This document shows, one piece after another, positions 1 through 64,000 of a DNA stretch of 64,000 nt. Origin of the DNA: Planctomycetaceae bacterium (lineage in GTDB: Bacteria; Planctomycetota; Phycisphaerae; Phycisphaerales; SM1A02); the NCBI GenBank assembly GCA_021297815.1, contig JAJTGK010000004.1, positions 542-64,541 of the forward strand, written 5' to 3'. The notes beneath the pieces were generated by a model. It was given only the letters and a program-made list of their open reading frames with translations, made no database searches and was not told the DNA's origin. Every line of letters starts with the position of its first letter. Position 1 is the first letter of the stretch. The translations under genes and the position numbers were made by a program.

Positions 1-1039
1 GGCGATGCCGACGAACCTCGGCCTCGTCGAGACGCTGCAGGTCGAGGCGACCGACGACCGCAGCGAGTTCGGCGACTACCGCCCCGAGGCCGTGCCTGCG
101 GTCGCGATCAACCCCGACAGCGACCTGCTCACGGTCGCGCGCGCGGCGGGCATCCTGATCGCCGTCTCGGTGCCGAACGGTGGCACCGTGTCGGGCAGCG
201 CGTCGGCGATCCGTCTCGACGGCTGGACCCCCGAGGACATCGCGATCGACCGCGCGGTCGGCGTGGTCATGACCTGGCCGATGGTCGAGCCTGCGCGCAG
301 CCTCGTCTCGCGCCGCTCGCCCGAGGACCAGAAGCGCCGTGCGAAGGAGGAGCTCGAGAAGATCGGCCGCTTCTTCGACGAGATGAAGGCGATCCTGGCC
401 GCGCGCGCCGCCGACCCGACGGTCGCGCACGACGAACGCGCCGAGGCGATGCGCGATGTGCTCTCGGGCAAGGACCCCGTGATCGTGCAGGTGGGCAGCG
501 CCTCGCAGATCGAGAGCGCCGTCGCGTGGACCAAGGCGCGCGGACTGCGCCTCGTCGTCGTCGGCGGCGACGGCATCGAGCCCGCGATCCCGCTCCTCAA
601 GGCCGAGAAGATCCCCGTGGTCGTGAGCGGCGTGCATCGCCTGCCAGGCAACCGCCACGCGCCCACCGACGAGGCGTATGCGCTGCCGCGCAAGCTCGCC
701 GAGGCGGGCATCCTGTTCTCGATCGCGACCGCCGACGAGCCCGCGCACGAGCGCAACCTGCCGCACCATGCGGCGACGGCCGCGGCGTTCGGCCTCGACC
801 GCGAGGCGGCGCTGCGCGCGGTGACCTCGAATCCCTGCGAGATCGCGGGAATCGGCGACCGCTACGGCTCGCTCGCGCCGCTCAAGAGCGCGACCATGAT
901 CCTGACCCGCGGGCACCCGCTCGAGATCACGAGCGATGTGGCCGCCGCGTGGATCGACGGCCGCACGATCGACCTCTCGTCGCACCAGACGCAGATGAAG
1001 CGGAAGTACGAGGAGAAGCTCGAGCGCGGCGGGAAGTGA
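1..1039 (+). CDS. amidohydrolase-family protein, C-terminal part (5' end outside window)
   Basis: The frame is open to the window edge, with no stop upstream of 5. The 344 aa resemble the C-terminal two thirds of metal-dependent amidohydrolases (..VVSGVHRLPG.., ..ERNLPHHAATAAAFGL.., ..SNPCEIAGIGDRYGSL..). The N-terminal HxH metal motif would lie upstream of the window. Confidence 0.6.
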   Translation, partial: AMPTNLGLVETLQVEATDDRSEFGDYRPEAVPAVAINPDSDLLTVARAAGILIAVSVPNGGTVSGSASAIRLDGWTPEDIAIDRAVGVVMTWPMVEPARSLVSRRSPEDQKRRAKEELEKIGRFFDEMKAILAARAADPTVAHDERAEAMRDVLSGKDPVIVQVGSASQIESAVAWTKARGLRLVVVGGDGIEPAIPLLKAEKIPVVVSGVHRLPGNRHAPTDEAYALPRKLAEAGILFSIATADEPAHERNLPHHAATAAAFGLDREAALRAVTSNPCEIAGIGDRYGSLAPLKSATMILTRGHPLEITSDVAAAWIDGRTIDLSSHQTQMKRKYEEKLERGGK

Positions 1040-1043
1040 CGCG

Positions 1044-1652
1044 CTACCAGCGCAGCTCGCGCTTCGCCGTGAGCGGCTCTCCCGCAAGCGGCGTGAGCTC
1101 GAGCGCGATGCTGATGTCGGCACCCGCCGCAGGAAGCGTCTTCCATGTGGGCGCGAGACGCACCACATACTGCTCGAGCACGGTGTCGTAGAGCTTCGCC
1201 TCGTCGGCCTGCGTGGCCATGGCGATGTTGAACACGCACGCGGCAGGCTCGGCGCCCGCGCCAGAGACGACGATCCGCAGCGCTCCCGCAGCCCGTGCGG
1301 GCGCGCCGAGGTTGTCGAGCGCATCGATGCGCAGGTCGAGCGTGGGCTTCGTGGGGTCCGATCGGTTTACCTGCGAGAGCGCAGACACCTCGAGCCGCAG
1401 CGCACGATGCTGTGCCATCGGCACAGGCGCGGGAGGCTGCGGAAGCTCGGCGGGCTTCGGCGAAGGCGCGGCAGGCAGCTGCTCGGTCGAGGTCGCCGTC
1501 GCCGTGGGCGCGACGGGGGCCCGCATGGCGGGGTCGCGCGACTGCGTGACGCACCCGGTGGCGAACACGGTGGCCGCGACCGCGACGGCGGCGCGCAGAT
1601 GCCAAGAGCAGGGACGGACGGTTCCAAGGGGCCGCATCGGTGGGAGGTACAT
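1044..1652 (-). CDS. putative lipoprotein, unknown function
   Basis: ATG at 1652 (alternative 1637), TAG stop at 1044. The N-terminus MRPLGTVRPCSWHLRAAVAVAATVFATGC is a signal peptide with a lipobox-like Cys, followed by a Pro/Ala-rich linker and a beta-rich domain. The upstream 173 codons of the track ORF are an Arg/Gly-rich shadow. Confidence 0.6.
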   Translation of the reverse strand: MYLPPMRPLGTVRPCSWHLRAAVAVAATVFATGCVTQSRDPAMRAPVAPTATATSTEQLPAAPSPKPAELPQPPAPVPMAQHRALRLEVSALSQVNRSDPTKPTLDLRIDALDNLGAPARAAGALRIVVSGAGAEPAACVFNIAMATQADEAKLYDTVLEQYVVRLAPTWKTLPAAGADISIALELTPLAGEPLTAKRELRW

Positions 1653-1667
1653 CGGTATCCTTCGGCC

Positions 1668-1880
1668 ATGACGCGCAAGAAGCCGCCGAAGTCCCTGTTT
1701 CGGTCCGACATGCCTGCATTGCTGGCGGTGGCCGCCATGGCCACCCTCGGGTGCGCTGTCGGATGCGACTCGACCGATTCCACGGGCAAGCCCGTCTCCA
1801 AGCGCAGCTCGGTGAGCAAGCAGTCGGTCAGCAAGCAGGCGCCCAAGTGGGAGTCGCGCCCCTCGACCGAGTCCAACTAG
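1668..1880 (+). CDS. small putative lipoprotein (70 aa)
   Basis: ATG at 1668 with very high GC3. MTRKKPPKSLFRSDMPALLAVAAMATLGCAVGC has a basic n-region, a hydrophobic core and Cys residues, followed by a Ser/Lys-rich tail. Divergent from 1044..1652. Confidence 0.5.
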   Translation: MTRKKPPKSLFRSDMPALLAVAAMATLGCAVGCDSTDSTGKPVSKRSSVSKQSVSKQAPKWESRPSTESN

Positions 1881-1913
1881 CCCTCGCCCATCGGCCTGTA
1901 TACTCCGACCTCC

Positions 1914-2162
1914 ATGCTCGAAACGACCGCCTTGGAACCAGGGACCCGCGTCCGCGTGACGCAGCAGATGCCCCAGACGCACGGTGTGTGGACCACCACC
2001 ACCGAGGGCGTGGTCTGCCGCTATCGCCAGGCGAAGACGGGCTCGTGGTTCGCCCACGCGAAGGCCGACAGGCTCTGGCTCGACCGGCTCGAGGTCCGCA
2101 AGGACGACGGCGAGCTCGTCACCCTGAACCTCGACCGCTACAGCGTGGTCGAGCAGGCCTGA
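1914..2162 (+). CDS. small conserved-looking hypothetical protein (82 aa)
   Basis: ATG start, high GC3 and a balanced composition with W, Y, K and D, so it is not an Arg/Ala shadow. No family recognised. Confidence 0.55.
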   Translation: MLETTALEPGTRVRVTQQMPQTHGVWTTTTEGVVCRYRQAKTGSWFAHAKADRLWLDRLEVRKDDGELVTLNLDRYSVVEQA

Positions 2163-2174
2163 CCGCCCCACATC

Positions 2175-3461
2175 TCAGTGACGCGCCGGCTCCCTGAACT
2201 GCAGGGCGCTCTTGCCGATCGTGCACATCGAGAGGCCCGTGCGCCAGCCCGAACCCATCGAGGCGCAGATCCACGCGTTCAGGCGGTCGAGCGTGACCGC
2301 ATCGACTTCGGCGGCCAGTTCGTCGAGCGAACGGCAGCGGCCGAGCCTGTACCAGTCGCTTGCAAGCGCCGCGGCGCGCGCGCTCGTGCTCTCGCCCTGC
2401 ATCACGAGCCTGCTCTTCAGGCCCGTCACGCTGCGGCGGAACTCGCCCTCGGCCACGCCATGCTCGAAGCGCTCGAGCTCGTGCATGATCGTGTCGAGCG
2501 TCTCCTGCGCGCGTTCGGGCGTGCTGCCCGCGTACACGGCCACCATGCCGCGGTCGCGGCCACCCGCGTACCCCGCGTTCACCGAATAGCACAGGCCGCG
2601 CTTCTCGCGCACCTCGATGAAGAGGCGGCTCGAGGATTCGCCGCCGAGGATGTTGGTCGCCAGGCGGCAGAGGAGCGACTCGAACTCCTTCTCGCTGGGC
2701 GCGTCGAGGCCGATGGCAAGGTGCGTCTGATTCGACTCGTCGTCCTCGTGGCGCATGCCGCCACGCCGCTCTCCTGCGGCGACGACTTCGCGTGCCTCGC
2801 CGCTCCAGCCCGCGAGCAGGCGGTCGAGCTTCGAGGCGAGCGCGTCGGCGTCGACATCGCCCGCGATGGCGAGAATCGATCCCACGGGCCGCGCCCGCGC
2901 GTTCCAGTGCTCGAGCAGCGCGTCATGGGTTGCGCGCTCGTACGCCGTGCGGTTGCCGTAGCCCGTGCGGTCGAACGGCGGCGGAAGATGGATCTCGCGG
3001 AGCCGCAGGCCCACACGGTGCTGGGGGTCGTCCTGCAGCGACTCGAGCGACTGCACGGCGAGGCTTCGCACCGCATCGAGGCTCTCGGCGGGCAGATGCG
3101 GGCGCAGCGCGAGGTCGGCCAGCAGCGGGAGCGCCTCGTCGATGCGCGAGGCGATCGTGGTCGCCGAGATCACGGTGTGCACCACCGCGGGCGTGACCGA
3201 CCGCTGCACGCCCGCACGGTCGAGGGCGTCGGAGAACTCGCGGCTCGATCGGCCGCCCGCGCCGCGCTGCGCGAGCTCGGCGAGCATGCTCGACCATCCG
3301 TCGCCCGCCTCGCCCTCGGGGTCGGCGGCGTTGCCCACGGGAATCAGCCAGCTGATGGCCGCGGTCCGTACCCCGCTCATCCTTTCGACGAGAAGCGGCA
3401 TGCCGCAGGCGAGTGTGCGCACGGAAATCGGGGAGGGCGGGCTGCCAGCGGCGGTCGGCAT
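2175..3461 (-). CDS. M16 (pitrilysin/insulinase) family peptidase-like protein, probably non-catalytic
   Basis: Two-lobed M16-like sequence. The region ..GNAADPEGEAGDGWSSMLAELAQRGAG.. aligns to the zinc-site segment, but HxxEH is replaced by SMLAEL. ATG 3461 (MPTAAGS..) was chosen; the track ORF runs to 3545. Confidence 0.7.
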   Translation of the reverse strand: MPTAAGSPPSPISVRTLACGMPLLVERMSGVRTAAISWLIPVGNAADPEGEAGDGWSSMLAELAQRGAGGRSSREFSDALDRAGVQRSVTPAVVHTVISATTIASRIDEALPLLADLALRPHLPAESLDAVRSLAVQSLESLQDDPQHRVGLRLREIHLPPPFDRTGYGNRTAYERATHDALLEHWNARARPVGSILAIAGDVDADALASKLDRLLAGWSGEAREVVAAGERRGGMRHEDDESNQTHLAIGLDAPSEKEFESLLCRLATNILGGESSSRLFIEVREKRGLCYSVNAGYAGGRDRGMVAVYAGSTPERAQETLDTIMHELERFEHGVAEGEFRRSVTGLKSRLVMQGESTSARAAALASDWYRLGRCRSLDELAAEVDAVTLDRLNAWICASMGSGWRTGLSMCTIGKSALQFREPARH

Positions 3462-3736
3462 GGGGTGCGGATCGTAGTGGTTGTGGCGTTCGCGCCGCGG
3501 TCGGCGCGCCGCAGTCGCTCGGAATGGCGCGCGAGCGGCCTTCATACGCCCCCTCCCCGAGGCCTCTCAGGCGATTTCCGCGTGCCAATCGGCCTCGCGC
3601 ATGCCGACTTCGGGGGCATTCGCCCAAGTTCGGGCCAAGAACCGCCGATGACACCGATTGGTTCGAGGGTGTTTGAGCCACATGCGACCGTCGTTTGGCC
3701 CACGCGGGCCGTCGCGGGGCACGGACCAGAGACGCC

Positions 3737-4201
3737 ATGCGACCCATCCACGCCATCATCGACCTGCTCGTGATCCTCGTCGTCGCCGCGGGGCTTGGCT
3801 TCGCGATCCACCTCTATCAGGAGAGCCTCGAGCGCAAGTCGGCCATCGAATCGACGCAGGCGGCCATCGTCTCCATCGAGGCCGAGATCGGCATCCGATC
3901 GGCGCTCGCCAACGCGACGCTCAACGAGTTCGGCCATCCGCCTAGCATCGACCCCGAGTGGTTCAGCGGCCTCGAGCCGCGCAACGCGCTCGCGCCCGTC
4001 ACCGCGCCGTGGATCGAGATCGCCCTTGAGGCCGAACTCGGCCGCGACCACCCGAAGAACCCCACCTTCCATGGGGGTCGCGGAGCCATGTTCTGGTACA
4101 ACCCGAACAAGGGCATCGTGCGCGCCAGGGTTCCCGAGCAGGTGAGCGATGCGTCCGCCCGCGAGCTCTACGGCCAGATCAACGGCGTGAACTGGTACTG
4201 A
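3737..4201 (+). CDS. membrane-anchored hypothetical protein
   Basis: ATG 3737. MRPIHAIIDLLVILVVAAGLGFAI forms an N-terminal TM anchor, followed by a soluble domain. Coding-like composition. Confidence 0.6.
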   Translation: MRPIHAIIDLLVILVVAAGLGFAIHLYQESLERKSAIESTQAAIVSIEAEIGIRSALANATLNEFGHPPSIDPEWFSGLEPRNALAPVTAPWIEIALEAELGRDHPKNPTFHGGRGAMFWYNPNKGIVRARVPEQVSDASARELYGQINGVNWY

Positions 4202-4225
4202 GCCCTCCGACACCGCAAAAACGAC

Positions 4226-4254
4226 CCGAAGGCGCCCCTCGAGGGCGCCTTCGG
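4226..4254. terminator. bidirectional intrinsic terminator between convergent genes
   Basis: 12-bp perfect stem CCGAAGGCGCCC / GGGCGCCTTCGG (4226..4237 and 4243..4254). It is flanked by an A-run upstream (gcaaaaacga) and catttc downstream. Confidence 0.75.
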
Positions 4255-4300
4255 TGCATTTCGGGTTCGGGCCACCGCTCCGGAGGCCGCGTCCAAGCGA

Positions 4301-4567
4301 TCAGCCCTTCGACTTGAAGTAGTCGATGTTGATCTGGATGTACTTCCGCCATTCGGCAGGCACATCGTCCTGCGGGAAGATCGCCTGCACGGGGCACTCG
4401 TCGACGCACAGGCCGCAGTCGATGCAGGTGTCGGGGTCGATGTAGAGCTGCTGCTGGGCGCCGTGGTCGCCCTCCTTCTTGGTCGGGTGGATGCAGTCGA
4501 CGGGGCACACCTCGACGCACGCGGTGTCCTTGGTTCCGATGCACGGCTCTGTGATCACATGCGCCAT
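4301..4567 (-). CDS. fdxA: 7Fe-type ferredoxin ([3Fe-4S][4Fe-4S])
   Basis: MAHVITEPCIGTKDTACVEVCPVDCI...CIDCGLCVDECPVQAIF matches the FdxA cysteine pattern. ATG at 4567; the upstream part of the track ORF is a shadow. Confidence 0.9.
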   Translation of the reverse strand: MAHVITEPCIGTKDTACVEVCPVDCIHPTKKEGDHGAQQQLYIDPDTCIDCGLCVDECPVQAIFPQDDVPAEWRKYIQINIDYFKSKG

Positions 4568-4712
4568 GTGGTTCGCGCTCCTCTCTCGATCGATGGCTCT
4601 CTGAACACTCGCACACGCCGCATGCGCGCGTCGCGCGGCACACGGGACGGCGGATGATAGTCGGCGCGGGGCACGCAAAAACCTCGGTGAAACGGCTGAG
4701 ATCCGCGCAGTC

Positions 4713-4747
4713 CAAAAATGCCGGAGGCCGCCTATGCGGCGGCCTCC
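4713..4747 (-). terminator. intrinsic terminator of the 31-aa basic protein gene
   Basis: 10-bp perfect stem GGAGGCCGCC / GGCGGCCTCC (4723..4732 and 4738..4747), followed on the minus strand by GGCAUUUUUGG. Confidence 0.8.
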
Positions 4748-4770
4748 AAGCATCGTTCAATGCGAAAGGC

Positions 4771-4866
4771 TCACTTCTTCTTGCCGGCCTTCTTGGCGGT
4801 CTTCTTGGCGGCCTTCTTCGCGGTCTTCTTCGCGGCCTTCTTCGCCGCCTTCTTCTTTGCAGCCAT
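4771..4866 (-). CDS. 31-aa Lys/Ala-repeat basic protein (histone H1-like / Hc1-like)
   Basis: MAAKKKAAKKAAKKTAKKAAKKTAKKAGKKK. There is an AAGGGAG Shine-Dalgarno 7 nt upstream of ATG 4866 and a strong terminator directly downstream. Confidence 0.7.
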   Translation of the reverse strand: MAAKKKAAKKAAKKTAKKAAKKTAKKAGKKK

Positions 4867-4945
4867 TGTTGGCTCCCTTGCTTGGTTACGCTCTTGGTGT
4901 CGGAGTGAGGCGACTGCCGGCGTAACGGAGCCGTCGCCACTTGGA

Positions 4946-4974
4946 GTTATACACACATCGGACACATGTGAAAA
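4946..4974 (-). promoter_or_regulatory. candidate sigma70-like promoter for the 31-aa gene
   Basis: On the minus strand, TTTTCA (4969..4974), a 17-bp spacer, then TATAAC (4946..4951), about 80 nt upstream of ATG 4866. Promoter rules for this lineage are uncertain. Confidence 0.25.
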
Positions 4975-5070
4975 GGCACTTGACAGAAAAGTGCCTCATG
5001 ATTCTGCGAGAGGTGGTTCGACGGTCGCCATGCGGGTGCCGCGACACCATCGCAAGGTTGGATTCGAACG

Positions 5071-5754
5071 ATGACCATCAGACTCGCGCTCGTCGGTGCT
5101 TCAGGTCGCATGGGAAGCCGCATCGATGCATTGGCGGCTGCCGATCCAGCGCTTTCGGTGGTGGCGCGCATCGACCAAGGGTCGCCTTCGACGGCTGTCG
5201 CCAAGGGTTCCGTCGATGCGGTGATCGACTTCTCGAGCGAGGCGGGCGCGCGCGTGGCCATGGAGGTCGCCCGCGCAAGCGGTGCGGCGCTTCTCGTCGG
5301 CACGACGGGCCTCTCGAAGGCCGTCGAAGCCGAGCTGAAGGCCCTCTCAGCCAGCAATGCGGTGCTCGTGGCGGCCAACACCTCGCTCGGGGTGGCGGTG
5401 ACGCGGCGCCTGGCGCGGCTTGCCGCCGAACTGCTCGGGCCGCACGGCTGGTCGGTCGATGTCGTCGAGAGCCATCACGACCGCAAGAAGGACGCGCCCT
5501 CGGGAACGGCGCTCGCCATCGCGCGGAGCCTCGAGGATGGCGGCATGCCTGTCGCGGCCGACCGCATCCACGCGATCCGCGCGGGCGACACCATCGGAGA
5601 GCATGAAATCCGCCTTGCAGGCCCTGCGGAGCGCATCCACATCGTGCATCAGGCGGTCACGCGCGACCTCTTCGCCGCGGGCGCATTGCGCGCGGCGCGA
5701 TGGCTCGCGGGGCGGCCCGCGGGGTGGTATTCGATCGAGGATTCGCTTGGCTGA
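5071..5754 (+). CDS. dapB: 4-hydroxy-tetrahydrodipicolinate reductase
   Basis: N-terminal GASGRMG Rossmann motif and the ESHHDRKKDAPSGTAL signature (E. coli has EAHHRHKVDAPSGTAL). Confidence 0.92.
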   Translation: MTIRLALVGASGRMGSRIDALAAADPALSVVARIDQGSPSTAVAKGSVDAVIDFSSEAGARVAMEVARASGAALLVGTTGLSKAVEAELKALSASNAVLVAANTSLGVAVTRRLARLAAELLGPHGWSVDVVESHHDRKKDAPSGTALAIARSLEDGGMPVAADRIHAIRAGDTIGEHEIRLAGPAERIHIVHQAVTRDLFAAGALRAARWLAGRPAGWYSIEDSLG

Positions 5755-5775
5755 CGCGGCTGGCCGCGGCGACCG

Positions 5776-6234
5776 TCACGCGGCCTTGCGCGTCTCGTCG
5801 GCGTCGTCCGAATGCGTCGTCTTCGACGGCGCGTCGGGGCGCTCGTGCCAGTCTTCCGCGCGCCCGCCGAGGTTGAGCTCGCTGGGCATGGTCTTCCGGT
5901 AGCCGAGCTTGCGGACGATCTCAAGGACATCGGTCCAGGTGGGGAAGGTCTTGCCGTTCACGCGCTTGAAGGCGTCGATCGCCATCAGGAACATGAACTG
6001 CTCCTTGTTCATCTCGCCTTCCTCGGCGTCGCGCACGAAATCGCTCAGGCGACGGCCGGGTCCGCGGCGGCGCTCGAGGTTGGTGGGCGACGCGAGCTCG
6101 GTCTGGCGGCGATCGAGTCCCAGCCTGCGGTCGACGACGCTGCCCGAGCGCGGGTCGGCGGCATGGATGCCCTCGACGAACCCTTCGGTGCTGCTGTCGG
6201 TGCCTTCGTCGCCGTTCGTCGTGTGGTTGCCCAT
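5776..6234 (-). CDS. hypothetical protein with Arg-rich DRR/ERRR N-terminal half
   Basis: ATG start. The C-terminal segment MNKEQFMFLMAIDAFKRVNGKTFPTWTDVLEIVRKLGYRK looks globular and coding. No family recognised. Confidence 0.6.
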   Translation of the reverse strand: MGNHTTNGDEGTDSSTEGFVEGIHAADPRSGSVVDRRLGLDRRQTELASPTNLERRRGPGRRLSDFVRDAEEGEMNKEQFMFLMAIDAFKRVNGKTFPTWTDVLEIVRKLGYRKTMPSELNLGGRAEDWHERPDAPSKTTHSDDADETRKAA

Positions 6235-6453
6235 GGTGGCCTCGTTCCGTGCCGCGGCACCGCGCTCAACGCGCGCATGCGACCGCTACACTGCCGATCT
6301 GATCGACCCCAAGGGGGGCCGACTTCAGCCGAACCCGCAGGAACCGCACGGGCCGTGCAGATGGCACGCGCGGACCACGCTCCGCGACAGTTTCCGACCA
6401 CCCGGACACCGACCTTGTCCAGCACCCAGAGCCCATCCAGCAGCGCGGGATCC

Positions 6454-6939
6454 ATGAACTTCCGCCCCATCGGCGCCCTGCTCGGGTGGCTGTTTCCGGG
6501 GCTTGGGCACATCGCGGCGGGCAACACGCGCCGCGGCCTCTACGCGATGGCGGGCGTGATGCTGCTCTTCGTGAGCGGCCTGCTCGTTGGCGGCCTCGAC
6601 TGCGTCGACCGCACCGAGGACTCGCTCTGGTTCATCGGGCAGGCGGGAAGCGGGCCGATCGCGTTCGCGGCGAGCTTCGCCAACGACGCGCTGCTCAAGT
6701 CGGGCTCGGTGGGCGAGATGATCACCATGCCCGCGCCGCCGAACGCCCCGAAGGTGTTCGCGAACACCTACAAGGGCCTGGCGCATGCGAACGAGTTCGG
6801 CACGCTGCTCGTGTTCCTCGCGGGCCTGCTGAATGTGTGCGTGCTGCTCGACGCCGCGGTGCGCGAGCCGAAGAGCGACGGCACGACCTCGGGCCGCCGC
6901 ACGGGTGATCCCAGGGTGAAGCCGGAGGGCATGCCATGA
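6454..6939 (+). CDS. multi-pass membrane protein (DUF-type, GWLFPGLGH motif)
   Basis: ATG 6454, computed from the track ORF 5812..6939. It has 3-4 hydrophobic helices, and its stop overlaps the next ATG (ATGA). Confidence 0.65.
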   Translation: MNFRPIGALLGWLFPGLGHIAAGNTRRGLYAMAGVMLLFVSGLLVGGLDCVDRTEDSLWFIGQAGSGPIAFAASFANDALLKSGSVGEMITMPAPPNAPKVFANTYKGLAHANEFGTLLVFLAGLLNVCVLLDAAVREPKSDGTTSGRRTGDPRVKPEGMP

Positions 6940-7187
6940 CCTCCCTGCTCGCCTGGACACCGTTCCTGCAGCCCGCCCCCGAAGTGGACTCGTGGTGGTG
7001 GCTGCTCATCATCCCGACCGCGGTCGGCATCGCCCTGGCCTACACCTCGATCCGCTCGAGGACGGTCGCCGCGATTCCGCGCGAGGCCCTCGTCATGACG
7101 CTGCAGATCATCGCCGCGGTCGTGGGCATCGCGATCGGGCTCTACCTGCTCGTCATGGTGCTGCTGCCGATGCTGCCCGCCGAGTGA
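6936..7187 (+). CDS. small two-helix membrane protein (83 aa)
   Basis: ATG overlaps the preceding stop. Two clear TM helices (WWWLLIIPTAVGIALAY, IIAAVVGIAIGLYLLVMVLL). Confidence 0.55.
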   Translation: MTSLLAWTPFLQPAPEVDSWWWLLIIPTAVGIALAYTSIRSRTVAAIPREALVMTLQIIAAVVGIAIGLYLLVMVLLPMLPAE

Positions 7188-7755
7188 CGCGGCGCGCGAG
7201 CGCGATCATGGCCCACGCGCAGGCCGCGAAGCACGCGGTGTCGACCAGCACGCCTCCCCAGAGGATGCGGCGCTCGCCCGGGCCGCCCGCGCGGTTTCGC
7301 TGCAGGAAGTCCTCGGCCGCGTACACGATGCTCGTGTCCTGGTCATCGAGCGCGGCCGGCATGGGGAAGTTCTGCTTCGTCGTCGACACGGTCCAGCGCA
7401 GGCTGAGGATCGGTTGCGGGAAGCCGAGCGCGAGCGTCGCCACGCGATAGATCGGCCCTTCGGGGTACGGCGGTGGCGGCGGCTCGGCCCACGCGGGCAG
7501 CTCGCCGTCGACGATCGGCGACGAGAGCGTCTCGTCCATCAGCTGCAGGTTCGACCACCACATGCCGAACACGGCGTCGCGCGAGTTCCACCATCCGTGG
7601 ACGCCGCGATGGATGGTCGTGATGCGCGCGCCGTTGCCGCGCTCGATGAAGAGCGGCGGCAGGAAGGCGCAGGCCAGCGTGGCGAGGAGCCCGATGGCTG
7701 CAGGAATGGCGATCGACGCGGCGATTCGGCGGACGGAAGCCGTCATGCGGCGCAT
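7153..7755 (-). CDS. membrane-anchored hypothetical protein
   Basis: ATG 7755 (MRRMTASVRRIAASIAIPAAIGLLATLACAF is a TM or signal anchor), with a second hydrophobic helix near the C-terminus. The 3' end overlaps 6936..7187 by 35 nt. Confidence 0.55.
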   Translation of the reverse strand: MRRMTASVRRIAASIAIPAAIGLLATLACAFLPPLFIERGNGARITTIHRGVHGWWNSRDAVFGMWWSNLQLMDETLSSPIVDGELPAWAEPPPPPYPEGPIYRVATLALGFPQPILSLRWTVSTTKQNFPMPAALDDQDTSIVYAAEDFLQRNRAGGPGERRILWGGVLVDTACFAACAWAMIALARRVTRRAASAAAP

Positions 7756-7772
7756 TGTGCGATACTCCACGC

Positions 7773-9209
7773 GTGAACGCACCTGCCTTCCCCGAATCGC
7801 TCCATCAGCTCGTCCTGCGCGGGATCCGCGACATGGGCTTCAAGGCGCCCACGCCGATCCAGGCCGAGTTCGTGCCCGTGGCGACGGCGCCCGCCGAAGG
7901 CAAGGACCCGCTCGCGAGCCGCGACCTGGTCGGCCTCGCACCGACGGGCACGGGCAAGACGCTTGCCTATGGCATTCCGCTGGCCGACCTCCTTCTGCGC
8001 CACAAGCCCGTCGAGACGGGTGGGCGGCGGCGCGACCCGCGCACGAGGTTGCGTGCGCTCGTCCTCGTGCCGACGCGCGAGCTCGCGCAGCAGGTCGCCG
8101 AGGAATTGCGGTTGCTTACGCGCGGATCGCTGCTGCGCGTGTTGGCCGCGTACGGAAAGGTGTCGATCGCGCCGCAGGCCGAGGCGCTGAAGAAGGGCGT
8201 CGACATCGTGGTCGCGACGCCTGGCCGTGCGCGCGAACTGATCGAGTGCGATGCGATGACGCTGGCGCACCTGCGCCATGTCGTGTGCGACGAGGCCGAC
8301 CGCATGCTCGACATGGGCTTCCTGCCGCAGGTCGAGTGGGTGCTGTCGCGTGCGCCCGAGGGCCGCTCGAAGTGGCTTCTGTCGGCCACGCTGCCGAAGC
8401 CCGTCGAGGAGCTCGTGCATCGCCTGCTCGCGAAGCCGCAGCGTGTCGAGATCGGCGCGCGCAACACCGCGGCCGCGCACCTCGTCCATCGCCGCATGCT
8501 GGTCTCGGAAGAGCTCAAGACACCCGCGATGCTCTCGCTGCTCGCCGCCGAGGACCTTCGCCGCGGCATCGTCGTGTACTGCGCGAGCCGCCGACGCACG
8601 GGCTGGGTCGCGGGCGCGCTGCGCAGGCACGAGATCTCGACCGCGATCGTGCACGGCGACCGCTCGCAGCTCCAGCGCGAGAAGGCGCTCGAGAGCTTCG
8701 CGCACGGCCGCTGCCGCGTCTTGGTCGCGACCGATGTCGCGGCGCGCGGCCTGCATGTTCCCGGGATCAAGCTCGTGGTGAACTACGATGTGCCCATATC
8801 GCCCGAGGAATGGGTCCACCGCGTCGGCCGCGCAGGCCATGGCGGCGGCGAGGGCTCGAGCATCACCTTCGTCTCGCCCGAGGAACGCGCGCGCTGGGAG
8901 TCGGTCGTGCAGCTTGCGCGCCCCGACTGGGAGGCGGTGCAGGTGCCCGACGATGTGGCCGAGTTCATGCGCGACCGAGACAAGGCGCTGCACCGCCGTG
9001 CAGAGGACGCGGAACGCGCGGCCATCGAGGCCTTCAACGCGCAGGAGCGCGCGGCGAAGGAGAAGGAGAAGCGGCTGAAGGAAGCCGCGCGCAAGCGCAA
9101 GATGCGCGCGCCGCGCCACGACTCGAAGCAGATGCGCGGTACGCGCTCGAACACGCCGATCGCGAAGGGTGAGAAGCCTGGGTCGGGCGTGAAGCGGCGC
9201 GCGACCTGA
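7773..9209 (+). CDS. DEAD-box ATP-dependent RNA helicase
   Basis: Q-motif region ..GFKAPTPIQ.., then APTGTGKT, CDEADRMLDMGF, SAT, and HRVGRAGHGG, followed by a Lys/Arg-rich tail. GTG 7773 is preferred over TTG 7755. Confidence 0.9.
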   Translation: MNAPAFPESLHQLVLRGIRDMGFKAPTPIQAEFVPVATAPAEGKDPLASRDLVGLAPTGTGKTLAYGIPLADLLLRHKPVETGGRRRDPRTRLRALVLVPTRELAQQVAEELRLLTRGSLLRVLAAYGKVSIAPQAEALKKGVDIVVATPGRARELIECDAMTLAHLRHVVCDEADRMLDMGFLPQVEWVLSRAPEGRSKWLLSATLPKPVEELVHRLLAKPQRVEIGARNTAAAHLVHRRMLVSEELKTPAMLSLLAAEDLRRGIVVYCASRRRTGWVAGALRRHEISTAIVHGDRSQLQREKALESFAHGRCRVLVATDVAARGLHVPGIKLVVNYDVPISPEEWVHRVGRAGHGGGEGSSITFVSPEERARWESVVQLARPDWEAVQVPDDVAEFMRDRDKALHRRAEDAERAAIEAFNAQERAAKEKEKRLKEAARKRKMRAPRHDSKQMRGTRSNTPIAKGEKPGSGVKRRAT

Positions 9210-9247
9210 CGCGCGCGGCGTGGCGAGGCACCACCCGCTTCAACGAT

Positions 9248-9274
9248 GCGCGCCGCGAGATTCTCGCGGCGCGC
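9248..9274. terminator. perfect palindromic hairpin between convergent genes
   Basis: GCGCGCCGCGAGA t TCTCGCGGCGCGC, with arms 9248..9260 and 9262..9274. There is no U-run. It is followed by (TGC/TGT)7 at 9279..9301. Confidence 0.4.
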
Positions 9275-9307
9275 GTGCGTTGCTGCTGTTGTTGCTGCTG
9301 CAGGCCA

Positions 9308-9931
9308 TCACCCGCCGCGGATCGCCATGCGCCACGCAAGCGACCGCGCCTCGCGGCCGTGGCGGATGAGCATGCGGCGGCGCACCGCGCGCAGGCCCGA
9401 GACCGTCATCGTGTTCTGCTGGATGCCCGCGAACAGCGCGAGGTCGAGCACCGCCGAGCGCACCCAGTCGATGTCCTTGCCGTAGCCGCTCACCGCGAGC
9501 GCCCCCGTCGCGTCGATGAAGCGCTGCAGGCGGCGCTGGCTCACGCCGATCGTCTGGCAGCACCCGAAGTGGATCACGCGGCCCTGGCACTTGCCCGCGA
9601 GCGATTCCTCGAGCTCGTCGAGCGACACGCGCGTGGGCTTGCCGCGCAGGTCGCCGAACTGCACCTCGCCCTCGATGCCGTGGAAGGCCATGTAGAGGAT
9701 CGGATGGTCGGCGTGGCGCTTCTGCGTCCACTTCGAGAGGTAGTAGCCGAGCGCATCCATCGTCACCACATTGCGGTGGATGAACGGGATCTTCAGCGGA
9801 CAGCGCCGCAGCAGCTCGAGCATGGGCTCGACGCTCGGCGTGGCGCGGACCTCCGACCAATCGGTCTCGAGGCAGAAGATGCCGCGGACCTTGGTACGGG
9901 CGTGGAGGATCGTGTAGTCACGGAGGAGCAT
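9308..9931 (-). CDS. stand-alone CHAT-like (caspase-fold) protein, 207 aa
   Basis: ATG 9931. ..ILYMAFHG.. (His84) and ..VIHFGCCQT.. (Cys124) are 40 residues apart, followed by ..FIDATGALAVSGYGKDIDW... This is the same pattern and spacing as the CHAT domain at 28201..30870. Confidence 0.7.
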   Translation of the reverse strand: MLLRDYTILHARTKVRGIFCLETDWSEVRATPSVEPMLELLRRCPLKIPFIHRNVVTMDALGYYLSKWTQKRHADHPILYMAFHGIEGEVQFGDLRGKPTRVSLDELEESLAGKCQGRVIHFGCCQTIGVSQRRLQRFIDATGALAVSGYGKDIDWVRSAVLDLALFAGIQQNTMTVSGLRAVRRRMLIRHGREARSLAWRMAIRGG

Positions 9932-10111
9932 GGCTCTTTTCCTTGCGTCAGGTTGTCGGAGGAACCCATTGTTGCCTTGCCGCGGGGCCCTGGGAGGACA
10001 ATGGACCGAAAGTCGTCCGCCTTTGCGAAATCACCGCCGAAACCCGCGGAGGGACGCCCGAAAATACCCGCGCGGGCGCGCGGTTCGGCGTCGGGCGCGG
10101 CCCGCCCCCGC

Positions 10112-10696
10112 CTACACCCTGCCGTTCCACAAACGAATCACACGCGCCTCGCGCTCGTACCCGAGGATCGAAACCGACCCCGTATCGAGGGCGAGCCGCT
10201 CGGCATCCTCGGGCGCGTGGCCGACCCAGAGCGCGCCAAGCACCCGCAGGACATGCCCATGGGCGAACACCGCGACATCGCCCTCGGCGTCGACGATGCG
10301 CCCGATGGCCCGTGCGACCCGCGCGCCGACCTCCTCGGCCGACTCGCCGCCGGGGGCGCCGTCGTGGAAGAGGTTCCAGGCGGGGCGCTGCTCGCGGATC
10401 TCGGCGGTGGTCAGGCCCTCGTAGTCGCCGTAGTTCCATTCGACGAGGTCGGCGTCGAGCTCGGCCCGCCCGCGCAGCCCCGCGAGTTCGCAGGTGCGCA
10501 CCGCCCGCCGCAAGGGACTTGAAAGCACGAGCGAAAACGGGTGTGCGGCAAGAGTTGCCGCAATCGACTCGATCCGCCGCTCGCCCTCGGCGGTCAGAGG
10601 GAGGTCGGTCCGCGAGGTGTGGCGGCCGCTCTGGCTCCATTCCGTCTCGCCGTGACGGACGAGGTAGATGCGCTGGGAGGTCGCGCGCGGGGACAT
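10112..10696 (-). CDS. histidine phosphatase (phosphoglycerate mutase-like) family protein
   Basis: IYLVRHGETEWS (RHGE motif) and a C-terminal ..VFAHGHVLR.. histidine. Confidence 0.85.
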   Translation of the reverse strand: MSPRATSQRIYLVRHGETEWSQSGRHTSRTDLPLTAEGERRIESIAATLAAHPFSLVLSSPLRRAVRTCELAGLRGRAELDADLVEWNYGDYEGLTTAEIREQRPAWNLFHDGAPGGESAEEVGARVARAIGRIVDAEGDVAVFAHGHVLRVLGALWVGHAPEDAERLALDTGSVSILGYEREARVIRLWNGRV

Positions 10697-10744
10697 GCGT
10701 CAAGGATACCGCAAGGCGCCGCGTTGACCGTATGATCGGACCTC

Positions 10745-11620
10745 ATGCAGGACGACTCGGTGGTCACGGCGGCGGGTGCGCGCGAGCGGTCGATGGAGAC
10801 CATCGCGGGTGCATCATCGCGTTCGCGAACGATGGATGTCGCCGCAGCGACCGTGGTGTTCAGGCTCGTGCGCGAGGAACTGTGCGTCGGCCTGCCCGTC
10901 GCGGCAGGTCGCCGCTCGGTGCCCGCGTGCACGCCCGATGCGGCTGGCGGCGATGCCGCGCTGCATGCCGCGGCGCAGGCTTCGGCGGCGCGCGCGGTGG
11001 CGGCGCGAGAGATCGTGCGCATCGCGCATGCAGGCGTGCGCGCGTGTGCGGCGCAGCCAGGCACGGGGTCGGAGAGCTCGCTCATCGTCGTGTCGTGGGC
11101 GACCGCGCGACCCGTGGTCGCGGGTGGTTCGTCAAGTGATGGCATCGTGGCCGACGAAGTGTTCATTCCGCTGTCGGCGCTGCCCGAACTCGACGCGGAC
11201 ACGCGTAGCGTGCTTTCGTGCGCGTTCGAGGCGTTTCTCGATGCGACGCTGGCCGACGCGGTCACGCGTCGCTTGCTGCCGCGTCATGTCCTCTTCCGCA
11301 AGACCGACGGCTTCGACGCGCGCAGCCCGTTCGAGCAGGCGCTCGGCCGAAATGCCGCGGCTTCGACGCCGCAGGACATCGAGCCGCCGATCTTCGTCGG
11401 TCTGCTGCCCGATCCGTTCCCGCTGTCGGCGCTGCGCGAGCTCTACGAGCGCCTGCTCGGCGCGCCGCTCGACCGCGGCAACTTCCGACGCCAGTTCCAC
11501 GAGATCATCTCGCTTGGCCCCGTGAAGGCACTCCCGATCTTCGAGCGCGGCGTGCCGCATCGCGCGGGTCAGCTGTTCACCTTCGACAGGCTGGCGTGGA
11601 CGCGGTTCGCGACGAAGTGA
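10745..11620 (+). CDS. NrtR-like regulator (degenerate Nudix domain plus C-terminal winged helix)
   Basis: The C-terminal ..PFPLSALRELYERLLGAPLDRGNFRRQFHEIISLGPVKAL...GQLFTF.. matches the NrtR wHTH signature (..L.Y..ILG..LDKRNFRRK..). The Nudix box REUxEE is not recognisable. Alternative starts at 10793 and 10829. Confidence 0.6.
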   Translation: MQDDSVVTAAGARERSMETIAGASSRSRTMDVAAATVVFRLVREELCVGLPVAAGRRSVPACTPDAAGGDAALHAAAQASAARAVAAREIVRIAHAGVRACAAQPGTGSESSLIVVSWATARPVVAGGSSSDGIVADEVFIPLSALPELDADTRSVLSCAFEAFLDATLADAVTRRLLPRHVLFRKTDGFDARSPFEQALGRNAAASTPQDIEPPIFVGLLPDPFPLSALRELYERLLGAPLDRGNFRRQFHEIISLGPVKALPIFERGVPHRAGQLFTFDRLAWTRFATK

Positions 11621-12404
11621 GCGGCGGGGCGAGCGACGAATCGAGCGACGAAGTCCGCTCGGAAGCAGACAGCAGGGTTCGCGACGCCGTGCGCAGTGTG
11701 CGCCGCGATGTCGCGTGTGACCTCGTGCTGCACACTCGTGATGCGCACTCGCAAAACCAGCCGGCGGCTACAAACCGTCGGCTGGTCGGGCTGATGGTGG
11801 CTCGTGAAACGCGTCTTCTGATGGTCGGACGCGTGAAGGACTGTCAAGGCGCGGTCGGAGCCTGCGACGCATGCTTGCCGCAGGGTGATCCGACCGCGCA
11901 CGGGTGGTCGGGGAAGAGGGGTCCGACGGACGCGCCGAGGAGACAGGCGCGGGAACTCCTCCCGTAACGGCGTCGATCGGTGGGACGCCGTCACGGTCGT
12001 CGCGAGGTGCCAGCCCGAAGGCGGCTGTTCCTGAATCCATCGGACCCCCCGGTGGTGGTCCGCGATCGCGCGTGGTTCGGGGGCAGGCCCTCGCGTGCCA
12101 TGCTCCCTGCTCTTTCCTCGCGCGGAGGCCGTCGGGCTGGTTCCCGACGGCGGATTGCCTTGCCTGCCGGACCTCTGCTCTCTCAGCCTCGAACTTTCGA
12201 TCGGTCGCCCGTTCGGCGGTCGGTGCCCGGTTGAGCCGCAGGTCCGTGCGCGGCGCCAAGGGCGCCCACGCGTGCAGGCGTCTATCGATACGCATCTGTT
12301 CGCGAGGTGTTCTGCCCGCGAGTCGCGAATCTCCATGAAAATGCGCGAGTCTGCTCTTCGGGGCGGTCGCCCAACCTTCGTGACGCGCGTCACAATCCCC
12401 TCCG
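11621..12404. other. 784-bp ORF-free, helix-dense region (candidate ncRNA, long leader or REP-rich decayed DNA)
   Basis: No frame has coding-like composition. There are multiple stable helices, including long-range pairing of 11918..11930 with 12036..12048. See findings. Confidence 0.4.
12380..12393. promoter_or_regulatory. 14-bp perfect palindrome GTGACGCGCGTCAC, candidate operator
   Basis: Perfect dyad ending 11 nt upstream of the crotonase ATG at 12405. Confidence 0.35.
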
Positions 12405-13199
12405 ATGGAGGACCCGCGGCTCCCGACCCTGGCGTTCGAAGGCCGCAGCGCGCGAGTCGTGCTGCGCGATGCGGCGCGACGCAACGCGCTCGATGCCGCG
12501 GCGCTTCGGCGACTGCATGAACTGCTCGCGCAGGTGCGCCATGCGGACCCCGATGCGGTCGTCCTGTCGGGCGAAGGCTCGGTGTTCTGCGCGGGGTTCG
12601 ACCTTTCGCTGTGCGCCGACGAACCTGCGCGCACGCGCGAGCTGCTCGATGGGCTCGCCGCGTGCGTGGGCGCGTTGCGCGGGCTCGACATGCCCGTTGT
12701 TGCGCGCGTGCAAGGCGCCGCGCTCGCGGGCGGCTGCGCGCTGCTCACCTCGTGCGATTTCGTGGTCGTCGCGGCCGACGCGCTCGTCGGCTACCCCGTG
12801 CACCGCATCGGGATCTCGCCTGCGGTCAGCGCGACGACGCTCTTCTCGCGCATGGGGCCGCGGGCGCGCGAGCTCATGATGCTGTCGGAACCCGTCGACG
12901 GGCGGCGGGCGCTTGCCATGGGGCTCGCGACGCATTGCGTCGAGGGCGCGGAGGCGCTCGATGCCGAAGTCGCGGCGCTCGTGACGCGGCTTCTCGCAAA
13001 GGGGCCGCAGGCGATGCGCGCCACGAAGCGCTGGATGCGCGCGATCGAGGAGCGCGACGCAGGCGAGCTCGGCCCTGCGGCCGCGCGCGACGCGGACGCG
13101 ATGCGGCGCACGCTGGCGGCGAGCAACGCGCTCGTCGACGGCGAGGAGTTCGCCACCATGCTGCGCGCGTTCTGGTCGACGCGCGCGAAGGGGCGTTGA
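12405..13199 (+). CDS. enoyl-CoA hydratase/isomerase (crotonase) family protein
   Basis: ..RNALDAAALRRL...VVLSGEGSVFCAGFDL...GAALAGGCALL.. crotonase signatures. Confidence 0.88.
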   Translation: MEDPRLPTLAFEGRSARVVLRDAARRNALDAAALRRLHELLAQVRHADPDAVVLSGEGSVFCAGFDLSLCADEPARTRELLDGLAACVGALRGLDMPVVARVQGAALAGGCALLTSCDFVVVAADALVGYPVHRIGISPAVSATTLFSRMGPRARELMMLSEPVDGRRALAMGLATHCVEGAEALDAEVAALVTRLLAKGPQAMRATKRWMRAIEERDAGELGPAAARDADAMRRTLAASNALVDGEEFATMLRAFWSTRAKGR

Positions 13200-13912
13200 T
13201 GCGGCGCGTGCTGTCGTTCTTCCGCGAGATCGACCGCACCTCACGCGCGGTGCGCCGAGACGGGTTCGACCGCGCGCGCTCGGTGGCGTTCGTGCTGGCC
13301 TTCATCGCGAGCCCGTTCGTGGTGTGGGAGATGCAGGAGCGCGTGGTCGTGCGCGAGCGGCAGGACCTGATGTTTATCCGCGTGTTCCGCATGAGCGAGA
13401 GCGGCGAAGTGAAGGCGCAGCGGGTCGATGCCGACGACCTCAACGGGCCGTGGGCGGTGTTCATGCCGATGGCGGAGGTCACGCTCGTCGAGCGCAGCGA
13501 GTGGCGTGGATGGCCGCTGACCACCGCGCACACCTTCGAGCCGACGGAGCTTGATGTGCGGCTCGTCGCGGGTTGCCCGCCGCAGGAGCTCGGTCAGGTC
13601 AAGCTCGCGGCGAGCCGGCTCGTCGAGCGCAGCGGGCTTTCGAGCGCGGCCGCGGTGTCGCAGACGCATGTCGCCGCATGGATCTTCTCGGCGGGCATCT
13701 GGTGGATGCTGCTCTCGCTCGCGGCGGCGATGGTCCTTGTTCCGATCAAGCTGGTGGTGACGCTCTCGCGCCGCACGCGCAACGCGGTGCGCCAGAGCCG
13801 CATCGACCGCTGCCACTGCCCGAACTGCGACTACGACGCGAAGCAGTCGATCCTGATGGGGCGCTGCCCCGAGTGCGGCAGCGAGCTCTACGAACGCCCC
13901 GACCGCTCGTGA
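13199..13912 (+). CDS. membrane protein with C-terminal zinc-ribbon
   Basis: ATG 13199 overlaps the crotonase stop (TGATG). Two TM segments and the C-terminal motif CHCPNCDYD..(9)..CPECG. Confidence 0.6.
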   Translation: MRRVLSFFREIDRTSRAVRRDGFDRARSVAFVLAFIASPFVVWEMQERVVVRERQDLMFIRVFRMSESGEVKAQRVDADDLNGPWAVFMPMAEVTLVERSEWRGWPLTTAHTFEPTELDVRLVAGCPPQELGQVKLAASRLVERSGLSSAAAVSQTHVAAWIFSAGIWWMLLSLAAAMVLVPIKLVVTLSRRTRNAVRQSRIDRCHCPNCDYDAKQSILMGRCPECGSELYERPDRS

Positions 13913-13918
13913 CGCGTG

Positions 13919-14659
13919 TCAGCGGCTCCACGCGGCGCGCAGGCGCGACTGCGCCTCGTCGCCCGCGATGATGCGCGCGCTGATCTCGGCGGCTTCGTCG
14001 GCGACCGCATCGTCGAGCGAACCATCGAGCTCGTTGAGCCAGCGCTTGGTGGCGGCGATGGCGTTCGGACCGCCCTTCGCCAGGCGCTCGGCGAAGGCCT
14101 GCGCGGCGCCCGCGAGCTCGGACTCGGCGACGAGATGCGTGGCGAGCCCGCGGCGGAAGCCTTCGTCGCCCGACATGGTGCCGCCCGCGAGCAGCATCGC
14201 GCGCGCGGCGCCCGCGCCGATCTTCTTCATGAGCCACGGCGCCACGACCGCGGGGCAGATGCCGAGGTCGACCTCGGGGTAGCCGAGCTTCGCCTCGGCG
14301 TGCGTGAAGGCGAAGTCGCACACGACCATCAGGCCGCAGCCGCCGCCGATCGCGGCACCCTGCACGCGCGCGACGGTGGGAATGGAAAGACGGCGTATGG
14401 CGCGCGAGGTGCGCGAGAGCGCGCGCAGCATGTCGCCCATCGCCACGGGGTCGTCGGCGACCGCCTTCAGGTCCATGCCTGCGCAGAACGACTTGCCCTC
14501 GCCGCCGAGGACGAGGACGCGCACCGTGGCATCGTGCGACACCGCGTCGACCGCCGCGCCGAGCTCGGCGATGAGCTCGCGCGAGAGCGCGTTGCGCGCG
14601 TCGGGGCGCGCGAGTTCGATCGTGGCGATGCCGTTCGCGGTGGTCGTCTTCACGAGCAT
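13919..14659 (-). CDS. enoyl-CoA hydratase/isomerase family protein
   Basis: MLVKTTTANGIATIELARPDARNAL...GEGKSFCAGMDL...GAAIGGGCGL. ATG 14659 is preferred over 14692. Confidence 0.88.
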   Translation of the reverse strand: MLVKTTTANGIATIELARPDARNALSRELIAELGAAVDAVSHDATVRVLVLGGEGKSFCAGMDLKAVADDPVAMGDMLRALSRTSRAIRRLSIPTVARVQGAAIGGGCGLMVVCDFAFTHAEAKLGYPEVDLGICPAVVAPWLMKKIGAGAARAMLLAGGTMSGDEGFRRGLATHLVAESELAGAAQAFAERLAKGGPNAIAATKRWLNELDGSLDDAVADEAAEISARIIAGDEAQSRLRAAWSR

Positions 14660-14690
14660 GCGCGGAAAGGTAGCACGGTATCTTGGGGCC

Positions 14691-15578
14691 ATGCTCCCCT
14701 ACGAGATCCGCGACGGCGTCCATGTCCTCTTCCTGCAGCCGAACCCCGAGAAGCCGCGCGGTGGCGTGGTGGTGCTCGACGCATGGCTGATCGGCGAGAT
14801 CAAGGCCACGATGGCCGCGATCGCCGCGGAGAAGCCGAAGGGATTCGTGCTCGCGAGCGCGTCGGCGCGCGTGTTCGTGGCGGGTGCGGACCTTGCCGAG
14901 ATCGATGCGCTCGATGATGCGGGGCTGCATGCGTATCTGCGTGCGGGTGCGGAGGCGTTCGCAATGATTCCTGCGCTCGGCTGCCCGAGCGCGGCGGCGA
15001 TTCATGGTGCGGCGCTGGGCGGCGGGCTCGAGATCGCGATGCACTGCGATGCGCTGGTCGCGGCGTTGCCCGCCGAGGGCGGGAAGCCGTGGCAGGTCGG
15101 ATTGCCTGAGGCGGGCCTGTGCATCTGCCCTGGCTGGGGCGGCACGCAGATGCTGCCTGCGCGCATCCTGCCCGCGCTTGCGATCGAGCGGACGGCGACG
15201 GGCCAGACCTGGCCGTGCGGCGAGGCGCCGCAATGCCTGTTCGATGTGCGCGCCGAGGCGGGTAGCGGCGCCGATGGTGCGGTCGCTGCGGCGATTCGCT
15301 GGGTGAAGTCGCAGGATGTGTCGACAGGGTGCTTCGTCGCGATGCACGCACCGCGCCGCGCGATCTCGCCGACAAGCGCTCCAGCAATCGCGCCGATCTG
15401 CGATGAGCTCGCGAAGTCGGCGGGCGCGACGAAGCACGGCGCCGCGTGCATCGACGCCGTGCGCGTGGGCATCGCGCACGGCTGGAGCGCAGCCGTCGCA
15501 CGCGAGCGCGACCACCTCGTCGCGCTGCGCCACACGCCCGAGGCACGCGCGAAGCTCGATGCGTTCCTGAAGAAGTGA
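14691..15578 (+). CDS. enoyl-CoA hydratase/isomerase family protein (divergent third paralog)
   Basis: ATG 14691. ..ASASARVFVAGADLAEI...HGAALGGGLEIAMHCD...GLPEAGLCICPGWGGTQ.. crotonase fold signatures. Confidence 0.8.
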   Translation: MLPYEIRDGVHVLFLQPNPEKPRGGVVVLDAWLIGEIKATMAAIAAEKPKGFVLASASARVFVAGADLAEIDALDDAGLHAYLRAGAEAFAMIPALGCPSAAAIHGAALGGGLEIAMHCDALVAALPAEGGKPWQVGLPEAGLCICPGWGGTQMLPARILPALAIERTATGQTWPCGEAPQCLFDVRAEAGSGADGAVAAAIRWVKSQDVSTGCFVAMHAPRRAISPTSAPAIAPICDELAKSAGATKHGAACIDAVRVGIAHGWSAAVARERDHLVALRHTPEARAKLDAFLKK

Positions 15579-15712
15579 CGGGTGGAAACGCGCGGGAAGT
15601 TTGGGGATTTCTTGGATCGTGCCCACGGTCATTGCTAGACTCGGGCTGCTGCGCGCAACACATCGTGCGGCTTCATCAAGTCCCCCCCCCTGCAGCGAAC
15701 AGCGCAGGCAGC

Positions 15713-15742
15713 AGGCCGCCGAAAGGTGGCCTCGCTTCTTTT
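15713..15742 (+). terminator. intrinsic terminator after the third crotonase
   Basis: AGGCCGCC GAAA GGTGGCCT (8-bp stem including one G-U, GNRA loop), followed by CGCTTCTTTT. Confidence 0.65.
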
Positions 15743-15916
15743 GAGCGGTCGCGACTCGCTTCGCTTTCGCGACCTTTCGCGGGGATGGCGCGGGGTTTGA
15801 GCGGTCGCGACTCGCTTCGCTTTCGCGACCTTTCGCGGGGATGGCGCGGGGTTTGAGCGGCCGCGACTCGCTTCGCTTTCGCGACCTTTCGCGGGGATGG
15901 CGCGGGGTTTGAGCGG
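15740..15916. repeat. 56-bp tandem repeat, 3 full copies plus a 9-bp fourth start, each with an internal hairpin
   Basis: Copies start at 15740, 15796, 15852 and 15908. The unit is TTTGAGCGGTCGCGACTCGCTTCGCTTTCGCGACCTTTCGCGGGGATGGCGCGGGG. It contains the inverted repeat GGTCGCGA/TCGCGACC around a 12-nt loop. Copy 3 has one T>C change. Confidence 0.9.
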
Positions 15917-15939
15917 AGGTGGCCACCGGGGAAGCGCCG

Positions 15940-16581
15940 CTACCACTCGATGGGCCTCTCGATGATGCCGAGGCTGTCGCGCAGGAAGTTCGGGAGCTGG
16001 CTGCTGGCGAGGTCCGAGCGTCGCACCGTCTTGAGAAACGACGCTTCCGTCGCGAGATGGTGCGATTGCCGACGAATGTGCGGGTTGATGATGCCGACGG
16101 GGATCCCGCCCACCGTCCGCGCGATCCGAACGGCGCTGCAGAGATCGCTGTCGTTCGACACGACCACCGCAGCTTCGAACCGTCGCGTCAAGGCGTGGTG
16201 CACGAGGTCCACGGCCAGGTTGACATCGGTGCCCTTCTCGACGGTCTGAAGGACGGTGACGAGATCGCCTGTCGTCCCATCGGGACGAAGAATCGGGAGC
16301 CGCCGCGATCCCGTGACATGACGGCCGAGCACCACCTCCACGCCTCCCGCCACGCGCTGCGCCCTCAGGTAGAGCTCATGCCGTTCGGCGATTCGACCGT
16401 CGGCTCCGCCGCGGTCATGCAGTGGCGCCGTGTACAGGAAGACCTGTGCAACCGCGTGCCTGCGACCAAGGATGTGCTGCGCCATGCGCCGCAGGTCGAC
16501 CCAGCGGATGCCATGCGGGCGCGCTGCGCCGTAGTAGAAGTTGAAACCGTCGATGTAGACGGCGGTCGGGACGCCGAGCAT
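15940..16581 (-). CDS. NYN-domain (LabA/DUF88-like, PIN-fold) putative RNase
   Basis: ATG 16581 with a GGGAGAAG SD. VYIDGFNFYYG, EKGTDVNLAVDL and VVSNDSDL acidic motifs typical of NYN domains. Confidence 0.8.
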   Translation of the reverse strand: MLGVPTAVYIDGFNFYYGAARPHGIRWVDLRRMAQHILGRRHAVAQVFLYTAPLHDRGGADGRIAERHELYLRAQRVAGGVEVVLGRHVTGSRRLPILRPDGTTGDLVTVLQTVEKGTDVNLAVDLVHHALTRRFEAAVVVSNDSDLCSAVRIARTVGGIPVGIINPHIRRQSHHLATEASFLKTVRRSDLASSQLPNFLRDSLGIIERPIEW

Positions 16582-16615
16582 GTCTTCTCCCTCGAGATGG
16601 CGGAATGATGTGACC

Positions 16616-16644
16616 AAAAAGTGCGAAGCCGCCTTGCGGCGGCT
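16616..16644 (-). terminator. probable intrinsic terminator or attenuator after the lectin gene
   Basis: On the minus strand, AGCCGCC GCAA GGCGGCU followed by UCGCACUUUUU. It sits only about 35 nt upstream of the NYN start. Confidence 0.5.
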
Positions 16645-16714
16645 CGCGGCGCGTGCACCCGAGCGGGCGCACGCTACTTCGAGTTCGACGGCGACCCGTG
16701 AAAATCGCCTTTTT

Positions 16715-17488
16715 TCATCCAGCGTTCGCTGGGCACGAACCCCACGAACCGAGCACGACCGCCAGGTCGCTGCCGTCGATCGCGCCGTCGTTGTTGCAGT
16801 CGGCGTCGGGGAACTTCGACCCCGACTGGCCCCATCGGGTGAGGACCGTCGCGAGGTCGATGCCGTCGACGGTGCCGTCATCGTTCGTGTCGCCAGGGCA
16901 GAAGCATGAAGTGCCCTGCTCGCAGCAGTCGGGGATGTTGTTCGCGTTCGAGTCTTCGAGGTCGCCGTTTCGGATCTGACCGAAGTCGACGATGCCGTCG
17001 GAGTTGCAGTCGGCGGACCATTCGATGACGCTGGCTCGAACCCATTGGCTCGGCGTGTCGTTCCAGAGGTTTGTTTGGACTGGATCCACGGCAAACTGCA
17101 ACGCACAATCCTGCGAGCCGAATCCCCCGTTGGGTTCTCCGGGCGCCCAGTTGGAGTAGGTGCTGGTCTCTCCCGTGACCCACGCATAGCTCGACGGCTC
17201 CGTGCATGCATTCGTTGCCGCTCGAGCGCCGAGCCATGCCGTTCCAGACTGGGGATGCACGAAGGCCCACACCCAGTCGCCCTCCTCTTCCGTCGTGATG
17301 GTTGCGAGATGGCCGCCCTTGGCAATCGCGCTGTCGCGCGCACTGACCCAGTCGAGCTGCCGAAGCTCAACGCGATACCAGTGCCCATTTCCCCCATCTT
17401 GCACACGCCATTGCGCCGCTTCCTGAGCCTGTGCGGCTGCGCCAAGTGCCAGTGTGCCGCCAACGGTCAAAGCAATCCAACGATTCAT
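16715..17488 (-). CDS. secreted C-type lectin domain protein with two dockerin-like modules
   Basis: Signal peptide MNRWIALTVGGTLALGAAAQA. CTLD features: WISARDSA-like, GGHLATI, WLG, the EPN triplet (17129..17137) and WND (17057..17065). The C-terminal modules are DTNDDGTVDGIDLATVLTRWG and CNNDGAIDGSDLAVVLGSWG. Confidence 0.8.
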   Translation of the reverse strand: MNRWIALTVGGTLALGAAAQAQEAAQWRVQDGGNGHWYRVELRQLDWVSARDSAIAKGGHLATITTEEEGDWVWAFVHPQSGTAWLGARAATNACTEPSSYAWVTGETSTYSNWAPGEPNGGFGSQDCALQFAVDPVQTNLWNDTPSQWVRASVIEWSADCNSDGIVDFGQIRNGDLEDSNANNIPDCCEQGTSCFCPGDTNDDGTVDGIDLATVLTRWGQSGSKFPDADCNNDGAIDGSDLAVVLGSWGSCPANAG

Positions 17489-17782
17489 CGCTTGCGACTC
17501 CATTCTTTCTCTCGCGTTGGCCACGGGAAACGGTGCCGTGAACCTCGTCGGTGGCGGGGATCCAAACCAAGCGGTTGCATGCACGGCGACGGCGGTGATT
17601 AGGAGAAAAGCCGAAACTGCAGTGCTCCGAGAACCGCGGGGTTCCGCGAGGTCGAGGATGCGGGCGGCTGAGTCGGGGTCCATCGCGGGCATCATGGCGG
17701 GTTCTCGGGGAATCCACAGGCGCGGCATTGGTGCGGCGCGGGCGGCAGATTGGTGTGTGATTCCCATTGCTTCCGAGGCGGA

Positions 17783-18814
17783 ATGGGAAGCAACCTCTCG
17801 CCCATGCGCGGCTGGGTCTCGCAGCCAGGGTCGGCGGCGGTGCTGCTGCCGCTGCCAGCGGGCGCCGCGAGCTCGTGGGCGAGCGACATCAACGACCAGG
17901 GTGTGATCGTGGGTGTCGCAAGCGCGTCCTCGTCGCCAGAGTTCAACGGTCGCGCGGTGGCGTGGGTGCCGAACGCCAAGGGCGGCTACACGGTGCATGA
18001 GCTCGGCGCGCTCTCGGGCAACTCGATCAGCCACGCGGCGGCGCTCAACAACCTCGGCGACATCGTGGGCTACTCCTCGAACGGAACCTACCGCACCGCG
18101 ACGCTCTTCCGCGTGGGAGCGCCGCCCGTCAACCTCGGCGTGGCGGGGCTCTTCGACCCGCAGGATGTCAACGAAGGTCGCGTCGTGGTGGATCGGTCGT
18201 TCACCTGCCGAAAGCTCGACCTCGACACCATGGTGATGGAGGACCTCGGCACGCCCGGGCTGGGCTACCTCGCCTCGACCGCGACGGCGGTGAACGAACA
18301 CGAGCAGGTCGCGGGGCTTGTGATCCGCGCGACCTCGACCTCCTGCGACCGCGAGGCCGCGGTGCACGACGGCGACGCGGGCTGGCAGGTGCTCAGCGTG
18401 TGCGGGCCGTACAACGGTGCGCAGGACATCAACGACCGAGGCGACATCGTGATGACGGTGCAGCTCTCGCCGTATCTGCGCATCGTTGGCGAAGGAACCT
18501 TCCCGATCGAATTGCTCATCGATGCGCCGACGGGCTCGTGGGCTCCCTTCACGCTGACGGCGCTCTCGATCAACAACAGGCGCCAGATCGCGATGAGCGC
18601 GACGAACAACGCGCTCGGCCTTGCGGGCTGCGTGCGCCTGACGCCGACGGGCATCGCGGAAGACATCGACGGCGACGGACGCGTGGACGCCTCGGACCTC
18701 GGCATGCTGCTCGCGCAGTGGGGCCCGTGCATGGGCTGTGCCGCCGATCTCGACGGCGACGGGCTTGTCGGCGCGCAGGACCTCGCCGCGCTGCTCGCGG
18801 CGTGGGGCGCGTAA
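17783..18814 (+). CDS. HAF-repeat protein with two dockerin-like modules
   Basis: Repeated ..A.[DA]IN[DN].G.IVG.. units (SDINDQGVIVG, ALNNLGDIVG, AVNEHEQVAG, QDINDRGDIV, SINNRRQIA). The C-terminal modules are DIDGDGRVDASDLGMLLAQWG and DLDGDGLVGAQDLAALLAAWG. No obvious signal peptide. Start uncertain (TTG 17750, ATG 17783 or 17804). Confidence 0.7.
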   Translation: MGSNLSPMRGWVSQPGSAAVLLPLPAGAASSWASDINDQGVIVGVASASSSPEFNGRAVAWVPNAKGGYTVHELGALSGNSISHAAALNNLGDIVGYSSNGTYRTATLFRVGAPPVNLGVAGLFDPQDVNEGRVVVDRSFTCRKLDLDTMVMEDLGTPGLGYLASTATAVNEHEQVAGLVIRATSTSCDREAAVHDGDAGWQVLSVCGPYNGAQDINDRGDIVMTVQLSPYLRIVGEGTFPIELLIDAPTGSWAPFTLTALSINNRRQIAMSATNNALGLAGCVRLTPTGIAEDIDGDGRVDASDLGMLLAQWGPCMGCAADLDGDGLVGAQDLAALLAAWGA

Positions 18815-18831
18815 CCGCCGCACGCAACGCG

Positions 18832-19533
18832 CTAGCCGAGCACGGACCGAACGCGCGCGAGCTCGGCGTCGAGCTCCGCGTCGGGCACGCCTTCCTCGCG
18901 CAGGAGTTCGGCGAGCGCGGCGCGCACGCGCTGCGCCACGAGCCGCGTCGCGCCCGCGCATTGCTGCTCGGTGCGGCCGAAGTCGCGCGCGAACTGGCCG
19001 TACGGCCGCCCGTCGATTGCGTGGCGGCGGAAGATCTCGAAGTCGTCCGAGCGGCCCTCGGTGCGCAGCGCGTCCTCGGCGCGCGCGGTCGCCTCGCGCA
19101 CGATCGCGAGCGCCCAGGCGCGCTCGAAGTCGGCCTCGGCCGAGGCGCCGCCGTCGAGCCGTTGTTCGAGCGCAGCGGGCTCGGCGAACGAACCACGCTG
19201 CGCCTCGCGCGCACGGTCGCGCGCGACGCCCTGCCCGTAGAAGAGCAGGCCGTTCATCAGCCAGCGGCGCAGGCGCATGCCGCTCCTCGACCATGCGGCA
19301 AGAAACGCCGCGTCCGAGAGCCTTGCCGCGAAGAAGCCATTGACGAGGTCGTCGGCGTCGCCGAGCCGCGCCAGGCTCGACCCACGCACAAACACCGCGA
19401 GCGGCTCGGCATAGCGCTCCATCACATGTCGCCGCGCCTCTGACGCACCTGCACCGCGCGCATCGGCGCCGTCGCCGACGAGCGTGACAAGCCAGGTGGC
19501 ATGGGTGGTGGGAAACACGGACCGATCGGACAT
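18832..19533 (-). CDS. ECF-like sigma-70 family factor (planctomycete type)
   Basis: ATG 19533. Region-2-like ..RYAEPLAVFVRGSSLARLGDADDLVNGFFAARL.. and region-4-like ..DGRPYGQFARDFGRTEQQCAGATRLVAQRVRAAL... Confidence 0.65.
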   Translation of the reverse strand: MSDRSVFPTTHATWLVTLVGDGADARGAGASEARRHVMERYAEPLAVFVRGSSLARLGDADDLVNGFFAARLSDAAFLAAWSRSGMRLRRWLMNGLLFYGQGVARDRAREAQRGSFAEPAALEQRLDGGASAEADFERAWALAIVREATARAEDALRTEGRSDDFEIFRRHAIDGRPYGQFARDFGRTEQQCAGATRLVAQRVRAALAELLREEGVPDAELDAELARVRSVLG

Positions 19534-19668
19534 ATTCACGCGCCCTTCGCAGGCAGTCTTTCTGCGCCCATTCGGCGCGCCCCCGCGGGAAACATCCCGC
19601 CCCTTCAACCTATCATGCGACCCTTCCGCACGGCGGCCGCCGTGGGAAGCAACCGCAGGAACCCAACG

Positions 19669-21624
19669 ATGTCGGACACGAACCTCGCCAAGGACCTCAA
19701 GAACGTCTCGGAGAAGGACCGCAAGCAGATCGAGCAGGCCCAGGAGATGCTCGGCCCCGATCCGAAGACGATGGGCGTGATCAAGAATGTCTTCTGGGGG
19801 AACTTCCGCGAGGAGCTCGTGTTCCCCTACCCCGTCAACTCGGCCGAGGAGACGGCGAAGTGCGACCAGCTGCTGGCCGCGCTCGACGAATACCTGAAGA
19901 GCGAGCACCCCTCGATCGAGATCGACCAGAAGCAGGAGATCCCGCAGTGGGTCATCCAGAAGCTGTTCGACCTCGGCGTGCTCGGCATGACCATCCCCAA
20001 GGAGTACGGCGGCCTCGGGCTCGGCATCACGAGCTACAACCGCGTGCTCGAGCGCCTCGGCCGCTCGTGCGGCTCGACCGCCGTGCTCGTGTCGGCGCAC
20101 CAGTCGATCGGCTGCAAGGCCGTCATGCTCTTCGGCAACGACGAGCAGAAGAAGCGCTTCCTGCCGCTGATGGCGAAGTCGACGCTGAGCGCGTTCTGCC
20201 TCTCGGAGCCGAATGTCGGCTGCGACGCAGGCGGCCAGGAGACGCGCTGCGAGCTCTCGCCGTGCGGCAAGTTCTACATCCTGAACGGCGAGAAGAAGTG
20301 GGCGACCTCGGGCGCGCTCTCGGGCCTGTTCACGGTGATGGCGAAGCAGAAGATCACCGATCCGAAGACGGGCAAGGCGAAGGACGCGGTCACCGCGCTC
20401 ATCTGCACGCCCGACATGGAGGGCGTCGACATCTTCAGCCGCAACCGCTCGAAGTGCGGCATCCGCGGCACCTGGCAGGCGCGCATCCGCCTGAAGGATG
20501 TGAAGGTGCCCAGGGAGAACCTGCTCTTCAAGGAGGGCAAGGGCCTGAATGTCGCGCTGACCTGCCTGAACTACGGACGCTGCACGCTGTCGGCGGGCAT
20601 GCTGGGCGCGGCACGCTACTCGTTCGAGCAGGCCACCAAGTGGGCGAAGTCGCGCCATCAGTTCGACCGCGCGCTCGGCGACTTCGACCTCGTGCAGGAG
20701 AAGGTCGCGCGCATGGCCGCGTATGTCTACGCGATGGACGCGATGCTCTACATGACGACGGGCTTCCTCGACCGTCATGACGAGGACATCATGCTCGAGA
20801 CCGCGATGTGCAAGGTCTTCTGCAGCGAGTTCGGCTACCGCACGGTGAACGACGCGCTCCAGATCATGGGCGGCGAGAGCTACATGACGGAGAACCATGT
20901 CGAGCGCATGTGGCGCGACTCGCGCATCAACATCATCGTCGAGGGCGCGAACGAGGTCATGCACTCGTTCATCTTCGCGTACGGCTCGAAGCAGCTCGGC
21001 GAGTACCTGCTGAAGGTGAAGGCGAACCCGTTCGCGCACCTCGGCACGGCGATGCAGGTCGGCGCCGAGCTCTTCCTCGGCGTGCGGCGCGGCGCGCCCG
21101 CGTGCACCAAGGTGCATCCGCGGCTGCGCGGCGCGGCCGACGGGATGATGCTCATGATCCAGGAGCACAGCCACTGCGTGAAGCGCATGTTCCAGCGCCA
21201 CCAGGAGGGCCTGATCTCGAACCAGACCATCCAGGCGCGGCTCTCGATGAGCGCGCTGTGGATCCACGCGGCCACCTGCACGCTGTCGCGCTGCGACGCG
21301 AACCTGCGCGCGGGCCTCGACGGCGTGGCGGCCGAGCGCGAGCTCGCGGTGGTCGAGTTCCTGTGCGCGATGGCGCGCAGCGAGCAGGCGGCGGAGCTCC
21401 GCGCGCTCGATGTGCACAACGACGCGTCGATGAAGCGCGCGGCGGCGGCGGCGTTCGCGGCCTCGGATCTCCTTCCGAACGCGAACTACGCGATGCCCGA
21501 GAAGACCCCCGACCAGAAGTACTTCGGCACCGGCCGAAGCGTCGCCTCGCAGCAGGCCGCGATCCCGCAGTTCGGATCGGGCTCCGTGTACGCGGGCGAT
21601 ATGACCGCGCTGAAGTCCCACTGA
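19669..21624 (+). CDS. acyl-CoA dehydrogenase, VLCAD/ACAD9-like with C-terminal extension
   Basis: ATG 19669 with an AGGA SD. ..KEYGGLGLG.., ..SAFCLSEPNVGCDAG.., ..YILNGEKKWATSG.., ..QIMGGESYM.., ..IVEGANEV.., plus about 200 extra C-terminal residues as in very-long-chain ACADs. Confidence 0.88.
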   Translation: MSDTNLAKDLKNVSEKDRKQIEQAQEMLGPDPKTMGVIKNVFWGNFREELVFPYPVNSAEETAKCDQLLAALDEYLKSEHPSIEIDQKQEIPQWVIQKLFDLGVLGMTIPKEYGGLGLGITSYNRVLERLGRSCGSTAVLVSAHQSIGCKAVMLFGNDEQKKRFLPLMAKSTLSAFCLSEPNVGCDAGGQETRCELSPCGKFYILNGEKKWATSGALSGLFTVMAKQKITDPKTGKAKDAVTALICTPDMEGVDIFSRNRSKCGIRGTWQARIRLKDVKVPRENLLFKEGKGLNVALTCLNYGRCTLSAGMLGAARYSFEQATKWAKSRHQFDRALGDFDLVQEKVARMAAYVYAMDAMLYMTTGFLDRHDEDIMLETAMCKVFCSEFGYRTVNDALQIMGGESYMTENHVERMWRDSRINIIVEGANEVMHSFIFAYGSKQLGEYLLKVKANPFAHLGTAMQVGAELFLGVRRGAPACTKVHPRLRGAADGMMLMIQEHSHCVKRMFQRHQEGLISNQTIQARLSMSALWIHAATCTLSRCDANLRAGLDGVAAERELAVVEFLCAMARSEQAAELRALDVHNDASMKRAAAAAFAASDLLPNANYAMPEKTPDQKYFGTGRSVASQQAAIPQFGSGSVYAGDMTALKSH

Positions 21625-21717
21625 GCACGCGCAGCCCGCCCGCAACGATTCGGGGCAGGCCGCTATCTTTCCCGTCCGTCCGTTCTCCCGCATCGAACCC
21701 AGAGGTTGCCTGCCGTG

Positions 21718-22812
21718 ATGAATGTGCTTGAAGAGATGCAGTCCTACGGCCACGAGCGCGTGGCCTTCCACCACGACGCGAAGACGGGCCTCAGGGCCAT
21801 CATCGCGATCCACTCGACCGCGCTCGGCAACGCGCTCGGCGGCACGCGCCGCTGGGCGTACGCGACCGAGGAGGACGCGCTGTACGACGTGCTCCGCCTC
21901 TCGGAGGGCATGACCTACAAGGCGGCCGCGTCGGGTCTGGCGATGGGCGGCGCGAAGAGCGTGATCATCATCCCGAAGGCGGGCCAGCAGCCGACCGAGG
22001 CCGAGGCGCGCGCGATGGGCCGCTTCGTCGACACCTTCGCGGGCAAGTACATCGCCGCCGAGGATGTGGGCGTGAGCCCGCAGTTCTGCGACTGGATGGC
22101 GCTCGAGACGAAGCATGTCATGGGCGGCAACACCGTGAGCCACGGCGGCGACCCGTCGCCGTACACGGCGCAGGGCTGCTTCAACTCGATGAAGGCGTGC
22201 CTGGCCCACACGGGCCGCAAGGTCGACTTCTCGAACCTGACCGTGGCCATCCAGGGCTGCGGCGCGACGGGCTACAAGCTCGCGAAGCTCCTGCGCGCCG
22301 AGGGCGCGGCGGTGCTCGTGACCGATGTGCATGTGCCGACCATGAAGCGCGCCGTCGAGGAGCTCGGCTGTGTGGCGCTCGGCAACGACAAGAACCTCTT
22401 CGAGGAGAAGGTCGACATCCTGGCGCCGTGCGCGCTCGGCGGCATCCTCGACGCGGGCACGATCCAGCACCTCAAGTGCAGCATCGTGTGCGGCACGGCG
22501 AACAACCAGCTGCGCGACCCGCAGGCCGACGGCGAGCTGCTCGCCAAGCGCGGCATCTGCTACGCCCCCGACTTCGTGGCGAACGCGGGCGGCCTGATCC
22601 GCCTCGCGGGCCTGTACCTCGGCATGACCGAGGGCGAGATCGACCACAAGATCATCGAGATCGAGACCACGACCGCCGAGGTGCTGAAGCAGGCGGGCTC
22701 GGGCTCGACGGGCGCGGCCGCCATCGCCTTCGCGAAGTCGAAGATCGCGGCGGGCGCGGCGAAGAAGCAGCTCGCGGGCGCGGGCTGCGGCTCGGGCTGC
22801 GGCTGCCACTGA
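21718..22812 (+). CDS. ldh: leucine dehydrogenase (Glu/Leu/Phe/Val dehydrogenase family)
   Basis: ..HSTALGNALGGTRRWAY.., the catalytic-Lys region ..GLAMGGAKSVII.., and the Rossmann motif ..IQGCGATGYKL... It has an unusual C-terminal tail AGAGCGSGCGCH. Confidence 0.88.
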   Translation: MNVLEEMQSYGHERVAFHHDAKTGLRAIIAIHSTALGNALGGTRRWAYATEEDALYDVLRLSEGMTYKAAASGLAMGGAKSVIIIPKAGQQPTEAEARAMGRFVDTFAGKYIAAEDVGVSPQFCDWMALETKHVMGGNTVSHGGDPSPYTAQGCFNSMKACLAHTGRKVDFSNLTVAIQGCGATGYKLAKLLRAEGAAVLVTDVHVPTMKRAVEELGCVALGNDKNLFEEKVDILAPCALGGILDAGTIQHLKCSIVCGTANNQLRDPQADGELLAKRGICYAPDFVANAGGLIRLAGLYLGMTEGEIDHKIIEIETTTAEVLKQAGSGSTGAAAIAFAKSKIAAGAAKKQLAGAGCGSGCGCH

Positions 22813-22847
22813 GCGAGCGGCGTCGAACACGCTGACGGAAACCAAAG

Positions 22848-22880
22848 GCGGCCCCGCGAAGGCGGGGTCGCTTTCTTTTT
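22848..22880 (+). terminator. intrinsic terminator after ldh
   Basis: GCGGCCCCGC GAAG GCGGGGTCGC (10-bp stem) followed by TTTCTTTTT. Confidence 0.8.
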
Positions 22881-22943
22881 CGCAATGCGTCGCCGCTCAT
22901 CCCACGAAGGCAGGAGCCGCGCCGCGTCCGTATCCTCGCGCGC

Positions 22944-23537
22944 ATGGGCACGAAGCCTTCCGAGCGATGCTGGTGGTGCGGCACCGACCCCGTGTATGTC
23001 GAGTACCACGACACGGAGTGGGGCGTGCCTGTCGTCGACGACCGGGCGCTGTACGCGAAGCTCGTGCTCGATGGCTTCCAGGCGGGGCTTTCGTGGATCA
23101 CGATCCTGAAGAAGCGCGAGGCGTTCGAGAAGGCGTTCACGGGATTCGACCCCGAGAAGGTGGCGCGGTTCGGCGAGCGTGATGTGGCGCGTCTGCTGAA
23201 GGACGAGGGCATCGTGCGTTCGCGCGCGAAGATCGAGGGCGCGGTGAAGAACGCGCGCCTGTGGCTCGAGGTCATGGAGACTGGCGACGGCGCGTTCCGC
23301 GACCTCTTGTGGGAGGCGGTCGGACACCGCACGGTCGACACGCGCCTTGCGCGACGGCAGGACATCCGCGCCGAGAGCCCCGAGAGCGTGCGGCTTGCCA
23401 AGACGCTCAAGAAGCGCGGGTTCGTGTTCTGCGGGCCCGTGATCGTCTACGCGTTCATGCAGGCGGTCGGCATGTACAACGACCACCTCGTGACCTGTCC
23501 GCGGCACCGCGCATGTGCGCGGATTGCGCGGAAGTAG
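22944..23537 (+). CDS. tag: DNA-3-methyladenine glycosylase I
   Basis: ..RCWWCGTDPVYVEYHDTEWGVP.., ..LDGFQAGLSWITILKKREAF.., and C-terminal ..NDHLVTCPRH.. zinc ligands. Confidence 0.9.
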   Translation: MGTKPSERCWWCGTDPVYVEYHDTEWGVPVVDDRALYAKLVLDGFQAGLSWITILKKREAFEKAFTGFDPEKVARFGERDVARLLKDEGIVRSRAKIEGAVKNARLWLEVMETGDGAFRDLLWEAVGHRTVDTRLARRQDIRAESPESVRLAKTLKKRGFVFCGPVIVYAFMQAVGMYNDHLVTCPRHRACARIARK

Positions 23538-23693
23538 GTCTGGGCAAGGCCCGTGCGCCGCACGCCGACGGGCGTGTGACTGCACGCGCAAGCCGACCTG
23601 GAGGCCACGCGCCGCGACGATGCCCGCAACCCGCCGCGGACGCCGCGAGGTGCGGCGGCCGCGGCGGGCAGGCAAGGCGCTTGGTCGCGGCCG

Positions 23694-24023
23694 CTACGCC
23701 GTCTCGTTGGGTGTTGTGTACGCGAGGTAGATCTGCATGTACGCCGACTGCAGCTCGGGCGAGTAGCCGCGCAGGATCAGGAACATCTGGAAGGCTCCCG
23801 CGCTGTCGATCGCCGCCGGGCTCTGGTCGAGCCAGTCGAGGTACTGCGGATACACGCTTGAGAAGAAGACCCGCGCAAGGTTCAGCCGAGGAAGCCCCCC
23901 GCCAGCGCCATCGCGCGGTGGCGGAGGTGCGCCGCCCTCACCGCGCGCGAAGTCCACGGCGCAGAGCGCCGAGGCGGCACCGAGGCATGCGGCGAGCACG
24001 ATCGTGGACATGGATCGCCTCAT
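23694..24023 (-). CDS. small secreted or lipo-protein (109 aa), unknown function
   Basis: ATG 24023 overlaps the stop of the upstream gene by 4 nt. The signal peptide MRRSMSTIVLAACLGAASA has both a LAAC lipobox-like site and an ASA site. A Gly/Pro linker precedes a Tyr/Gln/Leu-rich C-terminal half. Confidence 0.6.
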   Translation of the reverse strand: MRRSMSTIVLAACLGAASALCAVDFARGEGGAPPPPRDGAGGGLPRLNLARVFFSSVYPQYLDWLDQSPAAIDSAGAFQMFLILRGYSPELQSAYMQIYLAYTTPNETA

Positions 24024-25297
24024 GCCACACCTCCGTTCTTCGCCGCATAGAGCGCGAGGTACTCGTCGGCGCGCGCCCGCGCGCTCGGCAGCTGGCCGAT
24101 CACGCCCGCGACCATCTTGGCCTCGACCGCGTCGAGCGCACGCATGGCGAAGCCGTTGCCCGCGAGGCCCTTGCGCCGCTCGCTGTCGAGCTCGAGGTGC
24201 ATGTGCGCGAAGTACCAGTTGCTCGTCGCCACCGCGTGCGCCCGCAGCGCCGCGGAGGCGATCTCAAGCATGCCGCGACGCTGCGCCTCGTCCTCGCAGT
24301 GCCTGCGCGCCACGCACGACAGCGCGACTGCGGCCCACGCCTTGCGCTCACCCACCGAGGGCTCGACGCCGCCGCCCGCGCGCACCGCCTCGATGAGCCG
24401 GTTCGCCGCGTCGGCGGCAGCCCCCGCATCGCACACCGCGTCGAGCTCGAGCGCGACGACATCGATGCACGCCGCGAAGGTGAGGTTGCGCGACGGCGAG
24501 ATCGACGGGTACTCGGCCAACCGCTCGGCGATCGCCGCCGAGGCGCGGAAATCGTCGCGCGCCGACGCCGCGAGCGGCCGCCACGCGTCGAAGCCCGTCA
24601 TCGGCACCGTGCTGCGCAGCGCGTGGCCACGGGCCCAGTGCGCGAGCGCCCGCGCAAGAAGCACCGTCGGAGTCTCGGAATAGTGCGTCGAGTAGTCGAG
24701 CACCGACGACGCCATGCCGATCGCGTGCGTCGCATGGCCCTGCATGAAGGTCATGTTCGCGAGCTGCGCGTCGCACAGCAGCCGCCAGTCGACGCCGACG
24801 CCGTCGATGCGCAGCGCCTCGCGCAGGCAGCGCACGGCCTCGATATACGAGCCCATCGCCTCCTGTGCGAGCGACTCGATGTAGAGCGCCGCCGCGCGCC
24901 GCGTGGGATTGTCGGCCGCCACGCCCGCGCGCACCGCAAGCCGCACGGCTTCGGAGTAGTCGCGCTCGGCGCGCCGCTCGAGGCTCGCGTTGTAGAGCTC
25001 GGCGAAGCCCATTTCTTCCGTGAGATCGGCCGCGCGCCGCGCATTCGCGGGCTTCATGAGGTGGTCGACGACCGCCTCCACGGGCCAGTCGAGCGCGCGT
25101 GCAAGACCGACCACGAGGTCGATCTTCGGCATGCCGCTCTCTGGAACAAGCCGCCCGGGCTGCCGCCCGAGCGCCATCGCGAGCTCCTTCATCGACCAGT
25201 TGCGATAGGTGCGTGCCAGCGCCTGGAGCTCCTCGAGCCGCTCGCGCGCATGCGCTTCGCGGGCGGCCTCGAAGCCCGATGCATCTTCTGTCAGCAT
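24020..25297 (-). CDS. XRE-like HTH plus helical-repeat (TPR-like) protein, paralog B
   Basis: ATG 25297 with a GGAGG SD 5 nt upstream. HTH-like segment ..WSMKELAMALGRQPGRLVPESGMPKIDLVVGLARALDWP.., followed by about 350 aa of helical Ala/Leu/Arg-rich repeats. Confidence 0.65.
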   Translation of the reverse strand: MLTEDASGFEAAREAHARERLEELQALARTYRNWSMKELAMALGRQPGRLVPESGMPKIDLVVGLARALDWPVEAVVDHLMKPANARRAADLTEEMGFAELYNASLERRAERDYSEAVRLAVRAGVAADNPTRRAAALYIESLAQEAMGSYIEAVRCLREALRIDGVGVDWRLLCDAQLANMTFMQGHATHAIGMASSVLDYSTHYSETPTVLLARALAHWARGHALRSTVPMTGFDAWRPLAASARDDFRASAAIAERLAEYPSISPSRNLTFAACIDVVALELDAVCDAGAAADAANRLIEAVRAGGGVEPSVGERKAWAAVALSCVARRHCEDEAQRRGMLEIASAALRAHAVATSNWYFAHMHLELDSERRKGLAGNGFAMRALDAVEAKMVAGVIGQLPSARARADEYLALYAAKNGGVA

Positions 25298-26694
25298 GGA
25301 ACCTCCGATCTTGCAGCAAGAGCGGCGCATGACGGCGCCGAAGCCGCAGCTGTGTGACAGTCGAACGCCAACTCGCGACGAGTCAAGTGACATTCGACGG
25401 TGAATCTCTCAATCGTGCGCCACGATGAACCGTGGCTCAAGACGAATGCCTTCGATGCGAGCGCCCGCATATCGCGGTCTGACAGGCACTTGGGGAAGCG
25501 CACGCACGCGCTGAGGAACTCGTGCGCATCGGCGTCGTCGAAGTGCACGGAATCTCGCCCGTCGAGCGCCACTCGCACTGCGACTTCGCGCAACTGCAGC
25601 CGGGCGCGGCGCGAACGCAGCAGGACGCGAAGCTCGGGAGGAAGCGCGGGGAGCCCGTCCCGACCGTGCTCCTCGACATCGGCAAGCGCGAGCGAGGCGC
25701 GCGCCGCGAGCTGCGATGCTCGGCGTCGCGCACGCGCGTCGGATGCGACCGCCGCCGAGATGAACATGCGCAATCCGACAGTGGAAATGCGCCAGAACGC
25801 GCGTACCGCGGCCTCGTGGCGCGGCTCGTGCGGCAACATGCACGGCCCGCCCAGATTGGCGCATTCGAGCGCCGCCGACGCTTCATCAAGCGTGTGCAAG
25901 GCCTCGTCGGGCGAGAGCGGCACACCATCGACGCTCCACGGCACGCCTGCGGCGATCTCGTCGTCGATGCGCGTGCGGAGCGACCCGAGTGGCCGCTGGC
26001 CGCATGCATCGACCGAGAGACACTCGGCGCGCATCAGGCGATCGCCGAGCGCACGGAGCGCCGCCGCCGCACCGATCTCGCCGCGCGCCGCGGCAAGCCG
26101 CGCCTCGAGCATGGCATTGTGGGACGGCGTCCTGCACGATGTGAAGTCCGGTCGTACGGCGGCGCGCGAAGCCCCTGCATTCCACACGGCGGACCGCCCG
26201 CCATCGTCCTCGCATGCCAACGCGTCGCGCCGAAGTCCGCACCGAAAGCCATTCGAATGCGCCGCGTGCGCGCGCCGCTCGCACCTTTCGTCGCTGGGCG
26301 TCTGCGGCTCCTGCGCCTCCTGCGCCTCGCGCGTCTCCCATCCCCCCGCGACCAGCGACGAAAGCCCCGCCACATCGTCTGCTTCGCTCGCAGCGCAGGC
26401 CGCGGCGCGCCAGTCGGGGCCATGCACAGCCCGCTCCGCAGCGATCACCTCGGCGGCCGTCGCGGTCGACCAGCCGAGCGCTCGCGCGAGATCGTGCACG
26501 ACGCCAAGCGACGGCACGGCCCGCATGCCCGCGAGGCTGCGGAGGTCGCGCTGCACCGAGTGCGCCGCGTCGCGCGCGCTGCCGCCATGCGTGCCCGCAA
26601 GCAGGGCAAACATGCCGCGCGTGCGCGACACCAGCCGCTTTCCGCAGGGTGGCACAAGGCCCTCGCTCGCTCTCCAGCGAAGGGCCGACTGCAT
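25291..26694 (-). CDS. XRE-like HTH plus helical domain protein, paralog C
   Basis: Shares ..GMRAVPSLGVVHDLARALGWS.. with paralog B. Its stop overlaps B's start region by 7 nt. The start is uncertain (ATG 26694 chosen, alternative 26613). The rest of the 1856-aa track ORF is an antisense shadow. Confidence 0.55.
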   Translation of the reverse strand: MQSALRWRASEGLVPPCGKRLVSRTRGMFALLAGTHGGSARDAAHSVQRDLRSLAGMRAVPSLGVVHDLARALGWSTATAAEVIAAERAVHGPDWRAAACAASEADDVAGLSSLVAGGWETREAQEAQEPQTPSDERCERRAHAAHSNGFRCGLRRDALACEDDGGRSAVWNAGASRAAVRPDFTSCRTPSHNAMLEARLAAARGEIGAAAALRALGDRLMRAECLSVDACGQRPLGSLRTRIDDEIAAGVPWSVDGVPLSPDEALHTLDEASAALECANLGGPCMLPHEPRHEAAVRAFWRISTVGLRMFISAAVASDARARRRASQLAARASLALADVEEHGRDGLPALPPELRVLLRSRRARLQLREVAVRVALDGRDSVHFDDADAHEFLSACVRFPKCLSDRDMRALASKAFVLSHGSSWRTIERFTVECHLTRRELAFDCHTAAASAPSCAALAARSEVPC

Positions 26695-26871
26695 GCGGAG
26701 GGTTGTTGGACAGGCTTCGCGTTCCACGACGCGCAGGGTGCCGAGCGCACGCCGACCCTCAAGCCCCTGCTTCTCGGAATGACGGAAGCGCAGCAGATCG
26801 CACGGGGGCAGCGCACGCGCCTTTCTGCATTCGAGCGGCGAAAGTGCGCGTCCACTGGTTACCCTGACCGT

Positions 26872-27465
26872 GTGATCGTGCCCGACCGCACCGATCGAGA
26901 ACTCATCAACCACGCGCTGCGTGGCGAGGAAGCCGCGTGGAACGCCCTCGTTGACCGCTATGGCGGCCTCGCCTTCTCGACGGCGCGACGCGCGGGCCTG
27001 AGCCGCACCGATGCCGAGGATGTCTCGCAGACGGTGTTCGCGGCGCTGGTGCGTTCGCTCGCATCGCTTCGCGAGAGCGAGCGCCTGGCCGCGTGGATCG
27101 CAACATCCGCGCGACGCGAGGCCTGGCGCGTCGCACGCGTTGCACGCGCGGCACGCTCGACAGGCGACATCGACGACGCCGCCCCGATCGACCCAGATGA
27201 ACACTCCGAAGCCGAGGCGTTCGAGCGCCGCACCTTGGTGACGCGTGCACTCGCCTCGATCGACGATCGATGCCGCGAACTGCTGCAGGCGCTCTTCCTT
27301 GGCGGCCAAGAGACCGCCTACGAGGCGATCGGACGGCGCTTCAACATCACCGCGAACTCGGTCGGTCCGATACGCAACCGCTGCCTCCGACGGCTTCTCG
27401 AGTCGCTTGAGCGCCTTGGCTTCGAACCCTCCACGCTGGGGCTTCCCGCGCGATCGCGCGATTGA
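26872..27465 (+). CDS. ECF-type RNA polymerase sigma-70 factor
   Basis: ..DRELINHALRGEEAAWNALVDRYGGLAFSTARR..DAEDVSQTVF.. (region 2) and ..ETAYEAIGRRFNITANSVGPIRNRCLRRL.. (region 4). GTG 26872 was chosen; the alternative ATG 26779 adds 31 aa. Confidence 0.85.
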   Translation: MIVPDRTDRELINHALRGEEAAWNALVDRYGGLAFSTARRAGLSRTDAEDVSQTVFAALVRSLASLRESERLAAWIATSARREAWRVARVARAARSTGDIDDAAPIDPDEHSEAEAFERRTLVTRALASIDDRCRELLQALFLGGQETAYEAIGRRFNITANSVGPIRNRCLRRLLESLERLGFEPSTLGLPARSRD

Positions 27466-27523
27466 CCTGTACGAAATGCGCCCGAGCAGCCTCTGTACCC
27501 ACGAACGCACGCGTTGACCTCCC

Positions 27524-28204
27524 ATGGCGCCTGTCCCCGACGAACCCCCTCCGCCCGATTCCGACCCACGCGATCCCGAGGCGATCGTGCGCGCCGTGCT
27601 CGAAACGGCGACGGCAGCCGAGGCCGAGGCCGTGCAGCGCGCGGTGGCCTCCGATCCGCAGGCTGCGCGCCTTGCGGGAGTGCTGCGCGATGTGCGGCGC
27701 GCGATCGTCGATGCGCGGACCGAAGCCGCCGACCCGCCTCCTGCATCGCTCTTCGCGCGCGCGAAGGCGCTCTCGTCGCTTCTGCCGACACCACCCTCGT
27801 GGTTCGACCGCATGACGGCGACCGTGCTCGCGAGGATCGACGGCGCCGCCGACGGATTCCTCGGCGGGTTCTCCGCCGCACCCGCGCTGCGCGGGCCGAA
27901 CGACGGCGCGCTCGTCACCTTCGCGCACGCCGACGCCAGGCTCGACCTCTCGGCCTCGCGCGCCGCCGACGGAACGACCTCGTTGCGCATCCAGCTCGAG
28001 ATCACCTCGGACAGCGGCTCGCTGGCGGGCGAGTTCCTCGTGCTCGACGCCGAGAGCGGCGCCGTGATCGCGTCGGGTCCGATCTCGGCCGATGGCGCAG
28101 CCGTCGCCACGCTTCGTGCGGGTGAACCGCCGTCTCGCCGCGTCGACCTCGTCGTGCGCGCGCCGCAAGAAGTGCTGGTCGCCTCGGGGCTCGAACTGCC
28201 ATGA
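27524..28204 (+). CDS. anti-sigma-like hypothetical protein (no TM segment)
   Basis: It sits in the canonical anti-sigma slot, 58 nt after the sigma gene. Helical N-terminal third and beta-rich C-terminal half. No HxxxCxxC motif and no TM helix. Its stop overlaps the CHAT gene ATG. Confidence 0.55.
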   Translation: MAPVPDEPPPPDSDPRDPEAIVRAVLETATAAEAEAVQRAVASDPQAARLAGVLRDVRRAIVDARTEAADPPPASLFARAKALSSLLPTPPSWFDRMTATVLARIDGAADGFLGGFSAAPALRGPNDGALVTFAHADARLDLSASRAADGTTSLRIQLEITSDSGSLAGEFLVLDAESGAVIASGPISADGAAVATLRAGEPPSRRVDLVVRAPQEVLVASGLELP

Positions 28205-30870
28205 GCTCCGCCGCAGCCGCGCAGCGCGCCGCTGCATGCGCCGAGTTCGAGCGACTGGCGCAGTCGAACCCTGAACGCGCGGTCGCCGACGGCGATGCCC
28301 TGCTTGCGCGCATGCGCTCCGCCGACGACGCCGCGAACTTCGCCTACGCGTCGCGCTCGATGGTCAACGCGCTTCCACATGTCGGAAAGCCACACGAGGC
28401 GATCCGATGCGCCGCGGACGCGAGGCGTTTCGCCCGTTCGCGCGCGCCCGCCGAGGCCGCGCGCATCCTGATCGCCGCCATGCATCCGCGCGCGAAGCTC
28501 GGCAATCTGAAGGGCGCGATGCGCGCGGGCGAGCAGGCCGTGCGCGAGTTCACGGCGCTTGGCGAGCACGCGCTCGTTGCGCGCGCCGAACTCAACCTCG
28601 CGAATGTCGCGAAGGCGCTCGGACAGCCGCATCGCGCGATCGATCTGATCGGACGCGTGCTCGCGCAAGGCGATGCGGTCGTGGCGATCAGGGGCCGCGC
28701 GCTCAATGTGCTCGGCGAGGCGTGCGTGCAGGCCGCCGACCTCGCGGGCGCGCGCCGTGCGTTCAGCGACGCGCTTGAAGCGCTCTCGGCGCAGGGTGAG
28801 GGCTTCGCCTGCGCGGTAGTCGCGGGAAACCTCGCCGACACCGCGGCGCGCGCGGGCGACATCGAGCACGCGCTGCGTGGATTTCGCGACGCGCGCGCGC
28901 GATTTGCGGCGCTCGGCGCGCATGCCGAGGCGTGCCGCAACGCCATCGAGGAGGCGATGCTGCTCGAGTCCTCGGGCTTCGTGTCCGATGCGCGCGCGCG
29001 CGCGGCCGATGCATGCGCCGACGCCGACCGACTCAACCTTGCGGCCGAGAGCGCGCGGGCGCGGCTCGTCATCGGTCTTGCAGACCTCGCTTCCGACGCG
29101 CACGCGACGGCGTCGGTCGTGCTGCGCGACGCGGCGCAGCGCTTCGCGGCGTTGGGCGACATGGCCTCGCATGCACTTGCCCTCTCGGCGCTGGCGCGCT
29201 GCCTCGCGGCGTCGTGCGATGCCGATGCGCGCGCGACGGCGCAGCGCGCCGTCGACGCGGCGCGTTCGTCGGGTTCGCCCGCGGAACTCGTGCTCGCGCT
29301 CGCCGCGCAGTGCACGGTGTCGCCGCGCGATGCCGAGGCATGCGCCGCCGCGCGCGAATCGCGTGCGCTCGCCGATCGGACCGACATCACGGCGCTGCGC
29401 GCCGAATCGCTCGGCGCATCGGCGCTTGTCGCGCGTCATGCGGGCCGTTCCGCCGACGCCGTCGCCGACGCTCGCAGCGCGCTCACCGCCATGGCCGCCG
29501 TGCACGGCTCGCTCGCGCTGCCGCGCACGCGCAGCGCGTTCCTGACCCGCCGAGGCGACATGGCGCGCGAGCTCGCCGCCGCCCTCATCGCCGATGGCTC
29601 TCCCGCCGCGGTCGCCGAGGCGTTTTCCGCGCTCGACCGCGCGCGGAGCCTGGCGATCCTCGATGCCATCGCGCGGCCCGACATCGGGCGCGCTCCTCTT
29701 GCAGACAGCGAGGCTGCGGCGCGCGCCCGCGAAATCCACGACCGCATCGACGCCACGCACGCAAGCTCCGCCGCCGTCGCCGAGGCCTTTCGCGCCGACA
29801 TCGCGGCTCGCCGCGCGGAATTCGAGCGTGAACTCGATCGCAGCGACACACGCCCTGCGCCCACGGCGGCCGCGTGCGGCGCGCTTCAGGCGCCATTCGT
29901 CGCGTTCTTCGAGCATGAAGCGCGCGTCCATCTTCTCACGCGCATGCCCGATGGCTCGACACGCGCCGTGCAGCTGCCGCACGACCTCCGCGAACTCGCC
30001 GATGCATGCGCGGCGCTTCATTTCCAGGTCGAGCGCAGGTTGCGCGGCGCGCCTTCGTCGGAGCGCCTGCGACGCACGGCGCGCGAGGCCGAGCAGCAGC
30101 TCGAGCGCATGCTTGCGCCTTCCATGCGCCTTGCGACCGACGGATGGACCGCGACGGTGGTGCTCGCGCCGTCGGCGTCGTTCGCTCGCGTACCGAACGC
30201 GCTCTTCGGCGAGGGATTCGCAGAAGTCCTCGTCGCGCCATCGCTCGAGGTGGCCGCGCTGCTCGGTGATGCGCCGCAAGGCGCACACGCGGCGACGGCG
30301 GCGGTCGTCTCCGTGGCCGACGCGCACGCGCCGTCGATCGCCACCGAAGGCCACATCGTCGCGCGGCGGCTTGCGGCGCGCATGCCGCTCGCGCATCTCG
30401 ATGGCCCTCACGCCACGCGCAGCGCCTTCGCCGAGGTGCTTTCCCAAGCGGCGCTGGCGCATGTCGCTTGCCACGGCGCCTTTCCTGCGGGCGCGCCGAA
30501 CCTCGCGGGTCTGCGGCTTGCCGATGGCTGGTTCACCGCGCGCGACGCACACGCGCTGCCGCGCGCGCCGCGCGAACTCGTGCTCAGCGGCTGCGTGACC
30601 GCCGCCACGGCGCGTCACGACGGAGAAGAGTGGTTCGGCCTCGTGCGCGGTTTCGCCGCCGCGGGCACACGCCGCCTCATCGCCAGCCTCTGGCCCGTCG
30701 ACGACCGCGCCACCACCGCATGCATGGAGCGCCTCTACGACCTCGACGACATGCCATCGGCCGCGCTCCCGCGCCTGGTCCGTGAACTCCGCGCCGAGGG
30801 CGAGCACCCTGCCGTCTGGGGTGCCTTCCGCGTCATCGGCGGCGCGAGTGCCGCATCGCAACCCTCCTGA
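28201..30870 (+). CDS. TPR-repeat plus CHAT-domain (caspase-fold) protease, 889 aa
   Basis: About 550 aa of TPR-like repeats, then the CHAT signatures ..LAHVACHGAF.. (His758, 30472..30474), ..ELVLSGCVTA.. (Cys798, 30592..30594) and ..RLIASLWPVDD... ATGA overlap with the upstream gene. Confidence 0.88.
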   Translation: MSSAAAAQRAAACAEFERLAQSNPERAVADGDALLARMRSADDAANFAYASRSMVNALPHVGKPHEAIRCAADARRFARSRAPAEAARILIAAMHPRAKLGNLKGAMRAGEQAVREFTALGEHALVARAELNLANVAKALGQPHRAIDLIGRVLAQGDAVVAIRGRALNVLGEACVQAADLAGARRAFSDALEALSAQGEGFACAVVAGNLADTAARAGDIEHALRGFRDARARFAALGAHAEACRNAIEEAMLLESSGFVSDARARAADACADADRLNLAAESARARLVIGLADLASDAHATASVVLRDAAQRFAALGDMASHALALSALARCLAASCDADARATAQRAVDAARSSGSPAELVLALAAQCTVSPRDAEACAAARESRALADRTDITALRAESLGASALVARHAGRSADAVADARSALTAMAAVHGSLALPRTRSAFLTRRGDMARELAAALIADGSPAAVAEAFSALDRARSLAILDAIARPDIGRAPLADSEAAARAREIHDRIDATHASSAAVAEAFRADIAARRAEFERELDRSDTRPAPTAAACGALQAPFVAFFEHEARVHLLTRMPDGSTRAVQLPHDLRELADACAALHFQVERRLRGAPSSERLRRTAREAEQQLERMLAPSMRLATDGWTATVVLAPSASFARVPNALFGEGFAEVLVAPSLEVAALLGDAPQGAHAATAAVVSVADAHAPSIATEGHIVARRLAARMPLAHLDGPHATRSAFAEVLSQAALAHVACHGAFPAGAPNLAGLRLADGWFTARDAHALPRAPRELVLSGCVTAATARHDGEEWFGLVRGFAAAGTRRLIASLWPVDDRATTACMERLYDLDDMPSAALPRLVRELRAEGEHPAVWGAFRVIGGASAASQPS

Positions 30871-31003
30871 ACCCGACCGCGGTCACCACATGCCCACCAA
30901 CGATCACCGCCAACATTCCAGGAATGCCGCCACACGCACTTGCGCGTGGGCTGGAGCCGACCACACTCAGGTCGATCCGACGGCGGGCAGGAGAACACGC
31001 TCG

Positions 31004-32623
31004 ATGCGCCACCGACTCGATACCTGTCTCCTCACCACCGCCGTCGCGCTGTGCGCTGCGGCGACGGTGTGCGCCGAGATTCCCGAAGGGACGATCGACA
31101 TCGGCACCCTGCTCATCCGCGGCACCGCGGGCGCCGCCGACGACGCGGTCGTGCGCCTTGCCGCCGCGGGCTACGAGGCAAGCGTCGACGAGCGACTCGA
31201 GGCGATCGGACTCTCGCGGCTGTGCGTCGCGCCTGCGCCAGGAAGCGGCATCGATGTGCCGAGCGCGAAGGACATCCTCGCCGCCATCGCGGGCATCACG
31301 CCGCCCGCAGGCTTCGAGGAGGCCGGCTTCAACTACGAGTACGGGATCGGCGGCGGGCAGACGGGCAGCCTTTGGGTGACGCGTGCGGTGCCGCATCAGA
31401 ATCTCGATTTCAGAAACCAGTACGCCACGCAGGAGATCGGCATCGTCGCAGGCGACTCGTATCCAGGCGGTCCTCCTGGCAATCGCCTGCCGGCGAGCGG
31501 CCGTGGCGTGATCGTGGCGGTGCTCGACACGGGCGTGGTGCCCGTGGGCGACCTTGCGCGCGTGGCGCTGCCGTACTCGTTCGACGCCGTGTCGGGAGAA
31601 CTGCCCTCGACGGGTGCGCCCACCCTCGATCCAGGTGGCGACGGCATCGACAGCGACAACGACGGCGCCATCGACGAGTGTGTCGGGCATGGATCGTTCG
31701 TGGGAAGCCTGATCGCGCTCGTCGCGCCCGAGGCGCGGCAGCTGCACATCCGATGCATCGAGAGCGATGGGCGCACGAGCACACTGCTGATCGCACGCGG
31801 TGTGAACGCGGCGATCGACGCAGGCGCCCATGTGGTCAACATCTCGGCGGTCGTGCCAAACGAACCCAATCTCCTTGGAAGCGTCGTGGACGCGGCGCGC
31901 GACAAGGGCATCGCGATCGTCGCGAGCGCAGGCAATTCCCCTGTCAATCAAAGCACCTATCCCGCAAGCTACCCCTCGGCGGGCAGCGTATCGGTGAGCG
32001 GCCCGAACTTCGGATTTTCCGCCGCGTTCGCGACCTTCAACCGCGAGGTCGACTTCTGCGCGCCAGGCGAGTCGCGCTACATCGGCCCTGCCACCGCGCC
32101 CGTTCCCGTCGACGGCGAGGTGGTCATCGGAATCATCGGCCGCATGCCGCTCGACCCCACGCAGCCGCTCTACTCGACGGCGAGCGGATCGAGCTTCTCG
32201 AGCGCGTTCGCGTCGGGTCTGGCTGCGCTGGTGCGCGGCGCGCAACCCGAGTGGCCAAGCACCGCGGTCCCCTTGGCGTCGATCGGAGCAAGCGTGGTCT
32301 CGCACATCGCCATGACGACCCACGGCATGGAGGTTCCGCGCGAGCAGCAACCGTTTGTCGGCTCGGGCGTGATCGATTGCGCCGCTGCGACGCTCTTCGT
32401 TTCAACCGATACGGTGCCCACGCTGCCGTTCGACATCAACCCCGCGGGTGGAACGGCCTCGGACGGCTCCCCCCGCATCGACGGCGCAGACCTCGCCGCG
32501 CTGCTCTCGGCATGGGGCCCCGTGCTTCCAGGGCGCATCTCGTACGCCGACCTCGACCACAACCGCGTCGTAAACGGCGCAGATCTCGCGGCGCTGCTCT
32601 CGCGCTGGACCACGACGCCCTGA
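31004..32623 (+). CDS. secreted S8 subtilisin-like serine peptidase with dockerin-like tail
   Basis: ATG 31004 with an AGGAG SD. Signal peptide ..LLTTAVALCAAATVCA. Catalytic triad VAVLDTGV, GHGSFVGS and SGSSFSSAFASG. C-terminal modules IDGADLAALLSAWG and VVNGADLAALLSRW. Confidence 0.88.
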   Translation: MRHRLDTCLLTTAVALCAAATVCAEIPEGTIDIGTLLIRGTAGAADDAVVRLAAAGYEASVDERLEAIGLSRLCVAPAPGSGIDVPSAKDILAAIAGITPPAGFEEAGFNYEYGIGGGQTGSLWVTRAVPHQNLDFRNQYATQEIGIVAGDSYPGGPPGNRLPASGRGVIVAVLDTGVVPVGDLARVALPYSFDAVSGELPSTGAPTLDPGGDGIDSDNDGAIDECVGHGSFVGSLIALVAPEARQLHIRCIESDGRTSTLLIARGVNAAIDAGAHVVNISAVVPNEPNLLGSVVDAARDKGIAIVASAGNSPVNQSTYPASYPSAGSVSVSGPNFGFSAAFATFNREVDFCAPGESRYIGPATAPVPVDGEVVIGIIGRMPLDPTQPLYSTASGSSFSSAFASGLAALVRGAQPEWPSTAVPLASIGASVVSHIAMTTHGMEVPREQQPFVGSGVIDCAAATLFVSTDTVPTLPFDINPAGGTASDGSPRIDGADLAALLSAWGPVLPGRISYADLDHNRVVNGADLAALLSRWTTTP

Positions 32624-32632
32624 CGGCGCGGC

Positions 32633-33601
32633 TCAGTACGCCAGGCAATCCTCGATCGCCCGCGACACGCGGTGCGCGTCGGGCAGGTAGTCGAGCTCGA
32701 GCTTGTAGTACGGCATCGTGGTGTCGAAGCCCGCGACGCGCTGCACGGGCGCCTCGAGCTCGAGGAAGCACTTCTCCATGATGCGCGCTGCGATCTCGCT
32801 GCCGAAGCCGCAGGTGAGCGGCGCCTCGTGCACCACCACGCAGCGGCCCGTCTTGCGCACGCTCGCCTCGACCGCGTCCATGTCGAACGGGTAGATCGTG
32901 CGGAGGTCGATGAGCTCGATCGAGCGGCTCGACTTCTCGATGGCCTGCATGCACTGCACCACGCTCGCGCCCCAGCTCACGATCGTGAGGTCGGTGCCTT
33001 CGCACACCGTGCGCGCCTTGCCGATCGGCAGCGTGTACTCGTCCTCGGGCACTTCCTCGCGGAACGCGCGGTAGATGCGCTTCGGCTCGAAGAAGAGGAC
33101 GGGGTCTGGGTCGCGCAGCGCCGACACGAGCAGGCCCTTCGCGTCGTAGGGCGAGCTCGGCATCACGACCTTCAGGCCTGGCGTGTGCGCGTAGATCGCC
33201 TCGGGCGAATCGCTGTGGAGCTCGGGCGCGTGGATGCCGCCGCCCACGGGAATGCGGATCGTCATCGGCACGGTGAACGCGCCGCGCGTGCGGCTGCGCA
33301 TGCGCGCGGCGTGCGAGCAGATCTGGTCGTACGCGGGCCCGAGGAACCCTTCGAACTGGATCTCGGGCACGGGGTGCAGCCCGCCCATCGCGAGGCCGAT
33401 CGAGAGGCCGATGATGCCGCTCTCGGCAAGCGGCGTGTCGAACACGCGCTTCGCGCCGAAGCGCTTCTGCAGGCCCTCGGTGACGCGGAACACGCCGCCG
33501 TTCACGCCGATGTCCTCGCCGAGGAGCACGATGTTCTCGTTCTTCTCCATCTCCTGGATGAGCGCGAGGTTGATGGCCTGGACGAGCGTGAGGTTTGCCA
33601 T
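32633..33601 (-). CDS. 2-oxoacid (branched-chain/pyruvate-type) dehydrogenase E1 component beta subunit
   Basis: MANLTLVQAINLALIQEMEKNENIVLLGEDIG..GGVFRVTEGL..FG..RVFDTPLAESGI.. is a typical E1-beta N-terminus. ATG 33601. Confidence 0.9.
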   Translation of the reverse strand: MANLTLVQAINLALIQEMEKNENIVLLGEDIGVNGGVFRVTEGLQKRFGAKRVFDTPLAESGIIGLSIGLAMGGLHPVPEIQFEGFLGPAYDQICSHAARMRSRTRGAFTVPMTIRIPVGGGIHAPELHSDSPEAIYAHTPGLKVVMPSSPYDAKGLLVSALRDPDPVLFFEPKRIYRAFREEVPEDEYTLPIGKARTVCEGTDLTIVSWGASVVQCMQAIEKSSRSIELIDLRTIYPFDMDAVEASVRKTGRCVVVHEAPLTCGFGSEIAARIMEKCFLELEAPVQRVAGFDTTMPYYKLELDYLPDAHRVSRAIEDCLAY

Positions 33602-33705
33602 GGGGGTTCCGTGTGTGCGACGGGGTTCGGGAAGCGCGAAGGGTAGCAGCGCCATGCGATCGGCTTCAACCGTTCGGGCGGGTGCGGACGCGGATCGAGC
33701 GTGGG

Positions 33706-33741
33706 CAAATAAAGACGGCGCCCCCTTTCGAGGGCGCCGTC
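33706..33741 (-). terminator. strong intrinsic terminator after the cohesin-like/HYR gene
   Basis: On the minus strand, GACGGCGCCC ..loop.. GGGCGCCGTC (10-bp stem, 33714..33723 and 33732..33741), followed by UUUAUUUG. Confidence 0.8.
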
Positions 33742-33793
33742 GGAGTCTGTTCAGAGCGGCTTTCGCCGCGGATCTCACGAGGAGGTCAGGCGA

Positions 33794-35392
33794 TCACCAG
33801 GCCACGCTGCCCGACGACGAGTTGCCCGTACGGACGGGCTGACCCGTCTGGCCCTGGAGCATGAGCGCCATGTCGGTGGTGTCGACCCAGCCGTCGCCGT
33901 TGATGTCGGCGGCGACGAGTTCGCCCTGACCCGTGCGGCGGAGTTCCTTCACCGAGATGCGGGCGCGCGGAGCGTCGCCGGTGTAGCTGCTGCAGCTTTC
34001 GTCAACCGAGAAGAAGTTCACGGCGAGGAAGCTGAGGTCGCCGTTGTTGACCACGCCGCTGGCGTTGAAGTCGGTGTGGGTGCCGCTCGACGACGCGGTG
34101 GTGTTCGGCGACAGCGAGCTGCCACGCTGGCTGACGAACTTACCGAAGTCGAGGATGTCGATCACCGTGTTGCCGTCGGCGTTGCCGACCTTGAGGTACT
34201 CGGAGGCCGAGTCGTTGCCGTCGATCGCAAAGCGGTTGTTGTAGCTGCGACCACCGTGCGTGCCCGAGCCGGCGAGCGCTTCGATGGTGAACTCGCGACG
34301 CAGCGTGTGCAGCGGGTCGCGCACTTCGGCGCAGCCCGAGGCCCAGTCGGTCGAGCCGAGGACCTGGAAGTTCGCCGAACCCTCGACGCGCGAGGTCTCG
34401 ACCGAGCCAGCGTCATCCATGGTCACGGTCTGGATGTCGCTGTCCGAAGCTGCATTCTTCGAGACGGCGATCGAGATGCCGCGGGTGAAGGTGTCGCCAT
34501 TCGCGGAGGCGAACGCACCGCCCTGCGCGGCCGTCACATACACGAGCGAGTCGGCCGAGACGTCGACGGTGCGCGACACGGTGCTCGTGTTGCCGCAGTC
34601 GTCGGTCACGCTCCAGGTGATCGTGGTCACCGAACCGCGCGGCCACTCGGTGAGGTTCGCAGCGCTGTCGCTGCGCGAGTAGGTCACCGTGGGCTCACCA
34701 TTGTTGTTCGCATCGCAATTATCAGTCGCCGTCGGCGAGACATAGGTGTGCGAGGTCGTCGCTGCGCCCTCCGCGTCGGCCCAGTACGACTGGTTTGCGG
34801 GAGTGCCGACGAAGACCGGGTAGGTCTGATCGAACGAAACCTCGGGGAGATTCGTCGCACCCGTGGCATCGAGCGCCACCGCGCCAGTGTTGTCCGAGAG
34901 CATCGAGGAGAACCCATTGCTCGACACGAACTCGACGAGGCCCGTCAATTCACAGAATTCCACGACGGGGGTGAAGGTGAGTGTGAGGATGTTGTCATCA
35001 ACCTCGGCGTTCTCGTTCTCGACTTCGCCGGCGTCGGTGCCATCGGCACCGATAGCGAGTCGATAGATACCCGTGGTGGTGTTGTTGTCTTCGAACAGCT
35101 CGAGGTCGAGGGCCGACCCATCGAAGGTGTAGAAGCCGTTCGCGGTTGCATCGAGCGAGAGCTTGGTCGTGTCGTACTCCAGAACGAACTGGGCACCGAC
35201 AGCGTCCACAGCATCGCCATTCACCGCGACCTTGACCACGACCTTGCCATTGGCGCCAACGGTCGCATCGACAACATTGAGCGCCAGGTTCGACGCCGCC
35301 ATGGCGCCCGAAGTGAGACCCGCGGCGAGGATCGCCGTCGTCAGACACAGACCGCGCGTGCGCGACGCGCTCTTTTCCTTAGACGAGTACAT
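33794..35392 (-). CDS. secreted cohesin-like / HYR-like / dockerin-like multidomain protein (532 aa)
   Basis: ATG 35392 with an AAGGAG SD. Signal peptide ..LTTAILAAGLTSGAMA. Cohesin-like beta domain (..NGKVVVKVAVNGDAVDAVGAQFVLEYDTTKLSL..). HYR-like segment (..TATDNCDANNNGEPTVTYS...WPRGSVTTITWSVTDDCGNTSTVSRTVDV). C-terminal ADINGDGWVDTTDMALML. It is visibly more A/T-rich than its neighbours. Confidence 0.75.
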   Translation of the reverse strand: MYSSKEKSASRTRGLCLTTAILAAGLTSGAMAASNLALNVVDATVGANGKVVVKVAVNGDAVDAVGAQFVLEYDTTKLSLDATANGFYTFDGSALDLELFEDNNTTTGIYRLAIGADGTDAGEVENENAEVDDNILTLTFTPVVEFCELTGLVEFVSSNGFSSMLSDNTGAVALDATGATNLPEVSFDQTYPVFVGTPANQSYWADAEGAATTSHTYVSPTATDNCDANNNGEPTVTYSRSDSAANLTEWPRGSVTTITWSVTDDCGNTSTVSRTVDVSADSLVYVTAAQGGAFASANGDTFTRGISIAVSKNAASDSDIQTVTMDDAGSVETSRVEGSANFQVLGSTDWASGCAEVRDPLHTLRREFTIEALAGSGTHGGRSYNNRFAIDGNDSASEYLKVGNADGNTVIDILDFGKFVSQRGSSLSPNTTASSSGTHTDFNASGVVNNGDLSFLAVNFFSVDESCSSYTGDAPRARISVKELRRTGQGELVAADINGDGWVDTTDMALMLQGQTGQPVRTGNSSSGSVAW

Positions 35393-35696
35393 CTTTGCTC
35401 CTTGTGATTCCTACGAATGATCGAACAGACTCATTGCGAGGCGGCCGGAACGGATGGCCACCGAGGTGTCGCATCGGAACATGCGCTCTTTTCCGACTCA
35501 TCGCGGTGCTTCGACAGCGACAAGTCGTTGTTTGAACGCGGCTTAACGCTACAAACCCACCTTTCCCTTCCCTAAAGACAAACGGCGGGTCTATAACGCA
35601 TTCGAAGTGGAAAGATTGACCGAGAACATCGGCCATCGATCTTCTTCAGAGCCGTTTCTTAGGACGAAAGGGAGCGCGAAGCACCCTCTTGCGCGC

Positions 35697-36854
35697 TCAG
35701 TGCCCGTGCGCTGCCTGCGCCTCGGCGTCCATCTGCGCCGCGCGCTCCTGCGCTTCGGGCGGCAGCTGGCTGGGGTCCTGGCCGAGCGAGTGCGTGTGCA
35801 TGGTGTCGCGCTGCCTCACGAGATCCGCGGGGAGCTCGGCGTACATCGCATCGAAGAACTCGCTGCGGTTCGGCGCCGCGATGCCCTCGGCGCGCGCGAC
35901 CGCGTCGGCGTTCTCCTTCTCGACGCGCTCCATGAGCGCCGCTTCCTTCGCGTCGTCCCACAGCTTGCGCGCGGTCATGTAGTTGCGGATGCGCATGATC
36001 GGATCGCGCGCCTTCCACGCGTCGACCTCGGCCTTGTCGCGGTAGCGCGTCGCGTCGTCGGCGGTCGTGTGGTCGCCGAGGCGGTAGGTCACCATCTCGA
36101 TGAACGACGGCTTGCCCGACACGCGCGTGTACTCGGAGGCCTGCTTCACCGCGTACACGGTGGCGAACAGGTCGTTGCCGTCGACCTGCGTGCACGGCAT
36201 GCCGTACGAAAGGCCGCGCTGCGCGAAGGTCGGCGCGGCGCTGTTGATCTTGCTGGGCGTCGAGATCGCCCAGAAGTTGTTCTGGCACACGAAGACCACG
36301 GGGATCTCGAGGTTCGACGCGAAGTTGCACGCCTCGTGGAAGTCGCCCTCGCTCGACGCGCCGTCGCCGAAGAAGGTGCAGGCGATGCGGTCCTTGCCCT
36401 GGTAGCGCGCGGCCATGGTCAGGCCCGCGGCGTGCAGCATCTGCGTGCCGAGCGGCACATAGATCGGCGTCACGAAGTGGTCCTTCGGCATCGCGTTGCC
36501 GCGCTCGTCGCCCATCCAGTGCAGCAGGATCGACTCCTTGGGCACGCCGCGCCAGAAGAGGCCGCAGTTCTCGCGGTAGCAGGTGACCATCCAGTCGTCC
36601 TTGCGCAGCACATAGGCCGCGCCAAGGCTGGTCGCCTCCTGACCCATGTTCTGCGGGTAGGTGCCCATGCGGCCCGAGCGCTGCAGGCGGAAGGCCACGC
36701 CGTCGAGATGCCTGCACGAGACCATCGCCTCGTAGAGCTTCACGAGGTCGGCGTCGGGAATCAGGCCCTTGCCGAGCTTCTCGTCGAAGTTTCCGTGCTC
36801 GTCGAGGATCGAGATGTGGTCGATCTTGGTTTCGTAGGCAGTGGTGATCGGCAT
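35697..36854 (-). CDS. 2-oxoacid dehydrogenase E1 component alpha subunit (TPP-dependent)
   Basis: TPP motif ..FFGDGASSEGDFHEACNFASNLEIPVVFVCQNN.. and ..YRLGDHTTADD... ATG 36854 (MPITTAYE..) is preferred over 36893. Confidence 0.9.
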   Translation of the reverse strand: MPITTAYETKIDHISILDEHGNFDEKLGKGLIPDADLVKLYEAMVSCRHLDGVAFRLQRSGRMGTYPQNMGQEATSLGAAYVLRKDDWMVTCYRENCGLFWRGVPKESILLHWMGDERGNAMPKDHFVTPIYVPLGTQMLHAAGLTMAARYQGKDRIACTFFGDGASSEGDFHEACNFASNLEIPVVFVCQNNFWAISTPSKINSAAPTFAQRGLSYGMPCTQVDGNDLFATVYAVKQASEYTRVSGKPSFIEMVTYRLGDHTTADDATRYRDKAEVDAWKARDPIMRIRNYMTARKLWDDAKEAALMERVEKENADAVARAEGIAAPNRSEFFDAMYAELPADLVRQRDTMHTHSLGQDPSQLPPEAQERAAQMDAEAQAAHGH

Positions 36855-36929
36855 GGCGTGCTCGCGTGTGGCCGCGATTGCGGCGGGCGCCAAGTGTAGC
36901 AGCGGGTGCCGAGCGGCCTGCGCGCCGCG

Positions 36930-38138
36930 CTATCGGGCGCGCTCGAACGCCTGCGCCAGGTCCGCGGTCAGGTCGCGCGGGTCCTCGAGGCCGATCTGGA
37001 AGCGCAGCAGCGCGCCCTCGTCGGTCCACGGCACCACCGCGCGCGAGGCGCGCACATCGCTCGCCACGACCAGGCTCTCGAACCCACCCCACGAGAAGCC
37101 CATGCCGAAGTAGCGCAGGCCCTCGAGGAACGCGCGCGTGTGCTCGCGGCCCGCGGCATGCGGCCGCAGCACGCAGCCGAAGAGGCCCGACGAACCCGAG
37201 AAGTCGCGCTTCCACACCGCGTGGTCTGGGTGCGACGGCAGCGCGGGGTGGAGCACGCGCGCGACCTCGGGCCGCGCCTCGAGCCAGCGCGCGACCTCGA
37301 GCGCGCTCGCCTCGTGGCGCGCCAGGCGCACCTCGAGCGAACGCATGCCGCGCAGGCAGGTCGAGCAGTCGTCGGGGTGCGCGTAGTGGCCGTGCCATTC
37401 GGCGGCCTGCTTCACGCGCTTCCAGTGCTCCTCGTCGCGCGCGACCACGGCGCCGAGCAGGATGTCGCTGTTGCCCGACTGGTACTTGGTCAGCGCGTGC
37501 ACGACGATGTCGACGCCGTGCTCGACGGGCCGCATGCGCAGCGGCGTGGCCCAGGTGTTGTCGATCGCGGTCGACACGCCGCGCGCCCGCGCCGCGCGCG
37601 CGATCGCGGGCACATCCTGCACCTCGAAGGTCAGCGAACCAGGGCTCTCGAGGAAGACGAGCCGCGTGTTCGGGCGGAAGTGCGCGTCGATGCCTGCGCC
37701 GATGCGCGGGTCGTAGAAGGTCGTCTCGATGCCCATGCGCGGCAGCACCGCGGTGCAGAGCCAGCGCGTGGGGCCGTAGCACGAGTCGGTCATGAGCAGG
37801 TGGTCGCCCGCGCCGAGCATCGAGAGCAGCGCGACCGACACCGCGGCGAGGCCGCTCTGCACCACGACCGCGCCCGCGCCGCCGTCGAGCTGCGCGAGCA
37901 TCGACTCGAGCTCGCGCGCGTTCGGGTTGCCGATGAGTCCGTAGATGTACGGGCCGCGGCGCGTGTCGCCGCGCATGGCGCCCTCGAGCGCGTCGAGCGT
38001 GGGAAAAAGCACGGTCGATCCGCGGTGGATCGGCGTGTTCACGAAGCCATGGTGGTCGGCGGGGCGCCGCGCGGTGTGCGCCAGGCGCGTGCCGATGCCG
38101 CGCGCGTCGCCCGCGGCGCCGTCGTCGTGTGCGCTCAT
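36930..38138 (-). CDS. metC: cystathionine beta-lyase-like PLP enzyme (Cys/Met metabolism family)
   Basis: ..NPNARELESMLAQLDGG.., the PLP-Lys region ..VVHALTKYQSGNSD.. and ..GFESL.. are typical of the MetC/MetB family. Confidence 0.8.
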   Translation of the reverse strand: MSAHDDGAAGDARGIGTRLAHTARRPADHHGFVNTPIHRGSTVLFPTLDALEGAMRGDTRRGPYIYGLIGNPNARELESMLAQLDGGAGAVVVQSGLAAVSVALLSMLGAGDHLLMTDSCYGPTRWLCTAVLPRMGIETTFYDPRIGAGIDAHFRPNTRLVFLESPGSLTFEVQDVPAIARAARARGVSTAIDNTWATPLRMRPVEHGVDIVVHALTKYQSGNSDILLGAVVARDEEHWKRVKQAAEWHGHYAHPDDCSTCLRGMRSLEVRLARHEASALEVARWLEARPEVARVLHPALPSHPDHAVWKRDFSGSSGLFGCVLRPHAAGREHTRAFLEGLRYFGMGFSWGGFESLVVASDVRASRAVVPWTDEGALLRFQIGLEDPRDLTADLAQAFERAR

Positions 38139-38142
38139 CGGG

Positions 38143-38883
38143 TCACTTCACGATCGGCGTGAGCACGATGTCCTTGAACTCGATGTACGCACCCTCGCTC
38201 TGCAGCGCGATGCGGCCCTTGTTCACCTCGACATCCTTCGCGACATTCTGCAGGAGGCCGTTCACCCAGAGCTCGATCGTGCCTTCGTTCACCACGATGC
38301 GGTACTGGTTCCACTCGCCGAGCGGCTTCTCGTTGGTCTCGCGCAGCTTCACGGTGTGGCGGCCGTTGGTGCGCTTGGCGTCGGTGGTCGCCTTGTACTC
38401 GCCGATGTTCCAGAAGTCGCCCGCGTTCTTCGAGTGGAGCTGCGCCTCCATCGACTTCGGCCACACGGTGTCGTCGCCGATCGTGCGCAGCAGCACGCCC
38501 GAGTTGCCCTCGCCCTTCGCGGGGTCGAAGCGCCACTTCAGCTCGAGGATGAAGTTGTCGTACTGCGCCTCGGTCTGGATGTAGCCGATCGGCCGGCCCG
38601 CGCAGCAGAGGACGCCCTCCTTCACGCTCCACACCGAGAGCTGGTCCTTGCCGTCCTTCGCGAGGTCGGGCACGAAGGCCTTCCAGCCCGCGGTGTCCTT
38701 GCCGTTGAAGAGCTTCTCGGGCGAACCCGTCTTGATCGGCGTGCCGTCGTTCATGAACGGCTGCGAGGTGGCGCCGAGCTTGGTGCCCGCGCCTGGTGCC
38801 TCGGTCGACTGCTGCGGCGCGGCGAAGGCGGCGAGGACGGGAGCGGAAGCGAGGACGGCGAAGGCGAGCTGCGTGCGGCGCAT
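38143..38883 (-). CDS. secreted DUF1080 (3-keto-disaccharide hydrolase-like) protein
   Basis: Signal peptide [21 protein letters not shown]. ..[11 protein letters not shown].., ..W.VKEGVL.., ..NSGVLLR.., ..EAQL.., ..[15 protein letters not shown].. are hallmark DUF1080 motifs. Only 4 nt lie between its stop and the metC start. Confidence 0.85.
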
Positions 38884-38975
38884 GGGGTTCTCCTGTGGAC
38901 GCGCACTGTAGCGGACGGGCGCGGCGGGCCGAGACTTCCGCGTGCCGTAGCATCTCGGGCGAAACCGGAGGCTTC

Positions 38976-41495
38976 ATGCGCACGCGCTTCGTCCACGCCC
39001 TGCTTCGTCCCGTCGCACTCTCGCTGGCGCTGGCCACGGCCGCCCTGGCGCACGCCGCGCAGTCGCTCGAGCTCCACTACCTCCAGCCCGCGGCGAAGTG
39101 GACCGAGGCGCTGCCGATCGGCAACGGCAGGCTCGGCGGCATGGTGTTCGGCGACCAGTTCGGCACGATCCAGGTGAACGAGGACTCGGTGTGGGCGGGC
39201 AGGCCGATCGACCGCAACCGCACGCCCGCCGAAGGGTCGCTCGCGCGCGCACGGGAGCTCTGGTTCAAGGGCGATGTGCTCGGCGCGCAGAAGATCATGC
39301 AGGACGAGTTCATGACGCCCGACTGGGTGCGCTCGTACCAGCCCCTGATGACGGTGGGCACGCGCTGGAGCACGCCGTTCGAGAAGATCACCGACCATCG
39401 CCGCTCGCTCGACCTGTCGACGGGCGTGGCGACGACCGAGTTCACGGCCGACGGCTCGCGCTACCGCTGCCGCATGTTCGCGAGCGCGGCCGACAACGCG
39501 ATCGTGGTGCGCTGGGAGGCGCTCGGCGAGAAGCCGCTCGTCGCTGCGCTTGGTACAGGTCGCGACGAACTCGTCGACGGCGGCTCCGAGGTCGCGTTCG
39601 AAGATGCGACCGCCGTCGTGAACGGCGCCACGCAGCGCGTGCAGCGCGAGTTCTTCACGCGCTTCGGCACCGCGGTGAACGGCGAGCATCGCGGCGTGCG
39701 CTTCGCGGGGTGCGCGGCTATCCAGTACGACGAGGCGGATCCGAGGAAGATCGAATCGGCGCGTGCGCCCGAGGCTTCGCTCGGGAAGTCCGAGGGTCGC
39801 TCGAGCATCGCGCACGAGACGCGCGGCTACACCGTGGCCATCGCGGGCGCGACCGACTTCATCGCGTACATCAATCCAGGCGTGCGCATCGCCGACCCGA
39901 AGTACACCGCGCGCAGGCTCACGCAGGAGGCGCTCGCGCGGCCGTTCGACGAGCTGCTCGCGCGCCACATCGCCGCGCATCAGGAGCTCATGGGCCGCGT
40001 CACGCTCGATGTCGGCGCGACCGCGCAGGCCGCGAAGCCGACCGATGTGCGCCTCGCCGAGTTCCGCAACGGCGCCGACGATCCGTCGCTGCTCGCGCTC
40101 TACTTCCAGTTCGGGCGCTACCTGCTCGCGTCGAGCTCGCGGCCCAACGACCTGCCCGCGAACCTGCAGGGACTGTGGAACGAGCACCTCGCCGCGCCGT
40201 GGAACGCCGACTACCACACGAACATCAACATCCAGATGAACTACTGGCACGCCGAGTCGACGAACCTCGCCGAGTGCCACGAGCCGCTGTTCGACTTCAC
40301 CGACCGCCTGATCGAGAACGGCCGCTCGAGCGCGCGGAAGCTGTACGGCGCGAAGGGCTCGGTCGTGCACCACACGAGCGACGCGTGGGCGTTCACCGAG
40401 CCGATCGGCCTGACCGTGTGGGGCATGTGGCCGCACGGCGGCGGCTGGCTCACGCGCCACTACTTCGAGCACTACGCGCATTCGGGCGACGAGGCGTTCC
40501 TGCGCGAGCGCGCGTGGCCCGCGCTCGCGGCGTGCGCGGAGTTCTACCTCGACTATCTCTGCACGGATCCCGCGACGGGCAAGCTTGTCGCTGGGCCAAG
40601 CTCGTCGCCCGAGAACACCTTCATCACAGCCGACGGGCAGCACGCAAACATCGGCATGGGCAACGCGATGGACCAGTCGATCGTGTGGGATGTCTTCACG
40701 AACCTGCTCGACGCAGCGAAGGTGCTTGCGAAGGACGACGACGCGCTCGTCGCGCGCGTGCGCGCGGCGCGCGCGAACCTCGCGTGGCCCGCGGTCGGCG
40801 CCGACGGCCGCTTGATGGAGTGGGCGCGCCCGTTCGGCGAGGCCGAGCCTGGCCACAGGCACATCTCGCATCTCTTCGGCCTGCATCCTGGCGCGCAGTT
40901 CAACTGCGACACGACGCCCGAGCTGCTCGCCGCCGCGAGAAAGACGCTTGATTTCCGCCTTGCGAACGGCGGCGGCCACACGGGCTGGAGCCGCGCGTGG
41001 CTCATCAACTTCTTCGCGCGCCTCGGCGACGGCAAGGCGGTCGAGGACAACCTGCGCGCGCTGCTGTCGAAGTCGACGCTCCCGAACCTGTTCGACGACC
41101 ATCCGCCGTTCCAGATCGACGGCAACTTCGGCGGCACGGCGGGCATCGCCGAGGCGCTCGTCCAGTCGCATGTGGCCGAGAAGGACGCGTTCGCATGCGG
41201 AAAGCTGCCGCGCTATGTGCTCGATGTGCTGCCCGCGCTGCCGCCGTCGTGGAAGACGGGTTCGGTCACGGGCCTTCGTGCGCGCGGCGGCGTGACGGTG
41301 TCGCGGCTTGCGTGGTCGCCCGAGCGCGTCGTCATCGAGCTCCTCGCGAAGGGCCGCGGCGAGGTGCGCGTGCGTCCGCCGCTTGGCTGGGAACTGAAGG
41401 GCGCCGTGCGCGGCGACGACGGTTCGTACGCGCTCACGCCGCAGCCCGCGCCGATGTTCCGCGCCGAGTTCACGCGCATTCCTTCGAAGGAATAG
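38976..41495 (+). CDS. glycoside hydrolase family 95 (alpha-L-fucosidase-like)
   Basis: ATG 38976. Signal peptide, then ..[17 protein letters not shown]....IQVNEDSVW.. and ..NLQGLWN....[17 protein letters not shown].. GH95 signatures. Confidence 0.88.
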
Positions 41496-41501
41496 CCAGG
41501 C

Positions 41502-43151
41502 TCACGCCACCACGGCCTGCGCATCGCCGCGCGAGTCGCTGGCGGCGATGTAGCCGTGCTCGACGCGCTGGATGCACTGCGCGCGGCCGAAGGTGATCGA
41601 CTTCTCGCTGGCGACCTTCACCGCGTGCCCGCGCTTCGCGAGCTCGTCGAGCGTCGCCTGCGGGAAACCAGGCTCGACATCGAGGACGAGCCCCTCGCTC
41701 ACCTGCCAGCGCGGCGCGTCGAGCGCCGCCTGCGGGTTCATGCGGTGGTCCTCGATCAGCCCCGCGATCTGCAGCTGTCCCTGCGGCTGCATGTAGCCGC
41801 CCATGCAGCCGAACGCGACATGCGCACGCGCCGCGCCGTTCGCGTCGCGGCGCAGCAGCATGCCTGGAATGATCGTGTGGTACGGCAGCTTCCCCGCCGC
41901 GTACTCGTTGACATGCCCGCGCTCGAGCGTGAAGCACGCGCCGCGGTTCTGCATCGCGATGCCGGTGCCTGGAATCACGACGCCCGAGCCCCAGCCCGTG
42001 TAGTTCGACTGGATGAGCGACACCATGTTTCCCTCACGGTCGGCGGTGCAGAGCAGGATGGTGCCGCCCGTGCGCGGCGGGCCATGGTCGAAGTCCTTCG
42101 CGCGCGTCGCGTCGATCTCACGCGCGAGTTCCGCATGGAACGCGGGGTCGAGCAGCGCCTCGGGCGACATGCGCATGGCCGCAGGGTCGCCGACCTCGCG
42201 GTGCACCGTGCGAAACGCGAGCTTCATCGCCTCGGCCGCAAGATGCACCGCGTCGGCGCAATCGGGCGAGAGCTCCGAGTAGCGTGGATTCACCCTCGAC
42301 TGCTCGAGGATGCCGCGCGCGATCTCGGCGGCGATCCCCTGCCCGTTCGGCGGAATCTGCAGCATGCGCGATGCGCCGAACGGCGCCTCGAGCGGCTTCA
42401 CCCACTGCGGCGCGTGCGCCGCGAGATCGCGCTCGTCGAGCACCGCGCCTTCGGCGCGCGCGGCGTCTGCGATCGCCTTCGCGATGTCGCCCGTGTAGAA
42501 CGACGCACCCTCGCTGCGTGCGATCGCCTCGAGCGTGCGCGCGTGGTCGGGAAACTCGACGCGCTCGCCCGCGCGCGGCGCGCGGCCGTTCGGCGCGAAC
42601 ACACGCCTCCACTCGGCGTGGCGCGACATCGACGGCATCGCGCGCTCCCACAGCTGCGCCGTGCGCGGCGCGACCAGAAATCCATCGCGCGCGAAGCGGA
42701 TCGCAGGCTCCATGAGGTCTGCGAACGGCAGTCGGCCGAACCGCTTCCAAAGCGCGACCCAACCCGACACCGCGCCAGGCACCGTGACGGGCCCCCAGCC
42801 ACGCAGCGACATCGCGGCCTGCCCGTCGAAGGCGCTGCGAGCCTGCCGCATCGGCGAACGACCCGACGCGTTGAGTCCGACAACCTCGCCGCCGAAGACG
42901 CACAGCGCGAAGCCATCGCCGCCGATGCCGTTCGTCGTCGGTTCGAGCACGGTCATCGCGGCCGCGGTCGCCACGGCCGCATCGGCGGCGTTTCCGCCGC
43001 GGCGCAGCATCTCGAGGCCCGCCTGCGCGGCGAGCGGTTGGCTCGTCGCGACCGCCATCGACCCGCACACGGCGGGCCGACGCGCGTCGTACGGCAGCCT
43101 CCAGTCGATCGATTCCTCGCCAGCGAGGTCCGAGAGCGGCGCTTCATGCAT
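41502..43151 (-). CDS. ggt: gamma-glutamyltransferase family protein
   Basis: ..GGNAADAAVATAAAMTVLEPTTNGIGGDGF.., the autoprocessing site ..GGTILLCTADREGNMVSLIQSNY.. and ..GSGVVIPGTGI..QNRG... Confidence 0.88.
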   Translation of the reverse strand: MHEAPLSDLAGEESIDWRLPYDARRPAVCGSMAVATSQPLAAQAGLEMLRRGGNAADAAVATAAAMTVLEPTTNGIGGDGFALCVFGGEVVGLNASGRSPMRQARSAFDGQAAMSLRGWGPVTVPGAVSGWVALWKRFGRLPFADLMEPAIRFARDGFLVAPRTAQLWERAMPSMSRHAEWRRVFAPNGRAPRAGERVEFPDHARTLEAIARSEGASFYTGDIAKAIADAARAEGAVLDERDLAAHAPQWVKPLEAPFGASRMLQIPPNGQGIAAEIARGILEQSRVNPRYSELSPDCADAVHLAAEAMKLAFRTVHREVGDPAAMRMSPEALLDPAFHAELAREIDATRAKDFDHGPPRTGGTILLCTADREGNMVSLIQSNYTGWGSGVVIPGTGIAMQNRGACFTLERGHVNEYAAGKLPYHTIIPGMLLRRDANGAARAHVAFGCMGGYMQPQGQLQIAGLIEDHRMNPQAALDAPRWQVSEGLVLDVEPGFPQATLDELAKRGHAVKVASEKSITFGRAQCIQRVEHGYIAASDSRGDAQAVVA

Positions 43152-43250
43152 GCCCGCAGCCTACCCTGACCGACCGCGGGGCCACGCGCCGCTGTGGTAC
43201 AAAACCACGCGCCTCGCCGCACCGCGAGGCCAGAACGCAGAGGACACGCG

Positions 43251-44615
43251 ATGGCCGGAGTCAAGCAACCCTCGGACAAGAGCCACTTCCTGCTTCCCGA
43301 CCTCGGCGAAGGCCTCGCCGAGGCGGAGCTCGTCAGCTGGAAGGTCAAGGCGGGCGACACCGTGAAGGAGTCGCAGACCCTGGCCGAGATGCAGACCGAC
43401 AAGGCGCTCGTCGAGGTGCCGTCGCCGTGGGCGGGCACCGTGACCGAGCTCTGCGGCAAGGAAGGCGAAGTCATCAAGGTCGGCGCGGTGCTCGTGCGCT
43501 ACGGCGCGGGCAAGGCCGCGGCCGCAGCCGCGCCCGTGGCCGTTGCAGCCGCCGCGGCTTCGTCGAACGGCAACGCCTGCATGGCGAGCCAGATCGCCGC
43601 GGGCGCGCCCGAGGGCGACCAGGGCACCGTGGTCGGAACGATGGCGGGCACGCTGACCGTGAGCGACCGCTTCGCGCGCCGCGCACCCGAGACGATCGAG
43701 GTCGTGCGCGAGGGCAAGGCGCTCGCCACGCCCGCCGTGCGCGGGCTCGCGCGCAAGTTCGGCGTCGACATCCAGCAGGTGCCCGGCACGGGCCGCGGCG
43801 GACGCGTGACCGCGAGCGATGTCGCGGCGTTCGCCGAGGGTGGCACGGCCGTCGCCGCCGCGCCTGCGGCCGGCTTCGCGCCGAAGGCCGCCACGATCGC
43901 GCCGGGCTCCGTGTACATCGACCAGAACGATGTGGCGCAGCGCGTGCCGTTCCGCGGCGTGCGCCGAAAGATCGCCGAGGCGCTGTCGCGCAGCGTGCAG
44001 ACCGCGGTGCACTTCACCGTGGTCGACGAGGCCGACATCACCGCGCTCGAGACGAAGCGCAAGGAGTACTCGAAGGTCGTCGGCGAGAAGCTCTCGATGC
44101 TTCCGTTCATCATGACCGCCATTTGCCGCGCGCTGAAGAAGCACCCGTCGCTCAACGCGGTCGTCGACGACGCGAAGGGCGAGATCATCCTGAAGAGCGC
44201 CGTCAACCTCGGCTGCGCGGTCGACACCGACGCGGGCCTGATGGTGCCTGTCATCAAGAATGCGGGCACGATGGCGCCCGTGCAGCTCGCGCAGAGCGTG
44301 AAGACGCTCGCCGCGAAGTGCAAGGACCGCACGATCGCCCGCGAGGAGTCGCTCGGCGGCACCTTCACGATCTCGAATGTGGGCAGCTACGGCGGCATGT
44401 TCGCGACGCCCGTCATCAACTACCCCGAGGTCGCGATCCTGGCCGCGGGCCGCGCGAAGGAGCGCGTCTGCGTGAAGGACGGCAAGTTCTACGCGGGCCT
44501 CGTGCTGCCGCTCTCGCTCTCGTGCGACCACCGCGTGGTCGACGGCGCCGAGGGCGCGCGCTTCCTGAACACCGTGGTGAAGCTGCTCGAGGACCCCGAC
44601 GCGCTGCTCGCGTGA
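43251..44615 (+). CDS. dihydrolipoamide acyltransferase (2-oxoacid dehydrogenase E2)
   Basis: Lipoyl domain ..LPDLGEGLAEAELVSWKVKAGD...EMQTDKALVEVPSP.., a peripheral-subunit-binding segment ..ATPAVRGLARKFGVDI.., and the catalytic motif ..SCDHRVVDGAEGARFL... Confidence 0.9.
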   Translation: MAGVKQPSDKSHFLLPDLGEGLAEAELVSWKVKAGDTVKESQTLAEMQTDKALVEVPSPWAGTVTELCGKEGEVIKVGAVLVRYGAGKAAAAAAPVAVAAAAASSNGNACMASQIAAGAPEGDQGTVVGTMAGTLTVSDRFARRAPETIEVVREGKALATPAVRGLARKFGVDIQQVPGTGRGGRVTASDVAAFAEGGTAVAAAPAAGFAPKAATIAPGSVYIDQNDVAQRVPFRGVRRKIAEALSRSVQTAVHFTVVDEADITALETKRKEYSKVVGEKLSMLPFIMTAICRALKKHPSLNAVVDDAKGEIILKSAVNLGCAVDTDAGLMVPVIKNAGTMAPVQLAQSVKTLAAKCKDRTIAREESLGGTFTISNVGSYGGMFATPVINYPEVAILAAGRAKERVCVKDGKFYAGLVLPLSLSCDHRVVDGAEGARFLNTVVKLLEDPDALLA

Positions 44616-44622
44616 GGCACCG

Positions 44623-45024
44623 ATGCGGCCGATCGCGCTCCAGATGCTCTCTGCCGTGCTGCTTGCCGCGCCGCTCGCCGCATGCAGCGCGAAGCCGCTC
44701 GTCTACCGCCATGTGCCCGACCGCGACGCCGTGGTCGAGGTCGAGGCGTCGCGCGGCTCGACCTATGTCGCCGAACTTCCGTTCTCCGCCGGCACGGGCT
44801 TCGGCTGGACGGCCTCGAGCTACGACGACACCATCGTGAAGCTCGCCTCGCAGAAGACCCGTGACGCGGCGCCCGCGGGCGTCGTCGGCGGCGCGCTCGT
44901 CGAGGAGTTCACCTTCGAACTCAAGCGCCGTGGCGAGACCGTGATCCTGTTCGAGCTCAAGCGGCCGTGGGAGAAGGATGTGAGCGCGGCCGAGGTCCGC
45001 TCGGTGCGCATCCGCGTGCAGTGA
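44623..45024 (+). CDS. chagasin-family (I42) cysteine-peptidase inhibitor lipoprotein
   Basis: Signal and lipobox LLAAPLAAC. Three chagasin motifs in order: ..SAGTGFGWT.., ..AGVVGGA.. and ..KRPWE... Confidence 0.75.
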   Translation: MRPIALQMLSAVLLAAPLAACSAKPLVYRHVPDRDAVVEVEASRGSTYVAELPFSAGTGFGWTASSYDDTIVKLASQKTRDAAPAGVVGGALVEEFTFELKRRGETVILFELKRPWEKDVSAAEVRSVRIRVQ

Positions 45025-45051
45025 ACCGCGGACAGTGGAAAGGACGGCGAC

Positions 45052-46125
45052 ATGCCTGAATCACGCACCATCGCTGGCGAATGCCGCGTCTTCCTCGCCT
45101 TCGAGGTCGGCTACGCGATCGACCTCGCCCGCGCGGCGCAGCGGTTTCCCGCAAGCGCGCGCGAGGCGCTGCCTTCGAGCCGCAGGCTGCCCGCCGACTG
45201 CGACTTCACGCAGAAGCCGCTGCGCGTCGTGGTGCAGCGCGCGCGCGTCGCGATCGACGCGTGGAACACCGCGGCGGAGGTCGAGGCCACGCTCTACGAC
45301 TTCGGCGCGATCTCGATCGCGTTCCGCGTGCCGTTCGGCGGCGCGCTTGCGGCGCTGAAGCCGCTGGGCGCCGCGCTCTGGAACAATGCCGTGCTCGCCG
45401 CCGAGGCGCGTGCGGTCATCGAGTCGCTCCTCGCGACGCTCGGAGACGCAGTGCAGCGCGCCGACCTCCGCACGGCGGGCGAGGACTTCGTCGTCTTCAC
45501 CGTCGACCCCGCGTCGTGCGGCGATGTCTCGGTCGAGGCGCTCGGCGCAGGCGCCCTCGCGGCGCTGCTCAGGCTCGAGGACGGCGAACTCTCGCGCGAA
45601 AGCGCCGCCGAGGCCGTGGCCCACCCGCTTTCGTACTCGCCGCACGACCTCGTGCTCGTCGACTGGGCCGCGGCGTTCGTGGTCGACGCCGAGCCCGCGG
45701 CCACGCTCGCCGTGCTCGAGTTCGCGAATGTGCAGCTCGTCGAGCTCAAGCATCTCGACGGCGAGCTCGACCGCGGCCTCGACCAGGTGTGGTCGATGGC
45801 CAGCGACCGCTCGCTCTTCTCGCGCTTCCGCCTGCGCGCGAACCTGCGCCGCCTCGCCGAGCTCGAGCTCGAGGGCGCCGCGCTCTTCGACAGCGTGACC
45901 AACGCGCTCAAGCTCTTCGGCGACCAGCACCTCGCGCGCGTGCAGCGCGCGGCGTCGCAGCGATTCCGCATCGACGACTGGGAACGCAGCATCGCCCGCA
46001 AGCTCGAGACGCTCGGCTCGATCAGCGGCCGCCTCGAGGCGCGCCAGTCGCAGCACCGCAGCGAGCTGCTCGAGTGGATCATCATCCTGCTGATCGCCTT
46101 CGAGATCGTCCGCGCGATCGCCTGA
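45052..46125 (+). CDS. DUF155/RMD1-like protein with C-terminal TM helix
   Basis: 357 aa, with a coiled middle part and a terminal ..LLEWIIILLIAFEIVRAI anchor, as in the YagE/RMD1 family. The call is tentative. Confidence 0.45.
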   Translation: MPESRTIAGECRVFLAFEVGYAIDLARAAQRFPASAREALPSSRRLPADCDFTQKPLRVVVQRARVAIDAWNTAAEVEATLYDFGAISIAFRVPFGGALAALKPLGAALWNNAVLAAEARAVIESLLATLGDAVQRADLRTAGEDFVVFTVDPASCGDVSVEALGAGALAALLRLEDGELSRESAAEAVAHPLSYSPHDLVLVDWAAAFVVDAEPAATLAVLEFANVQLVELKHLDGELDRGLDQVWSMASDRSLFSRFRLRANLRRLAELELEGAALFDSVTNALKLFGDQHLARVQRAASQRFRIDDWERSIARKLETLGSISGRLEARQSQHRSELLEWIIILLIAFEIVRAIA

Positions 46126-46158
46126 GCATCCCGCACCGAACGCGCTTCGCCGCGCCGT

Positions 46159-48444
46159 TCAGCCCGTCCAGGCGTTCAGGAGCGCCGCGATGTCCTGCGC
46201 ATTCGTCGTGCCGTCGCCCGTGATGTCGCATGCGGCCGTGCCCCAGGCGTTGAGCAGGGTCGCGAGGTCCTGGGCGTTGACCCGGCCATCGCCGTTGAAG
46301 TCGCCTGGAATCGGGCACAGCGCGTTCGCCTGGTTCGCGCACAGCGTGTCCCAGGAATCCTCGCAGCAGAACGCGTCGGCCGTGCAGACCTCGATGCAGC
46401 ACGCGCCGTCGGAGCAGCCCGTGCCCGCATGGGGCACGCGGCAGCTTCCCGCGCTCGGCGAGCCGCACCCTGCGCATGCCTGCATCGCAAGCTCCGCGCA
46501 CGCCGCATCCCACTCGAAGTTTCCGCAAGTGCTGTCGAGCGCGGTGATCTGCGCGCAGCACGCCGCGTCGGCGCAGCCCGAGGCCGCATGCGCGGCGAAG
46601 CAGCCGTTCGCCGTGTCGCCGCACTGCGCGCACCAGTCGTTCGCCTCGCCCACGCAGGTCGCGTCCCACTGCGTGTCGCAGCAGAACGGGTCGACGCCGC
46701 ACACGGTGCCGCAGCAGGTGAAGTTGTTGCAACCCGCCGCCGCGTGCGTCGTGAAGCACGAGCCCGTGCCGAGCCCGCACTGCCCGTTCGATGTGAGCGC
46801 AAGGCGCAGGTTCCCCGTGAAGACGGTGTTGCCCGTGCACGAGCAGCGCACGAGGTACTCCTGACCGAAGACGACGGGGAACTCGATCGCCGACGCGTAC
46901 TGCGAGCTGCAGAACTCGAAGCCGAAGGTGCCCACATCGAAGGCGATCGGCTCGCCCGAGCAGCTGCCCTCGAACACCGCGAGCGTCGTGTCGGTCGTGG
47001 CGCTCGTCGGGCACAGCCGCACCAGCGCACGGCCGTTGAACGGAGCCGTGAACTTCGCCCACACATCGTTGTAGTCGCTCCCGCCCACGGTCAGGCCCTG
47101 CGTGCCGTAGTTGGTCGCATGGTCGTTCGTGACCGTCAGCGTGCCGCCGTTTGCGATCGTCGTCGCCGCGCTGCATTCGTCGTTGTCGGGCACCGTGCTG
47201 CACGCGTAGTCGCAGAACACCGTGCGCGTGTTGTTGATCGAACGCCTGTTGTCGCGCGTCGCCGAGCCCGTCAGCGTGCCGTCGAACGACACGAGCGGCG
47301 AGCTGAAGTACGGAATGCGCGTGCCAGGGTTGTACGCCATCACCGTGCGGTACTGCGTGCCGCTCGTGCCCGTGAACCTGTTGCCGACCGAATAGGTGTA
47401 GTACGCGTCGTTCGTGTCGTTGCAGCCGCCACCGTCGCCAGGCGCGTGGCAGCAGCCCATGTTGTGGCCGATCTCGTGCACGAAGGTGAGGTTCGAGATC
47501 GAAGCCGTCCACGAGTCGACGCTGAAGCCTGCGTTCGACGGCGTGCTTGCCGACGACACGAGCGTGTAGCCGAGGCCGACGACGCCGCCCACGCCGTCGA
47601 CGGGGTCGTCGACGCGCATGAGCTTGATCATGTCGGCGCCCCACTCCGCGCGGCTGTCGGTGCCGAGATCGAAGAAGCCGTCGCTCGGGTTGCGCAGGCG
47701 CGCGAGGTCGGTCGAGTAGTTGTCTCCCTGGAAGATCGTGTCGCTCACGATGCGGATGCCGACGAGCCGCGCATGCAGGTCGATGTCGGTGTTCGCATAC
47801 GACTCGTTGCAGAGCTCCATCGCAAGAAGCACCTCGTCGAGCGCCGCCTGCAGGCCGCCCATCTCGACGACCGCGCCCGAGTGCACCAGCACGAACACAT
47901 CGAAGACATTGCCATCGTTGCAGGTGCCCGCGATTCCGCCCTCGCCTCCACCATGCACGGGGCCTTCTCCGTTGGTCGGCGAGCAGCCGCCGCACTCGCC
48001 CGCGGCCGCCGCGTCGAGCACCTGTCGGATCATGCGCCCGTCGTCGAGCGTGCGCACGCTGTCGACGCCTCCGAGCCCGTCGCGCACGACCGCGGCCACG
48101 CGGCCATCGCGAATGAACACATCGCTCATCGCGCCTGCGTTCTTCGGATGGCGGAAGTGGATGAAGGCGCCGCCGTCCGAGCCGGGCCTTCGGCGCCAGA
48201 CGCGTTGACCCGCGCCCGTGGCGCCCGCGAGATCGGCGGGCATCGGGTCGCCCTCGCGCAGGCCGAGCAGTGCGCCCACATCCACCTGCGCCGCCACGAT
48301 GTCCTTCCGCGTCGCGACGAGGTCGACCAGCTTCACCTCCGCGGGGTCGATGTGCGGATAAGGAGGAATCGCCTGCGCGTGCAGCGCGGCCGAGGCCAGC
48401 ATCGGCAGGACGAGCGCAGCGGTGGACATGACGGGGTGCTTCAT
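46159..48444 (-). CDS. secreted metzincin-type zinc metalloprotease with three Cys-rich repeats and two dockerin-like modules (761 aa)
   Basis: ATG 48444. Signal peptide MKHPVMSTAALVLPMLASAALHA. HEIGHNMGCCH = HExxHxxGxxH (47446..47478). Three copies of about 45 aa with 8 Cys each (46315..46785). C-terminal modules GDFNGDGRVNAQDLATLLNAWG and DITGDGTTNAQDIAALLNAW. Confidence 0.85.
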   Translation of the reverse strand: MKHPVMSTAALVLPMLASAALHAQAIPPYPHIDPAEVKLVDLVATRKDIVAAQVDVGALLGLREGDPMPADLAGATGAGQRVWRRRPGSDGGAFIHFRHPKNAGAMSDVFIRDGRVAAVVRDGLGGVDSVRTLDDGRMIRQVLDAAAAGECGGCSPTNGEGPVHGGGEGGIAGTCNDGNVFDVFVLVHSGAVVEMGGLQAALDEVLLAMELCNESYANTDIDLHARLVGIRIVSDTIFQGDNYSTDLARLRNPSDGFFDLGTDSRAEWGADMIKLMRVDDPVDGVGGVVGLGYTLVSSASTPSNAGFSVDSWTASISNLTFVHEIGHNMGCCHAPGDGGGCNDTNDAYYTYSVGNRFTGTSGTQYRTVMAYNPGTRIPYFSSPLVSFDGTLTGSATRDNRRSINNTRTVFCDYACSTVPDNDECSAATTIANGGTLTVTNDHATNYGTQGLTVGGSDYNDVWAKFTAPFNGRALVRLCPTSATTDTTLAVFEGSCSGEPIAFDVGTFGFEFCSSQYASAIEFPVVFGQEYLVRCSCTGNTVFTGNLRLALTSNGQCGLGTGSCFTTHAAAGCNNFTCCGTVCGVDPFCCDTQWDATCVGEANDWCAQCGDTANGCFAAHAASGCADAACCAQITALDSTCGNFEWDAACAELAMQACAGCGSPSAGSCRVPHAGTGCSDGACCIEVCTADAFCCEDSWDTLCANQANALCPIPGDFNGDGRVNAQDLATLLNAWGTAACDITGDGTTNAQDIAALLNAWTG

Positions 48445-48588
48445 GGAGATCCTTCGATCGAGCCGACGCGGGGACGGGTAGGCCTTCCCGTGAGCATGCG
48501 GCGTGGAGCGCGCGCTGCGAGCCTCTTGCGGCAAGGTTCGCGCAGATAACCCCGAAAGATCCGCCTGCGCAAGCCGTATCCTCCGTGC

Positions 48589-49425
48589 GTGAACGCCGCC
48601 ACCAGCATCACGCCGCTCCGCACGGGCTCGCTGCGCCTCGACGGCGGCGGCATGTTCGGGCTCATCCCGAAGTCGATGTGGGCGCGCTGGACGCCCGCGG
48701 ACGCCGACAACCGCATCGCGCTCGCCACGCGCTCGCTGCTCGTCGAGTCGCGCGACGGGCTGGTGCTCGTCGAGGCTGGCTACGGCGACAAGTGGACCGA
48801 CAAGGAGCGCGCGATGTACGCGCTCGAGCGCCGCACCGCGGTCGACGCCCTCGCCGAGCACGGCGTGCGTGCCGAGGAGATCGCGCATGTCGTCCTCACG
48901 CACCTCCACTTCGACCACGCGGCGGGCCTGACGCGCGAAGCCGCCGCGGGTGGGCTCGCGCCCGTCTTCCCGAACGCGCGCATCCATGTGCAGCGCCAGG
49001 AGTGGCTCGACGCGCTTGCGAACAAGAGCACCATGACGCGCACCTACCTGCGCACGCATCTCGAGCCCGTGGCAAGCCGCGTCGAGCTGCACGACGGCGA
49101 GTGCGAGCCGCTTGCGGGCATCGTGCTCGTTCCCTCGCCGGGCCATACCTGGGGTCATCAGAGCGTGCTCGTGCGCGGACCTCGCGAGCCCGTCCTCTTC
49201 ACGGGCGACGCCTGCCCGACGCTGCATCACGCGCATCCTGCGGCGAGCCTGGGCTACGACATGATGGCCTACGAGTCGATGGTCACGAAGCTTCGGATTC
49301 TCGGGCGTGCGCTCGAGGAGGGCTGGGTGATCGCGCTCGACCACGACGCCGAGCACGCGCTCGCGCGCACCATGCGCCACGACGGCGCGATCCGTCTCGA
49401 GCCGCTCGACGCGCCGCGCGCGTGA
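48589..49425 (+). CDS. MBL-fold metallo-hydrolase
   Basis: GTG start. ..VVLTHLHFDHAAG.. (HxHxDH) and downstream His/Asp ligands (..PSPGHTWGH.., ..FTGDA..). Confidence 0.85.
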   Translation: MNAATSITPLRTGSLRLDGGGMFGLIPKSMWARWTPADADNRIALATRSLLVESRDGLVLVEAGYGDKWTDKERAMYALERRTAVDALAEHGVRAEEIAHVVLTHLHFDHAAGLTREAAAGGLAPVFPNARIHVQRQEWLDALANKSTMTRTYLRTHLEPVASRVELHDGECEPLAGIVLVPSPGHTWGHQSVLVRGPREPVLFTGDACPTLHHAHPAASLGYDMMAYESMVTKLRILGRALEEGWVIALDHDAEHALARTMRHDGAIRLEPLDAPRA

Positions 49426-49468
49426 CGCGCGTGGCGCAGCGGCGCGGACGACGCGCTATGCTGCCGAC

Positions 49469-49672
49469 ATGCGCTTCTCCCGCATCGCCGCCTCGTTGTC
49501 CTCGCTTGTGTTCGCCGCCGCCGCCTCGGCGCAGCAGGTCGAGCCGCCGCCCGAGCCGACCTTCGTGCCGTCGACGAGCCCCGTCGTTGGCTACCTCATC
49601 ATGGCGGTCCTCTTCGGCGCGATCGTGGCGATCTCGCTGATGCCGTCGAAGCGGTCGAACACCGACCTGTGA
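49469..49672 (+). CDS. 67-aa protein: signal peptide, Pro-rich PEP-like segment, C-terminal TM and basic tail
   Basis: MRFSRIAASLSSLVFAAAASA / QQVEPPPEPTFVPSTSP / VVGYLIMAVLFGAIVAISLM / PSKRSNTDL. Its stop overlaps the next start (GTGA). Confidence 0.5.
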   Translation: MRFSRIAASLSSLVFAAAASAQQVEPPPEPTFVPSTSPVVGYLIMAVLFGAIVAISLMPSKRSNTDL

Positions 49673-49989
49673 GCGACGGCCCGACCATGCGTCGCCGCTT
49701 CGGGACCTACGGCTTCCTGGCCGCGCTGAATGTCGCGGCGCTTGCGCTGCTTGCCGCGGTCGAGCTGTCGGCGCCCGCCGCGGCGCAGGTGGGTCGCCCG
49801 CGCGGGACCTATGTCGCCGCCGAGGGCCGCATCAACGGCACCGAGACGCACGCGCTCTACATCGTCGACGAGTCGACCCAGGAGACGATCGCGGTCCAGT
49901 GGGACCCGCGTTCCAAGCAGCTTGTCGGCCTCGGCTACCGCAACCTCGCCGCCGATGCGGTCGAGATCGTCCGCCCGCGCACGAACTGA
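49669..49989 (+). CDS. small secreted protein, paralog 1
   Basis: GTG 49669 (alternative ATG 49687). Signal peptide ..FLAALNVAALALLAAVELSAPAAA. The motif ..ALYIVDESTQETIAVQWD....LVGLGYRNL.. is shared with the next gene. Confidence 0.55.
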   Translation: MSDGPTMRRRFGTYGFLAALNVAALALLAAVELSAPAAAQVGRPRGTYVAAEGRINGTETHALYIVDESTQETIAVQWDPRSKQLVGLGYRNLAADAVEIVRPRTN

Positions 49990-49996
49990 CCCTCCC

Positions 49997-50326
49997 ATGA
50001 AGCTCTCCGCCGCCATCCTTGCCACGAGCGCCTTCGCGATCACCGCCGTCGCGATCGTCGAGGCGGGCCGCATCCACGGCGCGGCCACGCTCTTCGGCTC
50101 GGCCGCGATGGCAGGCACAGCCGCCACGGGCCCTGGAGGGTTCTCGGTGATCACCTCGTCGATGGGCCAGGGGCCCGACAGCGCGCCGTTCGAGACGGTG
50201 TATGTCCTCGACAACCGCGGCGAGATGCTGTTCGTCTACGGCATCGACAATGTCGCCGACCGCCGCCTCGTCCTTCGCGGCGGCGCAAGCCTGCCCGCAC
50301 TGTTCCGCGCGGCGCGCGGGGGCTGA
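49997..50326 (+). CDS. small secreted protein, paralog 2
   Basis: ATG 49997. Signal peptide MKLSAAILATSAFAITAVAIVEA. The motif ..TVYVLDNRGEMLFVYGID....LVLRGGASL.. parallels paralog 1. Confidence 0.55.
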   Translation: MKLSAAILATSAFAITAVAIVEAGRIHGAATLFGSAAMAGTAATGPGGFSVITSSMGQGPDSAPFETVYVLDNRGEMLFVYGIDNVADRRLVLRGGASLPALFRAARGG

Positions 50327-50328
50327 CG

Positions 50329-51291
50329 GTGACGATCTCCACGCCCATCCTGCTGCCGCCGCGACGGCCCGTCGACACCATCATGGCGACGCGGCGCGCC
50401 GACAGCTTCGGCAAGCGCTCGATCAAGAGCGCCTCGAAGGAGTTCGCGCTGCGCCTCGCGGTGTCGATGACCGACCTGACCACGCTTGAGGGCAAGGATT
50501 CTCCAGAGAAAGTTCGCTCGCTCTGCCGCAAGGCCATGTCCCCCGCCCCCGCGCTCGACCGCGCGCTTCGCGCCGCGGGCAAGCAGCCCGTGCCAAGCGT
50601 GGCGGCGATCTGCGTGTACCCGTCGCTCGTCGCGGTCGCGAAGGAGACGCTTGCGGGGAGCAGCGTCAAGATCGCCTCGGTCGCGACGGGCTTTCCGAGC
50701 GGGCAGTTTCCGCTCGATATCCGCCTCGACGATGTGCGCCGCGCCGTGGGCGACGGCGCCGACGAGATCGACATGGTCATCAACCGCGGCGCCTTCCTGG
50801 CGGGGCAATACGCGCTGGTCGCCGACGAGATCGCACGCGTCAAGGAGGCCTGCGGCCCTGCGCACCTCAAGGTGATTCTCGAGACAGGCGAGCTTGAGAC
50901 GCTCGACTCGGTCCGATACGCAAGCGACCTCGCGATCCATGCCGCGCTCTCGGCGGGGCCCGCGGCCGACGGCGAGATCTTCATCAAGACCTCGACGGGC
51001 AAGGTGACTCCCGCGGCGACGATGCCCGTGGTGCTCGTCATGCTCGAGGCGATCCGCGACGCGCACCGCGACACGGGAATCCGCATCGGCATGAAGCCTG
51101 CGGGCGGCATCCGCACTGCCAAGGCCGCCATTGCCCAGCTCGTCATGGTGCACGAGACGCTCGGGCCCGACTGGCTCCACCCGCACCTGTTCCGGTTCGG
51201 GGCGTCGGTGCTGCTCAACGACCTCCTGCGGCAGATCGCGCGGTTGAGCCGCGGCGGTTACGCCGCGCGGGACGATTTTGCCGAAGCATGA
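50329..51291 (+). CDS. deoC: deoxyribose-phosphate aldolase (long form)
   Basis: ..MTDLTTLEG.., ..VAAICVYP.., ..ASVATGFPSG.., ..ADEIDMVIN.., ..LKVILETGEL.. and the Schiff-base Lys in ..FIKTSTGK... GTG 50329 or ATG 50383. Confidence 0.85.
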   Translation: MTISTPILLPPRRPVDTIMATRRADSFGKRSIKSASKEFALRLAVSMTDLTTLEGKDSPEKVRSLCRKAMSPAPALDRALRAAGKQPVPSVAAICVYPSLVAVAKETLAGSSVKIASVATGFPSGQFPLDIRLDDVRRAVGDGADEIDMVINRGAFLAGQYALVADEIARVKEACGPAHLKVILETGELETLDSVRYASDLAIHAALSAGPAADGEIFIKTSTGKVTPAATMPVVLVMLEAIRDAHRDTGIRIGMKPAGGIRTAKAAIAQLVMVHETLGPDWLHPHLFRFGASVLLNDLLRQIARLSRGGYAARDDFAEA

Positions 51292-51606
51292 CGCAGGACC
51301 ACCGCATCGGGCGTGGGCCGTGCATCTGTCATCAGTAAAAGTCTGTGATGGCGAAATCATCCGATTTTCGCGTCTTGACGGCGTGAAACCTGCCATCGCA
51401 ATCCGAAATCGCGTATCTTCAGCGAGTCTGGATCATTTCTCGCCGACCGCAATACAGCGGTCGTGCACCCGTTCCACGGGTACCACACCAACCAGTAGTC
51501 CTGTCCGCATGTCGGATCGTTGTTGTTCATCCGCTTCTTCGCCCCTTCGGCGGCCCACTGCGCGCCTCCGCGGGCGCTGTGGCTTCGTCGGACAGGAGGT
51601 CACGCG

Positions 51607-52491
51607 ATGAGCGCCCCCGATGTCCCCTCCCAGCGCCGGATGCTGACCAGCGAGATCTTCGGATACCGCATCCGCAAGTGGCTCGGCGACGGCGCGTTCA
51701 GCCGCGTGTACCTCGTCGAGGACACCAAGACCCACATCGCCTACGCGATGAAGCATGTCGTCTCCGAGGGCGAGAAGGACGACCGTTGGGTCGACCAGAT
51801 CCGCGCCGAGTGGGAGATCGGCCGCCAGCTGAAGCACGAGGCCATCCGCCAGCTCGTCGACCTCAAGTTCGAGGGCTCGATCCTGAAGGGGATCTTCCTG
51901 AAGAACGCGCGCGATGTCGGCCTGGTCATGGAGCTCATCGACGCTGTCCCGCTCTCCGAGCAGGCGAAGCCGTCGTTCCCCGAGTGCATGCGCATCTTCA
52001 CGGCCGTGGCCAGCGGCCTCGTCCACATGCACCAGAAGGGCTTCGTCCACGCGGACATGAAGCCGAACAACATCCTGTACACCGACGACCGCCGCACCAA
52101 GGTCATCGACCTCGGGCAGGCCGTGAAGATCGGCACCGTGAAGGAGCGCATCCAGGGCACCCCTGGCTTCATCGCGCCCGAGCAGGCCAAGCGCGATCCG
52201 ATCACCGAGCAGACCGATGTCTTCAACTTCGGCGCCACGATGTACTGGATCCTGATGCGGTCCTACGCGCCGCAGTCGGCCAAGCACACGAACGACTCGA
52301 AGGTCGCGGTGGCGCCAAGCCTCGTCGGTCCGACCGGCCCCGTGCATCTCGTCGACCCGTCGATTCCCGAGGCACTGTCGCTGCTTCTCCTCGACTGCCT
52401 CGAGGACCTGCCGCACAAGCGCAAGAAGATGACCTGGGTGCTGAAGCAGCTCACCGCGCTGCAGCAGTCGAGGGTCGGCGCGGGCGCCTGA
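51607..52491 (+). CDS. Ser/Thr protein kinase, catalytic domain only (294 aa)
   Basis: ATG 51607 with an AGGAGG SD. ..LGDGAFSRVY...YAMK.., ..HADMKPNNIL.., ..DLGQA.. and ..GFIAPEQ... No sensor or TM domain. Confidence 0.85.
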   Translation: MSAPDVPSQRRMLTSEIFGYRIRKWLGDGAFSRVYLVEDTKTHIAYAMKHVVSEGEKDDRWVDQIRAEWEIGRQLKHEAIRQLVDLKFEGSILKGIFLKNARDVGLVMELIDAVPLSEQAKPSFPECMRIFTAVASGLVHMHQKGFVHADMKPNNILYTDDRRTKVIDLGQAVKIGTVKERIQGTPGFIAPEQAKRDPITEQTDVFNFGATMYWILMRSYAPQSAKHTNDSKVAVAPSLVGPTGPVHLVDPSIPEALSLLLLDCLEDLPHKRKKMTWVLKQLTALQQSRVGAGA

Positions 52492-52508
52492 GCGCCTTCC
52501 GCGGCGGA

Positions 52509-53243
52509 CTACAGCTCGGTCGCCGCGTCCGCCCATTCGGGCTGCCACACCGCGTCTCCGCCAAGGAATGCGTTCGAGTTCTCGCCGAGCACGCAGCCCT
52601 CGGGAATACGCGCGAGGTCCCGCGAGTTTCCACCGCCGAGCACGATCACATCGGGCAACAGCGCCGCGCGCAGCAGGCGCACGCATTCCTCGACATGCTC
52701 GCGCCAGCGCCTGCGGCCGAAGCGCTTCTTGCCGCGGATCCCGACATAGTCTTCGAACGACCGGCCCTTGCGGTACGGCAGGTGCGCGAGCTCCATGGGC
52801 AGCACGCGGTGGTCGGCGATCATGCAGGTGCCGAGGCCTGTGCCAAGACCGAGGAAGAGCATCGAACCCTTGGTGAGCCCCGCCGCGCCGTAGCTGCCGA
52901 TCGCCTGCATCGCCGCGTCGTTCAGGATCTTCACGGGCACGCCGAACGCCGCGCGGTAGTCGAAGTCCTTCCAGCCAGGGCCGAGGTTGACGGGGTCCTT
53001 CAGCGGGCGGCCGTCGCGCAGCGGCGCGGGCAGGCCGATCGTGATCGCGTCGACCTTCTCGCCCGCAAGGAGCGCGGGCAGGTCGCGCGCGAGCTGCTCG
53101 GGCGTGTAGCCCTTGCCCGACGGCGTGGCGCGCTTCTCAGGCCAATGCGCGCACTTCGCCTTCGCATTCGTGCCTCCGATGTCGAGCGTGCAGATGACTC
53201 GGGGCGCAGAGACGGGGCGGGCGGACGAAGTGGCGGAGGACAT
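52509..53243 (-). CDS. ROK-family / polyphosphate-glucokinase-like sugar kinase
   Basis: ..LDIGGTNAK.., ..ILNDAAMQA.., ..LGLGTGLGT....LPMELAHL... Confidence 0.7.
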   Translation of the reverse strand: MSSATSSARPVSAPRVICTLDIGGTNAKAKCAHWPEKRATPSGKGYTPEQLARDLPALLAGEKVDAITIGLPAPLRDGRPLKDPVNLGPGWKDFDYRAAFGVPVKILNDAAMQAIGSYGAAGLTKGSMLFLGLGTGLGTCMIADHRVLPMELAHLPYRKGRSFEDYVGIRGKKRFGRRRWREHVEECVRLLRAALLPDVIVLGGGNSRDLARIPEGCVLGENSNAFLGGDAVWQPEWADAATEL

Positions 53244-53312
53244 GATCCTTCCAATCGGAAAAAGAACCGCGCGGGCTGAACCCGCGCGGCGCTTTCGGCG
53301 ATGCTCGGTGCG

Positions 53313-54239
53313 TCAGCGCGCGGCCTGCGTGGCGGCGGGCGCCTCGGCCTTGCGGCGCACGGGGATCTGGATCTCCGACCACTTCACGCGGTTCTGGATA
53401 TACGGCCCGTTGTAGTGGAACGCGCGCGGGTCGCCGCAGACCTCCCACTCGGGGTTCGTCCTGAGCCACTCGGCGAGAAGCCCGAGGCCCTTCTCCATCA
53501 CGCCCGTCCCGTAGGGGCCGTTCATGCCGACCGAGACGACGGTCATCTCGGGGCGGTCGACCACCGCGACATTGCCGTCCTTCCCCGTCGGGGCGAGCTC
53601 GGCGGTGCGGTAGAGGAAGCTCATCGTCCACGACGGCGTGGTGTCCGGCTCGCGCTTGCCCGTCTCGATGTCCCACATGCCGCGGTAGTCCATCTCGACG
53701 GGGCTCGTCATCGCGATGTCCTTCTTCTTGATGTGGTTGAACAGCGGGAAGAAGCCCATGTTCATGCCGCTCGCGGGCGAACCCGACGAGACGAACTCGG
53801 CGCGGCGCACGGTCGGGTAGCGCTTGATGTCGATCGCGCCGGGCGGCGTGGGCTCGGGGTAGCCCGCGGGCAGCGGCGACTCGATGCGCGACGGGCCGAA
53901 GCGGAAGGCGCCGTCCTTCACCTCGATGGTGGCCTCCATGTCGCCGCCGACGCGGGTCACGAGCTCGGGCGTGCGCACGGCCATCGGGTCGTCGGCCCCA
54001 GGCTCCGACGCACGGCCCGAGTGCGAGACGATCGGCTTCATGAGCGGCTCTTCGGTGCGGGTGCCCTCGGCGTTGGCGCCGCCCGACTTCGGGGCGTCGG
54101 CCGCGGGAGCGGCTTGCGCGACGGCGCCAGGCGCGGCCTTCGGGCCCTGCACGGGCTCGGGGATCTTGTTCGGGTCCGACTCGAACGAAGCGCAGGCGGC
54201 GATGGGCATGACGAAGAGGGCGAGGAGCGTTCGGATCAT
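53313..54239 (-). CDS. SOUL heme-binding-family lipoprotein
   Basis: ATG 54239. MIRTLLALFVMPIAAC lipobox, then a low-complexity linker. ..LPAGYPEPTPPGAIDIKRYP..R.. and ..PVEM.. are typical of SOUL/HEBP proteins. Confidence 0.75.
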   Translation of the reverse strand: MIRTLLALFVMPIAACASFESDPNKIPEPVQGPKAAPGAVAQAAPAADAPKSGGANAEGTRTEEPLMKPIVSHSGRASEPGADDPMAVRTPELVTRVGGDMEATIEVKDGAFRFGPSRIESPLPAGYPEPTPPGAIDIKRYPTVRRAEFVSSGSPASGMNMGFFPLFNHIKKKDIAMTSPVEMDYRGMWDIETGKREPDTTPSWTMSFLYRTAELAPTGKDGNVAVVDRPEMTVVSVGMNGPYGTGVMEKGLGLLAEWLRTNPEWEVCGDPRAFHYNGPYIQNRVKWSEIQIPVRRKAEAPAATQAAR

Positions 54240-54294
54240 GCGGCAGGCTTCGCTGCGTACGCGGAACGGGATTCGCCGCTGTACCATCGCGGGC

Positions 54295-55764
54295 GTGTCG
54301 ACCTCGCCCTTCGCCTACGCGCCCGCACCCGAGAGCGTCCGACCCGCGCTGAAGGCCTCCTACGGGCTCTTCATCGGCGGCAAGTTCGTCGAGCCGAAGT
54401 CGGGGAAGGGTTTCAGGACCATCAACCCCGCCACCGAGGAGGCGATCGCGGAGGTCGCCGACGGTGGCGCCGACGATGTGGCGCGCGCCGCCGCGGCCGC
54501 CCGCAAGGCGCTGCCCAAGTGGTCGAAGGCGAAGCCCGCGGAGCGCGCGAAGTTCCTCTACCGCATCGCGCGGCGCATCCAGGAGCGCTCGCGCGAGCTT
54601 GCGGTGCTCGAGTCGATGGACTGCGGCAAGCCCATCAAGGAAACCCGCGACGAAGACCTGCCGCTCGTCGCGCAGCACTTCTTCCACCACGCGGGGTGGT
54701 GCGACAAGCTTGCGTATGCGTTTCCTGGCGCAAATCCGCGGCCGATCGGCGTGTGCGGACAGATCATCCCGTGGAACTTCCCGCTGCTGATGGCGGCGTG
54801 GAAGCTCGCGCCCGCGCTTGCGTGCGGCAACACCTGCGTGCTCAAGCCCGCCGAAACCACGCCGATGACGGCACTCATGCTGGCCGAGATCCTGCAGGAG
54901 TGCGGGCTGCCCGAGGGCGTCGTGAACATCGTGACGGGCGGGCCCGACGCGGGCCGCGCGATCGTGGCGCGTGCGGGCGGCGACTTCCAGAAGATCGCCT
55001 TCACGGGCTCGACCGAGGTCGGCAAGGCCATCGCGAAGGCGTGCGCGGGCACGGGCGCGAAGCTCACGCTCGAGCTTGGCGGCAAGGGCCCGAACATCGT
55101 GTTCGCCGATGCGGCCATCGACCAGGCGATCGAGGGCGTGGTGAGCGGCATCTGGTTCAACCAGGGCGAGGTCTGCTGCGCGGGCTCGCGGCTGTTCGTC
55201 GAGGAGTCGATCCACGACGACTTCATCGCGCGGCTCAAGGCGCGCATGCAGACGCTGCGCGTGGGCGACCCGCTCGACAAGAACACCGATGTCGGCGCGA
55301 TCAACTCGCGCGCGCAGCTCGACACGATCGAGCGCTACCGCCGCGCGGGCGTCGACGAGGGCGCGGAGAAGTTCGAGACCGCGTGCGAGCTGCCGAAGAA
55401 GGGCTTCTGGTGCCGCCCGACCGTGTTCACGGGCGTGCAGCCGTCGCACACGATCGCGCGCGAGGAGATCTTCGGCCCCGTGCTCAGCGTGATGACCTTC
55501 CGCACGCCCGAAGAGGCCGTGCAGCGCGCGAACAACACGACCTATGGCCTGAGCGCGGGCGTGTGGACCGAGAAGGCCGCGCGCGCGCTCGAGATGGCGA
55601 ACAGGCTGAACGCAGGCGTGGTGTGGCTGAACACCTTCAACCGCTTCGACGCGACGGCGCCGTTCGGCGGCTACCGCGAATCGGGCTTCGGCCGCGAGGG
55701 CGGGCGCCAGGGGCTGTCGGCGTACCTCGCGTTCGGCGCAGCCGCGAAGGGAGGCCGCCGATGA
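54295..55764 (+). CDS. NAD(P)-dependent aldehyde dehydrogenase
   Basis: GTG 54295. ..IIPWNFPLLMAAWKLAPALACGNTCVLKPAE.., ..FTGSTEVG.., ..LELGGKGP.., the catalytic Cys in ..FNQGEVCCAGSR.. and ..EEIFGPV... Confidence 0.9.
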   Translation: MSTSPFAYAPAPESVRPALKASYGLFIGGKFVEPKSGKGFRTINPATEEAIAEVADGGADDVARAAAAARKALPKWSKAKPAERAKFLYRIARRIQERSRELAVLESMDCGKPIKETRDEDLPLVAQHFFHHAGWCDKLAYAFPGANPRPIGVCGQIIPWNFPLLMAAWKLAPALACGNTCVLKPAETTPMTALMLAEILQECGLPEGVVNIVTGGPDAGRAIVARAGGDFQKIAFTGSTEVGKAIAKACAGTGAKLTLELGGKGPNIVFADAAIDQAIEGVVSGIWFNQGEVCCAGSRLFVEESIHDDFIARLKARMQTLRVGDPLDKNTDVGAINSRAQLDTIERYRRAGVDEGAEKFETACELPKKGFWCRPTVFTGVQPSHTIAREEIFGPVLSVMTFRTPEEAVQRANNTTYGLSAGVWTEKAARALEMANRLNAGVVWLNTFNRFDATAPFGGYRESGFGREGGRQGLSAYLAFGAAAKGGRR

Positions 55765-56636
55765 GCGCAGCGCGTGTCGAGGTCGCGAAGACGCTGAAGC
55801 TGTATGTGAACGGCGCGTTTCCGCGCAGCGAGAGCGGGCGCACGATTCCCGTGAAGGACGCGAAGGGTCGCGTGGCGGCGCACGCGTCGCACGCGAGCCG
55901 CAAGGACCTGCGCGATGCGGTCGAGGCCGCGAACGCGGCGCAGCCGAAGTGGGCTGCGGCGACGGCGTACAACCGCGGGCAGGTGCTCTACCGCTTCGCC
56001 GAGATGCTCGAGGCGCGGCGCGCGGAGTTCGTGTCGTTGATCGTGTCGGTCGAGGGGCGCGGGAAGTCGGACGCCGCGCGCGAGGTCGACCATGCGATCG
56101 ACCGCACCGTGTGCTTCGCGGGCTGGTGCGACAAGATCGCGTCGGTGCTCGGCGGCAAGCAGCCTGTCGCGGGGCCGTACTTCACCTTCACCATGCCCGA
56201 GCCGACGGGAACGGTCGCGGTCGTCGCGCCCGATGCGCGGCCGATGCTCGGCACGCTGTCGCTCGTGCTGCCTGCGATGTGCGCGGGCAACGCGTCGGTG
56301 GTCGTGGCGCCGATGTCGAACGCGCCGCTCGCGGTGGCGCTTGGCGAGGCGCTTGCGACGAGCGATGTGCCCGCAGGCATCGTGAACATCCTCACGGGCC
56401 TGCGCGCGGAGCTCTGCCCGTGGATCGCGTCGCATCGCGACATCGCGGCGGTGACGGGGGCGTTCCTGCCTGCGGCCGATGCGAAGGCGCTCGAGCTTGG
56501 TGCGGCGGAGAACCTGAAGCGCGTCGACATGCATCACGGCGCGCCCGCGTTCGACGACGACGCGTTCTGGCATTCGCCGCTTGCGATCCTGCCGCTGGTC
56601 GAACTGAAGACGGTGTGGCATCCGAGCGCGCTGTAG
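55761..56636 (+). CDS. truncated, catalytically degenerate ALDH-family paralog (291 aa)
   Basis: ATG overlaps the ALDH stop (ATGA). It aligns to the ALDH N-terminal/NAD half (..EPTGTVAVVAP......LPAMCAGNASVVV..) and ends where LELGGK would be (NLKRVDMHHGAP). There is no catalytic Cys domain. Confidence 0.7.
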   Translation: MSAARVEVAKTLKLYVNGAFPRSESGRTIPVKDAKGRVAAHASHASRKDLRDAVEAANAAQPKWAAATAYNRGQVLYRFAEMLEARRAEFVSLIVSVEGRGKSDAAREVDHAIDRTVCFAGWCDKIASVLGGKQPVAGPYFTFTMPEPTGTVAVVAPDARPMLGTLSLVLPAMCAGNASVVVAPMSNAPLAVALGEALATSDVPAGIVNILTGLRAELCPWIASHRDIAAVTGAFLPAADAKALELGAAENLKRVDMHHGAPAFDDDAFWHSPLAILPLVELKTVWHPSAL

Positions 56637-56717
56637 CGAGTTGCGGTGGTCGAGGCGGGTCGCGTGGTGAAGGACCGCGCTTCGCGCGCGCCCTCGCGAG
56701 ACTCGAAGACGGGGCGA

Positions 56718-57111
56718 CCCAGTGCCTTCGGACTGGGCACCCGTCGGCCTGCGGCCGACGGCGACTTGTGTGATCGACTCGCGCCGTGTGGGACGGCGGA
56801 CATCGTGGGTGCCCGCAGGCTTCAGCCTGCGGAGCCACAGGCGCCAGGAGTCGATCGAAGGTGCACGCAACCCGTTCCGCACCCTGAAGGGTGCGGGCAC
56901 CCGGGTGAAGCGCGGGCACTCGCGCGGGGTGCGGGCACTCGAGCGCATGAGCCACCGCGGACCCGACTCATACGCCGCCGCCTCGATTCGGAGGATCGAT
57001 GTGACAACCACCAGAAGCGCCGCCGCGCTTTGCGCGGCGGGTGCCCAGTGCGAAGCCACTGGGTCGCAAGATCCCCCGATCTCGGCACGATGCGTCGGGC
57101 GAAGCCCGACG
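56718..57111. repeat. REP-like cluster: seven GC-rich hairpins and six copies of a GGGCAC(C/T)C motif
   Basis: Hairpins at 56718..56737, 56741..56761, 56813..56832, 56877..56896, 57021..57039, 57044..57063 and 57093..57111. Motif copies at 56733, 56808(rc), 56893, 56912, 56931 and 57039(rc). The cluster lies between convergent genes. Confidence 0.7.
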
Positions 57112-57112
57112 G

Positions 57113-59722
57113 TCAACCTCGCACGATGATCTGCGGCATCACACCCTCGGGCGAGAACACCTCGATCGCGTTCTCGCCCGCGCGCGTGTGAAGCGCGCCC
57201 AGCTCGACGCGCCGCCGCAGCGACTTCGCGACCCGCTCGCCGCTCGCGCCGTCGCACGACATCACGCGCGCCCCATTCACGAACACCGCCGCCAGCGCAC
57301 CCGCGGCATGCGTCACCTCAAGCACAACCTCGCGCGGCGCATCGAGCCGGAACACCGTGCGGAACCACGCCGGCGCCGCCATCGCCTTCTTCGGCGCGGG
57401 CCGCGCGGTCGCCCAGCTCGCGGGCGGCTCGACGCGCAGGAAGGCCCACTCGGCCTCGACCTCGCCGAGCACATCAAGGACCTCGACATCCTTCGCCAGC
57501 CGCTTCAAGTCGCCCGCCTCGCCGTGCAAATCGAGCACGAGCTCGTTCGCCACCGCCTCGAGCTTCGCGTTCTTCGCCTTCGCGGGCTTCTCGCCCTTCC
57601 CCGCGGCCTTCGGGCGCATCGGCGACAGCAGCGCACCATCGAGCAGCACGACGGGGGCGCCCCCCGTCGCATCGAACGCAGGAACCAGTTCGCCGTTCAA
57701 CCGCAGCCGATGCGCGGCTCGCGCGCCGAGCGACGCGAACCACCACGACGGAAATCGCACCAGAACGCCACGCGCGCGCGGCGCGAACACCCACCGCAGC
57801 GTCGCGGCGTGCGCTCCGCCATCGCGCGCGTCGTAGCCATGCACGAATCGCCCGACGCGCGTGGCGTCGTGTTCGGGCAGCTCGACCATGGCGCACTTCA
57901 CGCCCTTGAGCGGCGCCACCTCGACCAACGGGCCGAACGCGCCCACCCGTACGCCGCACGAAGGACCTGCCGACGCCAATCCCGAATCGCGCACCTCGAG
58001 GATCGCGGTCATGCGCCCCTTCGCGTCGACCGAACGCGCGCGCCACGACGCCGCACGCGCAGCCGCGCACTCGAACGCACGACCCGCCTTCGCGGCCTTG
58101 CGCGTGCGCACTCGGTAGAACGCGCTCGTCGCCTCGACGCCATACGCCCCGAGCGCCGACGGCGCCGCGACCGACGCGTAGCGCGCATGCGACCCATCGA
58201 CGATGCCCGTGTCGGGCACCACGAGCGCCGCCGACAACGCGATCGGCTTGCGCTGCGCGGCGGCCTTCGCCACGACACCCTTCGCGCGCCGCACCGTTCC
58301 ATCGAATGCGACCGATGCAAGCACGGCACCCGTGCGGTCCACGAACTCGAACGCACCGTCTGCGACACCCACGCCCGCCGCAAGCCCGTGCGGCACCACG
58401 GCGACGCGCAGCCCGCGCACACGCGCGACCTTCGGCGCCGCACCATCGGCTGGCACCGTCAGCGACACATCGCTCCCGTCGATGCGCACGCGCACCTTGC
58501 CGCGCGCGCGGCCCGCGACGACGAGCAGGTCGCCCGCGAGCGCCACCAGCGAACCCGTGCAGCGCTCGAGGCGCGCACCCGCGATCGCCAGGTCGCTTGC
58601 CGCGAATCCCGCCGTGCCTTCGGGGTCGGTGTCGACCTCGTGCGACGAACCATCGGCGCAGCGGTGGATTGGCTTCGCGATCTTCACGGCGTCTTTCGAC
58701 CCACGCTTCGCCGCACCACGCACCGCAGCCGACGCCATGAGCACGCTCACGCGCTCCGACTTCCCGCCGCGCAGCTCGCCGTCGACCGGCACGAGCCCCG
58801 CAAGAACCTCACCGAAGGTGCTGTGGAAGACAAGCGCGCGCCGCGCATCGAAGCAGTCGACCGCCGCGCGCTCGGCGCATCCGACCGCGCTCGTCGCCCC
58901 GAGATGTCGCAGCGCACACACCTCGTGCGCCGCATCGGCCCGCTCGCGCACGGCGTGCGCCGCATCGACCGCCACGCGCCGCGCCCCCGCTGCGCTCCAC
59001 GCATGCATCAGGAGCGGTGGCGCCGCAGGCTCGACCTCGCGAAGTTCCATGGCCGTGCCCACCGCGATCGCGTCGCCTTGCCACGCATCGATCACGCCCT
59101 CGTGCATGTACCAGCAGTTGTTCGCGCTGAAGAGCGGCACCTCGATCGCGCACTCGCGCGCGAACCGCACCAGCGCCGCGAAGTACGCGTGCCCGACCTC
59201 GGCATCGAGCGAGCGCCAGTCGTCCTCGATCCCGACCGCGATCACGGGCCGCGGCGAGCCGTTGCCGTTGCGCGTCGCCTGCAGGTCGACGAACTGGGGC
59301 GCAAGCGCGTGCCAGTACCGCGTCAGCCGCTCGAGGAACGCAGGGTTCGCCTCGCGCACGCGCCCCGCCGCCGCCTCGACGACCCACCCGGGCAGGCCTC
59401 CCGCCGCATACGACCCACCGACCGACGGCCCGATGCGCAGCATGACCCGAAGCCCCGCCGCGCCCGCGAGCGTGATCGCACGGCGGACATCGCATGCGCC
59501 GTCGAACACGAACCGCCCCTGGGTCGGCTCGTGGAGCGCCCACGGCACGCGCATGACCACCGTGTTGAACCCCGCATGACGCAGGGCGCGTAGCTCGGCG
59601 TCCCATCGCGCGGGATCGACGACCACAGGGTCGAACCCCGCGGCGACGACCGCGAATCGGGCCGCCTGCCCACGGGAACTTCCGAGAATCAGGCTGCGCG
59701 AGTCGAAGGAGACGCTGGGCAT
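57113..59722 (-). CDS. GH35-like (clan GH-A) beta-galactosidase-family protein (869 aa)
   Basis: ATG 59722. ..ARWDAELRALRHAGFNTVVMRVPWALHEPTQGRFVFDG..DVRRAITLAGAAGLRVMLRIGP.. mirrors the GH35 N-terminal TIM-barrel signature. ..IAVGIEDDW.. occupies the ENEYG position. The upstream 665 codons of the track ORF are a shadow of the TolC gene. Confidence 0.6.
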   Translation of the reverse strand: MPSVSFDSRSLILGSSRGQAARFAVVAAGFDPVVVDPARWDAELRALRHAGFNTVVMRVPWALHEPTQGRFVFDGACDVRRAITLAGAAGLRVMLRIGPSVGGSYAAGGLPGWVVEAAAGRVREANPAFLERLTRYWHALAPQFVDLQATRNGNGSPRPVIAVGIEDDWRSLDAEVGHAYFAALVRFARECAIEVPLFSANNCWYMHEGVIDAWQGDAIAVGTAMELREVEPAAPPLLMHAWSAAGARRVAVDAAHAVRERADAAHEVCALRHLGATSAVGCAERAAVDCFDARRALVFHSTFGEVLAGLVPVDGELRGGKSERVSVLMASAAVRGAAKRGSKDAVKIAKPIHRCADGSSHEVDTDPEGTAGFAASDLAIAGARLERCTGSLVALAGDLLVVAGRARGKVRVRIDGSDVSLTVPADGAAPKVARVRGLRVAVVPHGLAAGVGVADGAFEFVDRTGAVLASVAFDGTVRRAKGVVAKAAAQRKPIALSAALVVPDTGIVDGSHARYASVAAPSALGAYGVEATSAFYRVRTRKAAKAGRAFECAAARAASWRARSVDAKGRMTAILEVRDSGLASAGPSCGVRVGAFGPLVEVAPLKGVKCAMVELPEHDATRVGRFVHGYDARDGGAHAATLRWVFAPRARGVLVRFPSWWFASLGARAAHRLRLNGELVPAFDATGGAPVVLLDGALLSPMRPKAAGKGEKPAKAKNAKLEAVANELVLDLHGEAGDLKRLAKDVEVLDVLGEVEAEWAFLRVEPPASWATARPAPKKAMAAPAWFRTVFRLDAPREVVLEVTHAAGALAAVFVNGARVMSCDGASGERVAKSLRRRVELGALHTRAGENAIEVFSPEGVMPQIIVRG

Positions 59723-59917
59723 GGTTTCGCTTCGCCGAAGGAGAGCGAGGGTTCGCGGGAACCTGCCCGCGGACGCATCGAAGACTGACTCTCGCAGAAA
59801 CTTGCTGCGCGGGCAAAATGGGGGGCATCTTGATCCGTTCGGACGACGAACGGCGCAGCGCCGCAACCGTCTCTGCGGTACAACCGCTCCCTCGCGCGCG
59901 CCCCTACCGACCCAACG

Positions 59918-61696
59918 ATGCCCAGTTGCCGCCCTTGCCATCCGTTCCAAGCAGTCTCCGCCGCCCTCGTTGGCGGCGTGCTTGTCGTGTCGGCAGGGTG
60001 TGAGACGGGCATGCAGCGCATCGACCGAAAGACCAACGAACGCCTGCGTGCAAGCGCCGAACAACTCGGCGGAGGCGCGATCTATCCAGAACTTGACGCG
60101 AACCGCTATGAAAATGGTTCGTACTTCGCCGATTTCCCAGATGATGTCGACCGCCCCGCCACGGTCAACCCCGAGGCGACCGAACTGAAGTACGAGTCGG
60201 TCAGCCCCCGCAAGGAGGACGCTGCCTCGATCGCCGCGCGCTTCGAGCGCCTGAAGGCAGGCGACCCCGACATCCGCAAGATCACCTTCGAGGACGCGAT
60301 CCAGACCTCGCTCGAGCGCTCCGAGGAGTACCTGTCGGCTGAAGAGTCCTACCTCATCGCCGCGATCCGTCTTCTGATCGAAGAGCACCGCTGGGGCATC
60401 ATTCCCACGAATGTGACCTCGGCCAACTTCACCGCCGACGGCCAGGGCGGGCGCTTCAACAACGCGCTCGGCCTCGTGAACAGCCTCGGCGTGTCGCAGC
60501 GGCTGCCGTTCGGCGGCGAGGTGGGCGCCGCCTTCGTGGTCGCGGCCACCGACCAGCTCGACGACTACCTCTCGAACACCGACACCCAGTCGGCCGACAT
60601 CGTGCTCGAGGCGGCCATTCCGCTGCTGCGCGGCGCGGGCGAGGTGGCCCAGGAAAGCCTGATCCAGTCGCGCCGCAACCTGATCTACGCCGCACGCGAG
60701 TTCGAGCAGTTCCGCCGCGACTACTTCTACGACCTCGCGGCCGACTACCTCACGCTGGTCGTCCAGCTGCAGAGCATCGCGAACGGCGTGCGCCAGGTCG
60801 AGCGCAGCGCCGCGGTCGAGGCGCGCACCAAGGCGCTTGTCGAGAGCGGCCGCACCGAGCCGTTCCAGGCCGACCTCGCCACCCAGAACACGCTGTTCGC
60901 GCTCGACCGCCTGACCTCGCAGCGCGAGGCGTATGTGCTCTCGCTCGACCGCTTCAAGCGCCGCATCGGCGTCGACATCGCCGAGCGGGTCGACATCGAC
61001 CCCGTGCAGTTCGAGCTGCCGCCGCCGCGCGTCGACCCGAACGAGGCGCTCGCGACCGCGTTCCGCCTGCGCCTCGACCTGCAGACCGAGGCCGACCGCG
61101 TGGCCGACTTCAACCGCCGCGTCGCGATCGCGCGCAACAACCAGCTCGCCGACCTCGACCTCATCCTGGCGAACAACCTGCCCACCGACCCGACGCGCGA
61201 ACGCTCGGGCCTCGACTTCGAGCCTGGGTACGACGAGTTCTCGGCGCGCGTCGTCTTCTCGGCGCCGCTCGACCGAACCGAGGAAGACCTCGAGCTGCGC
61301 GAGGCGCAGATCGAGGCCGAACAGGCCCTGCGCCGCTACGAGACCGCGCGCGACAACGCCGCCATCGAGGTGCGTCAGGCCGCGCGCGGCATCGAACGCT
61401 CGCAGTTCAGCCTGGCGATCCAGGAGAAGAATGTGCAGGCCTCGATGAACCGCCAGGCCGCCATCGACGCCGCGCCCGACCGCGCCACCGCGCGCGACCG
61501 CACCGAGGCCGTCGACGCGCTGCGCCGCGCGCAGGACTCGCTCGACGCCGCGAAGCGCGACCTGCAGCTCGCGATCCTCCGCTACCTGAACGCCACGGGC
61601 CAGATGCGCATCGCGCCGAACGGCCACCTGCTGCCGCCGCCCGGCATGGACATCACCGAGACCTCGGGTCCGGGCATCATCGACACCTCGCCGTAA
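59918..61696 (+). CDS. TolC-family outer-membrane efflux protein
   Basis: Lipobox-like ..VLVVSAGC, then two repeats of long coiled helices typical of outer-membrane factors (..LTFEDAIQTSLERSEEY.., ..AFRLRLDLQTEADRV..). Confidence 0.8.
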   Translation: MPSCRPCHPFQAVSAALVGGVLVVSAGCETGMQRIDRKTNERLRASAEQLGGGAIYPELDANRYENGSYFADFPDDVDRPATVNPEATELKYESVSPRKEDAASIAARFERLKAGDPDIRKITFEDAIQTSLERSEEYLSAEESYLIAAIRLLIEEHRWGIIPTNVTSANFTADGQGGRFNNALGLVNSLGVSQRLPFGGEVGAAFVVAATDQLDDYLSNTDTQSADIVLEAAIPLLRGAGEVAQESLIQSRRNLIYAAREFEQFRRDYFYDLAADYLTLVVQLQSIANGVRQVERSAAVEARTKALVESGRTEPFQADLATQNTLFALDRLTSQREAYVLSLDRFKRRIGVDIAERVDIDPVQFELPPPRVDPNEALATAFRLRLDLQTEADRVADFNRRVAIARNNQLADLDLILANNLPTDPTRERSGLDFEPGYDEFSARVVFSAPLDRTEEDLELREAQIEAEQALRRYETARDNAAIEVRQAARGIERSQFSLAIQEKNVQASMNRQAAIDAAPDRATARDRTEAVDALRRAQDSLDAAKRDLQLAILRYLNATGQMRIAPNGHLLPPPGMDITETSGPGIIDTSP

Positions 61697-61717
61697 GGCG
61701 TCTGACACGGGATTCAC

Positions 61718-63517
61718 ATGTCACGCATGAAGCACTCGACGACCATCCTCCTCGCCACCGCGCGCCGCGCCGCGCCGCTTGTCGCCGCCGTGCTTCTCGC
61801 GGGCCTGCCCGCGGGCTGCGGTGGAGGCGATTCCACGGGCGGCACACCCACGATCGCCGCGCGCGACACGCATGTCGTCGAGAAGTCGTCGTTCGACATG
61901 ATCCTGCCCGTGAGCGGCGAGCTGGCCGCGCGCAACCAGGTCGAGCTGCGCAACAAGCTCGAGACGCGCGCCGTGATCACCGAGATCGTGCCCGAGGGCA
62001 CGCGCGTCTCGAAGGGCGACATCCTCGTGCGCCTCGCGCAGGAGGAGATCCTCGACAAGACCAAGGACGCGAAGGACAAGGTCAACACCACGCAGAGCGC
62101 GGCCATTGCCGCGCAGCAGTCGTACTCGATCAAGCAGGGCGAGCGCCAGAGCGAGCTCGACAAGGCCGATGTCGCCGTGCGCATCGCCGAACTCGCGCTC
62201 GAGGGCTGGCAGCAGGGCGAGGTCGTGAACAAGCGCCAGGAGCTGCAGCTCGCGAAGGAGACCGCGGTCATCAACTACGACCGCCTGAAGGGTCGCTTCG
62301 AGGAGAGCGCGAAGCTCGTCGAGCAGCGCTACATCGCCAAGGACGAGTTCGAGAAGGACCGCATCGCGATGATCGAGGCCGAGGCGAAGGTGAAGCAGGC
62401 CGGGCTCAACCTCGAGGTGTACGAGAAGTACACCTACTTCCAGGACGAGGCGAAGAAGAAGTCCGACCTCGAGCAGGCGCGCGCCGAGCGCAGCCGCGTC
62501 GAGGAGAAGTTCAACGCCGAGCTCGTGAAGGCGCAGGCCGACCTCGAGAGCGCCAACTTCCAGCTGCAGAGCGCCAAGGAGCGCCTCGCCAACCTCGAGA
62601 CGCAGATCTCGTACACCACGCTGGCCGCGCCGATCGACGGGCTCGTCGTGTACGCGACCAGCATCGACAGCTCGAACGGTGGCCGTGGCGGCGGCGACGC
62701 GCAGCCGCCGCAGGTCGGCACCGAGCTTCGACCGAACGAGCTCGTGATCCTGCTGCCCGACACCTCGAACATGGTCGCGAACCTGAAGGTGAGCGAAGCG
62801 CTCTCGGGCCGCATCGCCGCGGGCCAGCGCGTGACCGTGTACAGCGACGCGCTGCCGAACCAGGCGGTGGGCGGCTCGGTGACGGGCGTGAGCGTGCTCG
62901 CCGCCAGCGGCGGCTGGCGCGATCCGAATCGCCGCGAGTACACCGTGAAGACCGCGCTCGAAGCCGATCCGTCGCTCGGGCTCAAGCCCGCGATGCGCTG
63001 CAAGGCCGAGATCCTGCTCGGCCGCGTCGACGATGCGCTGAACATCCCCGTGCAGGCCGTGTTCCGCCAGGGGCCCGTGACCTATGTCTATGTGAACGAC
63101 GGCGCGGGCTTCTCGCAGCGCCAGATCACGCTCGGCCGCGCCAGCGAACTGCAGGTCGAGGTGACCAAGGGCGTCGAGGCAGGCGAGAAGGTCCTGCTGC
63201 GCGAGCCGAAGGCCGCGGAGATCGTGAAGAAGCTCGACCCGAGCGTGTTCGAGCTCGCGAACGCCTCGATGCCGTCGTTCGGCGGTGCGGGTGGGCGAGG
63301 CGGCATGCCTGCGATGAACGCGACGCCCGACGCGGGTGGCGGTGCCGGTGGTCCTCCCGCAGGCGCGCGCGAAGGCCGCGGCAGCGGACGCGGTCGGCCC
63401 GATGGCGCGCCTCGCGGCGAGCGACCTGCAGGTGGACCGCCGCAGGGCGCGACCTCGACCGCAGCACCGAGCGGCGCCCCCGCGGGTGGTGCGGCGAGCT
63501 CGGCGCCAGCGCAGTGA
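61718..63517 (+). CDS. HlyD/MacA-type periplasmic adaptor (membrane fusion protein) with Gly/Pro/Arg-rich tail
   Basis: Lipobox ..LLAGLPAGC, a long coiled-coil hairpin, then ..TLAAPIDGLVV.., ..V.VKV.E.... and ..IPVQAVF.. MFP motifs. The last roughly 80 aa are low complexity. Confidence 0.85.
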   Translation: MSRMKHSTTILLATARRAAPLVAAVLLAGLPAGCGGGDSTGGTPTIAARDTHVVEKSSFDMILPVSGELAARNQVELRNKLETRAVITEIVPEGTRVSKGDILVRLAQEEILDKTKDAKDKVNTTQSAAIAAQQSYSIKQGERQSELDKADVAVRIAELALEGWQQGEVVNKRQELQLAKETAVINYDRLKGRFEESAKLVEQRYIAKDEFEKDRIAMIEAEAKVKQAGLNLEVYEKYTYFQDEAKKKSDLEQARAERSRVEEKFNAELVKAQADLESANFQLQSAKERLANLETQISYTTLAAPIDGLVVYATSIDSSNGGRGGGDAQPPQVGTELRPNELVILLPDTSNMVANLKVSEALSGRIAAGQRVTVYSDALPNQAVGGSVTGVSVLAASGGWRDPNRREYTVKTALEADPSLGLKPAMRCKAEILLGRVDDALNIPVQAVFRQGPVTYVYVNDGAGFSQRQITLGRASELQVEVTKGVEAGEKVLLREPKAAEIVKKLDPSVFELANASMPSFGGAGGRGGMPAMNATPDAGGGAGGPPAGAREGRGSGRGRPDGAPRGERPAGGPPQGATSTAAPSGAPAGGAASSAPAQ

Positions 63518-63542
63518 CACGGCATGACATCGACGGAAAAAC

Positions 63543-63570
63543 AAGCGCGGCCGCACATGCGGCCGCGCTT
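63543..63570. terminator. bidirectional intrinsic terminator
   Basis: AAGCGCGGCCGC ACAT GCGGCCGCGCTT (12-bp perfect stem), flanked by GGAAAAAC upstream and GCTTTC downstream, between convergent genes. Confidence 0.8.
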
Positions 63571-63610
63571 GCTTTCAGGGGTTCTCCGCGCACCCGCGGC
63601 GGCGCACCCG

Positions 63611-64000
63611 TCAGTAGAGGAGGATCATGTCGCGGTCGAGCTCGGAAGCGCCGCGGTAGATGCTCACCGATCCGCCATGGAAGGCCCAGGGGATGCTCGC
63701 GAAGGTGAACTCCGCGCGGAGGATCTCGACACGGCCCGCGAGCGACTTCCAGGCGACATCGGGCGACTGCCGGTCCGACGAGTCGACGGATTCAGAGCCG
63801 GCCGACGCCTCCTTGGAGTCGAGCTTCGGCTCCTCAGGCAGCTTGTGGTCGCCCGTGATGCCCTTGAGCAGCTGCTCGATGGTCGCGGTCGCGAAGACCG
63901 TGCCGTCGGCGAGGCGGATCACGACGAGGTCCGTCGCGGCGCCCGCGGCCTGGAACGAGAGCTTGCCGTTCGCAGGCGCCATCAGGAAGTAGGCCTGCGA
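63611..64000 (-). CDS. hypothetical protein, C-terminal part (5' end outside window)
   Basis: The frame stays open to the window edge upstream of the first Met (63982). Coding-like composition. No family recognised. Confidence 0.5.
   Translation of the reverse strand, partial: SQAYFLMAPANGKLSFQAAGAATDLVVIRLADGTVFATATIEQLLKGITGDHKLPEEPKLDSKEASAGSESVDSSDRQSPDVAWKSLAGRVEILRAEFTFASIPWAFHGGSVSIYRGASELDRDMILLY

Follow-up and report, generated by a model that had tools for sequence, protein, structure and literature searches.

A four-gene cassette of ECF sigma factor, anti-sigma-like protein, TPR-CHAT protein and secreted subtilase, conserved in five bacterial phyla, is probably a variant of known protease-gated ECF switches

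Introduction

Research on CHAT caspase-fold proteases controlling ECF sigma factors has to date been confined to defence, namely to Craspase and to DdvA with its CBASS-CRISPR island. In Myxococcus xanthus the ECF sigma factor DdvS is paired with DdvA, a transmembrane TPR-CHAT anti-sigma factor for which cryo-EM and NMR structures are available (PMC11506125, PMC6061681). DdvA is a single chain with a transmembrane (TM) helix and a periplasmic TPR-CHAT region and needs RseP (PMC11506125). DdvS promoters have the pattern GTAA-N16-CGT, and the genes they drive belong to CBASS and CRISPR (PMC11506125, PMC6061681), and DdvA-like fused proteins are known from Myxococcota and one Comamonas only (PMC11506125). 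In type III-E systems an ECF sigma factor (CASP-sigma/RpoE) is under the control of Csx30, the cleavage substrate of the TPR-CHAT protein Csx29 (PMC10028731). For the actinobacterial group ECF54, for which SFT86700.1 is an example of a reference sequence, conserved carboxypeptidase, subtilase and CHAT domains in the gene neighborhood and a proposed proteolytic control are mentioned in the summary of Huang et al. (2015) and Casas-Pastor et al. (2021) given in PMC8999054, where the group is described as having no anti-sigma factor. CalpL/CalpT/CalpS is a type III CRISPR set of SAVED-Lon protease, anti-sigma and ECF-like sigma factor that is activated by cyclic oligoadenylate.

The locus studied here lies in a 64,000-nt stretch of DNA that is referred to as the window. 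A previous sequence-only reading of this window held that no characterized sigma/CHAT module existed, which was wrong, as DdvS/DdvA, Csx29/Csx30/sigma and the ECF54 context had been published (PMC11506125, PMC10028731, PMC8999054).

Results and discussion

Gene order and conservation

The seven genes of the locus (Table 1) had been regarded as one island. Comparison with 73 related CHAT genes demonstrated that the conserved unit comprises only the four plus-strand genes, encoding the ECF sigma factor, a protein of about 200 aa, the TPR-CHAT protein and a secreted S8 protease, while the minus-strand trio was confined to close, generally syntenic relatives. Order and strand were the same beside 90-93% of these CHAT genes: an ECF sigma gene was located upstream in 68 of the 73 loci, a member of the small-protein family was detected at the matching position in 68/73 by jackhmmer, and an S8 gene followed in 66/73. 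The predicted order sigma / 226-aa / CHAT / S8 was thus recovered in five phyla (Planctomycetota, Acidobacteriota, Chloroflexota, Armatimonadota and, with locus L068, Actinomycetota) and also in paralogous copies within one genome, and one 175-kb contig carries two cassette copies in differing contexts. In Acidimicrobiia and in each of the seven contexts with gene calls, the stop of the small gene overlaps the start of the CHAT gene by 4 nt. Chance falls far short of explaining why the four plus-strand genes lie side by side.

The genes flanking the locus are housekeeping genes in conserved synteny. CRISPR, gasdermin and nucleotide-signaling genes had been reported as absent, and the searches agreed with this: no spaced CRISPR repeat array was present in the window, none of the seven products gave a gasdermin match or matched a PADLOC defence model, and no SAVED or CARF domain or nucleotide-signaling gene was found nearby with Pfam.

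Table 1. Features of the locus, in positions of the window
Feature	Position	Strand	Basis or remark
Trio gene, 109 aa, signal peptide	23694..24023	-	ORF
Trio gene, 425 aa	24020..25297	-	ORF
Trio gene, ~440-467 aa	25291..26694	-	ORF
ECF sigma gene, 197 aa from GTG 26872	26872..27465	+	Pfam, NCBIfam
Bipartite promoter-like motif GTACGAAA-N14-CTCTGT	27469..27496	+	28 nt before anti-sigma ATG
Soluble anti-sigma-like protein, 226 aa	27524..28204	+	jackhmmer family, position
TPR-CHAT caspase-fold protein (predicted protease), cytoplasmic, 889 aa	28201..30870	+	Pfam, AF2
Secreted S8 subtilase (predicted), 539 aa	31004..32623	+	Peptidase_S8 2.8e-22

Sigma factor and anti-sigma-like protein

Identification of the first plus-strand gene as an ECF sigma gene was borne out by matches to Sigma70_r2 (1.5e-8), Sigma70_r4 (3.4e-4) and the ECF family TIGR02937 (5.8e-20) in Pfam and NCBIfam. 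As is typical for ECF (group 4) sigma-70 factors, the product contains regions 2 and 4 only and has 197 aa, or 228 aa if translation starts at an in-frame ATG at 26779. In a cross-phylum alignment two cysteines of region 4 were invariant throughout the family. The N-terminal extensions varied among close relatives, and the alignment contained no conserved extra domain able to serve as an inhibitory, cleavable segment.

The 226-aa protein had been described as anti-sigma-like and free of TM segments. Both descriptions stood: the maximal Kyte-Doolittle value over 19 residues was 1.23, and TM segments and signal peptides are absent from this protein and the CHAT protein alike. The window protein gave no direct Pfam family match and was tied to its family by jackhmmer and gene position; among 68 family members, zf-HC2 was detected in 8 and CarboxypepD_reg in 12. 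When the family profile was compared with the PDB, positions 1-88 matched the class I anti-sigma domains of RsiW (6.3e-5), the DdvA N-terminus (2.3e-4), ChrR (3.8e-4) and RslA (5.5e-4), and the N-terminal helical domain of the window protein is related to them via this profile. Homology places the small protein with the anti-sigma factors, and it is a predicted inhibitor of the sigma factor. Its AF2 model (mean pLDDT 66.7) consists of a helical anti-sigma domain (aa ~18-84, modeled with only moderate confidence), a linker modeled with low confidence (aa 90-127), in which D106 and R123 are near-invariant, and a CarboxypepD_reg-like beta-sandwich (aa 130-224). The zinc motif H-x3-C-x2-C, present in many family members (L018, L030, L034, L053, L057 and others), does not occur in the window protein, whose anti-sigma region is devoid of Cys, making it a non-zinc derivative. 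Short members from Pyrinomonadaceae (~165 aa) lack the anti-sigma helices while the cassette is retained, indicating that the conserved core of the family is the linker with the beta-sandwich and not the anti-sigma domain.

TPR-CHAT protein and subtilase

The 889-aa protein forms a TPR superhelix (aa 1-547) followed by a CHAT region (aa 566-880); Pfam detected CHAT with 8.5e-26 (aa 632-880) and TPR weakly. Its coordinates, His758 (30472..30474, VACHGAF), Cys798 (30592..30594, LSGCVT), the SLWPVDD sequence and the ATGA overlap of its start with the anti-sigma stop (28201..28204) were all as originally described. The His/Cys dyad, expected to persist in orthologs, was kept in 78 of 81 sequences, the three exceptions being truncated or fragmented, and dyad and surrounding motifs were invariant down to 25% identity. 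The AF2 model (pLDDT 84.8, pTM 0.76) contains low-confidence loops at 493-502, 548-553 and 801-808. In Foldseek searches with this model separase, DdvA and Csx29 were retrieved. DdvA gave the highest TM score (0.50; structures 8rw5/8rot, E 3e-12 to 7e-12), and Csx29 structures matched with E 1e-10 to 1e-12.

The S8 protein has a signal peptide and a propeptide-like region at its N-terminus and two dockerin-like repeats at its C-terminus. Its complete triad and signal-peptide-like N-terminus were seen as had been claimed, and D175/H229/S397 together with the oxyanion residue N311 were conserved in 61 of 61 cassette S8 proteins, nearly all orthologs having signal-peptide-like N-termini. The pairing of a cytoplasmic sensor with an exported protease was counted against a gated switch.

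A promoter-like motif

A bipartite motif with the family consensus GTATTTTT-N14-C(A/T)CTGT and strict spacing lies before the anti-sigma/CHAT genes; in other phyla it additionally precedes S8 genes and nearby genes for secreted proteins. The window copy (GTACGAAA-N14-CTCTGT) is degenerate relative to this consensus and, in the window alone, was not significant, a loose pattern giving 4 matches compared with 6.3 expected. Family-wide, 83 sites of at least 16 bits were obtained against 1.6 in shuffled sequences, where the matrix was trained on sites between the sigma and the small gene so that counts for that class are circular; 45 of the 83 sites lie outside the training classes, between CHAT and S8, downstream of S8 or divergently upstream of the sigma gene. 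Changing the spacer by 1-3 nt left only 0-7 sites. Genes behind the extra sites encode signal-peptide proteins with CHRD and FG-GAP or with DUF4214, one of the latter also carrying Calx-beta. Among close relatives, GTACGRA-N15-CTC matched once per locus, at the site between sigma and small gene in L001/L002/L008, L006, L007, L009 and L021, and at 7126..7150 in L003/L004, where a related GTACGGAC-N14-CACTTG was seen by eye near 7276..7303, inside the 3' end of the sigma gene. The GTA...CTGT motif is a candidate promoter of the cassette sigma factor. No such motif was found directly before S8 in the window, and S8 is therefore probably co-transcribed with the two preceding genes. The earlier suggestion that S8 is an output agrees with the motif preceding S8 in other phyla.

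Comparison with described systems

The cassette is probably a variant of the known protease-gated ECF switches. It shares with DdvS/DdvA an ECF sigma factor, a zinc-type anti-sigma domain and a separase/craspase-like TPR-CHAT fold with a His/Cys dyad (H758/C798 in the window), as judged by Foldseek. DdvA is also the best whole-chain structural match of the modeled CHAT protein, and when the small-protein profile was compared with the PDB, the N-terminal domain of DdvA ranked near the top. In contrast to DdvA, in which anti-sigma domain, TM helix and periplasmic TPR-CHAT form one polypeptide, the window encodes separate, translationally coupled, cytoplasmic proteins from two genes with a 4-nt overlap, a CarboxypepD_reg sandwich taking the place of TM helix and linker. 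The systems also differ in motif (GTATTTTT-N14-CACTGT), in predicted targets, which are secreted proteins instead of CBASS and CRISPR genes, and in range, the split cassette occurring in five phyla and the fused proteins in Myxococcota and one Comamonas.

The combination of cytoplasmic TPR-CHAT protein, separate small protein and ECF sigma factor is analogous to Craspase, with cleavage in the window as a proposal, and the CHAT model matches Csx29 structures. The window cassette has no Cas7-11/gRAMP, crRNA or CRISPR array, its activator cannot be target RNA, and its small protein is a class I anti-sigma homolog. All three neighbor domains named for ECF54 in the summary cited above occur in the cassette (CarboxypepD_reg in 12/68, CHAT and Peptidase_S8), which is a likeness of gene context, and L068 likewise belongs to the Actinomycetota; the difference from that account is that the 'carboxypeptidase' protein itself bears the anti-sigma domain. 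In CalpL/CalpT/CalpS an ECF-like sigma factor is freed when a cytoplasmic protease, activated by a signal, cleaves its soluble anti-sigma factor, a logic proposed here for the cassette, although with a caspase fold instead of Lon and no SAVED/CARF domain in the window.

Proposed mechanism and alternatives

With moderate confidence, we favor the view that the four-gene cassette is a fully cytoplasmic switch that controls an ECF sigma factor by proteolysis; most likely it corresponds to a DdvA-like switch that is split and cytoplasmic and whose output is secreted proteins. Points that speak against this view are the missing zinc ligands and direct Pfam match of the window protein, the short family members devoid of anti-sigma helices, and the degenerate state of the motif copy in the window. 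For sigma binding, docking, cleavage and its site, promoter recognition and signal we infer the following course. The sigma factor would be made independently of its own activity and be kept inactive by the N-terminal class I anti-sigma domain of the 226-aa protein, which would be translationally coupled to TPR-CHAT and probably docked on its TPR arm by way of the beta-sandwich and the conserved linker. The ~550-aa superhelix would read a cytoplasmic signal, whereupon the His758/Cys798 site would cut the 226-aa protein, with the flexible linker near Arg123 as a suggested site. The released sigma factor would direct RNA polymerase to GTA(T/C)N4-N14-C(A/T)C(T)GT promoters. In the window such a promoter would drive the anti-sigma/CHAT/S8 operon, resetting the switch and leading to export of the subtilase, whereas in other phyla separate copies would drive S8 and large secreted proteins.

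More tentatively, the cassette, found in five or more phyla and in >1,000 protein clusters (50% identity), might be a widespread, self-contained sensing module of the cytoplasm. TPR-CHAT would respond to a protein or peptide cue from inside the cell and, by cleaving a soluble anti-sigma factor, induce a dedicated set of secreted proteins, namely a subtilase and large adhesin-like proteins. Such a module would be a CRISPR-independent, non-defence cousin or ancestor of Craspase and DdvA and would use a promoter code of its own. The cassette would show the logic known from defence in a free-standing, cytoplasmic form with split genes that is common in soil and water bacteria. It supplies a candidate for the anti-sigma factor that, as far as the ECF54 summary goes, earlier surveys reported missing from the matching context, and in addition a candidate cleavage region and a candidate promoter with predicted targets. 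If true, the uses of bacterial caspase-like proteases would widen from immunity to ordinary gene regulation, and a compact orthogonal protease/sigma/promoter set would be at hand for synthetic circuits.

It is unlikely that TPR-CHAT acts as a non-catalytic or self-cleaving sensor or scaffold, a co-anti-sigma freeing the small protein upon ligand binding or autoproteolysis. For DdvA, its closest structural relative, self-cleavage in trans between the partners of a dimer has been proposed, and the low-confidence loops of the model are compatible with this, but the invariant dyad and motifs argue for catalysis, and self-cleavage alone would not free the sigma factor since the anti-sigma domain sits on its own polypeptide.

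Proteolysis of the sigma factor itself, as proposed for ECF54 in the summary in PMC8999054, is similarly improbable here. CHAT or S8 would then act on the sigma factor, with the small protein serving as adaptor or substrate recruiter and not as a true anti-sigma, which would suit the short family members without anti-sigma helices and the variable N-termini of the sigma factor's close relatives. Against this stand the recognizable zinc-type anti-sigma domain of most family members and the lack of a conserved extra sigma domain to cleave; S8, being exported, cannot meet a cytoplasmic sigma factor.

All characterized cytoplasmic protease/anti-sigma/ECF trios are linked to defence, and the patchy spread of the cassette over phyla and its paralogs suggest mobility. 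Nevertheless, it is quite improbable that the cassette serves in phage defence or conflict in the manner of Craspase or CalpL/CalpT/CalpS, with the TPR arm detecting a phage protein and the sigma factor turning on defence: cassette proteins gave no PADLOC match, no CRISPR array or nucleotide-signaling gene is nearby, housekeeping genes of conserved synteny lie on either side, and the predicted targets are secreted proteins rather than known effectors.

A chance neighborhood of seven uncoupled genes is very improbable and is refuted for the four plus-strand genes, whose order in unrelated contexts of five phyla, codon overlaps and shared motif outweigh the fact that wider synteny (dehydrogenases, glycosylase) is also conserved in close relatives.

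The minus-strand genes

Because this wider synteny is kept in close relatives, conservation there proves nothing by itself, which applies to the trio. Apart from the window, the trio occurred only in L003/L004, L021 and the P0016 contig; it was absent from the 58%-identical L001 locus, from L009 and from all distant or paralogous cassettes; no motif was found upstream of it. It is a lineage-specific neighbor outside the conserved cassette and not, as assumed previously, part of the module, and its vicinity is likely accidental. The 177-bp upstream region said to be shared with the sigma gene hinges on the choice of start and shrinks to 84 bp with the ATG at 26779. For the two ~430-aa proteins, taken as HTH paralogs, BLASTP yielded E 0.14 over a 16-aa patch and did not show paralogy, while hhalign gave it weak support (probability 49.6%, E 1.7e-4, restricted to the N-terminal ~80-165 columns); Pfam revealed no HTH family at E 0.1, and the trio gave no family match, Pfam and NCBIfam included. 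The linkage of the three genes by overlapping stop and start codons (24020..24023 and 25291..25297) and the signal peptide of the 109-aa product were both seen.

Gene content of the locus

All seven genes named in an earlier, sequence-only reading of this DNA were found as ORFs in the window, which also contains many spurious ORFs because its G+C content is about 70%. Profile searches against Pfam and NCBIfam supported the three plus-strand assignments of ECF sigma factor, CHAT protein and S8 protease (Table). Likewise His758, Cys798 and the SLWPVDD motif of the CHAT protein and the ATGA overlap of its start codon (28201..28204) were verified in the sequence. The 226-aa, the two ~430-aa minus-strand and the 109-aa products were without match in Pfam, NCBIfam, PADLOC or PHROGs.

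Table. Features of the window
Feature	Position	Strand	Evidence or description
Tandem repeat	15740..15916		56-bp unit, 3.2 head-to-tail copies, 99% identity
Trio, secreted protein	23694..24023	-	109 aa, signal peptide
Trio, second gene	24020..25297	-	425 aa
Trio, first gene	25291..26694	-
ECF sigma gene	26872..27465	+	Sigma70_r2 1.5e-8; Sigma70_r4 3.4e-4; TIGR02937 5.8e-20
Sigma region 4	about 27270..27420	+	two Cys
Motif copy GTACGAAATGCGCCCGAGCAGCCTCTGT	27469..27496	+	28 nt ahead of predicted anti-sigma ATG
Small-protein gene	27524..28204	+	226 aa
TPR-CHAT gene	28201..30870	+	CHAT aa 632-880, 8.5e-26; weak TPR matches N-terminal to CHAT
S8 gene	31004..32623	+	Peptidase_S8 2.8e-22
S8 C-terminus	about 32440..32620	+	dockerin-like repeats
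E1-beta dehydrogenase gene	32633..33778
Cohesin/dockerin gene	33794..35392	-	532 aa, signal peptide; Cohesin 1.9e-5; Dockerin_1 3.8e-7
E1-alpha dehydrogenase gene	35697..36893

Conservation of a four-gene cassette

A homolog search yielded full-length relatives of the CHAT protein down to 25-30% identity. The neighbourhoods of six of these were read, and together with the window all seven contexts had the gene order sigma, 135-230-aa protein, TPR-CHAT, Peptidase_S8. In these contexts the 135-230-aa protein had no Pfam match and its stop codon overlapped the CHAT start; in one of them an extra S8-like gene preceded S8. The order was kept in unrelated surroundings, for example in locus L005 (SecA/AhpC adjoining) and around the related CHAT protein P0023 (two-component-system genes adjoining), and in two paralogous cassettes that share a single 175-kb contig. 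When one genome was scanned per species, 80 loci were recovered; they belong to Planctomycetota, Acidobacteriota (Pyrinomonadaceae, Chloracidobacterium), Chloroflexota and Armatimonadota, with a single one from Acidimicrobiia. The window proteins were used as jackhmmer queries against six-frame ORFs of all loci, and counts were restricted to loci with sufficient flanking sequence (n=73). The sigma gene upstream of CHAT and the small-protein gene between the two were each detected in 68/73 loci and S8 downstream of CHAT in 66/73, always on the same strand. Two S8-like genes lie downstream of CHAT in the Phycisphaera locus L001 (10692..14208), and a Chloroflexota contig (L047, 2643..12683) has a tandem pair of complete cassettes.

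Over all loci, jackhmmer detected the minus-strand trio in none but the window, L003/L004 and L021, where the wider synteny (Glu dehydrogenase, adenine glycosylase, E1 dehydrogenase) is also kept, and was absent from the 58% identical L001. The unit therefore consists of the four plus-strand genes for sigma, small protein, CHAT and S8, and the seven-gene island originally proposed has to be trimmed accordingly. The two ~430-aa minus-strand proteins had also been called paralogs, a relationship that appears weak: BLASTP gave an E of 0.14, and hhalign of small ortholog alignments aligned only the N-terminal part (probability 49.6%, E 1.7e-4). A PDB sequence search with the 425-aa protein gave no match. 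The two proteins evolve unequally, with 61-62% (24020..25297) vs 31-33% (25291..26694) identity to the same two relatives.

The small protein resembles a soluble anti-sigma factor

None of the ~70 members of the small-protein family has a hydrophobic stretch that could form a membrane helix. Many members (e.g. L018, L030, L034, L053, L057) carry an N-terminal anti-sigma signature with H-x3-C-x2-C; the cysteines have been lost from the 226-aa protein of the window. A Pfam scan of 68 aligned members detected CarboxypepD_reg (12 members, best 8.9e-7) and zf-HC2 (eight members, best 2.6e-7). Compared with solved anti-sigma domains, positions 1-88 of the family profile matched RsiW (6.3e-5), the N-terminal domain of DdvA (2.3e-4), ChrR (3.8e-4) and RslA (5.5e-4), while the C-terminal part matched NOMO-type beta-sandwich repeats (1.1e-9). 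The AlphaFold model of the 226-aa protein (mean pLDDT 66.7) is helical over residues 18-84, is of low confidence over 90-127, where the near-invariant D106 and R123 lie, and forms a confident beta-sandwich over 130-224; Foldseek with this model returned generic beta-sandwich matches only (E above 1e-3). The family is common, as 1,311 cluster representatives reached E ≤ 1e-3, and 365 of them E ≤ 1e-10, when the profile was searched against the whole library. Another profile search, with the small-protein alignment, was dominated by a short Pyrinomonadaceae form. This form of ~165 aa is without the anti-sigma helices and begins at a conserved LMRxDDSxDAP motif. At the loci concerned (L024, L025, L033, L035, L038, L052, L062, L066, L067, L073) the space after the sigma gene is insufficient to conceal the missing helices. 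The short form is a caveat on the predicted anti-sigma role of the family.

A cytoplasmic CHAT and an exported S8 protease

H754, H758 and C798 were invariant in an alignment of 13 CHAT sequences. The His/Cys dyad (H758 and C798), on which the proposed protease function had been made to depend, was retained in 78/81 loci, the other three sequences being truncated or fragmented. The structure model of the CHAT protein (pLDDT 84.8, pTM 0.76) comprises a continuous TPR superhelix (residues 1-547) and a caspase-like domain (residues 566-880). Foldseek against the PDB matched separase, DdvA and Csx29, with the top TM-score of 0.50 for DdvA (8rw5, 8rot). In the S8 proteins of the cassette, D175, H229, N311 and S397 were conserved in 61/61 aligned sequences, and by inspection nearly all start with a signal peptide and continue with a propeptide-like segment. 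S8 is therefore predicted to be exported, and the sigma factor, the anti-sigma-like protein and CHAT to be cytoplasmic.

A promoter-like motif within the cassette

Gapped-dyad counting over all loci gave no motif, the GC-rich background being dominant. A bipartite motif, GT(C/A)TTTTT-N14-GC(A/T)CTGT, first became visible by inspection of low-GC loci, where it lies between CHAT and S8. A loose regular expression gave 76 matches, about 65 of which were exactly 28 nt long by our own count. A position weight matrix was trained on the best site between the sigma and small-protein genes of each locus. With it, a related site was recovered from this interval in the majority of loci, Planctomycetes among them, where the motif is degenerate (GTA(T/C)N4-N14-C(T/A)C). 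With the spacer columns zeroed and a threshold of 16 bits, 83 sites were obtained vs a mean of 1.6 in shuffled sequence; altering the spacer by 1-3 nt left 0-7. Sites between CHAT and S8 (18), plus-strand sites downstream of S8 (16) and minus-strand sites upstream of sigma (11) provide independent support, because these classes were outside the matrix training. The extra sites precede genes for 550-840-aa signal-peptide proteins with CHRD and FG-GAP repeats, or with DUF4214 (one also with Calx-beta). We infer that the motif is a candidate promoter of the cassette sigma factor, which would then be made constitutively and switch on the genes for its inhibitor and the protease as well as those for secreted outputs.

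Among close relatives, GTACGRA-N15-CTC had one match per locus. It is the site between the sigma and small-protein genes in L001/L002/L008, L006, L007, L009 and L021; in L003/L004 it lies at 7126..7150, and in L003 a related site was seen by eye near 7276..7303, inside the 3' end of the sigma gene. The loose pattern was not enriched in the window alone (4 matches vs 6.3 expected), and no convincing copy was found there ahead of S8 or the trio; S8 is therefore probably co-transcribed in the window. In L026 (about 1040..1120) several copies of a short tandem repeat, CTCAACCTCAAGCT, occupy the sigma-small spacer downstream of the motif.

A sigma70-like, housekeeping-type TAGACA-N17-TATGCT was seen by eye ahead of the sigma gene in Pyrinomonadaceae (L034, L037, L046, L049, L059, L060, L064, L077, L083; ~60-100 nt upstream). 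This promoter, found instead of the cassette motif, suggests that sigma is not autoregulated in that Acidobacteriota subgroup. No clear conserved promoter emerged from footprinting of the sequence ahead of the sigma gene in close relatives; the sole conserved block, TACCTT...GTG, may be coding. Two Cys in sigma region 4 ('CRxLL' and 'R(A/N)RCL') are invariant in an alignment of 15 sigmas that represent four phyla (Planctomycetota, Acidobacteriota, Chloroflexota, Actinomycetota), and the motif around them, GS(I/V)GPxRxRCL, is conserved too; these cysteines could have a redox or metal role.

Proposed mechanism and relation to known systems

The cassette is real, conserved and uncharacterised, and the model with the best support is that of an ECF switch gated by a protease in the cytoplasm. 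The sigma factor would be sequestered by the anti-sigma domain of the small protein, which the translationally coupled TPR-CHAT protein would grip via the linker and beta-sandwich. A cue sensed by the TPR arm would switch on the His/Cys dyad, the linker would be cut, possibly after Arg123, and the freed sigma would transcribe the operon of anti-sigma, CHAT and S8, joined in other phyla by additional genes for secreted proteins. Sigma binding, cleavage, the cut site, the assignment of the motif to this sigma and the cue are all proposals of this model. Its core idea, already put forward in the sequence-only reading, is reasonable, and the anti-sigma role and S8 as an output are now better grounded.

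The claim that such a module had no precedent was incorrect, as DdvS/DdvA, Csx29/Csx30/CASP-sigma and the ECF54 context have been published. In Myxococcus DdvS/DdvA, one protein unites a zinc anti-sigma domain with a TM helix and a TPR-CHAT part located in the periplasm, and the promoters are GTAA-N16-CGT (PMC11506125). According to its authors DdvA is the only characterised anti-sigma with TPR-CHAT, reported only in Myxococcota and one Comamonas. The cassette resembles a split DdvA without the membrane segment. Type III-E Csx29/Csx30/CASP-sigma shares its logic with the cassette but depends on CRISPR signals, and the same holds for CalpL/CalpT/CalpS. A review noted carboxypeptidase, subtilase and CHAT domain proteins conserved beside ECF54 sigma genes and reported that anti-sigma-free proteolysis had been proposed (PMC8999054); Casas-Pastor et al. 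placed actinobacterial ECF54 beside planctomycetal ECF58, with an anti-sigma reported for neither group. The neighbourhood had therefore been noticed before, and it is in gene neighbourhood that ECF54 resembles the window cassette. Our analysis adds the recognition of the 'carboxypeptidase' protein as a predicted anti-sigma, the spread of the cassette across phyla, and a motif with predicted targets.

Other features of the window

The tandem repeat at 15740..15916 is no CRISPR array. The cohesin/dockerin gene sits between the E1-beta and E1-alpha genes, which directly adjoin each other in the related locus L003, and GC falls to 0.63 across it; the gene resembles an insertion. Two dockerin-like repeats, DGADLAALLSAWG and NGADLAALLSRW, which Pfam left uncalled, lie within the final ~60 residues of S8. 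With the cohesin-bearing protein encoded 1.2 kb away, a cohesin-dockerin pair might tether the protease.
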